A DNA stretch of 63,020 nt, the filler included. It is 5 parts of 5 records of this genome, joined end to end, with 100 filler letters (N's around TTAATTAATTAA, not from the genome) between each part and the next. Parts side by side here need not be neighbours in the genome. Positions count along the whole stretch, not along the records: positions 9,278 to 34,463 come from SRR20825019_2349; 4 more parts are not named here. One strand, 5' to 3'. Position 1 is the first letter of the stretch; every line of letters starts with the position of its first letter. The position numbers were made by a program, and so were the translations under genes. The notes beneath the pieces are model-generated. The model ran no database searches. It saw nothing but the letters and a program-made list of their open reading frames with translations, and was not told the origin of the DNA. Positions 1-63,020 of the stretch are shown here, in pieces.

Positions 1-69
1 ATCAGAAAATCAAATGGTTTTATAGTAAAAACATATATGCTCTCTGTAAGGATTCGAGAAATATTTGAC

Positions 70-77
70 TAAATTTG
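70..77 (+). promoter_or_regulatory. Bacteroidota sigma-A -7 element (TAAATTTG) upstream of trxA
   Basis: Matches the TAnnTTTG consensus about 35 nt before the ATG; similar motifs precede other Flavobacterial genes (e.g. 2810, 55602, 57217 on +; 49744, 55561, 60332 on -). Confidence 0.6.
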
Positions 78-111
78 CATAATAAAGTAGAACACATTAA
101 AATTAAATAAA

Positions 112-429
112 ATGGCTTTAGAGATAACAGATGCTACTTTTGATGAAGTAGTTTTAAAAAGTGACAAACCAGTATTAGTAGATTTTTGGGCAGCTTGGTG
201 TGGTCCATGTAGAATGGTGGCTCCAATTATTGACCAATTAACCGAAGAATACGAAGGTAAAGCTGTTATTGGAAAAGTAGATGTTGATGCTAATCAAGAA
301 TTTGCAGCTAAATACGGCGTAAGAAATATACCTACAGTTTTAGTTTTTCAAAATGGAGAAGTTGTAGGAAGACAAGTAGGTGTTGCTCCTAAAACAGCAT
401 ATAATGAAGCAATCGATACATTGTTATAA
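112..429 (+). CDS. trxA: Thioredoxin
   Basis: WCGPC active site, 105 aa, IPT cis-Pro motif. Confidence 0.97.
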   Translation: MALEITDATFDEVVLKSDKPVLVDFWAAWCGPCRMVAPIIDQLTEEYEGKAVIGKVDVDANQEFAAKYGVRNIPTVLVFQNGEVVGRQVGVAPKTAYNEAIDTLL

Positions 430-447
430 TTAAACGGTGTTTAGTAT

Positions 448-480
448 AAAAAAGGTTTGGCTGTTAGTCAAACCTTTTTT
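448..480 (+). terminator. Rho-independent terminator after trxA
   Basis: AAAAAAGGTTTGGCT-GTT-AGTCAAACCTTTTTT hairpin with T tract. Confidence 0.8.
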
Positions 481-519
481 ATTTTAGAGTTTAAATAGAA
501 ACTGAAGTTTTTTCCTTGT

Positions 520-912
520 ATGGCAACAATTTTTACAAAAATTATTAATGGAGATATCCCTAGTTATAAAGTAGCTGAAGATGAAAATTTTTACGCCTTT
601 TTGGATATCAATCCTAATGCAAAAGGCCATACGCTATGTATTCCTAAAAAAGAAATAGATAAAATCTTCGATTTAGATGAAGAGACTTATATGGGGTTAA
701 TGTCTTTTTCTAGAAAAGTAGCCAAAGCACTTGAAAAAGTAATAGATTGTAAAAGAGTAGGGATTGCTGTGGTAGGACTAGAAGTTCCGCATACGCATGT
801 TCATTTAATTCCTTTAAATGCTATGAGCGAAATGACTTTTCAGCAAAAAGTAAAGCTATCCGATGATGAGTTTAAAGAAATTGCTAAAAAAGTAAGTGCT
901 GCTATAGTTTAG
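520..912 (+). CDS. HIT family nucleotide hydrolase
   Basis: HTHVHLIP histidine triad; N-terminal TIFTKII, FLDINP..GHTL. Confidence 0.95.
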   Translation: MATIFTKIINGDIPSYKVAEDENFYAFLDINPNAKGHTLCIPKKEIDKIFDLDEETYMGLMSFSRKVAKALEKVIDCKRVGIAVVGLEVPHTHVHLIPLNAMSEMTFQQKVKLSDDEFKEIAKKVSAAIV

Positions 913-916
913 TCTT

Positions 917-1270
917 TTAGATACTATTATTGCTACGTAGAAATATAAAAACTGCAATGGCAATTCCAACAATTGCTAACATCATAAAAATAGAAAGCCG
1001 AGTTAGTTTAAAGTATGTTTTTGGGTTTTCAACAGTTTTTGCATAAAACTCTCTTACTCTTTCAATGTCTTCCGTCCATCGAACAGGATAAATAGTTGTG
1101 TTACAATTTCCACAAACAATTTTGTCGGTTATTTCTTTTGTAGCATTTATATACCAAGCACTCTCAATATGTTTTTGGTAAAAAGTGAGTAAGAGCCCTT
1201 GGTTTGAAAAACATTCAGGACAATTATTGGTTAATGAGGCTTCCTTAATTTCTTTTTGTATAGTTTTCAC
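917..1270 (-). CDS. Conserved hypothetical protein, zinc ribbon plus C-terminal TM helix
   Basis: CPEC...CGNC pairs, hydrophobic C-terminus. Confidence 0.75.
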   Translation of the reverse strand: MKTIQKEIKEASLTNNCPECFSNQGLLLTFYQKHIESAWYINATKEITDKIVCGNCNTTIYPVRWTEDIERVREFYAKTVENPKTYFKLTRLSIFMMLAIVGIAIAVFIFLRSNNSI

Positions 1271-1287
1271 TGTAGGTTTATTTTGAT

Positions 1288-2430
1288 TTATAGTTCTTCA
1301 GTCTTAAGAGTAACCTGTATAGTACTTCCTTTTCCTAAAACAGAATTTAAAACTTTTACTTTCCCATCATGGTAATCTTCAATAATTCTTCTTACCAGAG
1401 ATAGTCCTAGACCCCAACCTCTTTTTTTGGTGGTATAGCCTGGTTCGAATATTTTGTAAAAATCACTTTTCATAATTCCTTTTCCTGTGTCTATAACGTT
1501 TATTTTTACTGTTTTCTTATCTTCAAAAATTTCAATTTCTAATTTCCCCTTTCCTTTCATAGCATCAATAGAGTTTATGATGAGATTTTCAATAGTCCAA
1601 CTATAGAGTTGAGGGTTAACAAGACTGTATATTTCTTTAGCTGGAGCTTTGAAATGAAAATCTACCAATTTAGAACTTCTGGCTTGGATATAATCAAATG
1701 TATTTTTTGTTTCTGAAATAACATCTAGGCGTTCTAATTTTGGTACAGAGCCTATTTTGGAAAAGCGTTCTGTAATGGTAGAGAGTCTATCGATATCTTT
1801 TTCTATTTCTTGAGTAATGGTAGGGTTTACATTTTCAGACTTTAATAGTTCTGCCCATCCTAAAAGAGAAGAGAGCGGAGTTCCTATTTGGTGTGCAGTT
1901 TCTTTTGCCATTCCAGCCCAGAGTTTATTTTGATCTGCTACTTTAGAAATTTGATAGAAAAAGTAAACAGTACCTCCAAAGAAAACGATTATTAAAATAA
2001 GCGCTATGGGATAATATTTTAAATTGTTTAAAACATCTGAATTTCCGTAATATAATGTTCCGTATTTTTCTGCTCTAAAAGTAACTTCAATAGGAGCATT
2101 TTCGGATACAAATTGTCGGACTTTATTTCTTATGTATATAGAATCATTAGCTTTTTCTTCTGGAAGATTATTCGACCTAACTTCTCCATTTTTCCCCATA
2201 TATATCATAGGAGTACTGGTGTTATTTTTTATAACAGCTAAGGTAAGATTCCCTAAATCGCGGTCTAAATCGGTAGTTTGTAAAAACTCTCCTAATGCTT
2301 CCGCCCAAATTTTCATTTTAGTACGCTCTTCTTCTTTAAATTTCTGAAAGAAAACATAGGTATTCCATAAAATAGAAATAACAATTACAAATGAGGACAT
2401 TATAAGAATCCAACGGGTAGCTTTTTTCAT
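1288..2430 (-). CDS. Membrane sensor histidine kinase (orphan)
   Basis: Two TM segments; H-box ETAHQIGTPLS; N-box ENLIINSIDAM; G boxes DTGKG, GWGLGL. Confidence 0.93.
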   Translation of the reverse strand: MKKATRWILIMSSFVIVISILWNTYVFFQKFKEEERTKMKIWAEALGEFLQTTDLDRDLGNLTLAVIKNNTSTPMIYMGKNGEVRSNNLPEEKANDSIYIRNKVRQFVSENAPIEVTFRAEKYGTLYYGNSDVLNNLKYYPIALILIIVFFGGTVYFFYQISKVADQNKLWAGMAKETAHQIGTPLSSLLGWAELLKSENVNPTITQEIEKDIDRLSTITERFSKIGSVPKLERLDVISETKNTFDYIQARSSKLVDFHFKAPAKEIYSLVNPQLYSWTIENLIINSIDAMKGKGKLEIEIFEDKKTVKINVIDTGKGIMKSDFYKIFEPGYTTKKRGWGLGLSLVRRIIEDYHDGKVKVLNSVLGKGSTIQVTLKTEEL

Positions 2431-2831
2431 TTATTCGAAGAAAAGTTTTTACTCATTTATCGAGGTTTATTGCTCCGACACTTTTGTCGAAAAATTTATT
2501 TCCTCTTATATCTCATGGCTTTTTTGAGGAATTTTACTTGACAATGTATAAATATAAAGTAAAACCATCAAATTTATTGTTGCTTCACCTACAAAGGTTT
2601 AAAATGTATGGTTTTTTTGACAACGAGGTCGAAAAACCGTAACGCTGCGTCGCTACACTCCTGATCTCAGAGATTTCGGTTACTATTCTGCGGATAAGGG
2701 TTTTAGCTGCGCTAGCCATCAACGCAATTCTAAACTAGGGGCTTTTTAAAATTTAAAAATGGAGGGATTACTTTGTATTAAAACATTTTTGCCTCCGTTT
2801 TATTTAAGCTATTTTTGTTTAAAACAACAGT

Positions 2832-3704
2832 ATGTTATCTATAGATCCTAAAGAAATATCCACAGGCAAACTTCATGGTTATCTACTTGGAGCAGTAGGA
2901 CCAAGGCCTATTGCTTTTGCTAGTACTATTGATGCTAATGGAGCTGTAAATCTATCGCCTTTTAGTTTTTTTAATGTGTATAGTTCCAATCCACCTATTA
3001 TGATTTTTTCTGCAAATAGAAGGGTTCGAGATAATACTACAAAGCATACTTTGGAAAATATATTAGAAACTAAAGAAGTTGTTGTTAACATTGTAAATTA
3101 TAATATAGTTCAGCAAGTTTCTTTAAGTAGTACAGAGTATCCAAAAGGAGTTAATGAGTTTGAAAAAGCAGGACTTACAATGTTAAAGTCGGAGCTTATA
3201 AAACCATTTAGAGTGGGGGAGTCGCCAGTACAATTTGAGTGTAAAGTGAATGAAGTTATTGCTCTAGGAGAAGAAGGGGGGGCTGGAAATTTAATTGTTT
3301 GTGAAGTAGTTAAACTTCATATAAATGAAGCTGTTTTAGATGAAAATGGACAAATAGATCAGCACAAAATAGATTTGGTAAGTAGAATGGGAGGAAATTG
3401 GTACAGTCGTGCTAATTTAGGAATGTTTGAGGTGCCAAAGCCTTTAGCTAGCATAGGAATTGGGATTGATAATATTCCTTTTGATATTAGAAATAGTAAA
3501 GTGCTAACAGGTAACGATTTAGGTGTTTTAGGGAATGTAGAAAGAGTTCCCTCAAAAGAAGAAATAGAAGAGTTTGTTGAGAGTTCTATAAAAATAAGAG
3601 AGTTAATAAGTGCCGATGATATAGCACAGATACACGCAAAAGCTCAAGAGATGATTGCAAATAATGATGTTGTTTCTGCATGGAAACTATTATTGGCTAA
3701 ATAA
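2832..3704 (+). CDS. Flavin reductase family protein
   Basis: PRPIAFAST...NLSPFSFFN motif, ESPVQFEC. Confidence 0.88.
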   Translation: MLSIDPKEISTGKLHGYLLGAVGPRPIAFASTIDANGAVNLSPFSFFNVYSSNPPIMIFSANRRVRDNTTKHTLENILETKEVVVNIVNYNIVQQVSLSSTEYPKGVNEFEKAGLTMLKSELIKPFRVGESPVQFECKVNEVIALGEEGGAGNLIVCEVVKLHINEAVLDENGQIDQHKIDLVSRMGGNWYSRANLGMFEVPKPLASIGIGIDNIPFDIRNSKVLTGNDLGVLGNVERVPSKEEIEEFVESSIKIRELISADDIAQIHAKAQEMIANNDVVSAWKLLLAK

Positions 3705-3732
3705 ATTGAATATATTTTAATATTTTTGACGC

Positions 3733-4113
3733 ATGGAAGTACAAGGAAAAATAAAGTTGATTGATGAGACTAAAACTTTTGGAAACAATGGTTTTAGAAA
3801 AAGAGAAATGGTAGTAACTACGGAAGAGCAATATCCTCAACATATTATGATTGAGTTTGTTCAAGATAAATGCGATATTCTTAACGCATATCAAGTAGGA
3901 CAACAAGTAAAGGTAAGTATTAATCTTAGAGGTAGAGAATGGGTTAATCCGCAAGGAGAAACTAAGTATTTTAATTCTATCCAAGGTTGGAGAATTGAGA
4001 ATTTACAGCCAGCAGGAAATGGTGCGCCAGAAATGCCACCAATGCCGCCGGAAGATGCTTTTGAACCAGCAAACGATTTTAAAGAAGATGATCACGACGA
4101 TCTTCCTTTTTAA
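3733..4113 (+). CDS. DUF3127 family protein (OB-fold/SSB-like, acidic tail)
   Basis: QYPQHIMIEFVQDK, INLRGREW, YFNSIQGWRI, C-terminal DDLPF. Confidence 0.88.
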   Translation: MEVQGKIKLIDETKTFGNNGFRKREMVVTTEEQYPQHIMIEFVQDKCDILNAYQVGQQVKVSINLRGREWVNPQGETKYFNSIQGWRIENLQPAGNGAPEMPPMPPEDAFEPANDFKEDDHDDLPF

Positions 4114-4242
4114 TCTCATAGTGAGTTTAATTCTCTAAAGCCTGTCCTGAGTTTATTAAAGGAATCTGCGCTCAATGAGTTAATTTGTTTTATATAAATA
4201 CATCTTAGGCTTGATCTAAGGTGTGATAAAAAAAATAGAAAG

Positions 4243-4272
4243 AAAAAAGGAGTCCTAAGGGCTCTTTTTTTT
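4243..4272 (+). terminator. Terminator-like hairpin downstream of DUF3127
   Basis: AAAAAAGGAGTCC-TAA-GGGCTCTTTTTT; a second hairpin AAGTCTCAACAA..TTGTTGAGACTT follows at about 4301-4328. Confidence 0.65.
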
Positions 4273-4495
4273 GGTGTAAATTATAAGTGATATATAAAAA
4301 AAGTCTCAACAAAAATTGTTGAGACTTAATATTGTGGTTTTAGGTACGTCATTGTATTAAACTCAAAAAGCAATGATGAAAATAATTGGTTACAATGACA
4401 TATATCAAAAATGTAATAATAATTCAATATATACAAGTTAAATATACTTTTTTTACTATATTTTTTAAATTTTACAACTAAAAACAAAGGATTAA

Positions 4496-5134
4496 ATGTT
4501 TTTTCTCACAGAAAAGATAGTATTTCCGCCAGTAGAAAATGCTTCTGTAGATGGAGTAGTTGCCGTAGGGGGAGATTTATCAACAGAAAGACTTATTGAG
4601 GCGTATAACCAAGGAATTTTTCCATGGTTTGATCAAGGAGATTTAATATTGTGGTGGAGTCCAGATCCGAGAATGGTTTTAGTGCCTTCTCACATAAAAA
4701 TTTCTAAAAGTATGAAGACTGTTTTGAAGAAGAAGATTTTCAAAATTACTTATAATAAAGCTTTCGAAGATGTTATTAGAAATTGTGCTAAAATTGAGAG
4801 AAAGGGGCAAGATGGAACTTGGATTGATGAAGATATGACTACCGCTTATATAAAACTGCATAAGATGGGAGTGGCTAAATCTGTTGAGGTTTGGTATGAA
4901 AATGAATTGGTTGGCGGACTCTATGGGGTAGATTTAGGACATATATTTTGTGGTGAAAGTATGTTTTCAAAAATGAGTAATGCCTCCAAAACTGCGTTTA
5001 TATATTTAGCACAGAAGTTAGAAAAAGAAAATTATAAGTTAATAGATTGTCAGTTATATACAGATCATTTGTATTCCCTTGGCGCTCGTGAAATTCCAAG
5101 GGAGGTTTTTATAAGTGTTTTGAAATCTAATTAG
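4496..5134 (+). CDS. aat: Leucyl/phenylalanyl-tRNA--protein transferase
   Basis: GGDLS..RL..AY..GIFPW, WWSPDPR, GGLYGV, FCGESMFS. Confidence 0.96.
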   Translation: MFFLTEKIVFPPVENASVDGVVAVGGDLSTERLIEAYNQGIFPWFDQGDLILWWSPDPRMVLVPSHIKISKSMKTVLKKKIFKITYNKAFEDVIRNCAKIERKGQDGTWIDEDMTTAYIKLHKMGVAKSVEVWYENELVGGLYGVDLGHIFCGESMFSKMSNASKTAFIYLAQKLEKENYKLIDCQLYTDHLYSLGAREIPREVFISVLKSN

Positions 5135-5251
5135 TTTGTCCTCAATAATCAATACTTAAATGTTTTATAAATTGTTCTGAGTATGCCCAGAGTTTTGTGG
5201 CAAAATACTTTTTAGTTCTCTTTTAGTATTTTAGGTTTTGCTTGGGTGTTC

Positions 5252-5818
5252 TCAAGGAGATTTTACTTGGTTATATCTAAAGCAATTAACTTCATGGTCG
5301 TTAACCATACCAGTAGCTTGCATATGTGCATACATTACTGTAGAGCCTACAAATTTAAATCCGCGTTTTTTTAAATCTTTACTCAGAGCATCAGAAATAG
5401 CTGTATTTGCAGGAGCTTCTTTGTAATTTTCAACTTTGTTTTGAATCGGTTTCCCATCAACAAAACTCCATATATATTTACTAAAACTTCCATGTTCTTC
5501 TTGAATTTTAATAAAATTCTGAGCGTTGGAAATAGTTGCTTTAATTTTTAACTTATTTCTAATAATTCCTTCATCTAAAAGAAGAGAATCATATTTAGAG
5601 GTGTTGTACTTCGCAATTTTTTTATAGTCAAAATTGTCAAAAGCTTTTCGGAAATTCTCACGCTTTCTTAGAATGGTAATCCAACTAAGTCCAGCTTGAA
5701 AGGTTTCTAGGATTAGAAACTCAAAAATAGTAGCATCATCATAAACTGGAACTCCCCATTCATTGTCATGATAATCTTCGTAAAGTGTATCGCCTACACA
5801 CCATCCACATCGTTGCAT
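5252..5818 (-). CDS. tag: DNA-3-methyladenine glycosylase I
   Basis: RCGW, YHDNEWG, LETFQAGLSW, GMVNDH...C. Confidence 0.96.
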   Translation of the reverse strand: MQRCGWCVGDTLYEDYHDNEWGVPVYDDATIFEFLILETFQAGLSWITILRKRENFRKAFDNFDYKKIAKYNTSKYDSLLLDEGIIRNKLKIKATISNAQNFIKIQEEHGSFSKYIWSFVDGKPIQNKVENYKEAPANTAISDALSKDLKKRGFKFVGSTVMYAHMQATGMVNDHEVNCFRYNQVKSP

Positions 5819-5913
5819 ACGTATGATATTTATCAGCTTAATTGCTGTAAGTTTTACATAAATTTGAGTCTAAGATATGAAATAATAATGTAGTATTTGC
5901 CGATATAAATTTT

Positions 5914-6525
5914 ATGGAAGAAATAGTAAAAAAACTCATTAAAGAAGCGTTTAAAACAGGATATACATATTCAGATTACCGAGTGTTAGTGGACCAGTTA
6001 GTGTTAGAAAATAAATCAACTGGAGTAGCGCAGACAGAAGCTTTGAGTAATTATAGTTTGTTAAACCATAAACGGATGAAGCGGTTGGATAAAACTACTA
6101 AGCTTTCTGAAGAAGTGCTAGAAAAATTGCAGTCTTTGGACAGAAAAGTTATTTGGGTAGTTTTGACTGAAAGTTGGTGTGGGGATGCGGCGCAAACACT
6201 CCCTATAATTAATAAAATAGCCGAAGCTTCTAATAATATAACTCTTAAAGTTGTTTTAAGAGACGAAAATTCTGAGTTGATGGATAACTTTTTAACACGT
6301 GGAAGCCGTTCTATTCCTAAACTTATAATGGTTGATGAAGCTATAAAAGAGGTTATAGATTGTTGGGGACCGAGACCTTCTATAGCAACAAATATGGTAA
6401 AAACTTATAAAGAAAAGCACGGAACTTTAACTGCTGAGTTTAAACAAGATTTGCAAATTTGGTACAATAAAGATAAGGGAGAAAATACAATAGCCGATCT
6501 TTTGGAATTACTCTCCTTGAAATAA
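5914..6525 (+). CDS. Thioredoxin-like protein (WCGD type)
   Basis: TESWCGDAAQ, RSIPKL, WGPRP. Confidence 0.85.
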   Translation: MEEIVKKLIKEAFKTGYTYSDYRVLVDQLVLENKSTGVAQTEALSNYSLLNHKRMKRLDKTTKLSEEVLEKLQSLDRKVIWVVLTESWCGDAAQTLPIINKIAEASNNITLKVVLRDENSELMDNFLTRGSRSIPKLIMVDEAIKEVIDCWGPRPSIATNMVKTYKEKHGTLTAEFKQDLQIWYNKDKGENTIADLLELLSLK

Positions 6526-7293
6526 ATAGGTAATCGTTCCAGGTTGTTCTGAACTTGTGTTTGCGGAGCTAAATTTAGCTTTTAGTGCGTAATTTATGGC
6601 GTTGTCTACAAGGCATCCGTTTTGGGTGGTAGAGCTATTTTTATTAAAAGAAGCGTCTGTTACATCTCCTTGTGGACTAACTTTTATATTTATTACCACT
6701 TTGCCAAAGCTCTCGCAAGTATAAACAGGATTTGGAAGACTTACATCATATCTATCAATTAAGGAATAGCTAATTGTAGTTCTTCTTTTTATGTTAACTT
6801 TTGGTGCTTCTCCTTTTCTTTTTAGCGCTTCTATTTTTCTGCGTTGTTCTTGTAGTTTTTTTGCATATTCACTAGAATAACCTTCATTTATAGCAGCGTT
6901 GTCGTTTAGACTTTCAGAGTTATCAGGATTTTCACTAGCAGCATCTTGCTTTTCTTGCTCTAATTCTTCAAGAGTTTTAAAATTATCAACATCATCTGCA
7001 TATTCACTTTTTTCAGCTTCATTATATGCTTTATGAGTTTCTAGTTCGGTTAGGGTCATTTCTTCTTCCTGCGGAATTTCTTCTTTTAAGAGTTCCTCGT
7101 CGAAGCTTAATTCATATAAAAACTCTTCTTCTTTTTGTCCAGACAATTTTATGTTAAGCAGTGTCAACAAAAAAATCCCCATTAAACAGCTCGAAATAAT
7201 AAGTGCTAATTGCTTGTTATTAAGCTCGTCTAATTTGCTAATAAATTTATCATTAGCTTCGTTGAGTTTTTTTATTAGTTCTTTTAAGTCCAT
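6508..7293 (-). CDS. TonB-like energy transducer family protein
   Basis: N-terminal TM, charged linker, C-terminal PVYTC..GKVVINIKV...G.V TonB-C-like domain. Confidence 0.75.
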   Translation of the reverse strand: MDLKELIKKLNEANDKFISKLDELNNKQLALIISSCLMGIFLLTLLNIKLSGQKEEEFLYELSFDEELLKEEIPQEEEMTLTELETHKAYNEAEKSEYADDVDNFKTLEELEQEKQDAASENPDNSESLNDNAAINEGYSSEYAKKLQEQRRKIEALKRKGEAPKVNIKRRTTISYSLIDRYDVSLPNPVYTCESFGKVVINIKVSPQGDVTDASFNKNSSTTQNGCLVDNAINYALKAKFSSANTSSEQPGTITYLFQGE

Positions 7294-7339
7294 ATTTTAA
7301 AAACGACCTGAATGCTAAAGATAAAAATATTTATGTCTT

Positions 7340-8035
7340 TTAGGGTTGTAATATTTCTGTAAAATCATCGGGTGTTATAGCATTATCTACGTTGAAATCT
7401 CCTATTTTGGTTCTTCTTAACACAGATAAATATCCTCCTGAATTAAGAGCTTTGCCAAAATCGTGTGCTAGTGACCTAATGTAGGTGCCTTTGCTGCAAA
7501 CAACTCTAAACGCTACTTCTGGAAGGTTAATAGCAGTAATTTCAAATGCTTCGATAGTTATTTTACGCGATTTTATTTCCACTTCAACCCCTTCACGAGC
7601 ATATTCATAGAGTCGTTTTCCGTCTTTTTTTAAGGCTGAAAAAACAGGAGGGAATTGATCTATTTCTCCTATAAAGTTTTTAGTAGCTTCTTTAATTTTT
7701 TCTTCTGAAATATGCTCAATAGGAAATACTTGGTCCACTTCTGTCTCCATGTCATAAGATGGACGTGTAGCGCCCAATGTAATAGTGCCTGTGTACTCTT
7801 TTATTTGTCCTTGTAGTTCTGGAATTTTTTTAGTGAATTTTCCAGTACAGATAATTAAAAGTCCTGTTGCTAATGGGTCTAGAGTTCCAGCATGTCCGAC
7901 TTTTATTTTTTTAAGGCCAAATTTTTTCTTGATAGCCCATTTTATTTTATTTACCGCTTGAAAAGAAGACCAAGTTAGCGGTTTGTCAATAAGTAATATT
8001 TGTCCGCTTTTAATATTTTCTTCGGTATATATCAT
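7340..8035 (-). CDS. truB: tRNA pseudouridine(55) synthase
   Basis: KVGHAGTLDPLATG, CSKGTYIRSLAHD. Confidence 0.97.
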   Translation of the reverse strand: MIYTEENIKSGQILLIDKPLTWSSFQAVNKIKWAIKKKFGLKKIKVGHAGTLDPLATGLLIICTGKFTKKIPELQGQIKEYTGTITLGATRPSYDMETEVDQVFPIEHISEEKIKEATKNFIGEIDQFPPVFSALKKDGKRLYEYAREGVEVEIKSRKITIEAFEITAINLPEVAFRVVCSKGTYIRSLAHDFGKALNSGGYLSVLRRTKIGDFNVDNAITPDDFTEILQP

Positions 8036-8050
8036 AAAAAAAGAATTCGA

Positions 8051-8845
8051 TTAATAAAAATAGCCAAGCGTTATTGCAATTAGCCCAACAATAAAACAGT
8101 ACATAGCAAAATACACCAATTTGCTGTTTTTTACTAATTTAATCATCCAGGTACAAGCTAGAATTCCAGAAATAAAAGCTGCTAAAAAACCCATTGCTAA
8201 TGCTTGTGTGTTATGTCCTTCATAGGATAAATCTCCACTTAGAATATCTTTAGCTATTTTTCCGAAGATAAGCGGAACTACCATTAAAAAGGAAAAACGG
8301 GCAGCTTTACTTTTGTCATTTCCTAATAACACAGAAGTAGAGATTGTTGCGCCAGACCTTGAAATACCTGGAAGCATTGCAATAGCTTGAGAAATACCAA
8401 TAACAAATGCATTGGAATAGCTTACAGGTTTTCCAGTGTGTTTAGCTTTATCCGCCAAATAAAGTAAAAGAGCGGTAACTATAAGCATAAAACCAACTAG
8501 TAAAACGTTACCGTTAAATAGCATTCCTAGCTGTTCCTCAAAGAAGAAGCCAATGAGTGCAGCTGGAACCATGGAGATAATTATTTTTAAAGAAAATTTA
8601 AGTTCCTCGTTCCAAGTAAACTGAAAAATGCCTTTGAGAATTTCTAAAATATCTTTTCTAAAAACTACCATGGTGCTTAAAGCAGTAGCAAAATGGAGCA
8701 CAACTGTAAAAAGTAAACTTTCTTGTGGTACGGAATTATCTCCTAAAATAGCCTTTCCAAGCTCTAAATGTCCGCTAGAAGAAACTGGTAAAAATTCTGT
8801 AAGGCCTTGTATAATACCAAGGATTATAGCGTCTATAACCTCCAT
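8051..8845 (-). CDS. uppP: Undecaprenyl-diphosphate phosphatase
   Basis: QGLTEFLPVSSSGHL, PGISRSGAT. Confidence 0.97.
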   Translation of the reverse strand: MEVIDAIILGIIQGLTEFLPVSSSGHLELGKAILGDNSVPQESLLFTVVLHFATALSTMVVFRKDILEILKGIFQFTWNEELKFSLKIIISMVPAALIGFFFEEQLGMLFNGNVLLVGFMLIVTALLLYLADKAKHTGKPVSYSNAFVIGISQAIAMLPGISRSGATISTSVLLGNDKSKAARFSFLMVVPLIFGKIAKDILSGDLSYEGHNTQALAMGFLAAFISGILACTWMIKLVKNSKLVYFAMYCFIVGLIAITLGYFY

Positions 8846-8873
8846 GCTTTATAGTGATGGAATTAAATTTAAA

Positions 8874-9134
8874 TTAGTTATTTTTCTTTTTATTTGGATT
8901 TAAAAGGATAGCGTAAACCTCAATTCCAAAACCAATAAGAACTAGCGTAGGTGCTAACCTAATTCTTCTAAAATTATAAATATCAGGATTAAAAACAGCT
9001 GGGTCGTTACTCCCACCGCCACTCATCAATATAAAACCTATAGCAATAAAGGCTAGACCGATGAACATAAACATATAATTCTTCTTTTGAAATATAAATT
9101 CTTTATCTGTAGTATTTTGTGTTTTATTTTTCAC
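8874..9134 (-). CDS. DUF3098 family membrane protein
   Basis: GFILMSGGGS.DP..FNP...FRRIRLAP; typical position between ftsX and uppP. Confidence 0.85.
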   Translation of the reverse strand: MKNKTQNTTDKEFIFQKKNYMFMFIGLAFIAIGFILMSGGGSNDPAVFNPDIYNFRRIRLAPTLVLIGFGIEVYAILLNPNKKKNN

Positions 9135-9144
9135 GATATTCTTT

Positions 9145-9177
9145 TTAATAATATAAATCGTCTGTTCTTAAGTTCAA
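9145..9177 (-). CDS. ftsX: C-terminal fragment of cell-division permease FtsX (truncated by contig end)
   Basis: Reads LNLRTDDLYY-stop, the typical Flavobacterial FtsX C-terminus; synteny with DUF3098-uppP-truB. Confidence 0.65.
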   Translation of the reverse strand: MNLRTDDLYY

Positions 9178-9277
9178 NNNNNNNNNNNNNNNNNNNNNNN
9201 NNNNNNNNNNNNNNNNNNNNNTTAATTAATTAANNNNNNNNNNNNNNNNNNNNNNNNNNNNNNNNNNNNNNNNNNNN
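9178..9277. other. Artificial contig spacer
   Basis: 44 N + TTAATTAATTAA (stops in all six frames) + 44 N. Confidence 0.99.
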
Positions 9278-9303
9278 TTAGTGAATAACAATCTGCCTAC
9301 AGA

Positions 9304-9816
9304 CTAATCTACAGACAAACTAAATAAGTTAATTTTATTCAAGATTAACTTAAGAGCAAAAATTGTAGATTGATCTCTAATTTCATCTCTACTACCTATA
9401 AATTTCTTTTTATAATAGTTTGGCTTAGAATGAGATATAGATACTCCGAAATATACAACCCCCAAGGGTATAAATTTATTTTTTTCTAAATTAGGTCCTG
9501 CATAACCTGTAACTGATACTGCTATATTACTATTTGAAATTTTTTGAGCATTAATAGCCATTTCTAATGCTACTTGTTTAGACACAGAACCATAATTATT
9601 AATAGTTATTTTATTTACTTTAAGTATTTTAATTTTGGCCTGATCTGAATATGTGATAAGCCCAGAATAAAAACATTGAGAAGCACGTGGTACGCTAGTT
9701 AAATAAGAAGAAATCAGACCTCCAGTACAAGATTCTGCTGTTGATATAGAAATATTTTTTTCTAAAGCTTTCTGAATTACTTGATATGCAAGTATAGATA
9801 TTTTTTTATTAAGCAT
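9304..9816 (-). CDS. CinA C-terminal / PncC-like NMN deamidase
   Basis: STAESCTGG, YGSVS..VA.EMA, SVTGYAGP. Confidence 0.9.
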   Translation of the reverse strand: MLNKKISILAYQVIQKALEKNISISTAESCTGGLISSYLTSVPRASQCFYSGLITYSDQAKIKILKVNKITINNYGSVSKQVALEMAINAQKISNSNIAVSVTGYAGPNLEKNKFIPLGVVYFGVSISHSKPNYYKKKFIGSRDEIRDQSTIFALKLILNKINLFSLSVD

Positions 9817-10510
9817 AAATATCAATTAATAAAAAAATAATAGCGTAATGCATTATGCTAGCAAAAATTGCAGCTGCAATATCGTCAATCATTATTCCAA
9901 GTCCTCCTTTTATATTTTTATCTAAATAATTAATAGGCCATGGTTTTAATATGTCAAAAATTCTAAATAAGATTAGTGGTAATATAAATCTATCACATAA
10001 AAATATTATATTTTTATCAATTTTATCTGCAATTCCTGAAGAGCTAATAAAAAACCCAGAGAAAAATGTTAAAACTAAAGTTAATAACTGACCAACTACC
10101 TCATCTATTACAACCTCTTTAGGATCATTATTATTAATTATAGATGAATATTTTGAAGAATATATTACACCTAAAACAAACATAAAAAAAATAATAGTAA
10201 ATAAAGCTAATAATATAGTAAAAAGTTCACTCTCAACTAAAGTAAAATTTGAAAAAGTTATTAGAAATCTGTTACTAGCTAATATTTGAATTAAAAAATA
10301 CCATAATGGAAAACTCATTAATGATGCAATAGTTCCTGGTGCATATTTGATCTTTCCAAGAAAGAAATATGTTACATATAATTCAACTAATATATTACAT
10401 CTATATTTTTCTGAGTCTTTATGATGATTAATACCAGAATTTCTAGTTATATTTTTCTTAAATTTTTTATATTTAAAAATATTACTTAAATAAGATAAAA
10501 ATTTATTCAT
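9809..10510 (-). CDS. pgpA: Phosphatidylglycerophosphatase A
   Basis: APGTIAS, DPKEVVIDEVVGQ, FRIFDILKPWPI, GGLGIMIDD. Confidence 0.94.
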   Translation of the reverse strand: MNKFLSYLSNIFKYKKFKKNITRNSGINHHKDSEKYRCNILVELYVTYFFLGKIKYAPGTIASLMSFPLWYFLIQILASNRFLITFSNFTLVESELFTILLALFTIIFFMFVLGVIYSSKYSSIINNNDPKEVVIDEVVGQLLTLVLTFFSGFFISSSGIADKIDKNIIFLCDRFILPLILFRIFDILKPWPINYLDKNIKGGLGIMIDDIAAAIFASIMHYAIIFLLIDIYA

Positions 10511-10856
10511 GAATACCTAAAAATCCCTTGTATCAAAATAGTAAATTATTTATAGCATTATTAAAATTTAACGCACAAATATTTTTTTATTAAAGATTAA
10601 ATATGCTTAATTTTAAGAACATACTAAAAATATGCAAAAAAGATAGTTTTTAGAATATTTTACTAAATATTTTAAAAAGTTATTAATTAATAGTTATTAA
10701 AAAAATTACGTAGAGATAATTATTTTAGTCCAGTATTTTATATCTATATTTGAAATTATTTATAATTAAATTTCTGTAGTAAATTTCTAAAATATTTTTT
10801 TATAAATAATATGCCATATATAAATCAATTACTGTTTTATTGATATCTTAAAAAGA

Positions 10857-13352
10857 TTATTTATTAGCAGTTTTAGTTGGTATCTGATTTATATTCTTTT
10901 TTAAATTTTTCATTTTATCTTCTACCTTTTCTTTAAAGTTACTATTAATTAGATCATTACTTAATGGCTTATTATGAATCTTTTTAAAGCTTGATTGATA
11001 ATTGCCATATTTATTATCTGCACTGATTACTTCATTATTTTGTATATTATTTTTCATATCACTTATAATATCATTGCTTTTTATATTATATTTTTTATTT
11101 ATGTTATCCTTTAGAATTTCTTCACCTTCTTTATGATTTTTATCAAGATAGTTTAAAGCTTCTTCTTTATTATTAAAAGAATATTTTTCTTGTATTTTTT
11201 CTAAAATATTATCATTCCAATTTTGATCAATTGAATACTGGTTACTATTTATATGAGATAATTGTGACTGAATATTTTTCATATTTTGTAAAGTATGAGA
11301 TTCATCCTTAGCTACTTGCTCTTGCTCTCTCCAAGTTGAATTAATATTTTCAGAAATTGATGAAGAAACTCCTAAAGACTCTCTTGAATCAGTATTTTTA
11401 ATATAATTACGTACATTTTCTAGTGCCTTTTGATAAGATTCAGATTTATTTTGGTTAAAATCCATATTTTTAGAAGTTCCTAAAAATTTTAAATCTATAC
11501 CAGCTTTCATAGAAGATGAGTTATTTATCGAATAATTTTTGCCATTTTGTTGCACCTCTCTCATTGAATCAGAAATTGAACTATTTTCATTTTCACCTAC
11601 ATCTCTTGTTTCTAACCACCTTGTTGCATAATCCTTAATTTGACTTTCTTCTAAAGAAGCTAAATGCCCCTTTCTTTCATTTATAGATTTCAAAATTGAC
11701 TCTTGTTCTTGATATGAATTATTTAACGCAGTTGTTTCAACTAATGAACCCCTAAAATTAGTTGCTAAATTAGTCTGATTTTGATTTAAAAACTCTCCTC
11801 CTTCACTAGAATAAGATACCCTTAATGCACCAGTATTTATACTTCTTGACATATCAAGATTTGCTCCAACATTTTCTTGTGATAATTGTCTATTACCTAT
11901 AGAGACATTATCCATATTTATATTATTATCTACAATAGATGAAGCATTTTGTGAAGTTACTTGACCGAGAGATATATTATCCATCATTCCTTGAAATACT
12001 CTTGATGATTTAGAAATAAATGCCCATGATATTATAGGTATAGTTGAAGCAATTAATTGCATAATTGCATAACTATGAATTAAAATATCTGAATAATGAC
12101 CTTGAGTTAGTTTATTTATTCCTTCATCATATCCAAGCGATGATGTTTTTGCACCTATTATCATTAATCCAATACTATTAATTATTGAAAAAAATATTGG
12201 CCATGTATTTACCCAAATTATAGATTTAAGCCATATTTTAACTATTTCAACTCCACCTTGCAAAAAAGACATAGGAAAAACTACGAATATGCTACTTACT
12301 ATTATTAGGAATATCATTGTTTGAAGTAAAGGAATGAATTCTTCAGATATTTCACCTATAATTAGCCATCCTATAGATTGCTGATATAAACTTTTAGTTG
12401 CATTTATTGATAAAATTTCTGGCCATAATCTTTTATGCCCGGAAGACTCTCTAAAATCATCTAATGATTCTCTGTATGTATTTAACATAATAGATTGTTT
12501 AACCCAATTATGAATATCTAATGACTTTATACTTAAAGCTTTTAATGCATCATTACCTGTTTCTAAATATTTTCTAACTATGTCATTTTTATAATTTTTT
12601 TCATTATTCTTACTATATCCTCCAATATTTAAAATATTTGGCATTTTTGATTCTTTATCTATTTTTTCTAAAATTATTTCTGTAGCCTTTAAACAGCTAT
12701 AAAATTTAACATCCCCGGAGTAATCCTTGTAATATAGCCCAAAATGCTTAGCTATATTTGTTTTCATAAATTCATAAATATTCTTGCTATTTTCTGCATC
12801 AATTCGTTTACCTAGTAAATTACCCATAATCCAAGGCCTTATAAAACATTGTTTTGTATATTCTTTAGCATTAGCAAGAAGTACTGTATCTTGTATCTTT
12901 AAATCTTTTAACTTATAAATAAGTTTAGCTCCATACATAATACCCGATGAAGAGCTTTTAGTGTTTTCAGCTACATTCATATTACTTTCTATTTCTTCAG
13001 ATAAATATCTACTAATTTTTGATGGGATAGAAGAAAAAATTGCAATACCAGAAGGAATATTAGATACTGAATATTGATTCTTATTTGCAACATCTATAAT
13101 TAATATATCTGATTTTGGAGTAAATAAAAAAGTAAAACATAAAAACATAGGAAAAAACCACTCCCTACCAAATATTCCAATATTTGTATGAAATATTGCT
13201 CTTGTAGCTGCCCAAATACCTCCAATAGACATAGATAATTTACCAAGAGAAGTGAAATATTCACTATCACTATTAAATAGTCTTGCAATCCCATTAAAAA
13301 CATCAGCAACAATCTGCCCCTGACCTCCATAAATATAAATGATATTATCCAT
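10857..13352 (-). CDS. traG: F-type conjugative mating-pair stabilisation protein TraG
   Basis: N-terminal IYIYGG...VFNGIA, multiple TM segments, W..TWPIFFSIIN, long polar C-terminus; follows traH. Confidence 0.88.
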   Translation of the reverse strand: MDNIIYIYGGQGQIVADVFNGIARLFNSDSEYFTSLGKLSMSIGGIWAATRAIFHTNIGIFGREWFFPMFLCFTFLFTPKSDILIIDVANKNQYSVSNIPSGIAIFSSIPSKISRYLSEEIESNMNVAENTKSSSSGIMYGAKLIYKLKDLKIQDTVLLANAKEYTKQCFIRPWIMGNLLGKRIDAENSKNIYEFMKTNIAKHFGLYYKDYSGDVKFYSCLKATEIILEKIDKESKMPNILNIGGYSKNNEKNYKNDIVRKYLETGNDALKALSIKSLDIHNWVKQSIMLNTYRESLDDFRESSGHKRLWPEILSINATKSLYQQSIGWLIIGEISEEFIPLLQTMIFLIIVSSIFVVFPMSFLQGGVEIVKIWLKSIIWVNTWPIFFSIINSIGLMIIGAKTSSLGYDEGINKLTQGHYSDILIHSYAIMQLIASTIPIISWAFISKSSRVFQGMMDNISLGQVTSQNASSIVDNNINMDNVSIGNRQLSQENVGANLDMSRSINTGALRVSYSSEGGEFLNQNQTNLATNFRGSLVETTALNNSYQEQESILKSINERKGHLASLEESQIKDYATRWLETRDVGENENSSISDSMREVQQNGKNYSINNSSSMKAGIDLKFLGTSKNMDFNQNKSESYQKALENVRNYIKNTDSRESLGVSSSISENINSTWREQEQVAKDESHTLQNMKNIQSQLSHINSNQYSIDQNWNDNILEKIQEKYSFNNKEEALNYLDKNHKEGEEILKDNINKKYNIKSNDIISDMKNNIQNNEVISADNKYGNYQSSFKKIHNKPLSNDLINSNFKEKVEDKMKNLKKNINQIPTKTANK

Positions 13353-13359
13353 AATAAAT

Positions 13360-14691
13360 CTATCTAATTTTTGCCAAAAAATGCCTTTCTATATGAATAG
13401 CTTTTTTTTCAATTTTATATGCTTTATCCATAAGGTTAATATGCTTTTTTCTCACTATATCTTGAAGCTTTGTTAAACTATCCAAAAATTTTACTATTTG
13501 AATTCCTGATATTTGCTTACCCTCAATACTATTTAATATCATTTTAATCTCTCTTATAACATTATCAAGATAATGTAGCATTAAATATCCAGCAGTTAAC
13601 TCAGAGGATTTATCTATAATGCTCGTACCTGTTACTACTTCAAGAGATAAGTAATTATATACCGGAAAAGCTTCACCAAGAGAACTTAAAAACTCTATCT
13701 CCTCTTTGCTAAAATCAGTATTTTTCATCATTTTTGATTGTAATGATTTTAATTTCTTATTAACTTTTCCTTCATAACTATCTTGATAAGCTATATTTAC
13801 TTGATTATTTTTTTCAATAATTAAGCATTTACTATAAGAATCCTTACACATATACATTGATGCTTCTCCTCCCTTTAGGTGGGAATTATAAGTAGTCTCA
13901 TCAAGTACTAAAGACTCATAAAATCTATTCATACCATACTCATCTACTATAATTGTTCCAGTGATAGACATAGTATCCTCTAATATTTCTTTAGGAATAC
14001 CTGCTTTTTTAGCTGCAACTATAAACAAGTTATATCCAACAGTAAGAAGTTCTTCATTGCTATTCTTTTGAACTTTTTGAGCCTCATTTTTAGATTTCTC
14101 AAAATCTTGGCAAGCTTGTCTTGATTTAAAATAATCTAGGCCAGAATTTTGTAAATTATCTTTACAAACTTCTTCATATAATCTTGTATTTTGAGGTAAT
14201 GCAGTAGTAAATGCTGACTGAACTAATCTACAATCTTCCACTGCAAATTGATTTAACTCCATTGATAAATTTCTTAAATTACTTAACAAAGACTCCATTT
14301 GCGGTGCAAATGTTTTTAATGCTAACTGAAATGCATAGCTAGCTGCTTGAGATCCCAAATTCTGCATTAAATTAACCAGTTCTTTGCTAGACACTAGTGA
14401 AAAGCTTCCAAGATACATATCAATACCAGAACATCCCATGCGAAGTGCTGGAGGAGTTATGCTAAAAGGTTTAAAAGTTGATGGTTTAGTTCTTAAACTA
14501 AACCCTCCAAGAGTATAATAGTCAGCAGCTTGATCATGAAATGATTTTGGTTTTGTATAATTAATATCAAGCTTACTAAAAACATCATCTATCCTCCAAG
14601 CACTTGCATTATTAATAGTAAAATTAGCAAAGATTATATAAATTATTGTTTGATTAATTAGTAATTTAATCATTAATAATACCCTTATCAT
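13360..14691 (-). CDS. traH: F-type pilus assembly protein TraH
   Basis: PP.L.MGCSGIDMYLGSFS, YAFQLALKT..PQ. Confidence 0.93.
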   Translation of the reverse strand: MIRVLLMIKLLINQTIIYIIFANFTINNASAWRIDDVFSKLDINYTKPKSFHDQAADYYTLGGFSLRTKPSTFKPFSITPPALRMGCSGIDMYLGSFSLVSSKELVNLMQNLGSQAASYAFQLALKTFAPQMESLLSNLRNLSMELNQFAVEDCRLVQSAFTTALPQNTRLYEEVCKDNLQNSGLDYFKSRQACQDFEKSKNEAQKVQKNSNEELLTVGYNLFIVAAKKAGIPKEILEDTMSITGTIIVDEYGMNRFYESLVLDETTYNSHLKGGEASMYMCKDSYSKCLIIEKNNQVNIAYQDSYEGKVNKKLKSLQSKMMKNTDFSKEEIEFLSSLGEAFPVYNYLSLEVVTGTSIIDKSSELTAGYLMLHYLDNVIREIKMILNSIEGKQISGIQIVKFLDSLTKLQDIVRKKHINLMDKAYKIEKKAIHIERHFLAKIR

Positions 14692-15472
14692 AATTATAAA
14701 TATTTATAATATTACTCATAATTTTTGATATATCTGAAATACCTATTGTTATAGGATAAATTTTTATTCCATCCTTATGAAGTAAAAATAATGCTGGCGA
14801 TATAAGTTTTGGATTTATTTTTCTAATAATATTATTTTCTTTTTTAGCTATAAAATTTCCGTATTTATATGAATTATCTGATATCACTAAAATCTTAAAA
14901 GAAGTTATTTCAAATAATTCATTAATAATTTCTAAAAAACTGCTTGAGAACAAACATCCTTTTTTTACATATAATACTAGCCCCCAATTTTTAGATATTT
15001 CTTTAAGTAATTCTATATCATTTTTTTCTTTTTCAGTTCTTAAAATTTTTCTATGTAATATATTAGGATTATCTATTTCATTATTGTTTTTCATACTGAG
15101 CATACTTGCCATTAACCAAATTTTTGAAACTTCACTTGATCTTTTAAAAATCTTTCTTTGAATAGATTGAGCTAAATTTGCATTTTCAATTGTTGGTTTA
15201 TCTAATAATAACTCTAAAGCATTTTCAAAATCTTTTTTAAGTTGTAAATTTCGTGATTTAGCTTCTTTTGATTCTAGCTCTAGTTTATCTCTTTGATTAG
15301 ACTCAGTTTTTCTAACAGTTTTATGATCATAATTTTTATTATCCATTTCATACCATATAAATCCTTTAGGTTTCATGTTTAAGTAATCTGCTTTTATACT
15401 AGTTGCTATAGTTAAAAATAATATAATTTTAAAATCTATTATCTTTATCTTTATTTTTTTCTTATTTAGCAT
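14666..15472 (-). CDS. traF: F-type pilus assembly protein TraF (thioredoxin-like fold)
   Basis: Signal peptide, GFIWY, PT.ENA, GLVLY...C..S, PALFL; position between traN and traH; start probably at 15472. Confidence 0.82.
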   Translation of the reverse strand: MLNKKKIKIKIIDFKIILFLTIATSIKADYLNMKPKGFIWYEMDNKNYDHKTVRKTESNQRDKLELESKEAKSRNLQLKKDFENALELLLDKPTIENANLAQSIQRKIFKRSSEVSKIWLMASMLSMKNNNEIDNPNILHRKILRTEKEKNDIELLKEISKNWGLVLYVKKGCLFSSSFLEIINELFEITSFKILVISDNSYKYGNFIAKKENNIIRKINPKLISPALFLLHKDGIKIYPITIGISDISKIMSNIINIYNYDKGIIND

Positions 15473-17288
15473 CTTTTTGAATTTTAGGTATTTGACCATT
15501 AAATATTTTAGGAAATGGTTTTTTTGCATTAGATGAGGTATTTTTATATATTTCTCCATAAATTTCAGAAAAATCTATTTTATCTAGTTTTATTCTTCCA
15601 ACTTCTTCAATTGATAAGCCTCTACAATTTGGACTGCTTGCACTACCAAAACTCATACCAATCTGCCTTCTACCATGTTCATGAAATAATCTCGATAATT
15701 TAGATGAAAAGCAACAATAGCTTTCAAGCTCTCTTACACAAACTCCAAGTACCCTATTTGCGCAATATGTTCCTACATAATGACATAGATTTTTATCTCT
15801 TTTTTGAGCTAGAATTTTCTCATCACTACTACATTTATGAAGTCCAATAAAGCTACCCCAACCTTTGAATGAAATACAGCAATTGCAAAAATCTAATATA
15901 TGATTACTGCATTTATGTATTTCACCTTTAAATATACTAACGCTACCATTAGATTTGAATTCTTGCTTCATCTCACTAATTGCAGCAAGTTTTGAAACAG
16001 AAGAATAAATATCAGTATTTTTCTTAATTAAGGGCTCATAGCAATTACCTTCAATACAATATATATCACTATGACCCATATCATATTTATTCTTTTCTTT
16101 TACCACCTTACAATTATAAGTTCTCTCCCATTTTAAACATGGATTTTCTCCTTGGATACACTTGCTAGATACGAATTCACAATCATCATTCTTTAAATGG
16201 CTACATCCAGAGGAAGGTTCAAAGATACAACTATAATTTATTTTCTCATGCCAGCATGGCCTTTCTATTTTTATTTCATCATATTGCCTATAACCATTTT
16301 CTATACATGTGCGGTTTATTTCTTGGCAATTACTATTTTCTAATAATTTTTCATCATTACTATTTATAGTCTCTTTATATTCTTTACTTATAAAATCTTG
16401 ATCATATGTGTCGTGATTATATTTTATTAATAATACATGACTTGGTATAGTTCCATTAATTAAAACATTATTTTTATTTTTTACAATCTCAACAACGTTG
16501 TAATCTTTTACTCTACTAAATAAAATATTATGCTTTTTATTGTTAAGCACATCAATATTTGAAAAAAATTTATCAATATTTTTGTTTATTACTTTCAAAT
16601 TAGCTTCATATAGTGGCTTTCCAAGGAAAATATATGAAATAAAGCTTGTGTTTACAGAATCGGGAATATAAGTATGGATATTTGTTGTTTTAAATTTACG
16701 CTTCTTGAGCTCTAATATTAATTTACGCTCTATTTCTATATTTATTTCAGAACCTTCTATGCATTTCTTTATATTACCTTCAGTTTCATAAAATGATGTA
16801 ACTTCTGCTTTATTATCTATTACCTTTAACGCATCTGTTTCTATTTTATTAGAATCTTTTAGTAATTTATTATCATTATTTATCTGATATTCCTGATATG
16901 CCTCATCTTTTCTTTGATTACTTAGATTAAGAAAATCTTCTTTTGTTAAACCTTTACTTAAAATACTATCTTTTTTACTAATTTCTTTTGACTTAAACTG
17001 CATTTTATCAAGCATATGTTTTGTATAAGTTTTTCTTTGGTTTCTTTCTTCATCTATTGATAATGATTTATAATCTTTAATGGACATATCTTCAATTGAA
17101 GTATCATTTAAATCTTTTAAATATCTTATATCTCCATCTTTAATAATATCTTTAAACTGAGCATCTCTAGGATTTGATAATTTCACTCCATTTTTTGAAA
17201 ATTCTTTACCTAGGTTATAACTATCTGAATTATTATATGCAAAACTCGGAAAAATTTTTAAAACAAATATGATTAGTAATAATTTCAT
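15462..17288 (-). CDS. traN: F-type mating-pair stabilisation adhesin TraN
   Basis: Cys-rich C-terminus: IFKG...KC, NCC, CHYVGTYC, YCCFSSKLSR...GRRQ, CRGLS, IDFSE. Confidence 0.94.
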   Translation of the reverse strand: MKLLLIIFVLKIFPSFAYNNSDSYNLGKEFSKNGVKLSNPRDAQFKDIIKDGDIRYLKDLNDTSIEDMSIKDYKSLSIDEERNQRKTYTKHMLDKMQFKSKEISKKDSILSKGLTKEDFLNLSNQRKDEAYQEYQINNDNKLLKDSNKIETDALKVIDNKAEVTSFYETEGNIKKCIEGSEINIEIERKLILELKKRKFKTTNIHTYIPDSVNTSFISYIFLGKPLYEANLKVINKNIDKFFSNIDVLNNKKHNILFSRVKDYNVVEIVKNKNNVLINGTIPSHVLLIKYNHDTYDQDFISKEYKETINSNDEKLLENSNCQEINRTCIENGYRQYDEIKIERPCWHEKINYSCIFEPSSGCSHLKNDDCEFVSSKCIQGENPCLKWERTYNCKVVKEKNKYDMGHSDIYCIEGNCYEPLIKKNTDIYSSVSKLAAISEMKQEFKSNGSVSIFKGEIHKCSNHILDFCNCCISFKGWGSFIGLHKCSSDEKILAQKRDKNLCHYVGTYCANRVLGVCVRELESYCCFSSKLSRLFHEHGRRQIGMSFGSASSPNCRGLSIEEVGRIKLDKIDFSEIYGEIYKNTSSNAKKPFPKIFNGQIPKIQKDAK

Positions 17289-17719
17289 TTCGGCCCTTTG
17301 CTTTGAAATATTTTAAAAGCCTCAACTAAAGATATATTCCCTTTTATCTTATATATATAATTATTTTTAATCATTATTATTACAGGAACTTCTTTTATTC
17401 CATATTTCTCAAACAAAATTGGGTTTATATCATAACTAATTTTTAACCTCTCTGAATATTTCTTAGTTTCTATAAAGGAGTTATTATATAGTCCTTTCAT
17501 TACCAATTTTGCCCCATATTTTAGTGATTCTTTATAATAATTTTTAAGATTGTTATCTCCTATAGAATAAGATATAAAGATGTAGCATATTTTCTTATCA
17601 TTATATGAATTAACCTTGTTTATTTTAGAACTAAAAACAAATATAAGTATAATTACATTAACAAAAACATTATAAATAACTACTTTAGCTCTACTAATTA
17701 TTACATTTAGATAAGACAT
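17285..17719 (-). CDS. trbC: F-type pilus assembly protein TrbC
   Basis: FISYSI...L, LVMKGL, INPILFEKYGIKEVP, GNISL..A. Confidence 0.88.
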   Translation of the reverse strand: MSYLNVIISRAKVVIYNVFVNVIILIFVFSSKINKVNSYNDKKICYIFISYSIGDNNLKNYYKESLKYGAKLVMKGLYNNSFIETKKYSERLKISYDINPILFEKYGIKEVPVIIMIKNNYIYKIKGNISLVEAFKIFQSKGPK

Positions 17720-17765
17720 TTATATTTGTATATATAACTAATTTATAATTTTTATAACAAATTAC

Positions 17766-17794
17766 TTGCGTATTTACAAATTAATTATTATAAA
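17766..17794 (+). promoter_or_regulatory. Putative sigma70 promoter for the traL operon
   Basis: TTGCGT-17 nt-TATAAA, 27 nt upstream of the traL ATG, in the 102-nt divergent gap. Confidence 0.45.
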
Positions 17795-17821
17795 TTCATT
17801 AAATAAATTACAAATAACAAT

Positions 17822-18124
17822 ATGAATGAAAAACAGAAGCTGTTTTGGGCTATGTCTATGCCTTTAAAATGGTTAGGTTTAACAATAGATGAATGGTTTA
17901 TTATATTTTCTGGATTTATACCTGGTATAGTTTTGATTAACTCATCAAAAGTAAAATACGGAATTATATCAATAACAATATCAACTATTTTATGCATTAG
18001 TTTTAAAAAATACAAAAACTTATCTAATTACTTCCTTTTTAAAAGCTGGCTTTTATCTAAAGGATTAATCCCACCTCCCTCTAAAAATTATCCAAATATG
18101 TTACATAAAATGGTAGGGAAATAA
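17822..18124 (+). CDS. traL: T4SS protein TraL (VirB3-like)
   Basis: P.KWLGLTIDEW, two TM helices, ~100 aa, first gene before traE. Confidence 0.85.
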   Translation: MNEKQKLFWAMSMPLKWLGLTIDEWFIIFSGFIPGIVLINSSKVKYGIISITISTILCISFKKYKNLSNYFLFKSWLLSKGLIPPPSKNYPNMLHKMVGK

Positions 18125-18126
18125 TA

Positions 18127-18681
18127 ATGAATTTTATTTTTAGGCAGGACTCATTAATAAGTATAGCTAAATATAATCAAAGACTAGTTATAATTTGTTT
18201 ATTCTTAAGCTTCTCACTTTTAATTTTATGTGTTAAAACTCTAACAAAAAATGAAAAATGGATTTTAGTTCCTTCATCTCATATTGATAAAAGAATAGAG
18301 ATTTATTCAAAAGGATATTCTGAATCTTACTTAAAAGAATGGGCATCATATGTTATGCACACATTAATGACTACTTCTCATGATACTATAAATAGACAGA
18401 TAGAAGAAATTAAGAATATATCTAGCAGTAGTCACGCACTTGATAATTACTTTATTAAACTAAAAAATTTTATACAAGGATCTAATATCCAATCTGTTTA
18501 TTTTCCAAAAAAAATAACTGTTTACAGTGATAATGTATTAGTTGAAGGATTATTCAGGTACTGGATGGGATCCTCTGATAAAAATATTTCTCAAGAAAAA
18601 TCATATAGACTTTATTTCAAAAGAAGTATTAATGATTTACTCTTACTTATTAAAATAGAAGAGGATTTAAATAATGCCTAA
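18127..18681 (+). CDS. traE: T4SS protein TraE
   Basis: N-terminal TM, ILVP, YS.SYL.EWA, SVYFPK; position after traL. Confidence 0.85.
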   Translation: MNFIFRQDSLISIAKYNQRLVIICLFLSFSLLILCVKTLTKNEKWILVPSSHIDKRIEIYSKGYSESYLKEWASYVMHTLMTTSHDTINRQIEEIKNISSSSHALDNYFIKLKNFIQGSNIQSVYFPKKITVYSDNVLVEGLFRYWMGSSDKNISQEKSYRLYFKRSINDLLLLIKIEEDLNNA

Positions 18682-19048
18682 ATTTAAGTGCCAAATAGTT
18701 ATATCTCTATTTATATTCATTCTTTTAAACAATATGAAATATATAACTTCTTATGATAAATTGCTAAAAATACAAATTTCAGAATTAGCACCAACTCGCA
18801 TTATATTTGATGCACAAAAAATTGTTGATGTTTTTTACTATCCAGAAAACGCAGCCAAAGTTATTCTCCATAGAACTGGTGCTGTTTTTGTAATTCCTAA
18901 TAAATCTAATTCACATATTTATCTAACTTTAATTAATGAGTCTGGCCATGCACAAGATTTAAGGCTTAAATTCTCTTACATGCAGCCAGAACCAATTACA
19001 CTTAAATTAGATAATAATTCATTTTCAACAAGCAAAGGTAAATTATGA
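18674..19048 (+). CDS. traK: Short TraK-like protein (N-terminal domain only)
   Basis: IS...PTRIIF....I.DV, G.VFV.P, L.L..ESG...DL.L; position after traE. Confidence 0.7.
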   Translation: MPKFKCQIVISLFIFILLNNMKYITSYDKLLKIQISELAPTRIIFDAQKIVDVFYYPENAAKVILHRTGAVFVIPNKSNSHIYLTLINESGHAQDLRLKFSYMQPEPITLKLDNNSFSTSKGKL

Positions 19049-19383
19049 AATATAAATTAAATAAAATTTTAATATCTATTTGTAGAGTTATTATAAAAAT
19101 AAAAGGCAAAATATCCTTAACAAATATTACAGCTACTTTATTTATAATGAACTGCCTGATAGGAATTGAAAATATATTTGCCATAAGTTTAGAAAGTCAG
19201 CTAGATACTATCAATCATCTGACAACAGGTAAAATAAAAATGTATGGCGTAAGCGGTGCTACTATTGCTGGTGGAATCTGGTCCCTTGTTAGAGGTAACA
19301 TCAAGCTTACTGGTGTTATTGTACTGATTGGAATAGTACTTGGATTTTATCTTGATTGGATCCAAGGGGGCATGAAAATTTAA
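19045..19383 (+). CDS. Candidate F-type propilin (TraA/VirB2-like)
   Basis: Basic/hydrophobic leader of about 46 aa ending ...NIFA, then about 66 aa with two Gly-rich hydrophobic helices split by RGNIK. Confidence 0.55.
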   Translation: MKYKLNKILISICRVIIKIKGKISLTNITATLFIMNCLIGIENIFAISLESQLDTINHLTTGKIKMYGVSGATIAGGIWSLVRGNIKLTGVIVLIGIVLGFYLDWIQGGMKI

Positions 19384-19385
19384 TA

Positions 19386-20633
19386 ATGGATTTTAAAAGA
19401 ATAAAGGAAGAATTTATAAACTTCTATAAAGTAAATCCTGTACCAATATTTTTTATAGTAGGAGCTTCTGCTGCTTCAATATTTTGGTTATTTGGCTATA
19501 AAACTAGTAATTATAACCAAGATATAAATATAAATAAGATTGAAAAACCTCCTATAGAAGGTATTGAATCAGCAGTTGATCCAAGAGATTTATGGGCAGA
19601 TAAAATCAGCAATCAAATTAATGATATTTCAAGCAAATTTCAAAATATTATTGATAGTAAACATAATATCATTTCAAGTGAGATAGATAACTTAAAGAAT
19701 GAAATAGCAGAAATAAAAAAAAATCAAAAACAAATTGAAAGCAGCAAAAATAACATTGATGCTAATCAAAATAAAATATTAGATAATCATGAAATAAATA
19801 TTAAAAATAAAACAAATAAAATTAATGATGCAGAAATATCAAAACCAAATATTGCACATTTATTCTTAAATATGGATAATGAACCTGAAAAATCTACTGA
19901 TAATTATGTAACATCAGGTTCATTTGCAAGAGCTGTTTTACTTACAGGGGTAGTCGCTGAAACTAGTATAGAAGCCCAAAGTTCTCCACAGCCAATTTTG
20001 CTTCGTATAGTAGATCATGGAATTTTTTCAAAAGGATATAAAACAAAACAAATTAAAGAAGCTATTGCAATAGGTTCTTGCTATGGAAATATTGCTTCAG
20101 AAAGAGCAATTTGTAGACTCGAGTCAATATCTTTGTTAAATAAAGATCAAGAAATAATAGAAAGAAATATAGAAGGCTGGATAATTGGTGAGGATGGTAG
20201 ACATGGAATTAAAGGTGAGGTTGTAGATAAATCTTCAAAAGTTACCAAAATGGCAATATTAAATGGAATACTAGGAGGAATTGCTGGATATTTCCAAAAC
20301 CAAGCAAATCAAGCTATATATCCTATTTCACCAATAACAGGTCCAAGTAAAGCCTTAAAAGGCATTGAATCTATCAAATCAGGTACTTCCTCAGGAGTTG
20401 GAAATGCCCTGCAAAAACTTGCTGATTATGCAATAAAAAGAGCAGAGCAATTGAATCCTGTAATATTAGTAGGATCTGGTAGAATTATAGATATAGTATT
20501 TAGAAAAGGTTTTATATTAAAAGAGCAAAATAAAGAAAATATTAGCTCTCTTGAGAATACTAATCTTAAGGAAAATATAGTCACAAATCATAATTTCAAT
20601 CAAATCAGTAAAGAACAGGGTAATGAGTATTAA
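19386..20633 (+). CDS. traB: T4SS core protein TraB (VirB10-like)
   Basis: TM, coiled coil, YV.SGSFARAVLLTGV, G.CYGNIASERAICRLE, GEDGRHGIKG. Confidence 0.93.
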   Translation: MDFKRIKEEFINFYKVNPVPIFFIVGASAASIFWLFGYKTSNYNQDININKIEKPPIEGIESAVDPRDLWADKISNQINDISSKFQNIIDSKHNIISSEIDNLKNEIAEIKKNQKQIESSKNNIDANQNKILDNHEINIKNKTNKINDAEISKPNIAHLFLNMDNEPEKSTDNYVTSGSFARAVLLTGVVAETSIEAQSSPQPILLRIVDHGIFSKGYKTKQIKEAIAIGSCYGNIASERAICRLESISLLNKDQEIIERNIEGWIIGEDGRHGIKGEVVDKSSKVTKMAILNGILGGIAGYFQNQANQAIYPISPITGPSKALKGIESIKSGTSSGVGNALQKLADYAIKRAEQLNPVILVGSGRIIDIVFRKGFILKEQNKENISSLENTNLKENIVTNHNFNQISKEQGNEY

Positions 20634-20847
20634 TAAATATTTAACATATTATTTATTTATACTGATAAATTTATCAGGATGTCAATTTTCTTTCCCTTAT
20701 AAGGAAGATTTTGATTGTAAAGTACCAAGTGGGAATCATTGTAAATCACTTTATGAAATAAATAAAAATGCTGATAGAGGCTTATATTCACCTATTGATA
20801 TTGATTCTTATTGTAATAATTTAAATTTTTATGAAGGCCAAAACTAA
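20623..20847 (+). CDS. traV: Lipoprotein TraV (VirB7-like)
   Basis: LSGC lipobox, FDCKVPSG.HCKSL.E. Confidence 0.88.
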   Translation: MSINKYLTYYLFILINLSGCQFSFPYKEDFDCKVPSGNHCKSLYEINKNADRGLYSPIDIDSYCNNLNFYEGQN

Positions 20848-23335
20848 TCAAGATTTTAGTAGGGAAAGATTATCGAATCATTTTGTATATGAAAGTTTTG
20901 ATGAAAAAAATCATTTATTTTTTAATAGAGGCTCAATAGGTTTTGTGCTTCATGGATTACCACTTGTAGGAACTACAATTTATGCTCAAAATGAAATATC
21001 TGAATATTTAAAAGAAGAAAGTAATATTCCAAAAGGATCTAGCATGCAAGTTGCCATGATTGGTACTTCAAATATTGATTTATATTTAAAAAATTGGTCC
21101 TCATTAAGAAAAGATGAAATATTTAAAACTCTAGCTAGTTATAGAACTGAATTTTTAAAAAAGCTTGCTTCTGATAGTGGTATAATTAAAGATGTATTTT
21201 TATTAATCAGTATCACAATACCCACAAAAAAATTTAATGCAGAAAATATAATAAATATATTAAAAAAAAGGGATATTTTAAAAAATACCTTAAAATCAAT
21301 TGGTCTCATAACATATAATGTAGATAGTAGATATTTATTTTTAGTAATCAGAGATTTTTTAGAGCATCAAAGAGAATATAACCAAGATCTCAACCATCAT
21401 GAAACCTTATCATCACAACTGATAGATGGTGATTTCAAAATGGAAGTAGAAAGTGATATGCTAACTATTCATAATGATAATAAACAAAAATCTATAGTAG
21501 CACTTGAGGTAGCTAATAATAAAGAATCAAGACCATCTTTATGGTCCTTGCCCTTAATGGATTTATTTTTAGGAGATGAGCTTAAAAAAGATGAACAAAT
21601 AAAATCAGATTTTATAATATCATTTACATTAGAAATACTTGATAAACAATCATTAGAATTATCTAAAACCATAGCTAAAAGAGAAACTCTTGCAAAAAAC
21701 ATAAAATCTGGTTTAAGTAAATGGATACCAGGGCTTGAAGAGGAATATAATGATATAAATGATTCTTTAAAAGAACTTCAAGCTGGATCTAGAGCTGTGA
21801 TAATCAATCAAAATGTTATTTTAAAAGATAATAAAAATATTATATATGAAAGAGTACAAGAATATAGATCTATGCTTAGAAGAGCAGGTTTTAACTTTAT
21901 TCCTTGTAGTTTTGATCACTTACCAGTTTTTCTATCTTGTCTACCAATGCAAACAGTAGAAATGCATGATGGAGTTTTTAAATCTAATATTAAAGGTCTT
22001 TCTAAGGATTTATACTATTTAGGCAGAGGAATAAAAACTGTATCTTCTGAAAGTAAAGCTATACTTCCAATAATTGGTGAATGGAAAGGAGATTTAAGAT
22101 CTCCTGGTTTTATTCTATCTGGAAGAAGAGGACAAATTATGTACTGGTCTCCTTTTGGGCCTGCTTTTATTCCAGGAAATAAATATTCTTCATCATCTAA
22201 TGAAAATTTTAATCTTTGCATAGCTGGAGTTCCCGGATCTGGCAAATCAGTATTTATGCAAGAATTAATGATTTCAACTATTGGAATTGGAGGCAAAGTT
22301 TTTGTTCTAGACTATGGAAGATCCTTTAAACATACATGCCAAATTTTAAAAGGAAGTTATATTGAGTTTGATATTAAAAATCCAATATCATTAAACCCAT
22401 TTTCAGAAGTATCAGAAAAAGAAGAAGATCATGAATCGAGAGAAGATGCATTATCTTCGATTGCAACAGTTATTAATAGTATGGCAGCACCAATTCATGG
22501 TACAACAGATCTCCAAAATGCAATGATACAAAAAGCAATAAGAGGTGTATGGAAAGAAAAAAAATCTAAAAGTGAAATAACAGATATAGCAAGCTGGCTA
22601 TTAAGAAGAAATGAAACTTATGCAAAAGATCTTGGTAATATGTTATTTCCATTTACAAGAGAAGGTATATATGGGCAATTTTTTAAAGGTAAAGCAAATT
22701 TATCTTTAAATCATAACATAGTGGTAATAGAAACAGATCATTTAAGAAATATTCCTGCCCTACTTACTGTAATAGTGCAAATGATGATAGTGCATATTAA
22801 TCAAACAATGGTAAAAGGTGACAGAAAATATCCATCTTTAATTATGATAGATGAGGCTTGGAAGCTACTTCAAGGCAAATCCTCTGGAGCATTTATTGAA
22901 GAGGCTGGAAGAATAGCTAGGAAATATAAAGCATCAATTACATTAGCAACTCAACAATTAACTGATTATTTTAGAAGTGAATCTCCTGCTGCTGAGAAAG
23001 CATTTGAGAATTCAGCATGGAAAGTAATTTTAAAGCAAAATCCAGAGAGCTTAATAGCTATGAGAAACAATCCTAAACTCAAGGCATTTGTTAATGATGA
23101 TTATCAGCTTAAATTAATGCAATCAGTAAGTTCAAATCCACCAGAATATAGTGAAATGGCAATTTATGGTATGGATGTTAAATGTATTATTGCAAGGTTA
23201 ATGCTTGACCCTTTTACACTTTTACTCACTTCAACGAATCCTGAAGAATATACAGAATTAGAAAAAAATATAAATAATGGAATGAGCGTTACAGATTCTA
23301 TAAAAAAAATACTAAATAATAAAAATAAAATTTAG
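20831..23335 (+). CDS. traC: T4SS ATPase TraC (VirB4-like)
   Basis: Walker A GVPGSGKS, VLDYGRSF, Walker B IMIDEAW, ARKY...LATQ. Confidence 0.96.
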   Translation: MKAKTNQDFSRERLSNHFVYESFDEKNHLFFNRGSIGFVLHGLPLVGTTIYAQNEISEYLKEESNIPKGSSMQVAMIGTSNIDLYLKNWSSLRKDEIFKTLASYRTEFLKKLASDSGIIKDVFLLISITIPTKKFNAENIINILKKRDILKNTLKSIGLITYNVDSRYLFLVIRDFLEHQREYNQDLNHHETLSSQLIDGDFKMEVESDMLTIHNDNKQKSIVALEVANNKESRPSLWSLPLMDLFLGDELKKDEQIKSDFIISFTLEILDKQSLELSKTIAKRETLAKNIKSGLSKWIPGLEEEYNDINDSLKELQAGSRAVIINQNVILKDNKNIIYERVQEYRSMLRRAGFNFIPCSFDHLPVFLSCLPMQTVEMHDGVFKSNIKGLSKDLYYLGRGIKTVSSESKAILPIIGEWKGDLRSPGFILSGRRGQIMYWSPFGPAFIPGNKYSSSSNENFNLCIAGVPGSGKSVFMQELMISTIGIGGKVFVLDYGRSFKHTCQILKGSYIEFDIKNPISLNPFSEVSEKEEDHESREDALSSIATVINSMAAPIHGTTDLQNAMIQKAIRGVWKEKKSKSEITDIASWLLRRNETYAKDLGNMLFPFTREGIYGQFFKGKANLSLNHNIVVIETDHLRNIPALLTVIVQMMIVHINQTMVKGDRKYPSLIMIDEAWKLLQGKSSGAFIEEAGRIARKYKASITLATQQLTDYFRSESPAAEKAFENSAWKVILKQNPESLIAMRNNPKLKAFVNDDYQLKLMQSVSSNPPEYSEMAIYGMDVKCIIARLMLDPFTLLLTSTNPEEYTELEKNINNGMSVTDSIKKILNNKNKI

Positions 23336-23380
23336 ATTTATATTAAAAATTATGATTCATAAAATATGATTTAAAAAATT

Positions 23381-24190
23381 ATGTTATATATTTTTTCTAA
23401 AGAAATTCATAATTTGAAACTAACTAGCTATATGAAGGGCTATATATTTAATAATTTGTTAATTCAAAATTTTAGAAATATATTTTATATATGTCTAGTT
23501 ACATTTTATCAAAATAACCTTCAAGCTTCTTCAGTTACTGTAAATTTTAATTCATTTAAAAATGGTTATAATATTTATAATAAATTTTATAATAATATAT
23601 CTAATAATCATACTTCCTTTAATTGCAAAAAAGAAATTTCTGGTAAAAAAACTTTACTTGATTATGGAAGAGTTGGTCATTTATTTAGAATTCAAGAAGA
23701 ATCTTTACTTGATTATATTCAATCAAAATTAAGGCAAGCTAAAAAATTAGATAATTTAGTAGAAAAATTTCAAAATAATGTCAAAAATAAAATATCAAAC
23801 CCTAATAAAATTACTGGCATTCAAAACACCACCCAAGAAAGAGTAATATATTATGATCCAAGCTATACTCAAAAACATGATATCAAGGATAAAACAGGAA
23901 AAATTATAATTAAAAAAAATACTAAAATTAATCCCCTTAAATATATATCTTGGGGCAAGGCTTTAATATTTATAGATGCTCAAGAAAAAAATCAGTTAAA
24001 TTGGGCAGTAAAACAAGATTGTAAAATCATATTAGTTAATGGTAAGCCTCTAGAATTATTTAAAAAATTTAACAGGTGGTTTTACTATGATCAATCTGGA
24101 ATTCTTGTGAAGAAATTTCAAATTAATCAAGTTCCTGCAATAATCAAGCAAGAAGGTTTAAAACTTAAAATCACAGAATTTAAATTATAA
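23381..24190 (+). CDS. traW: F-type pilus assembly protein TraW
   Basis: DYG..G..F.IQE, YYDPS, INPL, IILVNG, YYDQSG.L...F.I..VPA; true start may be downstream. Confidence 0.9.
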   Translation: MLYIFSKEIHNLKLTSYMKGYIFNNLLIQNFRNIFYICLVTFYQNNLQASSVTVNFNSFKNGYNIYNKFYNNISNNHTSFNCKKEISGKKTLLDYGRVGHLFRIQEESLLDYIQSKLRQAKKLDNLVEKFQNNVKNKISNPNKITGIQNTTQERVIYYDPSYTQKHDIKDKTGKIIIKKNTKINPLKYISWGKALIFIDAQEKNQLNWAVKQDCKIILVNGKPLELFKKFNRWFYYDQSGILVKKFQINQVPAIIKQEGLKLKITEFKL

Positions 24191-24229
24191 TTATTTAAAT
24201 AATAATATACCATTTCAATCTATAAATTC

Positions 24230-25231
24230 ATGAATATCAGCTCTTATGTATATAAAATATTTTATCTTTTTATATTTGTAATTATTATTTTTTATAATTC
24301 TAGTAATCTTCAATCATCTTGTGTAGGAAGATTTCTAAATCCACTTACAGATATATGCTTTAAATGTTTATTTCCTATTAAAATTGCAGGAATTTCAGTA
24401 ACTTCTAATCCTTATGAATCATATGATACAGTTGATGATATGAAATTTCCTGTATGTATGTGTAGAGTATATGGCTCGCCTATTCCTGTAGCTGGAATTC
24501 CAGTCTCGTTTTGGGAACCTGCAAGGATCGTTGATGTAACTAAGCATCCATTATGTATGGTCGCACTTGGAGGCTTATCATTTGGAGATTCTATCACTAA
24601 AGGTGTGAAGGATGATATACAAAATACTGCCTTTTACCATGTTCACTTTTATATATATCCTGTTTTATATTGGCTTGAATTACTAACTGATTTTGTTTGC
24701 CTTGAAAAAATGTCGATTGATATTGCTTATTTAACTGAATTTGATCCTCTTTGGAATGATGATGCAAAATCAGCAATTATCAATCCAGAAGCTCTTCTTT
24801 TTGGATCCATACCAGCTCAAACTGCCTGCGCTATGGATTGTACTCAAACAAGTACGGGGCTTAGTAATGATCACTTATTTTGGTGCTCTGGTTGTCAAGG
24901 AAGTTTATACCCTTTTACTGGCAATATCTCAGGTCAAAATGGAGGCATTCATGCTTCTACTTTACTTTTAGGTAGAATGATTGCAAAACTTCATAGAGAA
25001 CTTATATGCCATGGATATACAGGTAAATCTGGTTTATGTGATAAATACCCAATGCCAATAATAAAAAAAAGCCAATATAGATATCAAATGGTATATCCAA
25101 TTCCTGAAACTATAAGTTGTAAAAGAATTGGTCAAACTGAAATTTCTTGGAATTCAGGAAGAGAATATCCTGTTCAAGGAGAGGATTTTGCATATTTAAT
25201 ATGGAGAAAAAGGGATTGTTGTATGTTTTAA
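24230..25231 (+). CDS. traU: F-type pilus assembly protein TraU
   Basis: C.GRFLNPLTDIC..CLFPI, FWEPARIVDV, FYHVH.Y.YP, WRKRDCC. Confidence 0.96.
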   Translation: MNISSYVYKIFYLFIFVIIIFYNSSNLQSSCVGRFLNPLTDICFKCLFPIKIAGISVTSNPYESYDTVDDMKFPVCMCRVYGSPIPVAGIPVSFWEPARIVDVTKHPLCMVALGGLSFGDSITKGVKDDIQNTAFYHVHFYIYPVLYWLELLTDFVCLEKMSIDIAYLTEFDPLWNDDAKSAIINPEALLFGSIPAQTACAMDCTQTSTGLSNDHLFWCSGCQGSLYPFTGNISGQNGGIHASTLLLGRMIAKLHRELICHGYTGKSGLCDKYPMPIIKKSQYRYQMVYPIPETISCKRIGQTEISWNSGREYPVQGEDFAYLIWRKRDCCMF

Positions 25232-25350
25232 AATAGTAGAAATAATAATATGGTTAAATATTATTTTAGAAATATGTTGTTTTTACTCTTTTAATTATAT
25301 GAATAATATATTAATATTAGTGAACTACAAATATAACTAAAAGGTAATAT

Positions 25351-25668
25351 ATGGCACAAGATGTAAGTGATGCAAATTTTGAAAAAGAAGTTTTAAACTC
25401 TAGCACACCAGTATTAGTTGATTTTTGGGCTGAATGGTGCGGGCCTTGTAAAATGCTAACCCCTACTATTGATCAGCTTGCCAAAGACATGGAGGGTAAG
25501 GTAAAAGTTGTAAAAATTAATATTGATGAAAATCCAGACTCTCCAACTAAATATGGAGTAAGAAGTATTCCTACTTTAATATTATTCAAAGGCGGTAAGC
25601 AAATAGATACAAAGATAGGTTCTATGCCCCTTGGTTCAATGAAAACTTGGATCGAATCTAATATTTAA
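25351..25668 (+). CDS. trxA: Thioredoxin
   Basis: WCGPC, cytoplasmic (no signal peptide), AAGG RBS-like motif. Confidence 0.97.
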   Translation: MAQDVSDANFEKEVLNSSTPVLVDFWAEWCGPCKMLTPTIDQLAKDMEGKVKVVKINIDENPDSPTKYGVRSIPTLILFKGGKQIDTKIGSMPLGSMKTWIESNI

Positions 25669-25873
25669 ACATATCACTTCTTGATTAACTATTATTTTAT
25701 TAGTTATATATTATTAACAAGTATAAGATGTTATAAATTATTAATAGTTGAGTGAAATTTCAAATAAATATTCATAAGTAAAATATTTCTTATTAGATTA
25801 AATTATTTTCTTTGATTAAATAAATTAAACTCTAGGATTTAGTTTTAATATAATTGGTTTTTATATATTTAGG

Positions 25874-26572
25874 ATGATAGACAGGATGTTAGACTCATAT
25901 ATATTAGATTACTTAGGTGAACCGATTAAGGTTTCTATAAGAGTAAGTAAAAAATCAAAAAGAGTTGGTATAAAAATTTCTCATTTAGGAGCAGAACTTG
26001 TTCTACCTTCAAGAACTCCATTGGAAGAAGGACTAGTTTTTGTTAGACAAAAAGAACCCTGGATAAGAAAACATGCTAAATATTTTAATCAAGAACCTAT
26101 TAAAAAAGATGATGGGAAAATTTCTATTTTAGGCGCTCAATATCAACTTAAATTAGTAGATTCAGAAAGAAATTTTATACAAGAAAATAATGGAATACTT
26201 GAAATATACTCTAATATTAACAAGTATAAAATTATATTAAATGCATTTTTAAAGCAATTAATCACAAAAGAAATTAATCAACTTGTTATAAATATTACTA
26301 GCCAATATGGATTTTACTTCAATAAAATTCAAGTGAAGGATTTAAAAAGTAAATGGGGAAGTTGTTCTAGTCACAAAAATCTTTCATTTAATTGGCGAAT
26401 AGTTTTTGCACCAAAAGAAGTAGTTCGTTATTTAGTTGTACATGAAATTTGTCATTTAAAAGAAATGAATCATTCTAAAAGATTTTGGAATTTAGTTGAG
26501 CTTATATACCCTGAATATAAAATACACAAAAAATGGCTTAAAATAAATGGTAAATCATTATATTGGCATTAA
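25874..26572 (+). CDS. YgjP/DUF45 (M48/SprT-like) zinc metallohydrolase
   Basis: SKWGSCS, FNWR, YLVVHEICHL.EMNHS..FW. Confidence 0.9.
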   Translation: MIDRMLDSYILDYLGEPIKVSIRVSKKSKRVGIKISHLGAELVLPSRTPLEEGLVFVRQKEPWIRKHAKYFNQEPIKKDDGKISILGAQYQLKLVDSERNFIQENNGILEIYSNINKYKIILNAFLKQLITKEINQLVINITSQYGFYFNKIQVKDLKSKWGSCSSHKNLSFNWRIVFAPKEVVRYLVVHEICHLKEMNHSKRFWNLVELIYPEYKIHKKWLKINGKSLYWH

Positions 26573-26608
26573 TTATCCTAAACAATGATATATTTTAATT
26601 GATAATTC

Positions 26609-26637
26609 TTGACATTTAGGACAGTCTTTTATAGAAA
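26609..26637 (+). promoter_or_regulatory. Sigma70 promoter for tRNA-Ala
   Basis: Perfect TTGACA, 17-nt spacer, TAGAAA (-10 lacking the final T, common in Alphaproteobacteria). Confidence 0.65.
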
Positions 26638-26655
26638 TGGTCCAGGCATTCATGT

Positions 26656-26730
26656 GGGGATGTAGCTCAGGGGTAGAGCATCTGCCTTGCACGTAGAGGG
26701 TCGGGGGTTCAATTCCCTCCATCTCCACCA
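26656..26730 (+). tRNA. tRNA-Ala (TGC)
   Basis: Acceptor GGGGATG/CATCTCC with G3:U70, anticodon arm TCTGC-CTTGCAC-GTAGA, GTTCAA T-loop, encoded CCA. Confidence 0.97.
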
Positions 26731-26914
26731 GTTCTAGTTCCATTAATTTGGCTTATATTTATTTCCTTAATATTTATATAAATCCCCTATCAACATCACA
26801 TAACAAATCACAATAATAATATTTACTATAAATAATATATTACTTACACACATCAAGTATAAGAGAGTGCATTATTTGATTTTTGAATTTTAAGTAAGTT
26901 TTATGTAAGTAAGT

Positions 26915-28471
26915 TCACTTTAGATATCTAAACTTATTAGGTAATTTAAGATTTAATTTAGATAATATTATTTCAGCTTCCTCAGGAAAATCTTGTAATA
27001 TACTATATATATTACCTTTACTATCAGTGATTATAGTATGATTTATGGATTTTAATAAATTTCCTATTTTAGAAATATTAGAATTATATCCATTTATTGC
27101 TAAATCATATTGTAGTTTTTTTAAAATTTTAAAAATATTTAGCAATAATAAGATGATATAATTTATATCATCCTTGCTTTTTTTAATTTCTAAAGATAGT
27201 AATTTAAAACTTTTTTCAATTTTATTAGCTAGTTTAAATATATCAAAATTTTTAGAAATAATATCATTAGGGTCATCTAAATTAGTCATAATTCTAGTAT
27301 TTGAGATATCACCCAAATATTCATCATTTCTAAAATTCATAAAAATATGTTTTTGAGTATCTTTTACTAAATCATAATTTGAATTATTTAAGTTATTTCT
27401 ATCTTCCTTATGACTTGAAAAGAGTTTATTTGATATAGAATTATTTAAAATATTTAATTCCATATATTTAACATGATGATTATTTTTAAATATTAAATAT
27501 TTATTATTATTTAATTCTATTTGTTCAAATTCACCTTTAAATTGTTTGATGTTAAGTAATTTATTAATAATTTCTTTACTCAATTTTTTAGAATTTTCTA
27601 TAGCTAAATATTTTATATCCTTACTATCTAAAATATTTAATAAATCTTTATTTATAAAATATAAATTAACCATCTTAATTTGATATTTTTTTATATTATA
27701 TTCAATCTCTAAATATATTTTATTGTTAGTTAATATATTAATTTTATCACTTTGTTTATTACTTGAAGATAGATTATTTATATATTTAAAATCTATAATC
27801 TCTCCTAAATTATCTTCAATTAATAATAAATATGATGACATAGAATTAATTTTATTAATTAAAAATTCATCAATACCTAAATATTCAGAACTCAAATTTG
27901 AAATATCAAAGATAGATATATTAAATAATTGATTATTATATTTTTGATTTTTAATTTTACCTAAATCATTACTTAAATATCTAGTTTGTATTTTTTCATA
28001 ATTAGATAAATATGGATTTTTATTTAAACTACCAAATAAATTATATATTAAATCATTTCTATCATTAAAATGAATACTAAGAAAAGATTTAGTATGAAAT
28101 ATATTTTTTAATATTTGAAATGAAATATTATAAAAATAATTTTTTACTAAAGAACTTGTATTATCACTTAATACTGTGTAATCAAGATATTTATCTAAAA
28201 TCATCTTTAAACCGATATTTTCATCATAACAAGATTTAATATCACTATTACTAGATATATTTAAAGGCTCTCTACTTGCTATTTCCTTTTCAATTTTCTC
28301 TTTATATAAAAGTGCTTCTTGCTTTAATTGATTTAAAGCTTCTAAAGAATTACTATGTCCAAAATTTTTAATAATTCTTGATGTTGCGTGTTTTTTACCT
28401 TTTATTCTAATACCTTCAACAAGTAAAACAGTATAAGAACCACCCCTATTTTTTTTAACTCTTACAAACAA
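26915..28471 (-). mobile_element. Highly diverged IS1634-family transposase-like ORF (open frame, catalytic motifs eroded)
   Basis: N-terminus MFVRVKKN.GG...V.LVEG.R..GK.....IIKNFG; IMTNL...II.......IEKSFK.L; C-terminal IL.KL.L.LP; no GYSKD or VADRG motif seen. Confidence 0.65.
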
Positions 28472-28621
28472 CTTTAATCAAACCTATTTTATTTACTAAT
28501 TTTCAAAATCTCTAAATTACTATTAATTATTTTATTTGAATCAAATAATTAAAATTATAGAAATATACATTTTTAGAATATATATTTTTAATATCTAATA
28601 TATCCATTTTCTAATATATTC

Positions 28622-31141
28622 TTAATTATAAATTATAACCTCTAAATTTCCCTCTTTATATTTATGCTTACTTGAGCCATTAATGTTTGAAGATATATTC
28701 TCAGCATTTGTAACATTCATTAAGTCCTTAATAAAAGAATTATCAATATTTAAATAACTACCAGTTAATATATATTCTATTTTCCTAATAGGAGCCTTTA
28801 TTGATAATTCTTGCTCTGATTTATATTTTCTAATTATATCTAAAATTTGAATTATATAGTCTCCTTTTAATTCAAGATCTTCATTTTGATAAATATCATC
28901 CATACAAGGCCAGGAACCTTTTTCATGAACAGAGTTACCTTCATATATAGCACAATATATCTCATCAGTAACATAAGGAATAAAAGGAGCAAATATCTTT
29001 AAAATATACTCAAAAATATAATATAATGTATTGCTTGCACTATTTTTAGCCGCATTATCTTCATTATTTTGGTCATATACCCGAGTCTTTATAAGCTCAA
29101 GATAATTATCACAAAAATCTCTCCAAAAAAAATTTTCTACTGCTTTTATTGCAGTTGAATATTCATAATTTTCTAATGCTTTTGTAATTATTTTAATTAA
29201 CTTATTAAATTTTGAAATTATCCATAAATCACTACTTGAATATATTATTTTCTCCGTAACCAGATTTCTAATACTTGTTTTTTTAATAATACCAGTTTCA
29301 AAATGAATATTTACAAATTTAGCAGCATTCCATATTTTATTAACAAGTTTTTTTCCATTTAGTAATAATTCCTCTGAGAAAAAAGTATCTGAACCTAAAC
29401 TTGATTGTGCGGCCCAATATCTTACAATATCTGCACCATATTCTTTAAGTAAATTAACGGGATCTATTATATTTCCTTTGGATTTAGACATTTTTGTTTT
29501 ATCTTTAGCAAGACACCAACCACTAATCATAATATCACGCCATGGAAGTGTATTTTCATGTAAATGAGATTTTAAAATAGTATAAAAAGCCCATGTTCTT
29601 AAAATTTCATGACCTTGAGGTCTTAAATTAAATGGGAATAACTTCTTATGTGTATCATAATTTATTTTAAAATTTTCATTAATTGCTGAACTACTTAGCT
29701 GGGGAGACACTGCACTTGTTGCCCAAGTATCCATTACATCTGGATCTGCTTCGACCTCTTCTTTGCTATATCCATTTGGTTGAGAGTTTAAAGGGTCTAT
29801 AGGTAGACTATTTATATCAGCAAATATAGCTTTTCCTTCCTCTCCTTTTCTTTTGGAGTACCATACTGGAAATGGTACTCCAAAATATCTTTGCCTGCTT
29901 ATACACCAATCCCAAGCAATAGATTCAATCCATTGATCTAGTTTAATTTTCATGGATTTTGGATACCAATTAATTTGAGATGATCTTTTTAATAATTCTT
30001 CTTTATGTTCAATTGTTTTAACAAACCACTGATCTAGTGTTATTATTTCAAGTGGAGCACCAGACCTTTCTGCGCATTTTACTGTATGCGTGATTTTCTC
30101 CTTTTTAACTAATAAATTATTTTCAGATAGTAAATCCACTATTTCTTTTCTTGCATCTTTTACATATTTACCTTCAATGATGCTCATATAACTCATGGCT
30201 TTTTTTATGTTAAGGCAATTATTATCAAAATCAATCTTACTTATTTTTCCTCCTTTATTTATAATAATCTTAAGGCCCAAATCATGTTTACGCCACCAAT
30301 CTATATCAGTAGTATCTCCAAATGTAGAGCACATGACAAGACCTGTACCTTTATCTATTTTAACTTCATTATCCGGAAGAATTGGAACTTTCACTTCAAA
30401 TAAAGGTGAAATTGCATATTTACCTTTTAGATGATTATATCTACTATCTTCTGGATGATAAAAAATTGCCTGGCAAGCTGGTATTAATTCAGGCCTTGTT
30501 GTAGCTATAGTAAGACTCTCATTAGTATCAATATGCTTAAAATTAACATAATTCATATAAGTTTCTTTCTCTTTATCTTCTATATCTGCTTGAGAAAGTG
30601 CTGTATTATCGACAGGATCCCACAAAACTGGTTGTTTTTTTCTGTATATTTGCCCTTTTTGAACTAAATCTAAGAATGATAATTGAGATATTTTTTGAGA
30701 ATCTTTTGAAATTGTCCTATATTCTTGCTTTGAATCCACTGATAATCCTAAATTTTGAAATAACGACCTACATTTTTCTTCTTCTTCTATAGTCACTTTA
30801 TGACATAACTCTACAAATTTATTTCTTGATAAATCTTTTGATTTAATATTTTCTTTTTTTTCTACCATTCTTTCTGTAGGTAAACCATTATTATCAAAAC
30901 CCATTGGATAGAATACATTTTTGCCACTCATCCTTTGAAATCTTGCTATAAAATCCGTATGGGTATAACTATATACATGCCCCATATGTAATGTTCCTGA
31001 AATTGATGGAGGAGGTGTATCTATAACATAATTCTCATTTCTTTTGCATCTATCATCAAAATCATATATTTTTTTATTTTGCCAATACTTGATCAAACGA
31101 TCTTGTACTTCCTGGAAATTTAATTTTTTTGCTAATTTCAT
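28622..31141 (-). CDS. valS: Valine--tRNA ligase (short archaeal/rickettsial type)
   Basis: [30 protein letters not shown]; no C-terminal coiled-coil arm. Confidence 0.96.
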
Positions 31142-31192
31142 AATTTTAATAAAATATCTTTATATTAGAGACTAATAATAGGCAATTATCGT

Positions 31193-32065
31193 ATGATTCC
31201 AAATAAATTTTTTGTTTTTTTAGATCTTGCTAGACTTAATAACCCAATCGGATACTTATTATTATTTATGCCATGCCTTATTGGCATTGCTTTTGGCTTT
31301 AATAATATTAGTGATTTTAAATACAGTATCATTTTCTTTATTGGTAGTATTTTTGCAAGAGGTGCAGGTTGCATTATTAATGATATATTTGATCAAGATA
31401 TTGATAAAAATGTTAAAAGAACAAAAAATAGACCACTTGCTAATAAATCATTAACTAATATAGAAGCAGTAATTTTTTTTATAATATTAACTTTTTGTTC
31501 GTTAATAACTTTATTTTTTCTTAAAAAAAATATTATATATTTGGTATTCACTGCAGCTATTCTTATAATAATATATCCACTTATGAAAAGAATTACATAT
31601 TTTCCTCAAATCTTTCTTGGAATTACATTTAATCTTGGAGTATTAATTTCATATGTTAATATTAAAAATTATATAAGCTTAGGAATATTTTTAACATATT
31701 TAGGATTAATTTGCTGGACAATAGTATATGATACAATTTATGGTTTTATGGATTATAAGTATGACATTAAAGCAGGAGTGAAATCATTATCTATTCTACT
31801 TTTTAATAGATATTATAAGATAATATTAAATATAATAAACCTTATTAGCCTTTCTTTAATTTGTATAGGTTTTTATGTTGAATATAATTATTTTTCAACA
31901 TTACATTTATTATTTTTATTTTTTTGCTTTATACTGAATATTTTACAAGTAAATAGTATTAAACTTTATAATTCAAGTACTTCTATGAAGGTTTTTAAAT
32001 CAAATATTTTTAATGGAATATTAATATTTTTAGGAATTTTTTTGGGTAAATTAAATATTTTCTAA
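31193..32065 (+). CDS. ubiA: 4-hydroxybenzoate polyprenyltransferase
   Basis: RLNNPIG, GCIINDIFDQDIDK.V.RT..RPLA, YDTIYG..D..YD...G.KS. Confidence 0.94.
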   Translation: MIPNKFFVFLDLARLNNPIGYLLLFMPCLIGIAFGFNNISDFKYSIIFFIGSIFARGAGCIINDIFDQDIDKNVKRTKNRPLANKSLTNIEAVIFFIILTFCSLITLFFLKKNIIYLVFTAAILIIIYPLMKRITYFPQIFLGITFNLGVLISYVNIKNYISLGIFLTYLGLICWTIVYDTIYGFMDYKYDIKAGVKSLSILLFNRYYKIILNIINLISLSLICIGFYVEYNYFSTLHLLFLFFCFILNILQVNSIKLYNSSTSMKVFKSNIFNGILIFLGIFLGKLNIF

Positions 32066-32106
32066 TAATGTCTTCTAAAGCTTTTAATTTAAATTAATAT
32101 AATAAT

Positions 32107-33396
32107 ATGCATTTAACTTATATCATATCAATAACTTCTTTATCGATATTTGCTATTATAGCCCTTTACATAATTTCTATTTTAAAATTTAAATTCAATA
32201 CATATAAAAGTGAAGCTGATGAATTAAGAATTAAAAATGATTTATTAAATGAAGAAAAATTTGAAAATGCTAAGCTCATAGAAACTTTAAGAAGTAAAAT
32301 AGAATATCTTGAAAAACTTTCTATAGATAAAGAAAAATCTATAGAAGAAGCAAATAATAATGCAAAAGCTAGTTTATTTGAACTAGGAAACGAGTTATCA
32401 AAACAGCTAATAGAAATACATAAAAAAGAGAATAAAGATGCTCAAGAACAAGCTGAAAAAAATGTTAAAAAAACCCAAGAACAATTTTATTCTCAATTTG
32501 AAAAACTCGTTGGACTTATTGCAAAACTAAATAAAGATATCGATCAATCTAAATCTTCGGTAGATATTATTAAAAGGTCGCTTCTAACACCTGTTGAAGT
32601 AGGTAAGTTAGCTGAAATCACCCTTGAGAATATTCTTAAAGCTTCTGGGTTACAACAAGATATAGATTATAAAATGCAATATACAGTGCAAAACCTAAAT
32701 GATAGTCATTTAAGACCAGATGCTGTTATATTTCTTCCTGACAATAATGTTATGGTAATAGATGCAAAATCATCAAAATTCATCATTAAAAATTCAGATA
32801 ATAATGAGGAAAATGACTTAAAACTTAAAGATGCAATTATGCAGCATCTTAAACAATTAGTCTCGAAAGAATATACAAATCAAGTACATGAATATTATCT
32901 TAGGCATAATAACAAAACCTCTAAAGTTATGACTTTTATGTTTCTACCTTCAGAGCATGTACTTGAAAGAATATCTTCAATTGATGATAGTTTTATGGAA
33001 AAAGCTTGGAAGCAAAATATATATCCAGTAGGTCCAGCAGGACTTATGAATGTTTTGTCTCTAGCTAAAATTCATATTAATGATAGTAAAAGAATTGAAA
33101 ATTATCAGATAATTTTAGAAGAAGTAAGAAAGCTTATTAATGCATCTTCTACTTTGAGCGAATATTCTAGCAGGATAGGATCAAACATTATGAATCTTGC
33201 GAATAACTATGATAAATTTGTAGCCTCATTTAATGGAAGTTTTATTAATAAAATAAAACGCATACAGAAATATGGAGTAGTAAGTGATAAAAAAAACATA
33301 TTACCTCTTAAAAGATATCAGATAATAGCCCAAGATTCTGAAATATTAGAACTTGATGATGAAAATAAAAACATTATTGATAAAGATAAAAATTGA
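32107..33396 (+). CDS. rmuC: DNA recombination protein RmuC
   Basis: TM + coiled coil, G.LAE..LE.IL..SGL, RPDAVI.LP....VIDAK, MFLPSE. Confidence 0.93.
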   Translation: MHLTYIISITSLSIFAIIALYIISILKFKFNTYKSEADELRIKNDLLNEEKFENAKLIETLRSKIEYLEKLSIDKEKSIEEANNNAKASLFELGNELSKQLIEIHKKENKDAQEQAEKNVKKTQEQFYSQFEKLVGLIAKLNKDIDQSKSSVDIIKRSLLTPVEVGKLAEITLENILKASGLQQDIDYKMQYTVQNLNDSHLRPDAVIFLPDNNVMVIDAKSSKFIIKNSDNNEENDLKLKDAIMQHLKQLVSKEYTNQVHEYYLRHNNKTSKVMTFMFLPSEHVLERISSIDDSFMEKAWKQNIYPVGPAGLMNVLSLAKIHINDSKRIENYQIILEEVRKLINASSTLSEYSSRIGSNIMNLANNYDKFVASFNGSFINKIKRIQKYGVVSDKKNILPLKRYQIIAQDSEILELDDENKNIIDKDKN

Positions 33397-34028
33397 TGAT
33401 TATGACTTTTTATGAAAAACTAATTTTGCTTAGAAATTTTATATTGCTTCAAAATTGTTAATATTGAAAATGAGAATTCGTTTAAGTAGAATTTATTAAC
33501 TATTTACTAAGAAATATACTAGATATTTTATTTAAATACCACTTAGCCCATTCTTGATCTTAAAAGTATAGTTTCAATTATGAGAATATAGGAGAGCTTT
33601 AAAAAACTGTTGAAATAAAAATGTTAGCTAAACTGCTTTTTATAATATTTCATATTTAAGCTTTCTACTTTTAATATTATCACAAAATTATTTTGTTAAT
33701 TAGATGATATCTAAAAATTTTATATAAACCCAAAAAATAATAACCAAATATAAGTTAAAAATACCATTAGAATAATAACTCGGCATTAATTACTTTCAGA
33801 AATAAAGAAAATAATTCTATATTTTTATACTAATCTACTACTAAGTAATTTTAAAATTACTATAAATACTTCTCATAAAATAAATATCCAGAATACTTCA
33901 AATATCTTATCTATATTAAATAGTTAGCCCATACCTGAGATGATTGCTAAACTTACTCAGAATGTTGACAATATTTATTACTTGTTTAAAATATATCTAA
34001 CTGTTAATAAGAATGAATAGTTCATCAT

Positions 34029-34463
34029 ATGGGTTTAAATTGCCAAAAAATCTTAGAATATATTGCTTTAAATGCCACTAAGTTAAAAGATAAACTTAAA
34101 TCTTTACTATCATTAGAAAAATATATTGAAGCTAAAACTTTATTGATTCAAGATAATTTTGAACCGGAAGATAGATATGCTCATACAGAGACACTGAAAT
34201 ATTTAATATCACTAGAAAAAAACCGAATAAAAAGAATTAATATGATGCATGAGATTAAGAGTAAGGCTTTTAAATTAGCAGAAGAAGATCTTGAAATAGA
34301 GACAATTAAAAAACTATTATCATCAATAAACAATCCAAAAGCTAGAACTAAACTGCTCCATTGCGCTTTTTATGTTGTATCTAGATATGGTCATACAGAA
34401 ACACGTAAATATCTGTTATCATTAGAACAAGATCCTATAAAAAGAAGTAAAATGATTCATGCA
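34029..34463 (+). CDS. Ankyrin-repeat-like protein, truncated by contig end
   Basis: Repeated unit RY(A/G)HTET.KYL.SLE...IKR..M.H; TTGACA..TAAAAT promoter-like motif at 33965-33992. Confidence 0.65.
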
Positions 34464-34563
34464 NNNNNNNNNNNNNNNNNNNNNNNNNNNNNNNNNNNNN
34501 NNNNNNNTTAATTAATTAANNNNNNNNNNNNNNNNNNNNNNNNNNNNNNNNNNNNNNNNNNNN
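34464..34563. other. Artificial contig spacer
   Basis: 44 N + TTAATTAATTAA + 44 N. Confidence 0.99.
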
Positions 34564-34567
34564 GGCG

Positions 34568-34590
34568 CCCCCCCCCCCCCCCCCCCCCCC
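34568..34590 (+). repeat. Poly-C tract (23 nt) upstream of the EF-hand gene
   Basis: Seen directly; a second tract lies at 44840-44854. Confidence 0.9.
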
Positions 34591-34683
34591 GGTGCTTAGT
34601 CACCTCACCCCCGCGAAGATCCTTAACTTGAAATAGGTGTCGCCCACGTGGTGGTGAGTGTCCAGACAATAGCATATACTACA

Positions 34684-35992
34684 ATGGGACGTGGAACAGG
34701 ACAGGAGTCGCCCCTCGGCACGGGGCTGACATTGAGCGAGTTGCGTGATGGTGAGTTGGTGTGTGGCATGCTGAGGGCGGTACTGATGCGGTTACAGTTC
34801 TCCGCAAGATGTTTGATGAAATTGATACCGACAAGTCTGGGTCTATTGACGCTGAGGAGTTGGGTATGTTGCACCTCCGCATATGTAGGAACGCACCCTA
34901 ACGTTGCTGGTGAAGGCGCCGTCATGACTAAGCTTGGTATGACTGTGGATGACGCTAGCATCAAGCGGGTGAGCTCACCACCATCGCTATATGGGGAATG
35001 AGCACTGCTAACCGAGTGAGTGCTCCAGGTCATGAAGGAGGTTGACAAGGATCGATCCGGGACCATCGAGTTTGATGAGTTCTTCGACTCCTTCACCAGC
35101 ATCCACAAGGTCAGCGAGCTCCGCCGGGTGATTGAAGAGAAGATCCTGCACGCGCTGGCTGCTGGCGTGGAGCCTCCTCTCTCGTGGAAGGGCATCCCCC
35201 ACCAGACTGGCAATGTGTGGATGGGTATTCCCGAGAAGGCCTCTGACAACTTGACCCCCGAACAGGAAGCCGAGATCAGAGGTGTGTTGCTATGGTGGTG
35301 GTTGTGTACTGCGGAGTGGTATACTGACAGGTGATCGCAGATGAGTTCATGTGAGTTATAGGTGGTGTTCTGTAGTATGAATTGTCTGACAGTGATGGCT
35401 GGCATTCGTCAGGCGCTTTGACTTGGACAAGTGAGTGTCACGCGTTGTATGATATATTGTGTGTGCTGACCTCTGAGGCAGGGATAATTTGTAAGTGCGG
35501 TTACTGGGTAGGTGTCGTGTGTGGCTACTGATATTGCTCTACCTGCAGCATCAGCGAGAAGGAGCTCTGCACGGTAATCGCCCTAGCGCCTTGCCCATTG
35601 CGCCTCGTTAACCCGTGTGGGATGTAGATTCTGAAGCATGAGAAGCCATTCGCTTCACCCTCTGAGATCGACACCGTGGCAAAGCATATGATGGAACTCA
35701 TTGATACTGACAAGAACGGCTTCATCGGTGAGGCTCCGTGGATGGTGCGAGGGGTGCGTGTGCTGACCGGGGCTGCGCAGACTTCAAGGAGTTTGTTACC
35801 TTCCTTGCAGTTCGTAAGGTCCCCAAGCTCAAGAACCTCTATGACGATCTTTTCCGCAATGTCACCGGCTCCCGTAAGTTACGGATGGTGCTTCTTACCA
35901 CGTGTTCTGACATGACGACTGCAGCGTGCTCCCACCCCAAGCACAAGAAGAAGGTGAATTATGACAGCGATGAGGAGAGCCCGTACATGTGA
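34684..35992 (+). CDS. Eukaryotic 4-EF-hand calcium-binding (calmodulin/centrin-like) protein, 11 exons
   Basis: Exons 34684-34750, 34798-34863, 34916-34968, 35029-35281, 35341-35350, 35413-35430, 35482-35490, 35549-35573, 35628-35727, 35781-35873, 35925-35992 splice in frame via GT-AG introns; EF loops DTDKSGSIDAEE, DKDRSGTIEFDE, DLDKDNFISEKE, DTDKNGFIDFKE. Confidence 0.9.
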
Positions 35993-36072
35993 ATGCAACG
36001 ACAATAACACCAAATAAATGACCAACAAGAATTACTCAAGGAGCCAGAATGACTCAAGGTTGGATCCGATGT

Positions 36073-38166
36073 TTACATCTCATCGCGGTCCCCGTGCCGC
36101 CCCTTCATCGCCTGCTCACGCCGTTGCTGGATCTTGTCTGACCAACGCTCCAGTCCCTCACCTGATTGGGTGGCCGGCCCAGACGGCGCCTGTGCTTGCT
36201 CGGGGGGCGTGGGCGGGGCCACGGGCTGGGTGACCCCATCGTCGAAAATCACAGCATCGTATTTGACCTTTGCCCCGCCGGCACGGCGATCCTCTGCACA
36301 GTTGTGAGCAATTCACGAAGTCACTCAGATCACGGGACGGCACCTCTGGTCTGCTTGATGCGCTTGAGAACGCCCTTAACAGCCTTTCGGCCCTCCGTCT
36401 CTGGCAACAAAATCAGCGCTACAATGCCACGCATCCTATTCCACACAGTGGCCATACTGCTATTCCCGTGAAGCCATGTGAGCTTGGTCAGCTGAAGGGT
36501 CTGCAAGGTCTTGGCAATCGTTGCCATGTGTTGCACAGACACATCCCGGCCACGGTCGTCACCATCTAATTTGAGCTGCACATCCCGTGAGTATTAGCCC
36601 CAGCGCATGTGCACCGCACTGACCTGCTTTCGGAAGGCCCGGGGCAGCCATGATTGTACTTGATAGCTATGTGTATATATCTTGAGCTCAAACGTCTCCG
36701 TCTGCGGCAACACCTTGTCAGCGTGGAGCCATTCTTCTGAACATCCCACCTGCCTTGATCCTCCGCAGGCCGTGCAATGCTTCAGCAAGGGATGTCACGG
36801 AGTAGTTGTGCCTATGATGAGATCAACACCAGAGCAAGTGCACACGATTTCAACTAACCCCAATGCCAGCCCGATGTGGAGGGATTTGAGTTGGAGCATG
36901 TTGGATGCAAGGGCCGTCCCACCCACGGAGAAGAGATGAATCAGGTCACGGCTCTCGACCAAAATATCCATACGAAGATGTTCTAGCTTGGGCATCATCT
37001 AAGACCCTGTCAATGTCGCGTCCGCAGGCATGTTCGTACCGCCGCACCTTAGCCGCCATATCCAAAAATAGTGTCGCGCTCTCAGGTCCCATGGGGTTAC
37101 CCTCGAGGTTTAAGTGCCGCACGTCACTGCAGCATAGTGGCGATGCCCCGGCTTCCGCCTCGTTGCGAGGGGAAATGGGGAAAAGAGAAAGCACGTGAGC
37201 TGAGACCGCATCAGCTCCAAAACAACAGAAGTGCCCAGGTCACTGCCTACCTCCACTCATCCGGTTGTTGGATAGATCGAGGTGAGCCACGTTGGGGATC
37301 CGGTCCAACAGTTGGAAGTGTTTCTGTCGAAGCCTGAGTGAAGCCGTCCCAGAGTCATGCGCAGCCGCACCCACCAAGCTAGTGCCCATGTCACATCCTG
37401 AGGCACGGAAATCTTTCACCCTTTCCAGCCTGATGCCTTCAGGTACGGCGGCATCGACCCCTGTTAATGCATTTATAAGTGTGCAGCCCCGCCCCCATCC
37501 TCGCCTAACTCACCCTGGCCCCCGAGTGTGTTCCCAGAGAGAAGAACATACTCCAACCGCGACCCCACGGCGGACACTATACTCCCTAGGTCAGCCGCCC
37601 CGGCTGCCGTGACACCGCGGACACGGGCCCCGAACAAGGTGTCTGGCAGGAGGGCCAGCAGTCCCTCAAGGCGAGGCTGGATAGGCCCGAGGACCGAGGG
37701 GAGCTGAATATGGCGCGTGGTCGCCCGGACAGCATGTGTCCTCACGTCCACCCCGATCAGCGGGCTCCAGCCGCTGTGTTTCTTGAACTTGCGAGCATGC
37801 ACGGATATCATTGCGAGTGCAGTATCACTGACCGGCGCATTCAGCCTGGATCCAACCCTGCTTCCCACCATCTCACCTTGGGTTCTGAAACCTGAAGTGC
37901 TTTCCCGCTGACACGGCTTCCCCGTAGCTCTTCAGAGCGGACGTGACTGCGGCAGGCGGCGACTTGTCCAGCAGCCATGGAAGACGTGCCTCCCATATGG
38001 CCGTGTTTGCGTTCTCCCTGCACACATGATGCACACATGATGGATTAGCGAGCGCGCAGCGGCGTGGGCACTTTGCTTACTCGAGGATTTGGAGACGTTG
38101 CACCGCCACATAGCAGGTGTACACCACCAGCACCGCAGTTTGCAACAGTACCAGCCGCCGCAGCAT
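36073..38166 (-). CDS. Eukaryotic leucine-rich-repeat (RI/NLR-like) protein, multi-exon
   Basis: LRR units LEYVLLSGNTLG, VRHLNLEGNPMG, LKSLHI, LQTLQL; hydrophobic N-terminus MLRRLVLLQTAVLVVY; last exon ends RDEM-stop; internal exon boundaries not all resolved. Confidence 0.65.
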
Positions 38167-38691
38167 CCTGCAATGTGAGTAGTTATTTCCTGCCTGACTT
38201 CGTATTCATATGTGGTTTTGTGTCTAGCTAGTAGAGGGCATCCAACAGAACCGCTACCTGAACCCGATAACCGGCGACACGTGTGCCAGTGGCGTGTGCC
38301 GTAGTGGAGTCACGTGCGCCACAGGAGGGGGCGGCCGGCCGGCCGGCCGTACGTGGCGATGGCCCCGCCCCGCCGCCCTGGCCCGGCGGCCGGGCGCCGG
38401 AACCACTGCGCTCCCTCCAACTGCTGGGCCCGGCCCGCAGGGGTGCCGGGCCCTCGCCGCCGCCCGATGGGCGGCGCTGCCCGGCCGCTGGCCGGCCGGG
38501 CCCCCGGCCCGGCGGGGGCGGGCCCGCCGGGACGCCGCGCCGTGAGGGGCCTGCCGCCATACGCGGACGCCCCGCCCGCCACCCGGCCTCATCCACTGAG
38601 GGGCCGCATGCCGGTGAGCGACTGATTGGGTAGTTTACTGCAGTTACGTGGAACGCGAAGGGCGTGCCGCCGCGCTCTTGCCTCCTCTCGT

Positions 38692-41600
38692 CTAGAACGG
38701 GCCAGACTCGGGCCGCTCCAGCTCAATTGCGAATCGGACACAGCTGGACAACAGCTGCTCATCCCGAACACCGTGGACCTTCTCATGGAATGCAAGGGGA
38801 TGGGACGGCGGTCCGGGGGTACGCCGGCCCTTGCGCTTGCGATGCGGTGACTTGCTTGGAGGGCTGGTTGGCGACAGAGAGGGAAGGGTTTGGTTTGCCC
38901 TGTTCGCCCGTCGTCGCAGATCAGTTGCCTTGCGGAGCCCATCCACCATTTGATGCAGTCGAATGCGAATATCGCGGTCCTTGTTAGGGCTCGGTTTGTC
39001 AGTGTGGCTGAACATAAAGTTGGGCGGGGGGCTGCCGGGCTGCAGGTTTAGATTCTCATAGCTGGCAGACACGAGTCAGCATCGTCCGCCAAGCCTTCAG
39101 CATCCAGATACTCACTCCACCTCCTCCATTGCGGCCCCCCTATTCTCCAGGGCGGATATCACCAGGCTGCCCATGCTCAAGTGCTTTGACATCCTGAAAA
39201 TCGTCAAGAAACGCACATTCGATGGACCGAGGCACTCACTGTGATTTACGCACGGCCCGGCTTTCTTCCTGGCTCTTCTTCCTCTGCTGCTGCCGGTGCT
39301 TATCAAATGCCTCCATCTGGGACTTGTGCAGCCCTACTGCCTGCTCATACTCCTCATCTGTGGGGGGCGGCTGCGATCCATACTTGAGGCTGAATCCAGG
39401 CGGCGTCATTTTGACCGACTTTCGCTTAATGGGTTTGAGGCCGCGTTGCCCAAGGAATGGCATGAGATAGTCCGGCGTGGCCTTGAACTTAATCTTGCGA
39501 GGGTCACTCGGGAAGTATTCCTCAATCATCTCCGGCGTGACACCCGCAGTGCTCTCGGTGCGGCGCACACGGCGCCGCTGTCGGCCAAACAACTGGCTGC
39601 TCCTCTCAGCCTGCCCAACCCACTCAGCGCGAAATCAAATCACGACACCATCCCACAAACACACCTCTTTTCGCATCTGCTGCAGTCGTCGTTCCTTGTT
39701 CTTCTTCTTGCGCGCCACTCGCATCCGCGCCTGCCGCGCCCGCCACATCGTCTGGATACGTATCGAAGCCGCGCGCTGCAAAACATCGTCAGGGTGTAAG
39801 ACCACGCAACACGAGATATTACCTCCGCCTTCTTGTCCTTGAGCTCTTGTAGCACTGCCTTCCGATCGCGGCGGACCCGGGAACCCCGGAACACTGCCTG
39901 GATCTTAGTGGCATTCGCAGTCAAAACACGAGAATACGGGGAGAGCTTCTCCTGATGTCGCGACTCAACTCGCTTGCGAGAGAGCGTCACGCGGACGAAG
40001 CACTGCAGGGTTATGACGGCACGGGTGATCTTCTCCTGCGCGTCCAGCATCATGGAGTGCCTCCGCTCAGCTTCCATCTGCCTCATCTCGCGGATATGCA
40101 GTCGCGTTTGGTTCTGTTTCGGGCGCTCGTTCCATATGATGCCACGCCACTCCATGATGTCATCCCTTGAGAGCTTGTACCCATTAGTGAGATGGTCGAT
40201 CTTCTTCGAAAGCTTCGTGCTCAGGTGGCGGACCTTAATCGAATAGGCTTGCAGAGACAGCGACACCTCCTTAAACAACGTGATGCGGCGACGAGCCATC
40301 CTCTCCACAGGGAGATAGAATGGAGAGATTGCTCGGGGTCCCGCAAGGCTGGCGGCATGGCTCGCACTCACGCGCTGATGTGTTGCAAAGTTGTAGTAGT
40401 AATCCTCAATGGTAAATCCTTCTCCATCCGGATCGCGCTTTTCCGTCTCCAGCATCAGCCAGGGAATGCCCGAGATGAAGGGCAGAGCGGGGTGCGAAGA
40501 TACCAAGTTCTGCTTCTTGGCCATCCGCATCCGCTTTCGTCGCATGCTGACAGCCATCTCACGGAAGAATGGGATCTGCAGATTGGTCTTCATCTTGTTC
40601 TCGTTGTCGCCCTCATACAAGTTGGGATTCATCGACGAGCTCACACGTTTCTTAACGCTTCTCTCTTCCTTGGCCTTCCTGACAGTGTCATCATCTGGAA
40701 GGTCCTCAAGACCTTCGAGGGCTGAGTACTGCGTTGGAGTTTAGCATTATCTCAATCGACGGGCCAACGTCACTTACATTGTATGCTTTCTCCCGAATGA
40801 GCGACTTTGCGTCACGGGGCTCTTCCTCCTGGACCGCCAAGTCCTGAAGGCGCTTCTCTGTCAACTGTTTCTTGAGTTTGTTCCGATTGGCAGTGTCCAT
40901 CCTTTTCTCTTCCTTGATCATCTCGGGGGTGGGCGATACAAACATGCTCTTTTTGCGGATCGTGGACATGAACTCCTCACGCATCGATTTGGCGATTTTG
41001 TCTTTGGTCGTCGGCACCCTCAGATGACCGCCTGCGAGACTAGATACCCTTCGCTTCTGCTGCATCAAACTCTTTACCACTCCCGTCACAGAGCTCCCGC
41101 GGCGATATGCTGAGAGTTCAGGATCCATGGAAAACTTCCTGACCTCAGCTGGTACAGGAATCGGATTACTTATAGCCATCTATTGCCTTCTTGTCAGAAA
41201 ACAGAAGGTAATACAATCACGAGACTCACTTCCTCCTCCACAATCTGTTGCAGAGATTCATCTTCTTCGGGCTCCTCACTCATATCGTCGTCCGCCCACG
41301 GAACATCGGCCAGTGCACACATCCTAGCGAGAGGCAGGAGGTAGTACTCGCGGTACGGCTCGATGCGGGCTAGGTAGGCAGCAGAGAGGATTTTGTTGAT
41401 GCTGAGGGGCCGCGGCCGAGGGGCCTGGATCTTGTTGGGCTGAGAGATGTGAGCGCGAGTATTCAATTAGAACAGATAAGCGTTGGGGTACCTTCTCATA
41501 GTCCTTGTACTTCACTCCCATAATGTATCCGAAGTAGCGAACAAAGTAGTGCGCGTAGATGCAGGACTGGGTGTCCATGTCCTTGCCGTTCACGGTGATG

Positions 41601-43632
41601 TACGAGGGAAGATCGTCCTTGAAGTGCGCAGAGTGCCGTTTCTTCCTTCGCTGCAGCCCTTCGACCTTCATGCACGCCTGTCTCTTTCGAATGAAGCACT
41701 GAATCATGATGGCTGCTGATTCTGGGACTACGGCCTTCAAAAACTATCAGATACTAAGACAAGGTACTCTGGGAAGCATTCCATTACCAATGTGTTATCG
41801 AAAAAGTACGACCCCGGATTGGTGATCAAGTCGTTCTCCTCCTGAGGCAAATTTTCTCTTGTAACTGCGTTGACATAGGTGTAGGCCTCAACCTCCTCCA
41901 TCCTGACAGGTTTCCACAGGTGGTTGAAATTGACATACTGGATCTGAGACGAAATTCTACAACAAAATCAGGTGCTCAAACGATCTGTGCGAGAGTGTGA
42001 CTCACGTGCGTGTATACTGCGAATCATAGGTGATATTCAGCCCAGAGTAGGGCATCTGCATTGGGTGCTGGCGGTCCAACAGGGGCTCACGTCCCGCCAG
42101 GTTAATAATCTGTCGGAAGACCTGAACAAGCTGCGAAAACCTCCGGGGATTGCGGGTGTCAACCCGAACAGACTCCCACAGACGCCATACGCGGTGGAGG
42201 CGCTTTTGGCACTGTTCCATGGTCCAGAAGGATGACATGACGGTGTAGCCCCTCCATCTGGCCTGAATGCACTTCGCCGCGAGATACCTGTCTTATCGTC
42301 AGGTACCCAACACAACCTCCGGCGCAGTTGCCCACCTCTTTTTCCCCTTCTCCACCAGCTGATCCCAGGTAATATCAGGATTCCACATGGACTGATCTGT
42401 GCAGCGTAGGTACATGTATTTCCGCCGGATGAGGAAACCGCGCATCTGCTTCTGCAGTCGCTGAGTAGCCCACAACTGGGCGCGCCGTTTGCACAGGCGC
42501 ACCAGGAAGCGGTAGTTGTCCTCGTTCGGGTTGGTCCGCTCAATCTCCTTCGTTTTCCTGTATCAACTGTCAGCCGGGCCGAAACACACGATGGTGTGAC
42601 ATACAGGTTTAGAAAACCGGTTGGATCATTCTTCACGCGCTTGTAGCCAGGAGGCATGGGGCAGTTGAGATAGTCATGCAAGATCCACAGCGCCTCCTTC
42701 TCTGGAATGAAGCGCTCCTCCATGTCAAGATACTGACAATATGCTAAAGGGAAGGTAAGGCCGGGCAGCCGTAAGTCATGAACACGGAACCAGTTACGCC
42801 GCACCTAGAATATCCTTTTCCACCATATGGCTCTTCAGCCACTGAACGCGGAACAAGAAATCCTTTTCGGTCTCTTGCTCTCGAATCCGCAGTCTTTCAA
42901 TCGTGTACTTGTACATATGGTCAAGCGGCCCGATCCATGTAGTCTCGTTTGTCTCTGCGTTGTAGTAATACGGCGACCCCTTGGAGCTGAAGTGCCGCGC
43001 CCAGTCATCGTACTGGTCAGCCTCCTTCATGTGGAGGTCAGCACTGCAACCTCAGCACATCCCACAACCAATCCTACCTCTAAATAGACCTGGCCCAGCC
43101 ACAGGAGGTTGACATCGGCAATAATATCCAACTTGAACCGACGCCACGCCATCTTCAGCCGTTTTCTCTGCACATTCCACTCGGACGTGTATAGCTGGTT
43201 GAGGAGCCGCTTCTTCTGTGGTGATGAGATCTGGTCGAGGGGGTGGGCCCCAATGTTCAGGTCCTTCTTCAGTTGGGTATTCAGCTGGTCCATCGCTGTC
43301 TCGTGGCTTTCCTGTGGGTCAAAGAGATCCTGGTTGGGAATATCCACCTCGGCTGGCCGCGACTTGGATCGACTCTTGGTAGGGCCCTCAGGTACATGCC
43401 TGCGAAGTGAGGCCCGGAGCTCTTTGCTTTCAACAAGAGAGTTGCCCTCATTCGCAGCACTCTTCCCAATCAATCCAACGCTCGTGTCAGTCTCAGACAA
43501 CTGGGACCCTTGGTTCTCAATCTGGCGGGGTGACCGGCCTCCCCGAGACACCGGACGACTGACTCCCTGGGACGCCGACCCGCTGATGGCGCCGTTACCG
43601 GCTGGCGGCGAAGCACTGCCCGCCTCGTCCAT
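38692..43632 (-). CDS. Large eukaryotic WW-domain + IQ-motif protein (CEP164-like WW modules), multi-exon
   Basis: WW: W.RHFS.KG.PYYYNAETNETTW..P; IQ motifs LQKQMRGFLIRR, IQCFIRK, LQCFVR, IQAVFRG.RVRR; GT-AG introns with CTRAC branch sites; gene ends approximate. Confidence 0.7.
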
Positions 43633-44839
43633 GGTGACTACCACCACTGGTACTTCCGCCACTCGGCCGTGTGTGTCTCCTGGACAAGGAGGGGGTTTAT
43701 GCTTATAGTTGTGTACGAGACCGGTAGCTAAGTCAATACCTCTTGACGTCTTGGTAACGGGAACTAGGAGCCGCCTTCGCCGCGGCTATGGCTCCGCCTG
43801 GCGCACCATCGACTGTGTGTGGCGGCGCCGGCAGGTTCCGTCCGGTCTGGGAGCTGGCCGCTCTGTCTAGTAGTCGTCACAGCTCCCAGTCAATCAGCTG
43901 GCACCGAGTAAGGGGTGGCACCGGATCCGGGGGGACTAGGAGGGCCGGCCCGGCGGGGCCCACTGTGGCCACCTCGGGCCTCGCTAGCCGGTCTGGCCAG
44001 TGGCGACCTGCCCGGAACGGCCCATAGTGATAGTCTGCTCACCTCCCATCCTCCGGCCACCTCAGTTCCGGCCGCGGTCGTTGTCCGGTCGGGTGCCGTG
44101 ACCCACCACCCGACCCAGCTGTCGCTTGGGCCGGGGAGGCCCGGCAGCCGCTGCCGGGCGTCGCCACTCACGCCAAGCCGAGTGGCCGGACCGAGGGCGG
44201 CACGGGGCCGCCCCGGCGGGCCGGCCGACAGCGCCCGCGGGGGCGGCGGTCCCAGCCGCGACCAAGTTGCGACAGCCGCTTGCCGTGGTAACCCTCAGTA
44301 GGCATGACGGGGACCGCGGCTTGGCGGCCAGGCCGCCACCACAGGCGAGAACCGTAACAGCTATCCCAGAACAACCGTAATGTCTACTTCAAATTCTCAA
44401 GGGTCGCGTTTTCCACTAAATTATTTCCCATTTGGGATGGTGGAAATCATTCTGTATGGGTTCACCAAGGCCGTCGTTTCAATGACACTAACCACGGCCA
44501 AATCACCCGGGGCCACTTGAGTGCCTGAGCGGCGGGCGTACCGCGTGGCTCATCAGTGAGTGAACCCGGAACCGGCTAGCCAACGAACCGGCGACGGCTT
44601 GGTACGGCCGTTGGCATCCTCGGAGCCGGCTGGCAGTCAGCCTCAGCGGCCGTCCCTCCGTGGGTCCGCTGCGCGGCCGGTGGCGCCAACCAAGGGGCGG
44701 GGCGCTTGAATCGGCGTCCTCGGTGATGGACAAAGAAAGTTCCGCCTGGGGCATGCCGGGGACCCGTTGGCACCAGTGAGGCCCAATGTCCTGCAACCCT
44801 CATCTTCACGGCCCCGCTTAGTGATGGAACCGCTGTGGA

Positions 44840-44854
44840 CCCCCCCCCCCCCCC
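44840..44854 (+). repeat. Poly-C tract (15 nt) upstream of the 44918 gene
   Basis: Seen directly; TATAA at 44876-44880. Confidence 0.9.
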
Positions 44855-44917
44855 TCGGTCTCCCTCCAATACTAATATAATTATCCCTCTGCCTGAGTGG
44901 TACTCTCATAACGAGAC

Positions 44918-45721
44918 ATGAAGTCTATTCTTGCTCTTGCTTTGGTATTGTGTGTGGCAGGATCAGTCCAAGCCAACGTGTTTAGCGACGTTTTTGATGG
45001 TTGCGACATTGTTACGCACGTTGACTTCTTTGGGCTTAAGTACTCCTACTATCATGTGTGTGACCTCAAGGGTATGAGGTACTCGTCGGAGAAGTATGGT
45101 GGAACAATGGACGTTACCCCCTTCGCCGGAATTGACCAAACCGCCTATCAAGCATACTTTACCAACGAGGGTAATGAGAAGACCTTCTTTGCTCCTATGC
45201 ACAGTGCCCAGAATCTCACAGTCTACGGTGACTTCGATAACACTAAGTCGCTTTCTGTTGTAATGTTCCAGGCGAGGACATCTAACTCTACCTTCACTTT
45301 CGAGTGCAACCCGGAGGGCAGCGGCGTTGACGATGGACTGAAGTCATTCGAAGTGGTGAAGGGGCACTCGGACGATGTTGATACCCTGAACGTGGTCTTC
45401 TTGAGCGCTGGTGCATGCGGGACCACCACGAAGAAGATTCCTGTGGACAAGTTCTTCCAGTACATTTGGAAGGCTGGGTGGAAGTACGTGTTGGCTGCCT
45501 TTTTCATTCTGTGTTGTATGCCCTGCACAGTGTTGTGCGCCGCGTGCGCTCTGTGCTGCTGCTGTGTTAAGGTGTGCTGCTGCTCCTCCAGCCCCAAGCC
45601 CAACAAGACCCTCTACCAGCCCTTGGCCCAGAATGAGGCTTTTGCCCCCGCTACTGCATACCCCGTCCCCGCTGGTCGTGCCCCTGTTCGCGCCATGAAC
45701 AGGCCTGCCCAGATGGTCTAG
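44918..45721 (+). CDS. Intronless type I membrane protein: signal peptide, luminal domain, TM with Cys-rich tail
   Basis: MKSILALALVLCVAGSVQA signal; LCCMPC..LCAACALCCCCVKVCCC; Pro/Tyr-rich cytoplasmic tail; coding-like codon bias. Confidence 0.85.
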   Translation: MKSILALALVLCVAGSVQANVFSDVFDGCDIVTHVDFFGLKYSYYHVCDLKGMRYSSEKYGGTMDVTPFAGIDQTAYQAYFTNEGNEKTFFAPMHSAQNLTVYGDFDNTKSLSVVMFQARTSNSTFTFECNPEGSGVDDGLKSFEVVKGHSDDVDTLNVVFLSAGACGTTTKKIPVDKFFQYIWKAGWKYVLAAFFILCCMPCTVLCAACALCCCCVKVCCCSSSPKPNKTLYQPLAQNEAFAPATAYPVPAGRAPVRAMNRPAQMV

Positions 45722-45910
45722 ATCCTCTGATGTCTATAATTTATGTAAATTTATTTATTGTGATCCCCAACAAACGATTACTGAACTATCCGAATAGTCT
45801 GGCTACACGCCAAGAGAATAGGCATGTTCAGGGATGGGCCGCCCACCGTCGCCTCACACATTTGTCACACCTGAACACCTGCGGTTGAGACGGTCACTGG
45901 GCAGTGTTCT

Positions 45911-46954
45911 CTACTGGACCCTGGCCGCGTCTGCCGTAACGCAAATGGCATGAACAGTCTCAGGGATGTGCATGGATGTGTCATCCGCGCTCGGCTGGGC
46001 ATGCTCTTTGAATTTGGACAGCACCGCGGCAATGGTAGACTCCGAAAGGCCTTCCAGTTCGCACTCCATGCAGAACGACGCCAGCATCATCCCCTCCTTG
46101 GTACGCGACAAGGTCTCTGTCACGTCCACCCGACATCGTAGTTCGTTTGCTTCATACACCAACCCCGCAGCACTCAGTTCACCCATCAGCGTCTCGGATG
46201 TGTAATGCTCCAGGGTGTCTGCGCCTCTGAGCAACGTGCTGACCTGAGAGGCTCCCTGCATCAGTGACCCGCCATACCGTCCAAAATCGACATCTCACCT
46301 CACGTTGGATCTGTGCAATGCCCGAGTTGCCGTGGAGGATCGCACATACCGAGCCTGTGGGCTTGAGGAGCCGTGCTGTGTCCCGCACCGTCGGGACGCG
46401 GTCCTCAAAGTAGTACATCACCTGCACCATCACCGCGATGTCAAAGGCCGCTGACGGCACTACCCCGTCCTTCCCGCCGAACGTGCCCTCATGAACGGTG
46501 CACTCAAAGCGCTTGTCATCGATGCCGCCCAGGCGTGCCCGGCACTGCTCTACATGCGAGTGTAGGGGTTCGATGACCATGTACTGGAGGCTCCAGTCTG
46601 CAGGGGCCACCTTTAGCATGGTCGTGATCAGCTGCAGGCACGTTAGTTCTGAGCGCCCCCACGACAACGGTCCTGGCGAGCCTCTGGGATGGAGTTCGAC
46701 CTACACCGGGCGAATGGAATGGAGTTTACCTCAAAGTCGACATCGCCGTCTCCAGCACCGATGGACAGCACGGAAAACACTTTGGGGGTGCCGTCCTGCC
46801 CGATAGCGGCCTGGAGGCGCTGTGAGCACCACTGGCGCAACCACTCGCGGGTGGCCACGTGGTATGTAGATACCTTCCTTCTGATATCATGCGCAAGGTG
46901 GTAGTACTCAGGGCCCATGGGAGGGGCCGAGGGAGTGCCCGACTCAGAAGCCAT
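45911..46954 (-). CDS. Class I SAM-dependent methyltransferase (histamine N-methyltransferase-like), 3 exons
   Basis: Motif I VLSIGAGDGDVD, VIEP, FDIAVMVQVMYY, LLKPTG; introns 46632-46729 and 46256-46298 (GT-AG on minus strand). Confidence 0.85.
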
Positions 46955-47196
46955 CCCGAGAGTCCTGTGTTGGACGGTGTGCTCTGAACATATGGCTACA
47001 AATATACCCCGGGGCGGGCGCCTGGCGGGCGGGCGCCGCCCCGGCTCCGGCTCGGCTCGGCCCGGCCGCTCGACCGCCGGCCCGGAAGGCACCCTGCCCG
47101 GCGGGCCGGGGTGCACGGCACGGTCGGCCGTGCCTGCCGGGCTCGCGACTGCGGGCCCGGCGGAACGCGAAATGAAATGAATGAATTTATTGGTTT

Positions 47197-47296
47197 NNNN
47201 NNNNNNNNNNNNNNNNNNNNNNNNNNNNNNNNNNNNNNNNTTAATTAATTAANNNNNNNNNNNNNNNNNNNNNNNNNNNNNNNNNNNNNNNNNNNN
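47197..47296. other. Artificial contig spacer
   Basis: 44 N + TTAATTAATTAA + 44 N. Confidence 0.99.
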
Positions 47297-47573
47297 TTTT
47301 ATAGTGATTATAAACAGCAACAGACATCACTTTTTTAGTAGCATCTTGACCAATGATAAATTGATCTAGATATTCCTTAATCTCAGCTGGTTTTTTTAAA
47401 ATCAGCTCTGAGGATAATTCACTATTCTTAGATTGTTGCGATTCTTCTAATACAATTCCATGTGCTTGTTCAATACAGCGGTCGCAAATATGTGCATCCA
47501 GACCCGCTATAAGCAAGCTAGTTTCTGGCTTTTTTCGACCACAAAATGAACACTCTAATTCTTCTTTCGCCAT
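47297..47573 (-). CDS. clpX: ClpX ATPase, N-terminal part (truncated)
   Basis: C4 zinc finger CSFC..ICDRC, IGQD.TKKV.SVAVYNHYK; follows clpP. Confidence 0.96.
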
Positions 47574-47616
47574 TTTTTTACATTTGTGAAAACGTAATAC
47601 TACGTTTTCTATTTAA

Positions 47617-48294
47617 TTAGACGGTTCTTTTTAAAACTTCGTCTATCATTCCGTATGCTTGTGCTTCTTCAGCTTTCATCCAGTAGTCTCGATCGCTATC
47701 TTCGGTTACTTTTTCCATAGATTGCCCTGAATGATTAGCTATGATTTCGTATAATTCTTCTTTTAATTTAAGAATTTCACGTGCTGTTATTTCTATATCA
47801 CTTGCTTGCCCTTGAGCGCCGCCTAGTGGTTGGTGTATCATAACACGACTGTGTGGCAAAGCAGAACGTTTTCCTTTTTCTCCAGCACATAATAAAACAG
47901 CTCCCATAGATGCCGCCATTCCTGTACAGATAGTAGCTACGTCTGGTTTAATGTATTGCATAGTGTCATAAATTCCTAAACCAGCATATACACTTCCTCC
48001 AGGGGAGTTAATATATATTTGGATGTCTTTAGAAGCGTCTGCACTTTCTAAAAACAATAATTGTGCTTGAATAATATTAGCAACTTGATCGTTGATTCCG
48101 GTTCCCATAAAAATGATTCTGTCCATCATCAATCTAGAAAATACATCCATAGCAACAGCATTTAACTGACGCTCTTCGATAATGTTTGGGGTAAGTCCCA
48201 CGGGAGTCATAGCGCTTACAATTTTGTCGTAATACATGCTATTAATTCCTCTATCTTTTGTGGCAAAAGCCTTAAATTCTTTTTCGAAATTCAT
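47617..48294 (-). CDS. clpP: ATP-dependent Clp protease proteolytic subunit
   Basis: YINSPGG, AASMGA, MIHQP, DRD. Confidence 0.98.
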
Positions 48295-48323
48295 AAATTA
48301 TATTTACTGTTTTTTTAGTACGT

Positions 48324-48356
48324 AAAAAGGCGTTAAAACTTACAGTTTAACGCCTT
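48324..48356 (-). terminator. Terminator hairpin after tig
   Basis: AAGGCGTTAAA...TTTAACGCCTT inverted repeat with T tract on the minus strand. Confidence 0.75.
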
Positions 48357-48384
48357 AAAGATACTTAATTTATTTTATAAGGAT

Positions 48385-49707
48385 TTACCCATAAACTTCT
48401 TTAACAAAGTTTTCGTAAGTAATCTCTTTTGTCTTTAAGTTTGCTTTTTCCTTGTATAAATTCACAAGTTTTTCGCTCATTATTTGTTCAGACAATCTTT
48501 TAGCTTCTTCTTGATTAGATAAAACACGTGAAGAAATGTTTTCTAGAACTTCTTCCTCTGGATCTGTTTGTCCAAATTGTGCCATTTGCATACGTACGTA
48601 TTTTTTAGCAAATTCTTTAAGCTCATCATAACTAACTTGAAGGTCATTGTTGTTAATAATTTTTCCTTCGATAAGTTGATATCTTAATCCTTTTTCAGAT
48701 TTAGCATATTCTTCGCTAGCTTCTTCTTCAGAAAGATTGTTCTCTCCAGTAGCTTGAATCCATTTGGTAAGGAATTCAGCAGGAAGGTCAAATTTAGTAT
48801 TTTCAACTAAATATTCAGTAATGTCATTTAAAAGTCTTTGGTCTGCTTGTTGAGCAAATTGCTTTTCAGCATCTTCTTTGATTTTAGCTCTCATTTCTTC
48901 TTCTGAAGTAACAACACCTTCACCAAAAAGCTTATCAAATAACTCTTGGTTTAATTCGGTAGCTTCTCTTTTGTTAGCTTCATCTATTGTAAATGTAACT
49001 TCAATATCTAAATCGTGAGCCTCATCATGTTCTACTTTTAAGAAGTTAATCAAATCATGATCGTCTTCAAAAAGTCCTTTAGTTTTAAGTTCTAAAGTAT
49101 CTCCTACTTTAGCACCAACAAATTTATTTAGGTTTCTTTTACCTTTAAGTTTGTCTAAAGTAAGTGTTGTTCTGTTCTCAAGTCCTTTTTCTTCATTTTT
49201 AAAAACTCCAGTAACTTCACTTTCTTCTGTAACTTCGTCTTGAGCGATTAATTTACCGTATTGTTTTGCAATTCTATCAACTTGCTCATCAATCATTTTA
49301 TCGTCTGCAATGATTTGGTATTGAGTAATTGCTTTTTTAGTTTTTAAATCAACATCAAAAGCAGGAGCAAGACCTAATTCAAATTCAAAAGAAAAATTTT
49401 CAGCATCCCAATCTAAATCATCTTGTGCTTTAGGAAGTGGATTTCCAAGTACGTCTAATTTTTCTTCAGTAAGATATTTGTTTAGTGAATCTTGTAAAAG
49501 CTTATTTACTTCATCAACTAAAACAGCTTTTCCATATTGCTTTTTAACCAATCCCATTGGAACATGTCCTTTTCTAAAACCTGGGATGTTTGCAGTTTTT
49601 CGGTAGTCGGTTAAAATACTATCTACTTTATCGCTGTAATCTTCTTTTGTAATAGCAACTTTTACTATTGCATTTAAATCGTCAATTTGCTCTTTCGTAA
49701 TGTTCAT
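48385..49707 (-). CDS. tig: Trigger factor
   Basis: IPGFRKGHVP ribosome-binding motif; true start MNITKE at 49707; tig-clpP-clpX synteny. Confidence 0.97.
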   Translation of the reverse strand: MNITKEQIDDLNAIVKVAITKEDYSDKVDSILTDYRKTANIPGFRKGHVPMGLVKKQYGKAVLVDEVNKLLQDSLNKYLTEEKLDVLGNPLPKAQDDLDWDAENFSFEFELGLAPAFDVDLKTKKAITQYQIIADDKMIDEQVDRIAKQYGKLIAQDEVTEESEVTGVFKNEEKGLENRTTLTLDKLKGKRNLNKFVGAKVGDTLELKTKGLFEDDHDLINFLKVEHDEAHDLDIEVTFTIDEANKREATELNQELFDKLFGEGVVTSEEEMRAKIKEDAEKQFAQQADQRLLNDITEYLVENTKFDLPAEFLTKWIQATGENNLSEEEASEEYAKSEKGLRYQLIEGKIINNNDLQVSYDELKEFAKKYVRMQMAQFGQTDPEEEVLENISSRVLSNQEEAKRLSEQIMSEKLVNLYKEKANLKTKEITYENFVKEVYG

Positions 49708-49967
49708 TCTCAAAAAATATTTAATAGCCCGTAAATGGGCATGCAAAAGTAAAACATTTTCAAAAGTTAACCAAGTTTTTAAAAGGCTGAAAAACAAATT
49801 CTTAATTTTTATTTTCCAGTTTTCATTTAGAAGTCCTAAATAAGGGCATTAAATGGTAATTGGTTAACTTTTATGATGTCTTATTTTATTAAAATTTTAA
49901 GATTTTTAAACTGAAATAAATGCTCTTTTTTAAGAAGATTTAATCACTTTTTGTTAATAATCGAGAT

Positions 49968-50309
49968 TTATTCTGCGCCTACTAAAGATTCAAAAATAGA
50001 CTGTAGAATAGATAGTAGTAAACTGAATAATAATGCCCACCATATGTTTACAACGGAAAATCCACCTACAAAATAATCTGCAAGTAAAATTATACAGGCA
50101 TTAATAATTAGTAAGAATAACCCTAATGTAATAATGGTAACTGGAAGGGTAAGGATTACTAAAATTGGTTTTACTATAAAATTTAATAGCGCCAAAACTA
50201 TGGCAACTATTATTGCAGTTCCGTAACTTTCTACGCCTACGCCAGGAAGTATTTTTGCTAAAATAACTACGGAGATAGCTGTTAAAAGTATTTTGATTAT
50301 AAATTTCAT
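49968..50309 (-). CDS. YvlD-like 4-TM membrane protein ('phage holin family 4')
   Basis: LLN..VKPIL.ILTLP.TIITLGLF..IINA. Confidence 0.88.
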   Translation of the reverse strand: MKFIIKILLTAISVVILAKILPGVGVESYGTAIIVAIVLALLNFIVKPILVILTLPVTIITLGLFLLIINACIILLADYFVGGFSVVNIWWALLFSLLLSILQSIFESLVGAE

Positions 50310-50344
50310 TATGATTGGTTTAAATTGTTATGTATTAAAGATAT

Positions 50345-50376
50345 AAAAAAAGCGCCTGTTTTACACAGGCGCTTTT
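50345..50376 (-). terminator. Rho-independent terminator
   Basis: AAAAGCGCCTGT...ACAGGCGCTTTT inverted repeat. Confidence 0.85.
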
Positions 50377-50398
50377 GAAAACTTAGTAAGATATAATG

Positions 50399-51880
50399 TT
50401 ATTTCACAAAAATAGTTGGATATGCTCCAGGGTTTAAAGCTGGAATAGTAGCATTGTATTTTTCGTTAATAGCATTTATAATTTGATTTGCAATTACTGC
50501 ATAACCTCTTTGTGTTGGGTGCACACCATCAAGAGAGAAAGCGCCACCAGTAGCAAAGGTGTTAGTAATGTTTCCACCATCAAATGAAATTCCACCATTT
50601 GCCAATTGATTCATCAATGCTTCTACATCTACAAAAGCTAAATCGTATTGAGTAGCTAGCGCTTCAATAGTTGTATTGTAGGCTGTTTGTGCATTTGTTA
50701 CCATTTCAATTTCTGTAGCAGTTAAAGCTTGACCGTCGGTTAGAGGGACAGCAACGCCAATAATTGATTGAGGATTATTTGGGTCTGCCAATGTGCCTAA
50801 AATAGAGGAGGTTGTTAGCGGAAGTAAATCTTCAGCCGTAGCTTGTCTCATATTTGTAAGTCCTGGGTTTATGCCTGTTAAATCTGTTAAATCTTCATCT
50901 AATATTACAACTGCATTTTGTCCAGCGCTAAACTGTATTGTACGTTGCGCTACTTCTTCGGCAGTTATTAAACCGAAAGATTGCGCTTGTAGTAATCCGC
51001 CATTATATTGCGCATATGCTTGGTTTACAACACCTGCAGTTTGTGCGTCTAATGGAATTGCATTGTAAGGTACCGTAGTAAAATATGGTATAGTTGTAAC
51101 ATTTGGAATGTTTGCTACCACCCCTTTAGCGCCTCCGTTTGTAAGGGCTGTAAGTAAATCGTTATATACTTTAGCAAATACATTTGGGTCTGTAATATCA
51201 TTCTCTCCATAGGTAGTAGGATCTAAATTTCCAGATTGGTCTACTCCAATTCCACCGCTTGTTGCATAACTTAATATGTCGTTATTTCCTATCCAAAGTG
51301 AAAAGAAAGTTGGATTTTGAGAAGCAGCATCTTCTATAATAGAAGCATCTGTAGTGCTTGCCATTCTTACAAAATATGGATTTGCTGCGCCTAGTTCAAG
51401 ATTAGCAATATTTCCGTAACCGTTGGCAACTAAATGAAAAATTTTAGAACCAGGAACTCCCATATTGTTAAAAGGACCTTCTAGTACATTTGAAATATCT
51501 GTAGTTGGGGTTCCGTCTAAGATTTCTGGTGTCTGACTTCCGTCTGTTCCAAGTACTATAACACGACGGTTATCCGTTATTTGATTTCCATTTGCTAATA
51601 ATCCTCCAAAGTTATCGTTTACTAATGGTTGTGTAAAATCTCCTCCACCAACATGCTTAAATTGTATAGCTAGCATGCTTGGAAAAGAGTTTTGTTGTCC
51701 GTTTAGATACAATGCACCATCTGCATACCCGGCAGTAAGAGAGTTTCCAACAGCAACAAAGTTTGAAAAGTCGGCATCACCGCTTGAGTAAAAACCTTGT
51801 TCGTCTACTGGATCGTTAAATTCAGGCTGACAAGAAGTCAATGCAATAGCTGCAATTGATATATATAGTAGTTTTTTCAT
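50399..51880 (-). CDS. SGNH/GDSL hydrolase-family lipoprotein
   Basis: LTSC lipobox, VAVGNSLTAG, WIGNND, DGVHP. Confidence 0.9.
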   Translation of the reverse strand: MKKLLYISIAAIALTSCQPEFNDPVDEQGFYSSGDADFSNFVAVGNSLTAGYADGALYLNGQQNSFPSMLAIQFKHVGGGDFTQPLVNDNFGGLLANGNQITDNRRVIVLGTDGSQTPEILDGTPTTDISNVLEGPFNNMGVPGSKIFHLVANGYGNIANLELGAANPYFVRMASTTDASIIEDAASQNPTFFSLWIGNNDILSYATSGGIGVDQSGNLDPTTYGENDITDPNVFAKVYNDLLTALTNGGAKGVVANIPNVTTIPYFTTVPYNAIPLDAQTAGVVNQAYAQYNGGLLQAQSFGLITAEEVAQRTIQFSAGQNAVVILDEDLTDLTGINPGLTNMRQATAEDLLPLTTSSILGTLADPNNPQSIIGVAVPLTDGQALTATEIEMVTNAQTAYNTTIEALATQYDLAFVDVEALMNQLANGGISFDGGNITNTFATGGAFSLDGVHPTQRGYAVIANQIINAINEKYNATIPALNPGAYPTIFVK

Positions 51881-51901
51881 TTTCTTAATAATTAGCATTT
51901 G

Positions 51902-52807
51902 TTAAAATCCGTAAGTGATTCCTAAGCCTGGAACAAAAGCATTGTTCTTATAAGTCCCTCCAAATGGCACATTTTGACCATTTTCTTGATAATAATCGTA
52001 AGACTCGTCCACTTCATCAAAGTGGATGTATAAAAAGGATGCATCCAAAGCAAAACGATTGCTTAATTGGAAAGTGAATCCTCCAGTAAAGTTATTAGAA
52101 TCGTTTCTTGGTGTTTCTGGAGCAAAATATCCAGACTGCACAGGAGATTCATCAAAATAATATCCACCTCTTAAAGTAAAACGATTGGTGGCTTTGTATT
52201 GCAGTCCAAATCTATAAGTGGATGCGTTTTTATAATTACGAGGATTTAAAGATTCTTGTCCATTACTAAAAATAACATCTAATGCTTCGTAAGCACTCCA
52301 GTAAGCTCGGTTGTAATCAAAAGCAACCAACCATTTGTCGTTAATAGCATAAGAAGCTCCAACGGTTAATTCTGCAGGTAAAGGTAAGGAGGCGTTAAAA
52401 GTTACCCCTTCATATAATGGAGCTACTCCAGATGGGACGTTTTGGAAATCTGCTTCACCATTTTTAGCATCCATTTGTATTTCGGAGCGGTAATTAATAC
52501 CTAAAGTAAATTCTTCGGTAGGTCTAACCATTAAACCAAGGTTATATCCCCAAGCACCAATTCCGCTTTTGTCAATAGTAACATTGGCTCTTTCTCCTTC
52601 TGTATTTGTGGTGGTACGGTCAATATTTCTATTGAAGTTAACAGCTCCAGTAGCATAAATAGGTCCCCCTCCTATACTAATTTTATCATTTATTTTAATA
52701 GAAAGTGTAGGCTGAATAAAAATAGCTTGTAAGCTAATGTCGTTTATTAAATGAGAGCCTTCCCAGTTGGTAGGGTATTCAACACCACTACCATATGGAG
52801 TGTAGAT
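51902..52807 (-). CDS. FadL/OmpP1-type outer-membrane beta-barrel transporter (5'-truncated)
   Basis: TPYGSG, FIQPTLS, LRGGYYFDESP, C-terminal aromatic GITYGF; frame appears open to the contig end. Confidence 0.88.
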   Translation of the reverse strand: MYTPYGSGVEYPTNWEGSHLINDISLQAIFIQPTLSIKINDKISIGGGPIYATGAVNFNRNIDRTTTNTEGERANVTIDKSGIGAWGYNLGLMVRPTEEFTLGINYRSEIQMDAKNGEADFQNVPSGVAPLYEGVTFNASLPLPAELTVGASYAINDKWLVAFDYNRAYWSAYEALDVIFSNGQESLNPRNYKNASTYRFGLQYKATNRFTLRGGYYFDESPVQSGYFAPETPRNDSNNFTGGFTFQLSNRFALDASFLYIHFDEVDESYDYYQENGQNVPFGGTYKNNAFVPGLGITYGF

Positions 52808-52907
52808 NNNNNNNNNNNNNNNNNNNNNNNNNNNNNNNNNNNNNNNNNNNNTTAATTAATTAANNNNNNNNNNNNNNNNNNNNNNNNNNNNNNNNNNNNN
52901 NNNNNNN
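52808..52907. other. Artificial contig spacer
   Basis: 44 N + TTAATTAATTAA + 44 N. Confidence 0.99.
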
Positions 52908-52940
52908 TCTAAGTCTAAATGGATTAAATTATTTTCTTTT

Positions 52941-53006
52941 CAATACCTCGTAGCTTGCCTCGAGGTAGTTGATTTTGTATTTTAATCAATAATCTCGATG
53001 TAGAGC
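52941..53006. repeat. REP-like palindromic unit plus a degenerate inverted copy
   Basis: CAATACCTCG-TAGCTTGCCT-CGAGGTAGTTGATT followed by AATCAATAATCTCGATGTAGAGC. Confidence 0.5.
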
Positions 53007-53044
53007 CCTTTGGAAAGCTTAGAATTAAGTCCATGAGGTATTGA

Positions 53045-54076
53045 TTAGGGTTTTAAAACCTCTTCTATTTTATTAATAATATGCTGAGGTAATATAGTTC
53101 TCATAACCTCTTTATAATCTTCTGGGGCTTTATTTCCATAGATAGAGGTTGGAATAAGCGGGTACTTTTCTTTATCAGAAAGTAAGGCATATTCCTTAGG
53201 TTGTTTGTAAGGATAAAATCCAGCGTATGGGTGCGTAACGCCCCAAAGTGTAATTACTTTTACCCCATACATTGCTGCTAAGTGTCCGTTGCCACTATCC
53301 ATAGAGAGCATTAAATCTATGTGAGCAATGAGTTGTAATTCTTCTTCAAACGTAATTTTTTTGAAAGTAAAAACGGTATTTGGATAGGCTGTGCTTAACC
53401 TTTCTAATTCAGATTCATCTTTAGGCCCTCCAAATATAATAATTTTAAAAATGTTGGTTTTTGAGAGGTACTCAATAACCTGTTCCATTAAGTCTATCGG
53501 ATACATTTTTGTATCAAAAAAAGCAAAAGGGGCAATACCAACCCATTTTTTGGAGTCTCTTCCTAGTAAATCATAAATTTTGGAGGGTAAATCGGGGTTT
53601 TTAGGAACAATATCTTTTGAAAGGTCTACTTGGCAGCCTAAAGCTCTAAAAACAGCTGCATAACGCTCTATGGTAGTTTTAAGAGGTTTAAATTCTTTCC
53701 CCGCAACTAAATTCCTCTTTTCAGTTCTTCCTTTATCAATAGTTTTTGAAGAAACATTTTTCAGTTTAAAAAGAGATTTAATTACAGTGCTTCGAAGAGA
53801 GCCGTGTAAATCGGCAATTTCAGTATAATTATTTTCTTTTATTTCTGAATAAAATTTTAGTAAGCCTTTAAAACCTTTATGTTTTCCACGAATGTGAGCA
53901 GTTACCACATCAACACCTTTTACCGTTTCAAAAACAGGTTTTAAAAATGCCTTGGTAGCAACGGTAATTTTGATGTTTTTATTTTGCTGAAGCACACACC
54001 TAAGTACGGGCACAGCAATAGCGGCATCACCAATGTCCGAAAAACGGATTACTAATATATGTTTTGTAGGATTCAT
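53045..54076 (-). CDS. Glycosyltransferase family 9 (heptosyltransferase-like)
   Basis: ILVIRFSDIGD, ADLH, SMDSGNGHLAA, LWGVTHP. Confidence 0.92.
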   Translation of the reverse strand: MNPTKHILVIRFSDIGDAAIAVPVLRCVLQQNKNIKITVATKAFLKPVFETVKGVDVVTAHIRGKHKGFKGLLKFYSEIKENNYTEIADLHGSLRSTVIKSLFKLKNVSSKTIDKGRTEKRNLVAGKEFKPLKTTIERYAAVFRALGCQVDLSKDIVPKNPDLPSKIYDLLGRDSKKWVGIAPFAFFDTKMYPIDLMEQVIEYLSKTNIFKIIIFGGPKDESELERLSTAYPNTVFTFKKITFEEELQLIAHIDLMLSMDSGNGHLAAMYGVKVITLWGVTHPYAGFYPYKQPKEYALLSDKEKYPLIPTSIYGNKAPEDYKEVMRTILPQHIINKIEEVLKP

Positions 54077-54198
54077 TTTACTCGATAATCGAGGTTTTTA
54101 TGTTTCATAGCCTGCCCTGAGTTAACGAAGGACTTAGGTAAAATATTTTTCAGTTTTTCTAATCCCTCTGGTTTGCTTCCAGATAGTTTACTAGGATC

Positions 54199-54933
54199 TT
54201 ATTTCCAATAATTGGCTACCCATTTTGCAGGGCGTACGTATCGATACCATTTCCCACGACCTCCTTTGATTGCTTTATGCGGATTTATTTCCCCATGAAA
54301 AATAATAATTTTTGCGCCTTCAGGGATTTCTGGAACTTTCCAAAATGCAAACGGAATCCTAGAAACACAATCATATTTATAACTTGGGCACCATTCGGTT
54401 GGCCAATAATTTAATAATCCTTTTTCATGAACTGCCCACGAAAGGTATTCTTGCTCATTTCGATGGTCTTTTCTTATAGTATCGAAATTTTCAACAAAAT
54501 AATCGTAAACATAACCATGTTTGCCAATTTCAAACCGATAAACCGATGAGTTTCCTGTAATTCGCCATTGTTTGTTATAATCTTTAATAATCATAAAGGC
54601 GTTATCATCTTCAAAAAAACAATCGATATTATCTACAATAACTACATCTAAATCTAAAAATAAAGCGGTTCCTTGCAATCCATAAAGGTCTTCTTTTAGC
54701 GTAGTTAGCTTTTTCCACATCCGCTCAGGAAGGTTGGAGTTTATTTTAACTTCTGGAATGGGAAAACATTTAATATCTTCATCAATTCCAGTTTCATCAT
54801 CTGTAAAACAAACCATGGTAAAAGGGAGCGTTAAATTGCGCTTTACCATACTGTGCAAACGGTTTACATAGGTAGCATCGTAAAGTGTACCCCACTTCAT
54901 GCAAAAAATATGAATGTCTTTTTTATTACTCAT
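54199..54933 (-). CDS. Putative GT-A fold glycosyltransferase
   Basis: CMKWG..Y...YVNRL, CFTDD, LFLDLDVVI (DxD), NSSV.RF, EQ.Y, IIFHG..NP. Confidence 0.8.
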   Translation of the reverse strand: MSNKKDIHIFCMKWGTLYDATYVNRLHSMVKRNLTLPFTMVCFTDDETGIDEDIKCFPIPEVKINSNLPERMWKKLTTLKEDLYGLQGTALFLDLDVVIVDNIDCFFEDDNAFMIIKDYNKQWRITGNSSVYRFEIGKHGYVYDYFVENFDTIRKDHRNEQEYLSWAVHEKGLLNYWPTEWCPSYKYDCVSRIPFAFWKVPEIPEGAKIIIFHGEINPHKAIKGGRGKWYRYVRPAKWVANYWK

Positions 54934-54940
54934 CTTTAGT

Positions 54941-55540
54941 TTATTTCTTGTAAAGTACAGGGTTTAAGTTTTCGTCGTTGTACATTTTCATCTGTTTGTA
55001 CACCTTCATATATTTTTTCCCTGTTTCTATATCATTTAAAAGCTGATCAATAGCCAATGAAAGGTCTTTTTTTTGTTCTAGGAGAATTGTTAGCTTTTCT
55101 TGACATTGTTTTTTATGATTTTCTGAAGCATCGGCACGCGTAACTTCTTCTTTCATATGATAAATTTTCAATGCCAAAATTGAAAGTCGGTCAATAGCCC
55201 AAGCAGGACTTTCCGAATTGATGGTAGCATCGGGTTGTACAGAAACGTCTTTATATTTCTGAAGAAAATAACTATCAATATATTCTACCGTATCGGTCCG
55301 ATCTTGATTTGATGCATCTATTTTTCGTTTCAATACCAAGGCTTCTTTCTCATTAATATTTGGATCACGAATAATATCTTCGTAGTGCCACTGTACGGTA
55401 TCAATCCAATTTTTGCGGTATAAAAGATGGGAAATATCATCTTTTGGATACGGATTTTCAAAGGGTTGATTTACCGTATCTTTTATATGATAGGTAAGAA
55501 TACTCTCTTCAAAAATTTTAAAAGCAAGTTCGCTAAACAT
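54941..55540 (-). CDS. DUF4254 family protein
   Basis: WIDTVQWHYEDIIR, KRKIDASNQDR, ESPAWAIDRLSILALK. Confidence 0.9.
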   Translation of the reverse strand: MFSELAFKIFEESILTYHIKDTVNQPFENPYPKDDISHLLYRKNWIDTVQWHYEDIIRDPNINEKEALVLKRKIDASNQDRTDTVEYIDSYFLQKYKDVSVQPDATINSESPAWAIDRLSILALKIYHMKEEVTRADASENHKKQCQEKLTILLEQKKDLSLAIDQLLNDIETGKKYMKVYKQMKMYNDENLNPVLYKK

Positions 55541-55635
55541 TCAATTTTTACTTTAAACCACAAATATACTTATTTAAAGACGGATGAATTTAGAGAATGT
55601 GTAAATTTGAGAGAAGAATTAAAAGAATTGTTTTG

Positions 55636-56292
55636 ATGAAGGTCCATAATTTAAGTGAAACAAACTCTGTTGTTAATCATTTTTTAGCTGAAATAAGAAA
55701 TGTCAACATTCAAAATGATAGGATGCGTTTTAGAAGAAACATTGAGCGTATTGGAGAAATTTTAGCTTATGAAATGAGTAAAAGTTTACATTTTTCTTCG
55801 GAAGAAATACAGACTCCATTGTCAGAAATTAAAGCAAACTTGATTGATGACAAGGTAGTTGTTTGTTCTATTTTGCGTGCAGGTGTTCCGTTGCACAACG
55901 GAATTTTAAATTATTTTGATTGGGTAGATTCTTCATTTATATCTGCATATCGTTATCATATTTCAGAAACAGAATTTGAAATTAATGTGGAGTACCTTGC
56001 TTCACAAAACTTAGATAATAAAGTGCTTATTCTGGCCGACCCAATGCTGGCAACTGGACAATCATTATTGGCAACTTTTGAAGCACTCACAAAGGTGGGT
56101 TTACCTAAAGAAGTGCACATAATTTCTGTTATTGCTGCACAGCCAGGCATAGATTTTTTAAAAGATAAACTTCCTCAGGAAACTCAGCTTTGGATTGGCG
56201 CTATTGATGAGAAGTTAAATGATAAGGGTTATATTGTTCCAGGCCTTGGCGACGCTGGAGATCTAGCCTATGGCGAAAAGCTACAAAAATAA
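55636..56292 (+). CDS. upp: Uracil phosphoribosyltransferase
   Basis: ILRAG, ADPMLATG, YIVPGLGDAGD. Confidence 0.96.
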   Translation: MKVHNLSETNSVVNHFLAEIRNVNIQNDRMRFRRNIERIGEILAYEMSKSLHFSSEEIQTPLSEIKANLIDDKVVVCSILRAGVPLHNGILNYFDWVDSSFISAYRYHISETEFEINVEYLASQNLDNKVLILADPMLATGQSLLATFEALTKVGLPKEVHIISVIAAQPGIDFLKDKLPQETQLWIGAIDEKLNDKGYIVPGLGDAGDLAYGEKLQK

Positions 56293-57204
56293 AATTATAA
56301 AAGGCAAGATTATAAAAGACCACAAAAAGATCTCTTTTATCCATAGTTTTTTAATATTCTCCACATTTTTTGCAATAATTATGGAGAGTGGAAAAATGGA
56401 AAATATAACTTCAGAAGTGTTTGCACTTTCCGAAATTATAGCCACTAAAATTGCTAAGATGAGCATGAGAAAAATTAAAATCCCAGGAACTCTAGTAACA
56501 AAAGACTTGCTTTGCTTCCTTAAAAAAAATGCTATAGTGCTCCAAATTCCCATTACACAAATAAATAGTAGCGGAATGATATAACGGATGTCTTCATATT
56601 TTTCTATGGTAAATTCTGGCGCAAAATAAACTAAGGAATAGAATTTTTCTAGATGATTTGTTAGGTAATAAAAAGTGAATGCCAACACAAGAACTACCGA
56701 TAATGCTACAAATGGAATAAGTAAATTTCGATAATCATTTTTTTTATAAAGAAAAATTCCAGCAAAAACTAATAGAATAAATAGTAGCGACCAGCTGTAA
56801 AAAAAAGTGGCGACAAATACCCAAAGAGAGGCATCAAAAATTTTAATTTCTATATCTCTATTTGAACGAATACTAACCAATCTTCTAAAAGACATTAAAA
56901 TAAACACATTGGATATAAGAAGATTTGTTTGGTTAAATATCTTTGGAAACAAACAGAATATCAGAACAAAGAAAAATAAAGTAAAAGAATTACTCTTTGT
57001 CAAAAAGTTTTTTCTGTTGATAAAATCAATTAAAAATAAAGAGGTTATTATGATGATAAGTGACTGAAACAGTTTGATTAAAACCTCTAATGTAAACGGC
57101 ACTTCTAAATACAAAAAAAAGCCTCCAATAAGAAATAAGGAGATAAAAACACAAAGAATTATGAAGTTTATAGGATTAGTTCTTTCAAAAATGCTTGATA
57201 TCAT
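56281..57204 (-). CDS. Conserved Bacteroidota polytopic membrane protein (DUF6427-like)
   Basis: About 9 TM helices, KIFDAS motif; usual neighbour of upp. Confidence 0.7.
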   Translation of the reverse strand: MISSIFERTNPINFIILCVFISLFLIGGFFLYLEVPFTLEVLIKLFQSLIIIITSLFLIDFINRKNFLTKSNSFTLFFFVLIFCLFPKIFNQTNLLISNVFILMSFRRLVSIRSNRDIEIKIFDASLWVFVATFFYSWSLLFILLVFAGIFLYKKNDYRNLLIPFVALSVVLVLAFTFYYLTNHLEKFYSLVYFAPEFTIEKYEDIRYIIPLLFICVMGIWSTIAFFLRKQSKSFVTRVPGILIFLMLILAILVAIISESANTSEVIFSIFPLSIIIAKNVENIKKLWIKEIFLWSFIILPFIILFL

Positions 57205-57252
57205 GTCAGGTTTTTGTATTTTTGCGCTGTAAATTTAATATATCTTTTACTG

Positions 57253-57462
57253 ATGAGTGACTTTTTCTATGGTATTCAGGATTTATTTGAGAACGTTTTG
57301 TTCATTCCTTTAGATGCTTTACGCTTTTTAAACAGTTGGTGGTTGTCAAACATAATCAATTGTATTTTTATAACTATTGGTTTCATTGCTTTCTTTTATT
57401 GGATGAAACAAATGAAAATATATAGTGAAGAAGAAAAGGATACTTACAAGACTATTCAATAA
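57253..57462 (+). CDS. Small conserved membrane protein (DUF6341-like)
   Basis: FF.GI..LFE.VLF.P.D.LR...SWW..N.IN..F...G..AF.YWMKQ. Confidence 0.75.
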   Translation: MSDFFYGIQDLFENVLFIPLDALRFLNSWWLSNIINCIFITIGFIAFFYWMKQMKIYSEEEKDTYKTIQ

Positions 57463-57491
57463 GAATTAATAATACCTTATTTTTCGATATA

Positions 57492-57528
57492 AAAAAATCC
57501 TATCAAATTTAATTTGATAGGATTTTTT
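57492..57528. terminator. Bidirectional terminator between convergent genes
   Basis: AAAAAATCCTATCAAAT..ATTTGATAGGATTTTTT. Confidence 0.85.
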
Positions 57529-57547
57529 AGTGTTTATATGTTTGCTA

Positions 57548-58618
57548 TTATTTTTTATGTTGTTCAGCAGCATACTCTTTCAAGAATTTATTCAATTCTA
57601 ATAAAGATAAGCCAAGTAAAACAAGTCCTAATAAAGTAATAGGAAGTAAAAACATATATCTTTTAAAGATGCTTTTGGCCTCTACACCCCTTCTTGGGAA
57701 GTCTGAAATAACATTTACAATTTCAGATTTATTGGCTCTGTCTTCGTTTAATTGAACCAAGTCTTGTTTTATTAAATCAACTTGTTTAATTAAAGCAAGT
57801 TCTTTATTTTGTTCTGTATTTCCACCTTCACCTAAACTAATACTGGTTCCCTGCATAGGTTTATCAGCTTCTTTCTCCATAACTCTTTTATACAAGCCTT
57901 GTAAAGAGTCTATTTCAACAAGCTGTCTCTTTAAGATACTATCTTGCATGGTTAAGTTAAGTTCTCGAATATTCTTTTGAACCTTAAAATAATCATTTCT
58001 AGAGATAGATTGAATAATTGGCCCTTGAATTTTTTTAGCAACTCTACTATCCGTAGCTTTTACAATAACAGTATGGAAACGAGCATCAAAAGAATTAAAG
58101 TTTTCTAGATACTTCTCCATATCAATAGCTTTCTGCGTAGTGGTATCTAAGCTTCTTACAAATTCGTCAAATAATTTTACTTTTTGATTTTCATCAGAAT
58201 AAGATTCTGCTTCAATCTCTTTAATACTAGCAGCCTCATGGACATCAATTTCAAAAGCCTCAGCCAATGCTACAGAGTCTTCAGCTTCTGCTAATTCATT
58301 ATAAAAATTTATATTATTATAAAGCTGTTGTACACTTTGGAAGTTTGGTTCTAAAACCATAGTAGAAACGTAAACAGGCTCTTTTCTATAATCTAAATAG
58401 CCTCCAATTACTACTCCAATTACACCTGCAATTATAAATTTAATAATGTGTAGTTGGATAAAAAGCAAGAAGGCAATTATGATTCCAAAAATGCCTTTAA
58501 TAATGTTTCCGATAAAATTGAAGAATTTGCGAAATCCATCTCCAATCATTTTGAAAAGTTGTCCTAAATCTATTTCCTCGGAATTGTTGTTCTGGTTAGG
58601 TTGAACATTCTCGCTCAT
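57548..58618 (-). CDS. Wzz-like polysaccharide chain-length/co-polymerase-type membrane protein
   Basis: N-terminal EEIDL..LF, TM, periplasmic coiled coil, C-terminal TM. Confidence 0.7.
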   Translation of the reverse strand: MSENVQPNQNNNSEEIDLGQLFKMIGDGFRKFFNFIGNIIKGIFGIIIAFLLFIQLHIIKFIIAGVIGVVIGGYLDYRKEPVYVSTMVLEPNFQSVQQLYNNINFYNELAEAEDSVALAEAFEIDVHEAASIKEIEAESYSDENQKVKLFDEFVRSLDTTTQKAIDMEKYLENFNSFDARFHTVIVKATDSRVAKKIQGPIIQSISRNDYFKVQKNIRELNLTMQDSILKRQLVEIDSLQGLYKRVMEKEADKPMQGTSISLGEGGNTEQNKELALIKQVDLIKQDLVQLNEDRANKSEIVNVISDFPRRGVEAKSIFKRYMFLLPITLLGLVLLGLSLLELNKFLKEYAAEQHKK

Positions 58619-58623
58619 GCTAG

Positions 58624-60315
58624 TTAGTTGTTTTTAAAAATTTGTTCTAAAATCTTTTTCGTTATTAAATAAGTAGGCTTTACACCCGTAATTCCTAATC
58701 CACCAGATGCTAAGGTACTTCCCGTTTCTAAAGGATTATCTGAAGCGTAATAAGCGTAACGCACTTTCACATCTTCAGAAATGCTCTTTCTAATTTTAGA
58801 AGCAGATTGTATAGCTTTTTGATAATGTGCTCCTTCCATTTCTAAACCAATTACATTCCAAGTACTATCGTAAAAGAACTTTAAAATATCCTTATTCTGA
58901 AGCGAAGTTCCTAGAACACTAATCATAGTTCCTTCAAACACTTGTAAACCATTTCCTTCAAAATCTTTGGCACATAATTCGTTTTTAAAAGGATAATTAT
59001 CTGCCGTTCCCTCAAAAATATGCGCGCTAGGAATCATTAAATCTCCTTTTCCTCCTTCTAAAATCCCAGCTTTTCCCATTATAGATACCGAATCTATATT
59101 TAAAAATTCTTTATCTTCTCCTTTAGCTTTATAGGGTTTTAAAAGCTCATCAATGGTTTCATAAGCTTGCTCTCCAAAAGCATAATCCATTACAAAAAGA
59201 ACAGGCATCTGATCTTTTTCAATGTTGCTGTCAAAAGTAAAATTTATTTTGTCAAAATCAATCTTTGAGGTGTCAAAAATTTGAACATCTATATTGGTGC
59301 CAGATGTATCGTCAATACTAATCATACCATTCTTTTCGGCAAAAGCTTTTACTTTCCCTCTTAGAAAAGAACTTTCTGGCTGACTCAACATCTCGTAAAC
59401 GTCATAATCGTTTTTCTGACTACTAAATTCTTTCTTTAAAACTGCCGAGGCGAATAAAGAATTCATCACACTGTGCATGTTGGCACTTATAATATGAATA
59501 GGGCGGTGTAGGATATTATTCTTTTTAAGAATTTTTTTTATGTTGTTGGCCCAAATTTCTCCGTGAATATGGTGACCTAAACGTTCTCTTAATACAGGAC
59601 TGAAAGTGATGGTTCTTTTATTACCATCTATTAATTCTTCCAGAGCAATTTTTCCCATCCAATACACAATTTCTAAAAATCTTTCGGGGCTGTCTTTGAT
59701 GGAGAATAATTTATGAGCTGCTAAGCATTCTTCAAAAGTTCTTCCTAAAATACTTGCTGCATGGCTAAGTGCTATTTCTCTTTCAGGCTGTGTAAGTTTA
59801 TTTTTTAAAACTGCTTCTTCTAACTTCTGCCAATCTCTAATAGTTTGCCCAGATTCTTCTATAAAAACATTATCGGCAATTTTATGAGATTCAATAAATA
59901 GAAATGTAAGATGTGTTAAAATATCGTAGATGTCTGAGCGCCCTCTTGTAATCTCAATATTCATTTGGTCGTTGTCAATGCGGTAGCAATTTCTCCTCCT
60001 TTTCGGTGGAATAATTACCTTAAAACTAGAATTTTTGTATCCCTCTTCCGAAGTTAAATTTATATATCTGCATTGTTCTATCCCAATAGGAAGCCTATCA
60101 AGAATATAAACCAACCCATTAAGTTCTACTTTTTCTTCTGCAACAGAACCGTAGATTTCTGGACGTAATTGTAATAAAGATTCTCGTAATGTTTCTCCAG
60201 ACACTCCCATTGGTTTGTAAAAACCACGATTAAATAGGTGTCTCATAGCGATATACATTCGCTCTATTGCTCCTGAAGATTCTTGAGCTCTTGTTCTAGA
60301 TTTTATTTTACTCAT
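58624..60315 (-). CDS. Conserved Bacteroidota protein (DUF6909-like; PNP/AMP-nucleosidase-like C-terminus)
   Basis: DYAFGEQA, MGKAGIL.G.KGD, GLEMEG, YYASDNP. Confidence 0.75.
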   Translation of the reverse strand: MSKIKSRTRAQESSGAIERMYIAMRHLFNRGFYKPMGVSGETLRESLLQLRPEIYGSVAEEKVELNGLVYILDRLPIGIEQCRYINLTSEEGYKNSSFKVIIPPKRRRNCYRIDNDQMNIEITRGRSDIYDILTHLTFLFIESHKIADNVFIEESGQTIRDWQKLEEAVLKNKLTQPEREIALSHAASILGRTFEECLAAHKLFSIKDSPERFLEIVYWMGKIALEELIDGNKRTITFSPVLRERLGHHIHGEIWANNIKKILKKNNILHRPIHIISANMHSVMNSLFASAVLKKEFSSQKNDYDVYEMLSQPESSFLRGKVKAFAEKNGMISIDDTSGTNIDVQIFDTSKIDFDKINFTFDSNIEKDQMPVLFVMDYAFGEQAYETIDELLKPYKAKGEDKEFLNIDSVSIMGKAGILEGGKGDLMIPSAHIFEGTADNYPFKNELCAKDFEGNGLQVFEGTMISVLGTSLQNKDILKFFYDSTWNVIGLEMEGAHYQKAIQSASKIRKSISEDVKVRYAYYASDNPLETGSTLASGGLGITGVKPTYLITKKILEQIFKNN

Positions 60316-60542
60316 AAGATATTTTACTGAGCAAAAATACAAGTTCTTTTTGAAATTACTTATTTTTTGTGCAGATAAGCTTCATTTTATGAAGTATAAT
60401 GCTTATGAAAGCGAAAATTAACTCTCTCAATTCCTTATAAAGAGTTTTTTGTTTAAAGTCTACCTTTATTTTATTGAAAGCTTAACATCAATTAAATATG
60501 ATTTTTTGAAGCAAGAAATTAAGTCATTAGAATGATAATTTT

Positions 60543-62042
60543 TTATCTTTTTATAAATTCTTCTAAAGCATCAGCAATTTTTCTGTCGTTGGCAAGGCGT
60601 TGTATTTTATTTTGCCCCCCAAGTTTTCCTTTAGATTTCATAAAATTGGTAAAAGCGCCAGAATCAAGACTTGTAATTTTTAATTGCTGAAGTACTTTTC
60701 CTTGAATTAAATCAAAATAATAGCTGTTTTGCTGTTGTAGTGTTTCGTCTATTTTTTTTGCAAAACCCTCCATATCGGATGGTTTTTCTTCAAATTCAAT
60801 AAACCATTCATGGTAAGGTAATTCGTTGTTTTCTGGATTAATCTGTGGTGCAACCGTAAACTCGTTTATAGAAGCTCCAAATGCTTGAATAGCTTCTCGC
60901 ATGGACTGCTCTACTTCTTTTGCAATAACATGTTCCCCAAAGGCAGATATAAAATGTTTTATTCTCCCAGAAACAATAACTCTGTATGGTTTTAATGAAG
61001 TAAATTGTATGGTATCTCCAACATTATAACTCCATAAACCAGCGTTTGTAGAAATTATCATAACATAATTTACATGGAGTTCAACCTCTTTAATGGTTAG
61101 TCTTTTTGCAGCTTCCGAATTAAAGTCGTCTGCTTTTATAAACTCGTAGAAAATCCCAGAATTTAGTAATAATAGCATTCCTTTTTCACGCTGAGAATCT
61201 TGGTAAGCAAAAAAACCTTCACTAGCAGGGAAAAGTTCAATGCTGTCTACTTTTCTTCCTATTAAAGCTTCAAACTTTGCTCTATAAGGCTCAAAATTTA
61301 CACCACCATAAATAAAGAGATTGAAGTTTTTAAATACATCTCCTACTTTTTTTGAGGTTTTCTGCTGAATTCTCTCAAAGTACATTTGCACCCACGAAGG
61401 AATTCCACTAATTACCGTCATATTTTCTGGGAGCGTCTCTTCTACAATAGCATCTACTTTGGTTTCCCAATCTTCAATTTTATTTGTTTCCCAGCTAGGG
61501 AGTCTATTTTTCTGAAGATACCCAGGTACGTAATGTGCTACAATTCCAGATAATCGTCCGAGTTTAATTCCGTTTTTCTCGTCTAATACTGGACTTCCTT
61601 GTAAGAAAATCATTTTACCATCTACAAAATCAGCGTTTCCTGTTTCATAAATGTAATTTAGAATAGCATTTCTTGCTGCTTCAATATGATGCGGCATGGA
61701 ATCTTTAGTAATAGGAATGTATTTAGCTCCAGAGGTGGTTCCAGATGTTTTTGCAAAATAAGCAGGCTTTTCTGGCCATAAAATGTTTTCCTCGCCTTTT
61801 ACAACACGCTCAATATAGGGTTTTAATTCTTCGTAATCTCTAACAGGAACTCGCTTAGCAAAATCTGAAAAGGATTCAATTTCCTCAAAATTATGATCTT
61901 TACCAAATTGTGTGTTTTTTGCTCCTTCAATTAACGCTTTGAAAACTTTTTGTTGTGTTTCCACAGGAGAATTAATCCACTTTTGGTTTTTATAGTGTAT
62001 ATATTTGGCAAATATTTTGGCAGCAAATGCTTTTAGTGACAT
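60543..62042 (-). CDS. GH3 family acyl-adenylate/amido synthetase
   Basis: FAKTSGTTSG.KYIP, PASEGFFA, Y.VGD, GGQNK..RL. Confidence 0.93.
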   Translation of the reverse strand: MSLKAFAAKIFAKYIHYKNQKWINSPVETQQKVFKALIEGAKNTQFGKDHNFEEIESFSDFAKRVPVRDYEELKPYIERVVKGEENILWPEKPAYFAKTSGTTSGAKYIPITKDSMPHHIEAARNAILNYIYETGNADFVDGKMIFLQGSPVLDEKNGIKLGRLSGIVAHYVPGYLQKNRLPSWETNKIEDWETKVDAIVEETLPENMTVISGIPSWVQMYFERIQQKTSKKVGDVFKNFNLFIYGGVNFEPYRAKFEALIGRKVDSIELFPASEGFFAYQDSQREKGMLLLLNSGIFYEFIKADDFNSEAAKRLTIKEVELHVNYVMIISTNAGLWSYNVGDTIQFTSLKPYRVIVSGRIKHFISAFGEHVIAKEVEQSMREAIQAFGASINEFTVAPQINPENNELPYHEWFIEFEEKPSDMEGFAKKIDETLQQQNSYYFDLIQGKVLQQLKITSLDSGAFTNFMKSKGKLGGQNKIQRLANDRKIADALEEFIKR

Positions 62043-62048
62043 ATAGTT

Positions 62049-62921
62049 TTATTCAAAATCGATATAATCGGTTGGGTTAACAGGGTACCCTTCGCTCCAT
62101 AATTCAAAATGTAGATGAGGTCCAGTGGTAAGTTCTCCTGTATTTCCTATAATAGCAATAACTTCACCAGCTTTAACTTGATCGCCTTGACTTACACTTA
62201 AAGACGAATTGTGTTTATAAACCGAAATTAAACCAGAACCATGTTCTATTATACATACATAACCCGTTTCTGCGGTCCATTCTGCAAAAATAACCATTCC
62301 ATCGGCAACCGATTTTATGGGGGTGTTTTTTGGAGCTAGAATATCTATTGCGTAATGTTTTTCTTTGGCATTGTATTGTTGAGATAGCGTCCCGTTTACT
62401 GGAGGAAATAGCACATAATCTGAAGTAGCAGAAGCCGATTCAAATAAATTGTATTTATCTTCATTAGCAACACGTTCTCTTAGGAGCGAATCTTGTTTGT
62501 TTGGTAATAGGCTTATTTGAGACGTATCTCTTCTAACTTCCTCTAATAAAGAGTCTTTATGAATTTCTTGAGTGTTAATCTCTCCTTTTAATACTTTTTG
62601 AATTTTATCGTAATATAATTCGTTTGCTCTAAGTTGTGCGGTTAAAGAATCTGCTTTATACGTAAGATCCATAGCCGTTCTTTTTAAGGAAGTAGAAGAA
62701 TAACCTGGGATGTATTCTCGTAAAGGAGTAAAAGCAATTAAAATTGTTGTAAAAGCAATGATGAAAACAGAAAATAGTGTCCCCAATACAAAAACATTTA
62801 ACCTGTTTAATTTAAATGAAAGCTTTTCTTCAAAAGTATCTTCATTTAAAATAACAAGTCTATACTTGTGGAGCAGTTTTTTTTTAATCTGCTTTCTTTT
62901 CTTTCTTTTTTTATTCATCAT
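62049..62921 (-). CDS. M23 family metallopeptidase
   Basis: H.AID, YKHN, GNTG..TTGPHLHFE. Confidence 0.93.
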   Translation of the reverse strand: MMNKKRKKRKQIKKKLLHKYRLVILNEDTFEEKLSFKLNRLNVFVLGTLFSVFIIAFTTILIAFTPLREYIPGYSSTSLKRTAMDLTYKADSLTAQLRANELYYDKIQKVLKGEINTQEIHKDSLLEEVRRDTSQISLLPNKQDSLLRERVANEDKYNLFESASATSDYVLFPPVNGTLSQQYNAKEKHYAIDILAPKNTPIKSVADGMVIFAEWTAETGYVCIIEHGSGLISVYKHNSSLSVSQGDQVKAGEVIAIIGNTGELTTGPHLHFELWSEGYPVNPTDYIDFE

Positions 62922-63020
62922 CACTAGCAAATATAAATATTAGGACGTTACAATGCTTTCTGTTTACAGATATTTGTTTTTTTTTAACGTGAAAAACCTC
63001 TTTACTATAAGTCGCAAAGT

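Follow-up and report, generated by a model that had tools for sequence, protein, structure and literature searches.

Does an intact F-type type IV secretion system (T4SS) that lies among housekeeping genes, away from any DNA-transfer genes, still serve conjugation, or has it been taken over for another task? The question is raised by positions 10857-25231 of the window, by which we mean the whole stretch of 63,020 nucleotides that was analysed. In Rickettsia and Orientia, genomes are shaped by RAGE, the Rickettsiales amplified genetic element. An intact mating-pair-formation (Mpf) set unlinked from mobility genes represents the state expected just before decay or domestication; should TraD and relaxase prove absent from the remainder of the genome, the locus would be a rare case of F-type exaptation.

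The window consists of five contigs joined by N spacers, and the contig carrying the tra genes starts at position 9278, after the N spacer at 9178-9277. The assembly is mixed and holds at least two organisms: contig A matches a 4.5-Mb bacterial genome at 100% identity, and that genome does not contain the tra contig (contig B), and the other contigs of the window belong to other organisms, including this unrelated bacterium. The tra-bearing contig, 25.2 kb long, is an orphan fragment from a Rickettsiales genome, and the sampled part of that genome amounts to 25 kb. Its ValS was 54-60% identical to those of the 13 best genomes in a sample of 201 Rickettsiales genomes, 56-60% identical to those of the nearest Rickettsiales genomes compared for synteny, and 29-30% identical to those of five Holosporales-type genomes. 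Judged from its sequence, the host appears to be an uncultured, extremely AT-rich member of Rickettsiales. Composition and GC3 were uniform along the contig, and the tra genes proved to be as AT-rich as their flanks, as the preliminary description had stated (GC 26.8% and GC3 15.2%, against 26.2% and 14.7% in the housekeeping genes of the contig). A GC3 fully at the host level indicates long residence in this lineage or in its close kin.

Families were assigned with Pfam and NCBIfam profile searches. Positions 10857-25231 contained 13 recognisable F-type Mpf genes and one small pilin-like ORF, all open, with a coding share of 98.6%. ORF calls recovered the 14 uninterrupted frames at exactly the coordinates given in the preliminary description, and Pfam matches agreed with its flanks, pgpA/cinA on one side and trxA/YgjP on the other. 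The tra/trb genes had also been described as a single run; the 14 ORFs are contiguous, but instead of one colinear run they form two divergent operons: G, H, F, N and trbC run on the minus strand, while the plus strand carries L, E, K, the small ORF, B, V, C, W and U. The features of the contig are as follows.

9304-9825, minus strand: cinA (Pfam CinA, E 1.7e-43)
9809-10510, minus strand: pgpA (Pfam PgpA, E 3.4e-37)
10511-10856: AT-rich pgpA-traG spacer of 346 nt; relatives carry a small ORF and traD at the same place
10857-13352, minus strand: traG, 831 aa (TraG_N, E 4.9e-53; 28/31 family-conserved columns kept)
13360-14691, minus strand: traH, 443 aa (TraH, E 7e-70; 33/35 conserved columns kept)
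14666-15559, minus strand: traF, 297 aa, thioredoxin-like pilus assembly protein (Pfam TraF, E 1.6e-21; only 16/25 conserved columns kept, from a small, biased comparison set)
15462-17288, minus strand: traN, 608 aa (F_T4SS_TraN, E 1.6e-70)
17285-17719, minus strand: trbC, 144 aa (TrbC_Ftype, E 6.4e-15)
17720-17821: divergent intergenic region of 102 nt, the inversion junction, presumed to hold two divergent promoters
17822-18124, plus strand: traL, 100 aa (Pfam TraL, E 4.4e-4, below the curated cut-off)
18127-18681, plus strand: traE, 184 aa (TraE, E 1.7e-17)
18674-19048, plus strand: short traK, 124 aa, N-terminal domain only (TraK_N, E 0.042, weak)
19045-19383, plus strand: candidate pilin, 112 aa, with an ORF at the same place in the Rickettsiales genomes G088, G180 and G029
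19356-20633, plus strand: traB, 425 aa (TrbI, E 3.6e-29; PRK13729 TraB, E 1.7e-36)
20623-20847, plus strand: traV, 74 aa, lipoprotein-like (TIGR02747, E 1.8e-4, weak)
20831-23335, plus strand: traC, 834 aa, VirB4-family ATPase (TIGR02746, E 4e-167; 81/82 conserved columns kept)
23381-24190, plus strand: traW, 269 aa (TIGR02743, E 7.1e-50 over residues 94-266)
24230-25231, plus strand: traU, 333 aa (TraU, E 1.2e-109; 64/65 conserved columns kept)
25351-25668, plus strand: trxA (Pfam)
25874-26572, plus strand: YgjP-like gene (Pfam)
26656-26730, plus strand: tRNA-Ala(TGC) (ARAGORN and Rfam), 1.4 kb from traU
26915-28471, minus strand: orf518, orphan ORF that may encode a diverged IS4-like transposase

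At the composition of the cluster the stop probability is 0.0825 per codon and the mean random ORF is 12 codons long, so the 14 open frames are not due to chance. The F-specific proteins TraU, TraW, TraH, TraF, TraN and TrbC were all six matched (E 6.4e-15 to 1.2e-109), and the core and inner-membrane set of TraB, TraK, TraV, TraL, TraE and TraG was present, with weak matches for TraL and TraV and only the N-domain of TraK. TraL was 46-49% identical to its orthologues in G088, G180 and G029, and TraV showed 50-62% identity to relatives over 26-39 residues. TraC scored 557.5 bits against TIGR02746 (curated cut-off 567.05) and has the intact Walker motifs noted earlier, Walker A (GVPGSGKS) at residue 466 and Walker B (LIMIDE) at residue 670. 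TraB keeps 25/29 family-conserved columns, and the well-sampled core proteins keep nearly all family-conserved residues; TraL, like TraF, keeps fewer (17/25), both being measured on small, biased comparison sets. Identity to the nearest homologues is only 45-66%, which leaves synonymous sites saturated. Predicted promoter sites numbered 153, compared with 157.6 expected from shuffles, so that in DNA this rich in AT the scan carried no information, and the terminator-like sites on the contig (9 against 4.6 expected) all lay within genes.

The TraU tree, constructed with a quick method, grouped the cluster with the metagenome contig L040 (SH-aLRT 97); this pair was sister to G180 and G088 (98), and all four clustered together (97). 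The best TraU matches were those of metagenome contigs L041 (66% over a partial match) and L040 (59-64%), and the terminal branch of TraU was long (0.5) even though its conserved columns were retained. An origin of the T4SS from Holosporales was weakened, since the Rickettsiales G088 and G180 were closer than any Holosporales-type locus. The element of G088, the nearest relative examined, is a canonical RAGE with an integrase, an LRR protein, traL to traG, TraD, Transposase_31 and then a TraA_Ti-like relaxase/helicase with AAA_30, TraI_hel_assoc_N and Toprim_3 domains, in line with the earlier statement that rickettsial RAGE elements normally carry an integrase, a relaxase and TraD. The short TraK and the small ORF are common to the cluster, G088, G180 and G029; together with the phylogeny they identify the cluster as RAGE-type F-T4SS genes. 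In Rickettsia bellii, R. buchneri, R. massiliae and Orientia tsutsugamushi the RAGE F-T4SS consists of the same genes (L, E, short K, small ORF, B, V, C, W, U, TrbC, N, F, H, G) and shares its streamlined make-up with the cluster.

The cluster differs from RAGE in several respects. Missing from the contig are an integrase, TraD_F, TraA_Ti/TraD_Ti, cargo genes and a tRNA-adjacent end; the genes are inverted into two divergent units, and GC is 27% compared with about 32% in the loci of relatives. All tra genes lay on one strand in 56 of 57 loci with at least four tra genes, and the divergent layout found here was unique; one inversion has turned the single operon of the relatives into the two divergent operons. 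Of the 16 loci that extend 2.5 kb or more beyond traG, 15 carry TraD after it on the same strand (some of these loci being one record taken from two collections); here pgpA adjoins traG. All genes of the cluster are intact, whereas at least one Mpf gene was broken in each of the copies examined from the four nearest genomes of Rickettsiales: TraC was broken in G088 and G180, TraU and TraB were broken in G029, and remnants only were left in G064, which agrees with the earlier remark that RAGE copies are often decayed. No relative with the same synteny was found among the genomes and metagenome contigs; pgpA, trxA, YgjP and valS were hundreds of kb apart in five genomes (G155, G107, G088, G125 and G203). 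The idea that the cluster occupies the same locus in relatives was therefore not upheld, the T4SS of G088 lying inside a mobile RAGE elsewhere, but the relatives are distant (ValS 56-60%) and the test is a weak one.

Family scans and tblastn with the proteins of relatives detected no TraD, integrase or relaxase on the 25-kb contig, as had been claimed. By tblastn no remnant of TraD, relaxase or integrase was present across the whole window and none of TraD in the 10511-10856 spacer, and the G088 relaxase/helicase as query matched nowhere in the window. The tRNA-Ala near traU is without an adjoining integrase or integrase remnant, and a search of the contig for repeats that might be att-like or otherwise meaningful gave only AT-rich chance matches. 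On this contig, the Mpf set has lost linkage to every mobility gene. Orf518, 1.7 kb from traU and outside the cluster, is transposase-like: it had a feature-atlas score of 0.96 to transposase/IS4-like clusters, which is a lead only, and it had neither a Pfam or NCBIfam family nor a homologue at E<=0.001. Its N-terminus may resemble IS1634 transposases, a likeness for which sequence searches gave no support. Inside the cluster none of the transposase and cargo genes named in excerpts of PMC10732058 (spoT-like, histidine kinase, dam, ankyrin/TPR) was found, orf518 outside it being the one transposase-like lead.

We asked how often an F-T4SS of Rickettsiales is without TraD in its genome. TraU was present in 31 of the 201 sampled genomes, and TraD_F was strongly matched in 29 of these 31, one of them having nothing but a broken copy; the other two genomes are fragmented and about 1 Mb in size. 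A TraA_Ti-like relaxase (E<=1e-30) was found in 27 of the 31. TraD and TraU were 412 kb apart in G029 and 49 kb apart in G070. Since nearly all TraU genomes carry TraD_F, sometimes at a distance, an unlinked TraD elsewhere in the genome is the default expectation. Our preferred reading, held with about even confidence, is that the cluster is a RAGE-type F-T4SS Mpf and pilus-assembly module in a Rickettsiales chromosome, whose partners for DNA transfer are most likely encoded in the unsampled part of the genome. The proteins would form an envelope-spanning F-type channel, with an outer core of TraV, TraK and TraB, an inner membrane part of TraL, TraE, TraG and the TraC ATPase, and a periplasmic part of TraW, TraU, TraF, TraH, TrbC and TraN. 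The channel would polymerise a TrbC/VirB2-like pilin into a pilus, a step for which a coupling protein should not be required, and the machine may still serve the conjugation of a dispersed RAGE or of a plasmid in trans. According to excerpts of PMC13463995, the coupling protein is required for transfer and not for piliation, and its deletion leads to hyperpiliation in F and pKM101. Points that speak against the preferred reading are that TraD is not at the site it has in relatives, that no remnants were found, that the layout is unique and that TraF and TraL keep fewer conserved columns.

The alternative that survives best is the one put forward in the preliminary description, a domesticated Mpf-only machine, in a genome without F-type TraD and cognate relaxase, that selection maintains in the role of a constitutive pilus or adhesion organelle; we regard it as possible but on the improbable side, and a variant acting as a coupling-protein-independent exporter or DNA-uptake device as less likely. 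It would account for the local absence of TraD, relaxase, integrase and their remnants, and for a GC3 equal to that of host genes. The 14 kb of open frames at 0.0825 stops per codon imply purifying selection until recently, and the lack of any broken Mpf gene, when every copy in the four nearest genomes has at least one, also speaks for domestication. On the other hand, the seen part of the genome is 25 kb, TraD_F occurs in 29 of 31 TraU-bearing genomes with two fragmented exceptions, and relatives have no conserved locus. Exapted T4SS known so far are, to our knowledge, P-type or I-type, and most effector-translocating T4SS still require a coupling protein. T4SS that work without one are Bordetella Ptl, Helicobacter ComB and Brucella VirB, all of them P-type (MPF_T-like), unlike the F-type cluster. 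The pLbaR RAGE of Rickettsia felis LSU-Lb reportedly encodes 14 F-T4SS proteins, with TraD_F perhaps among them. In excerpts of PMC4316617 this element is described as having F-T4SS genes only, without a mobilisation module, which favours domestication here; unlike the cluster it is plasmid-borne and colinear with pREIS3, and its TraK is described as fused. Support also comes from excerpts of PMC3548315 (Guglielmini et al. 2012), where ComB is mentioned and where MOBless MPF_F systems are given for Protochlamydia amoebophila and one Aquificae; what they have in common with the cluster is that an intracellular bacterium carries an F-type T4SS on its chromosome with no relaxase linked to it. The chlamydial-type loci L025 and L076 are unlike the cluster, with TraD directly after TraG and the order W-TrbC-U. 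The Tra proteins of the E. coli F plasmid include orthologues of the Mpf proteins, and excerpts of PMC13463995 report that pilus assembly is independent of TraD and that F systems without a coupling protein (T4CP) are hyperpiliated, a further point for domestication. Compared with F, the cluster lacks the TraA_F pilin, TraQ, TraX, TraI, TraM and TraY, its TraK has no C-domain and its pilin candidate is of the TrbC/VirB2 type. That a deep AT-rich Rickettsiales lineage fixed a TraD-less, relaxase-less F-type machine of two divergent operons, whose TrbC/VirB2-like pilus is made constitutively and serves attachment to the host or between cells, or some other non-conjugative task, is a doubtful proposition; if true, it would provide the first case of an MPF_F system exapted in an obligate intracellular bacterium.

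It is unlikely that the cluster is a recently orphaned remnant, that is, a RAGE that lost its ends and TraD by rearrangement and whose Mpf genes, now without function, are open only through lack of time. RAGE decay is the rule in the relatives (G088, G180, G029 and G064), the inversion and the lost linkage show that the locus was disrupted, and TraF and TraL keep fewer conserved columns; against this, 14 ORFs are without stop or frameshift at 8% stop probability per codon, GC3 at the host level indicates long residence, and TraU has a long branch (0.5) yet keeps its conserved columns. An assembly artefact, with the inversion and the housekeeping flanks arising from mis-joins in a chimeric contig, is very improbable, for although the assembly is mixed and AT-rich low-complexity spacers occur at all three junctions (10511-10856, 17720-17821 and 25232-25350), three independent mis-joins would be required, composition and GC3 are uniform over the contig, the flank genes, as well as the T4SS, are Rickettsiales-like, and junction repeats were not above chance.

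No TraA_F-type pilin was matched in the cluster. Excerpts of PMC10732058 and PMC1458961 describe a split TraK and no TraA_F pilin in RAGE F-T4SS, and the former, a 2023 paper on the Orientia mobilome, leaves open whether the F-type machines of RAGE make pili and which pilin they would use. The 124-aa TraK aligned with the N-domain of the TraK of relatives; TraK_C was present in 6 of 9 aligned TraK sequences and absent from that of the cluster. A short TraK as a sign of decay was rejected, because RAGE-type relatives have a short TraK too, the orthologous frames in G088, G180 and G029 measuring 124-159 aa from stop to stop. The small ORF was likewise rejected as the missing TraK C-domain (hhalign probability against TraK 0.2%).

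The 112-aa product of the small ORF has a leader of about 46 aa followed by two hydrophobic helices linked by a short basic loop. It had no direct match to a Pfam or NCBIfam family, and was 45-62% identical to the same-place ORFs of G088 (two copies), G180 and G029. Searches against solved structures gave no pilin match for two small-ORF family profiles and no match for the TraK profile. The AlphaFold2 model (mean pLDDT 64.5) contained a helical hairpin at residues 63-107, and Foldseek against the PDB returned nothing at E<=0.001. A profile of the small-ORF family recovered 137 representatives with lengths of 71-190 aa, plus a single one of 533 aa. The Pfam TrbC/VirB2 pilin family was matched by 28 of 137 scanned sequences (the cluster's own ORF and 136 representatives), with a best E of 8.6e-6. 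What the literature calls the second, C-terminal half of a split TraK is thus an independent, widespread family related to TrbC/VirB2 pilins, and the small ORF is a testable candidate for the missing RAGE pilin.

The 63-kb window is split by N spacers (9178-9277, 34464-34563, 47197-47296 and 52808-52907) into five contigs:

Contig A, 1-9177, 32% GC
Contig B, 9278-34463, about 25% GC, carrying the tra cluster
Contig C, 34564-47196, about 56% GC
Contig D, 47297-52807
Contig E, 52908-63020

Contig A was identical (100%) to G001:C1:297571-306747, part of a two-contig genome of 4.5 Mb (99% completeness, 32% GC). Since trxA (71%) was this genome's sole match when the initial 20 kb of contig B (9278-29277) served as query, contig B is an orphan 25.2-kb piece from another organism in a mixed assembly. 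Contig C may come from a third organism or from a host. Its longest ORF is of 334 aa, its frames are short and overlapping on both strands, and no Rfam match was found along 34564-47196.

Comparison with 201 Rickettsiales genomes, the order of the Rickettsiales MAG G002, showed that the ValS of contig B was 54-60% identical to that of the 13 best genomes. Against five Holosporales-type genomes, compared separately, its identity was no more than 29-30%. The nearest TraU sequences were found in G088 (62%), G180 (60%), G064 (61%, a remnant) and G029 (59-65%, broken), all among the genomes nearest by ValS. A quick TraU tree grouped the window with the metagenome contig L040 (SH-aLRT 97), with G180 and G088 as sister (98); these four formed a clade (97), nested in a 17-row clade (99) with Holosporaceae and Paracaedibacteraceae rows.

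ORF calling placed the 14 ORFs announced in the preliminary description exactly at 10857-25231, and 12 of them were named by Pfam and NCBIfam. The cluster comprises:

TraG, TraH, TraF, TraN, TrbC, minus strand, clear family matches (Pfam/NCBIfam)
TraE, TraB, TraC, TraW, TraU, plus strand, clear family matches (Pfam/NCBIfam)
TraL, plus strand, weak match (E 4.4e-4)
TraV, plus strand, weak match (E 1.8e-4)
TraK, plus strand, 124 aa, aligning with the N-domain of relatives' TraK (TraK_N E 0.042)
19045-19383, plus strand, small ORF of 112 aa, candidate pilin gene

The flanking genes were also as described, with cinA and pgpA on one side and trxA and YgjP on the other, pgpA adjoining traG and trxA adjoining traU. 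The tra genes proved as AT-rich as claimed (GC 26.8%, GC3 15.2%, versus 26.2% and 14.7% for the housekeeping genes of contig B). TraW (23381-24190) has about 90 extra N-terminal residues relative to its relatives, the match spanning residues 94-266. The traF frame (14666-15559) shares 98 nt with traN, and the true traF start may therefore lie further downstream.

The small ORF shares 45-62% identity with its positional equivalents in G088 (two copies), G180 and G029; in RAGE-type clusters, where it separates a short TraK from TraB, counterparts lie at L112:18818-19147, L115:6051-6407 and L119:5518-5847 of the compared loci. Neither a direct family match nor anything specific from structure tools was obtained for the window's own ORF. 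A profile built from 12 aligned sequences (alignment A3) retrieved 137 representatives at E<=0.001 among 1.84 billion proteins, of 71-190 aa save one of 533 aa. When the window's ORF and 136 of these representatives were scanned, 28 of the 137 sequences matched the Pfam TrbC/VirB2 pilin family (best E 8.6e-6), and every other family had at most two matches. By this profile evidence the small ORF is a member of a family of small proteins that is widespread and linked to TrbC/VirB2 pilins. Its identification as a TraK C-domain was rejected, since hhalign of A3 against TraK gave a probability of 0.2% and since in Holosporales-type clusters the related ORF comes after a full-length TraK with both N and C domains. 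The available sections of PMC10732058 and PMC4316617 call the RAGE TraK 'split', with one ORF for its N-terminal and another for its C-terminal part, and report no RAGE pilin gene, and those of PMC1458961 (R. bellii, 2006) list unassigned 110- and 151-aa ORFs within that cluster. Judged by position, the second 'TraK' ORF of the literature is probably the pilin-like small ORF.

The layout was compared with 35 loci from genome contigs, 58 from metagenome contigs and stretches of four Rickettsiales genomes, several loci being the same record from two collections. Of 57 loci carrying four or more different tra genes, 56 had all of them on one strand, the exception being the decayed G029 region. 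In 65 of the 79 loci that extend 800 nt or more beyond TraU, TrbC or TraN came next on the same strand; the remaining 14 were distant types, remnants or loci with undetected TrbC. TraD followed traG on the same strand in 15 of the 16 loci that reach 2.5 kb or more past traG, and none was found within 2.6 kb downstream of traG in L046. The G088 element reads integrase (Phage_integrase and Arm-DNA-bind_3), LRR protein, traL to traG, TraD, Transposase_31 and relaxase/helicase (AAA_30, TraI_hel_assoc_N, Toprim_3), which is the RAGE layout given in the available text of PMC4316617 (section 28) and PMC10732058. Unlike these clusters, the window has the trbC-traG block inverted relative to traL-traU, a divergent arrangement that a single inversion of the L..U block would explain. 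The locus is a RAGE-derived F-type mating-pair formation (Mpf) module of unusual architecture, locally stripped and inverted. A non-canonical order was also seen at G189:C45:5948-10132, a Rickettsiales genome in which TraD_F, the F-type coupling protein, precedes TraU by 1.5 kb, both being on the same strand.

The reported lack of TraD, integrase and relaxase on the contig was borne out: tblastn with the G088/G180 neighbours found no remnant of these or of the other neighbour genes anywhere in the window, and no att-like repeat was present. TraU occurred in 31 of the 201 Rickettsiales genomes, and 29 of these had a strong TraD_F match (one only a broken gene), the two others, G183 and G197, being fragmented and of about 1 Mb. 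The RAGE relaxase TraA_Ti-like was matched (E<=1e-30) in 27 of the 31, many matches spanning only the helicase part. Since TraD_F is held by 29 of the 31 genomes, sometimes far from TraU (412 kb in G029, 49 kb in G070), the default expectation is that the genome behind contig B, of which 25 kb is seen, carries an unlinked TraD elsewhere.

The complete F-type channel and pilus-assembly gene set is intact. According to the available text of PMC13463995, pilus assembly requires Mpf proteins and not the coupling protein, whose deletion leads to hyperpiliation in F and pKM101. The machine would make pili, and would transfer DNA only if TraD and relaxase came from elsewhere; that the cluster serves conjugation in trans has about an even chance. 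A truly Mpf-only, domesticated system, with which the stripped locus is consistent and beside which the TraD_F of the other TraU-bearing genomes must be set, is appreciably less probable. Vertical retention at the pgpA/trxA locus, also proposed earlier, gained no support, the synteny check of the relatives, which are distant, revealing no shared locus. The most closely related complete genomes have pgpA, trxA, YgjP and valS separated by hundreds of kb (G088 carries pgpA at 153 kb, trxA at 336 kb and the T4SS at about 907-925 kb), and in G002 the genes of this locus are spread over different contigs.

In the four nearest genomes every examined copy had at least one broken Mpf gene, as judged from stop-to-stop frames in which sequencing errors are possible (TraC in G088 and G180, TraU and TraB in G029, remnants only in G064). 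The tra genes of the window are all whole, TraC has both the Walker A and Walker B motifs as claimed, and family-conserved columns were kept in TraC (81/82), TraU (64/65), TraH (33/35), TraG (28/31), TraB (25/29) and TraE (12/15), with fewer in TraL (17/25) and TraF (16/25), both on small, biased reference sets. A recent remnant without function is improbable. Coding sequence makes up 98.6% of the 10857-25231 span, and its open frames are beyond chance, since one stop per 12 codons is expected at the cluster's composition. An artefact, even in a mixed assembly, is very unlikely. G088:C1:890001-930000 (L112/L113) also carries a partial second T4SS copy (traL, traK, small ORF, traB, traV and part of traC), situated some 15 kb upstream of the RAGE's full copy, in which traC is split over two frames.

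Beyond trxA and YgjP, contig B carries tRNA-Ala(TGC), an orphan 518-aa ORF, valS, ubiA and rmuC. The orphan ORF (26915-28471, minus strand), beside tRNA-Ala, has 17.5% GC; the searches returned no family or homologue for it, and its language-model features scored 0.96 against IS4-like transposase clusters. The ORF at 34029-34463 (plus strand), cut by the contig end and with no family match, contains an internal repeat, a pair of similar segments each about 60 aa long, and may encode a secreted protein of the repeat type.
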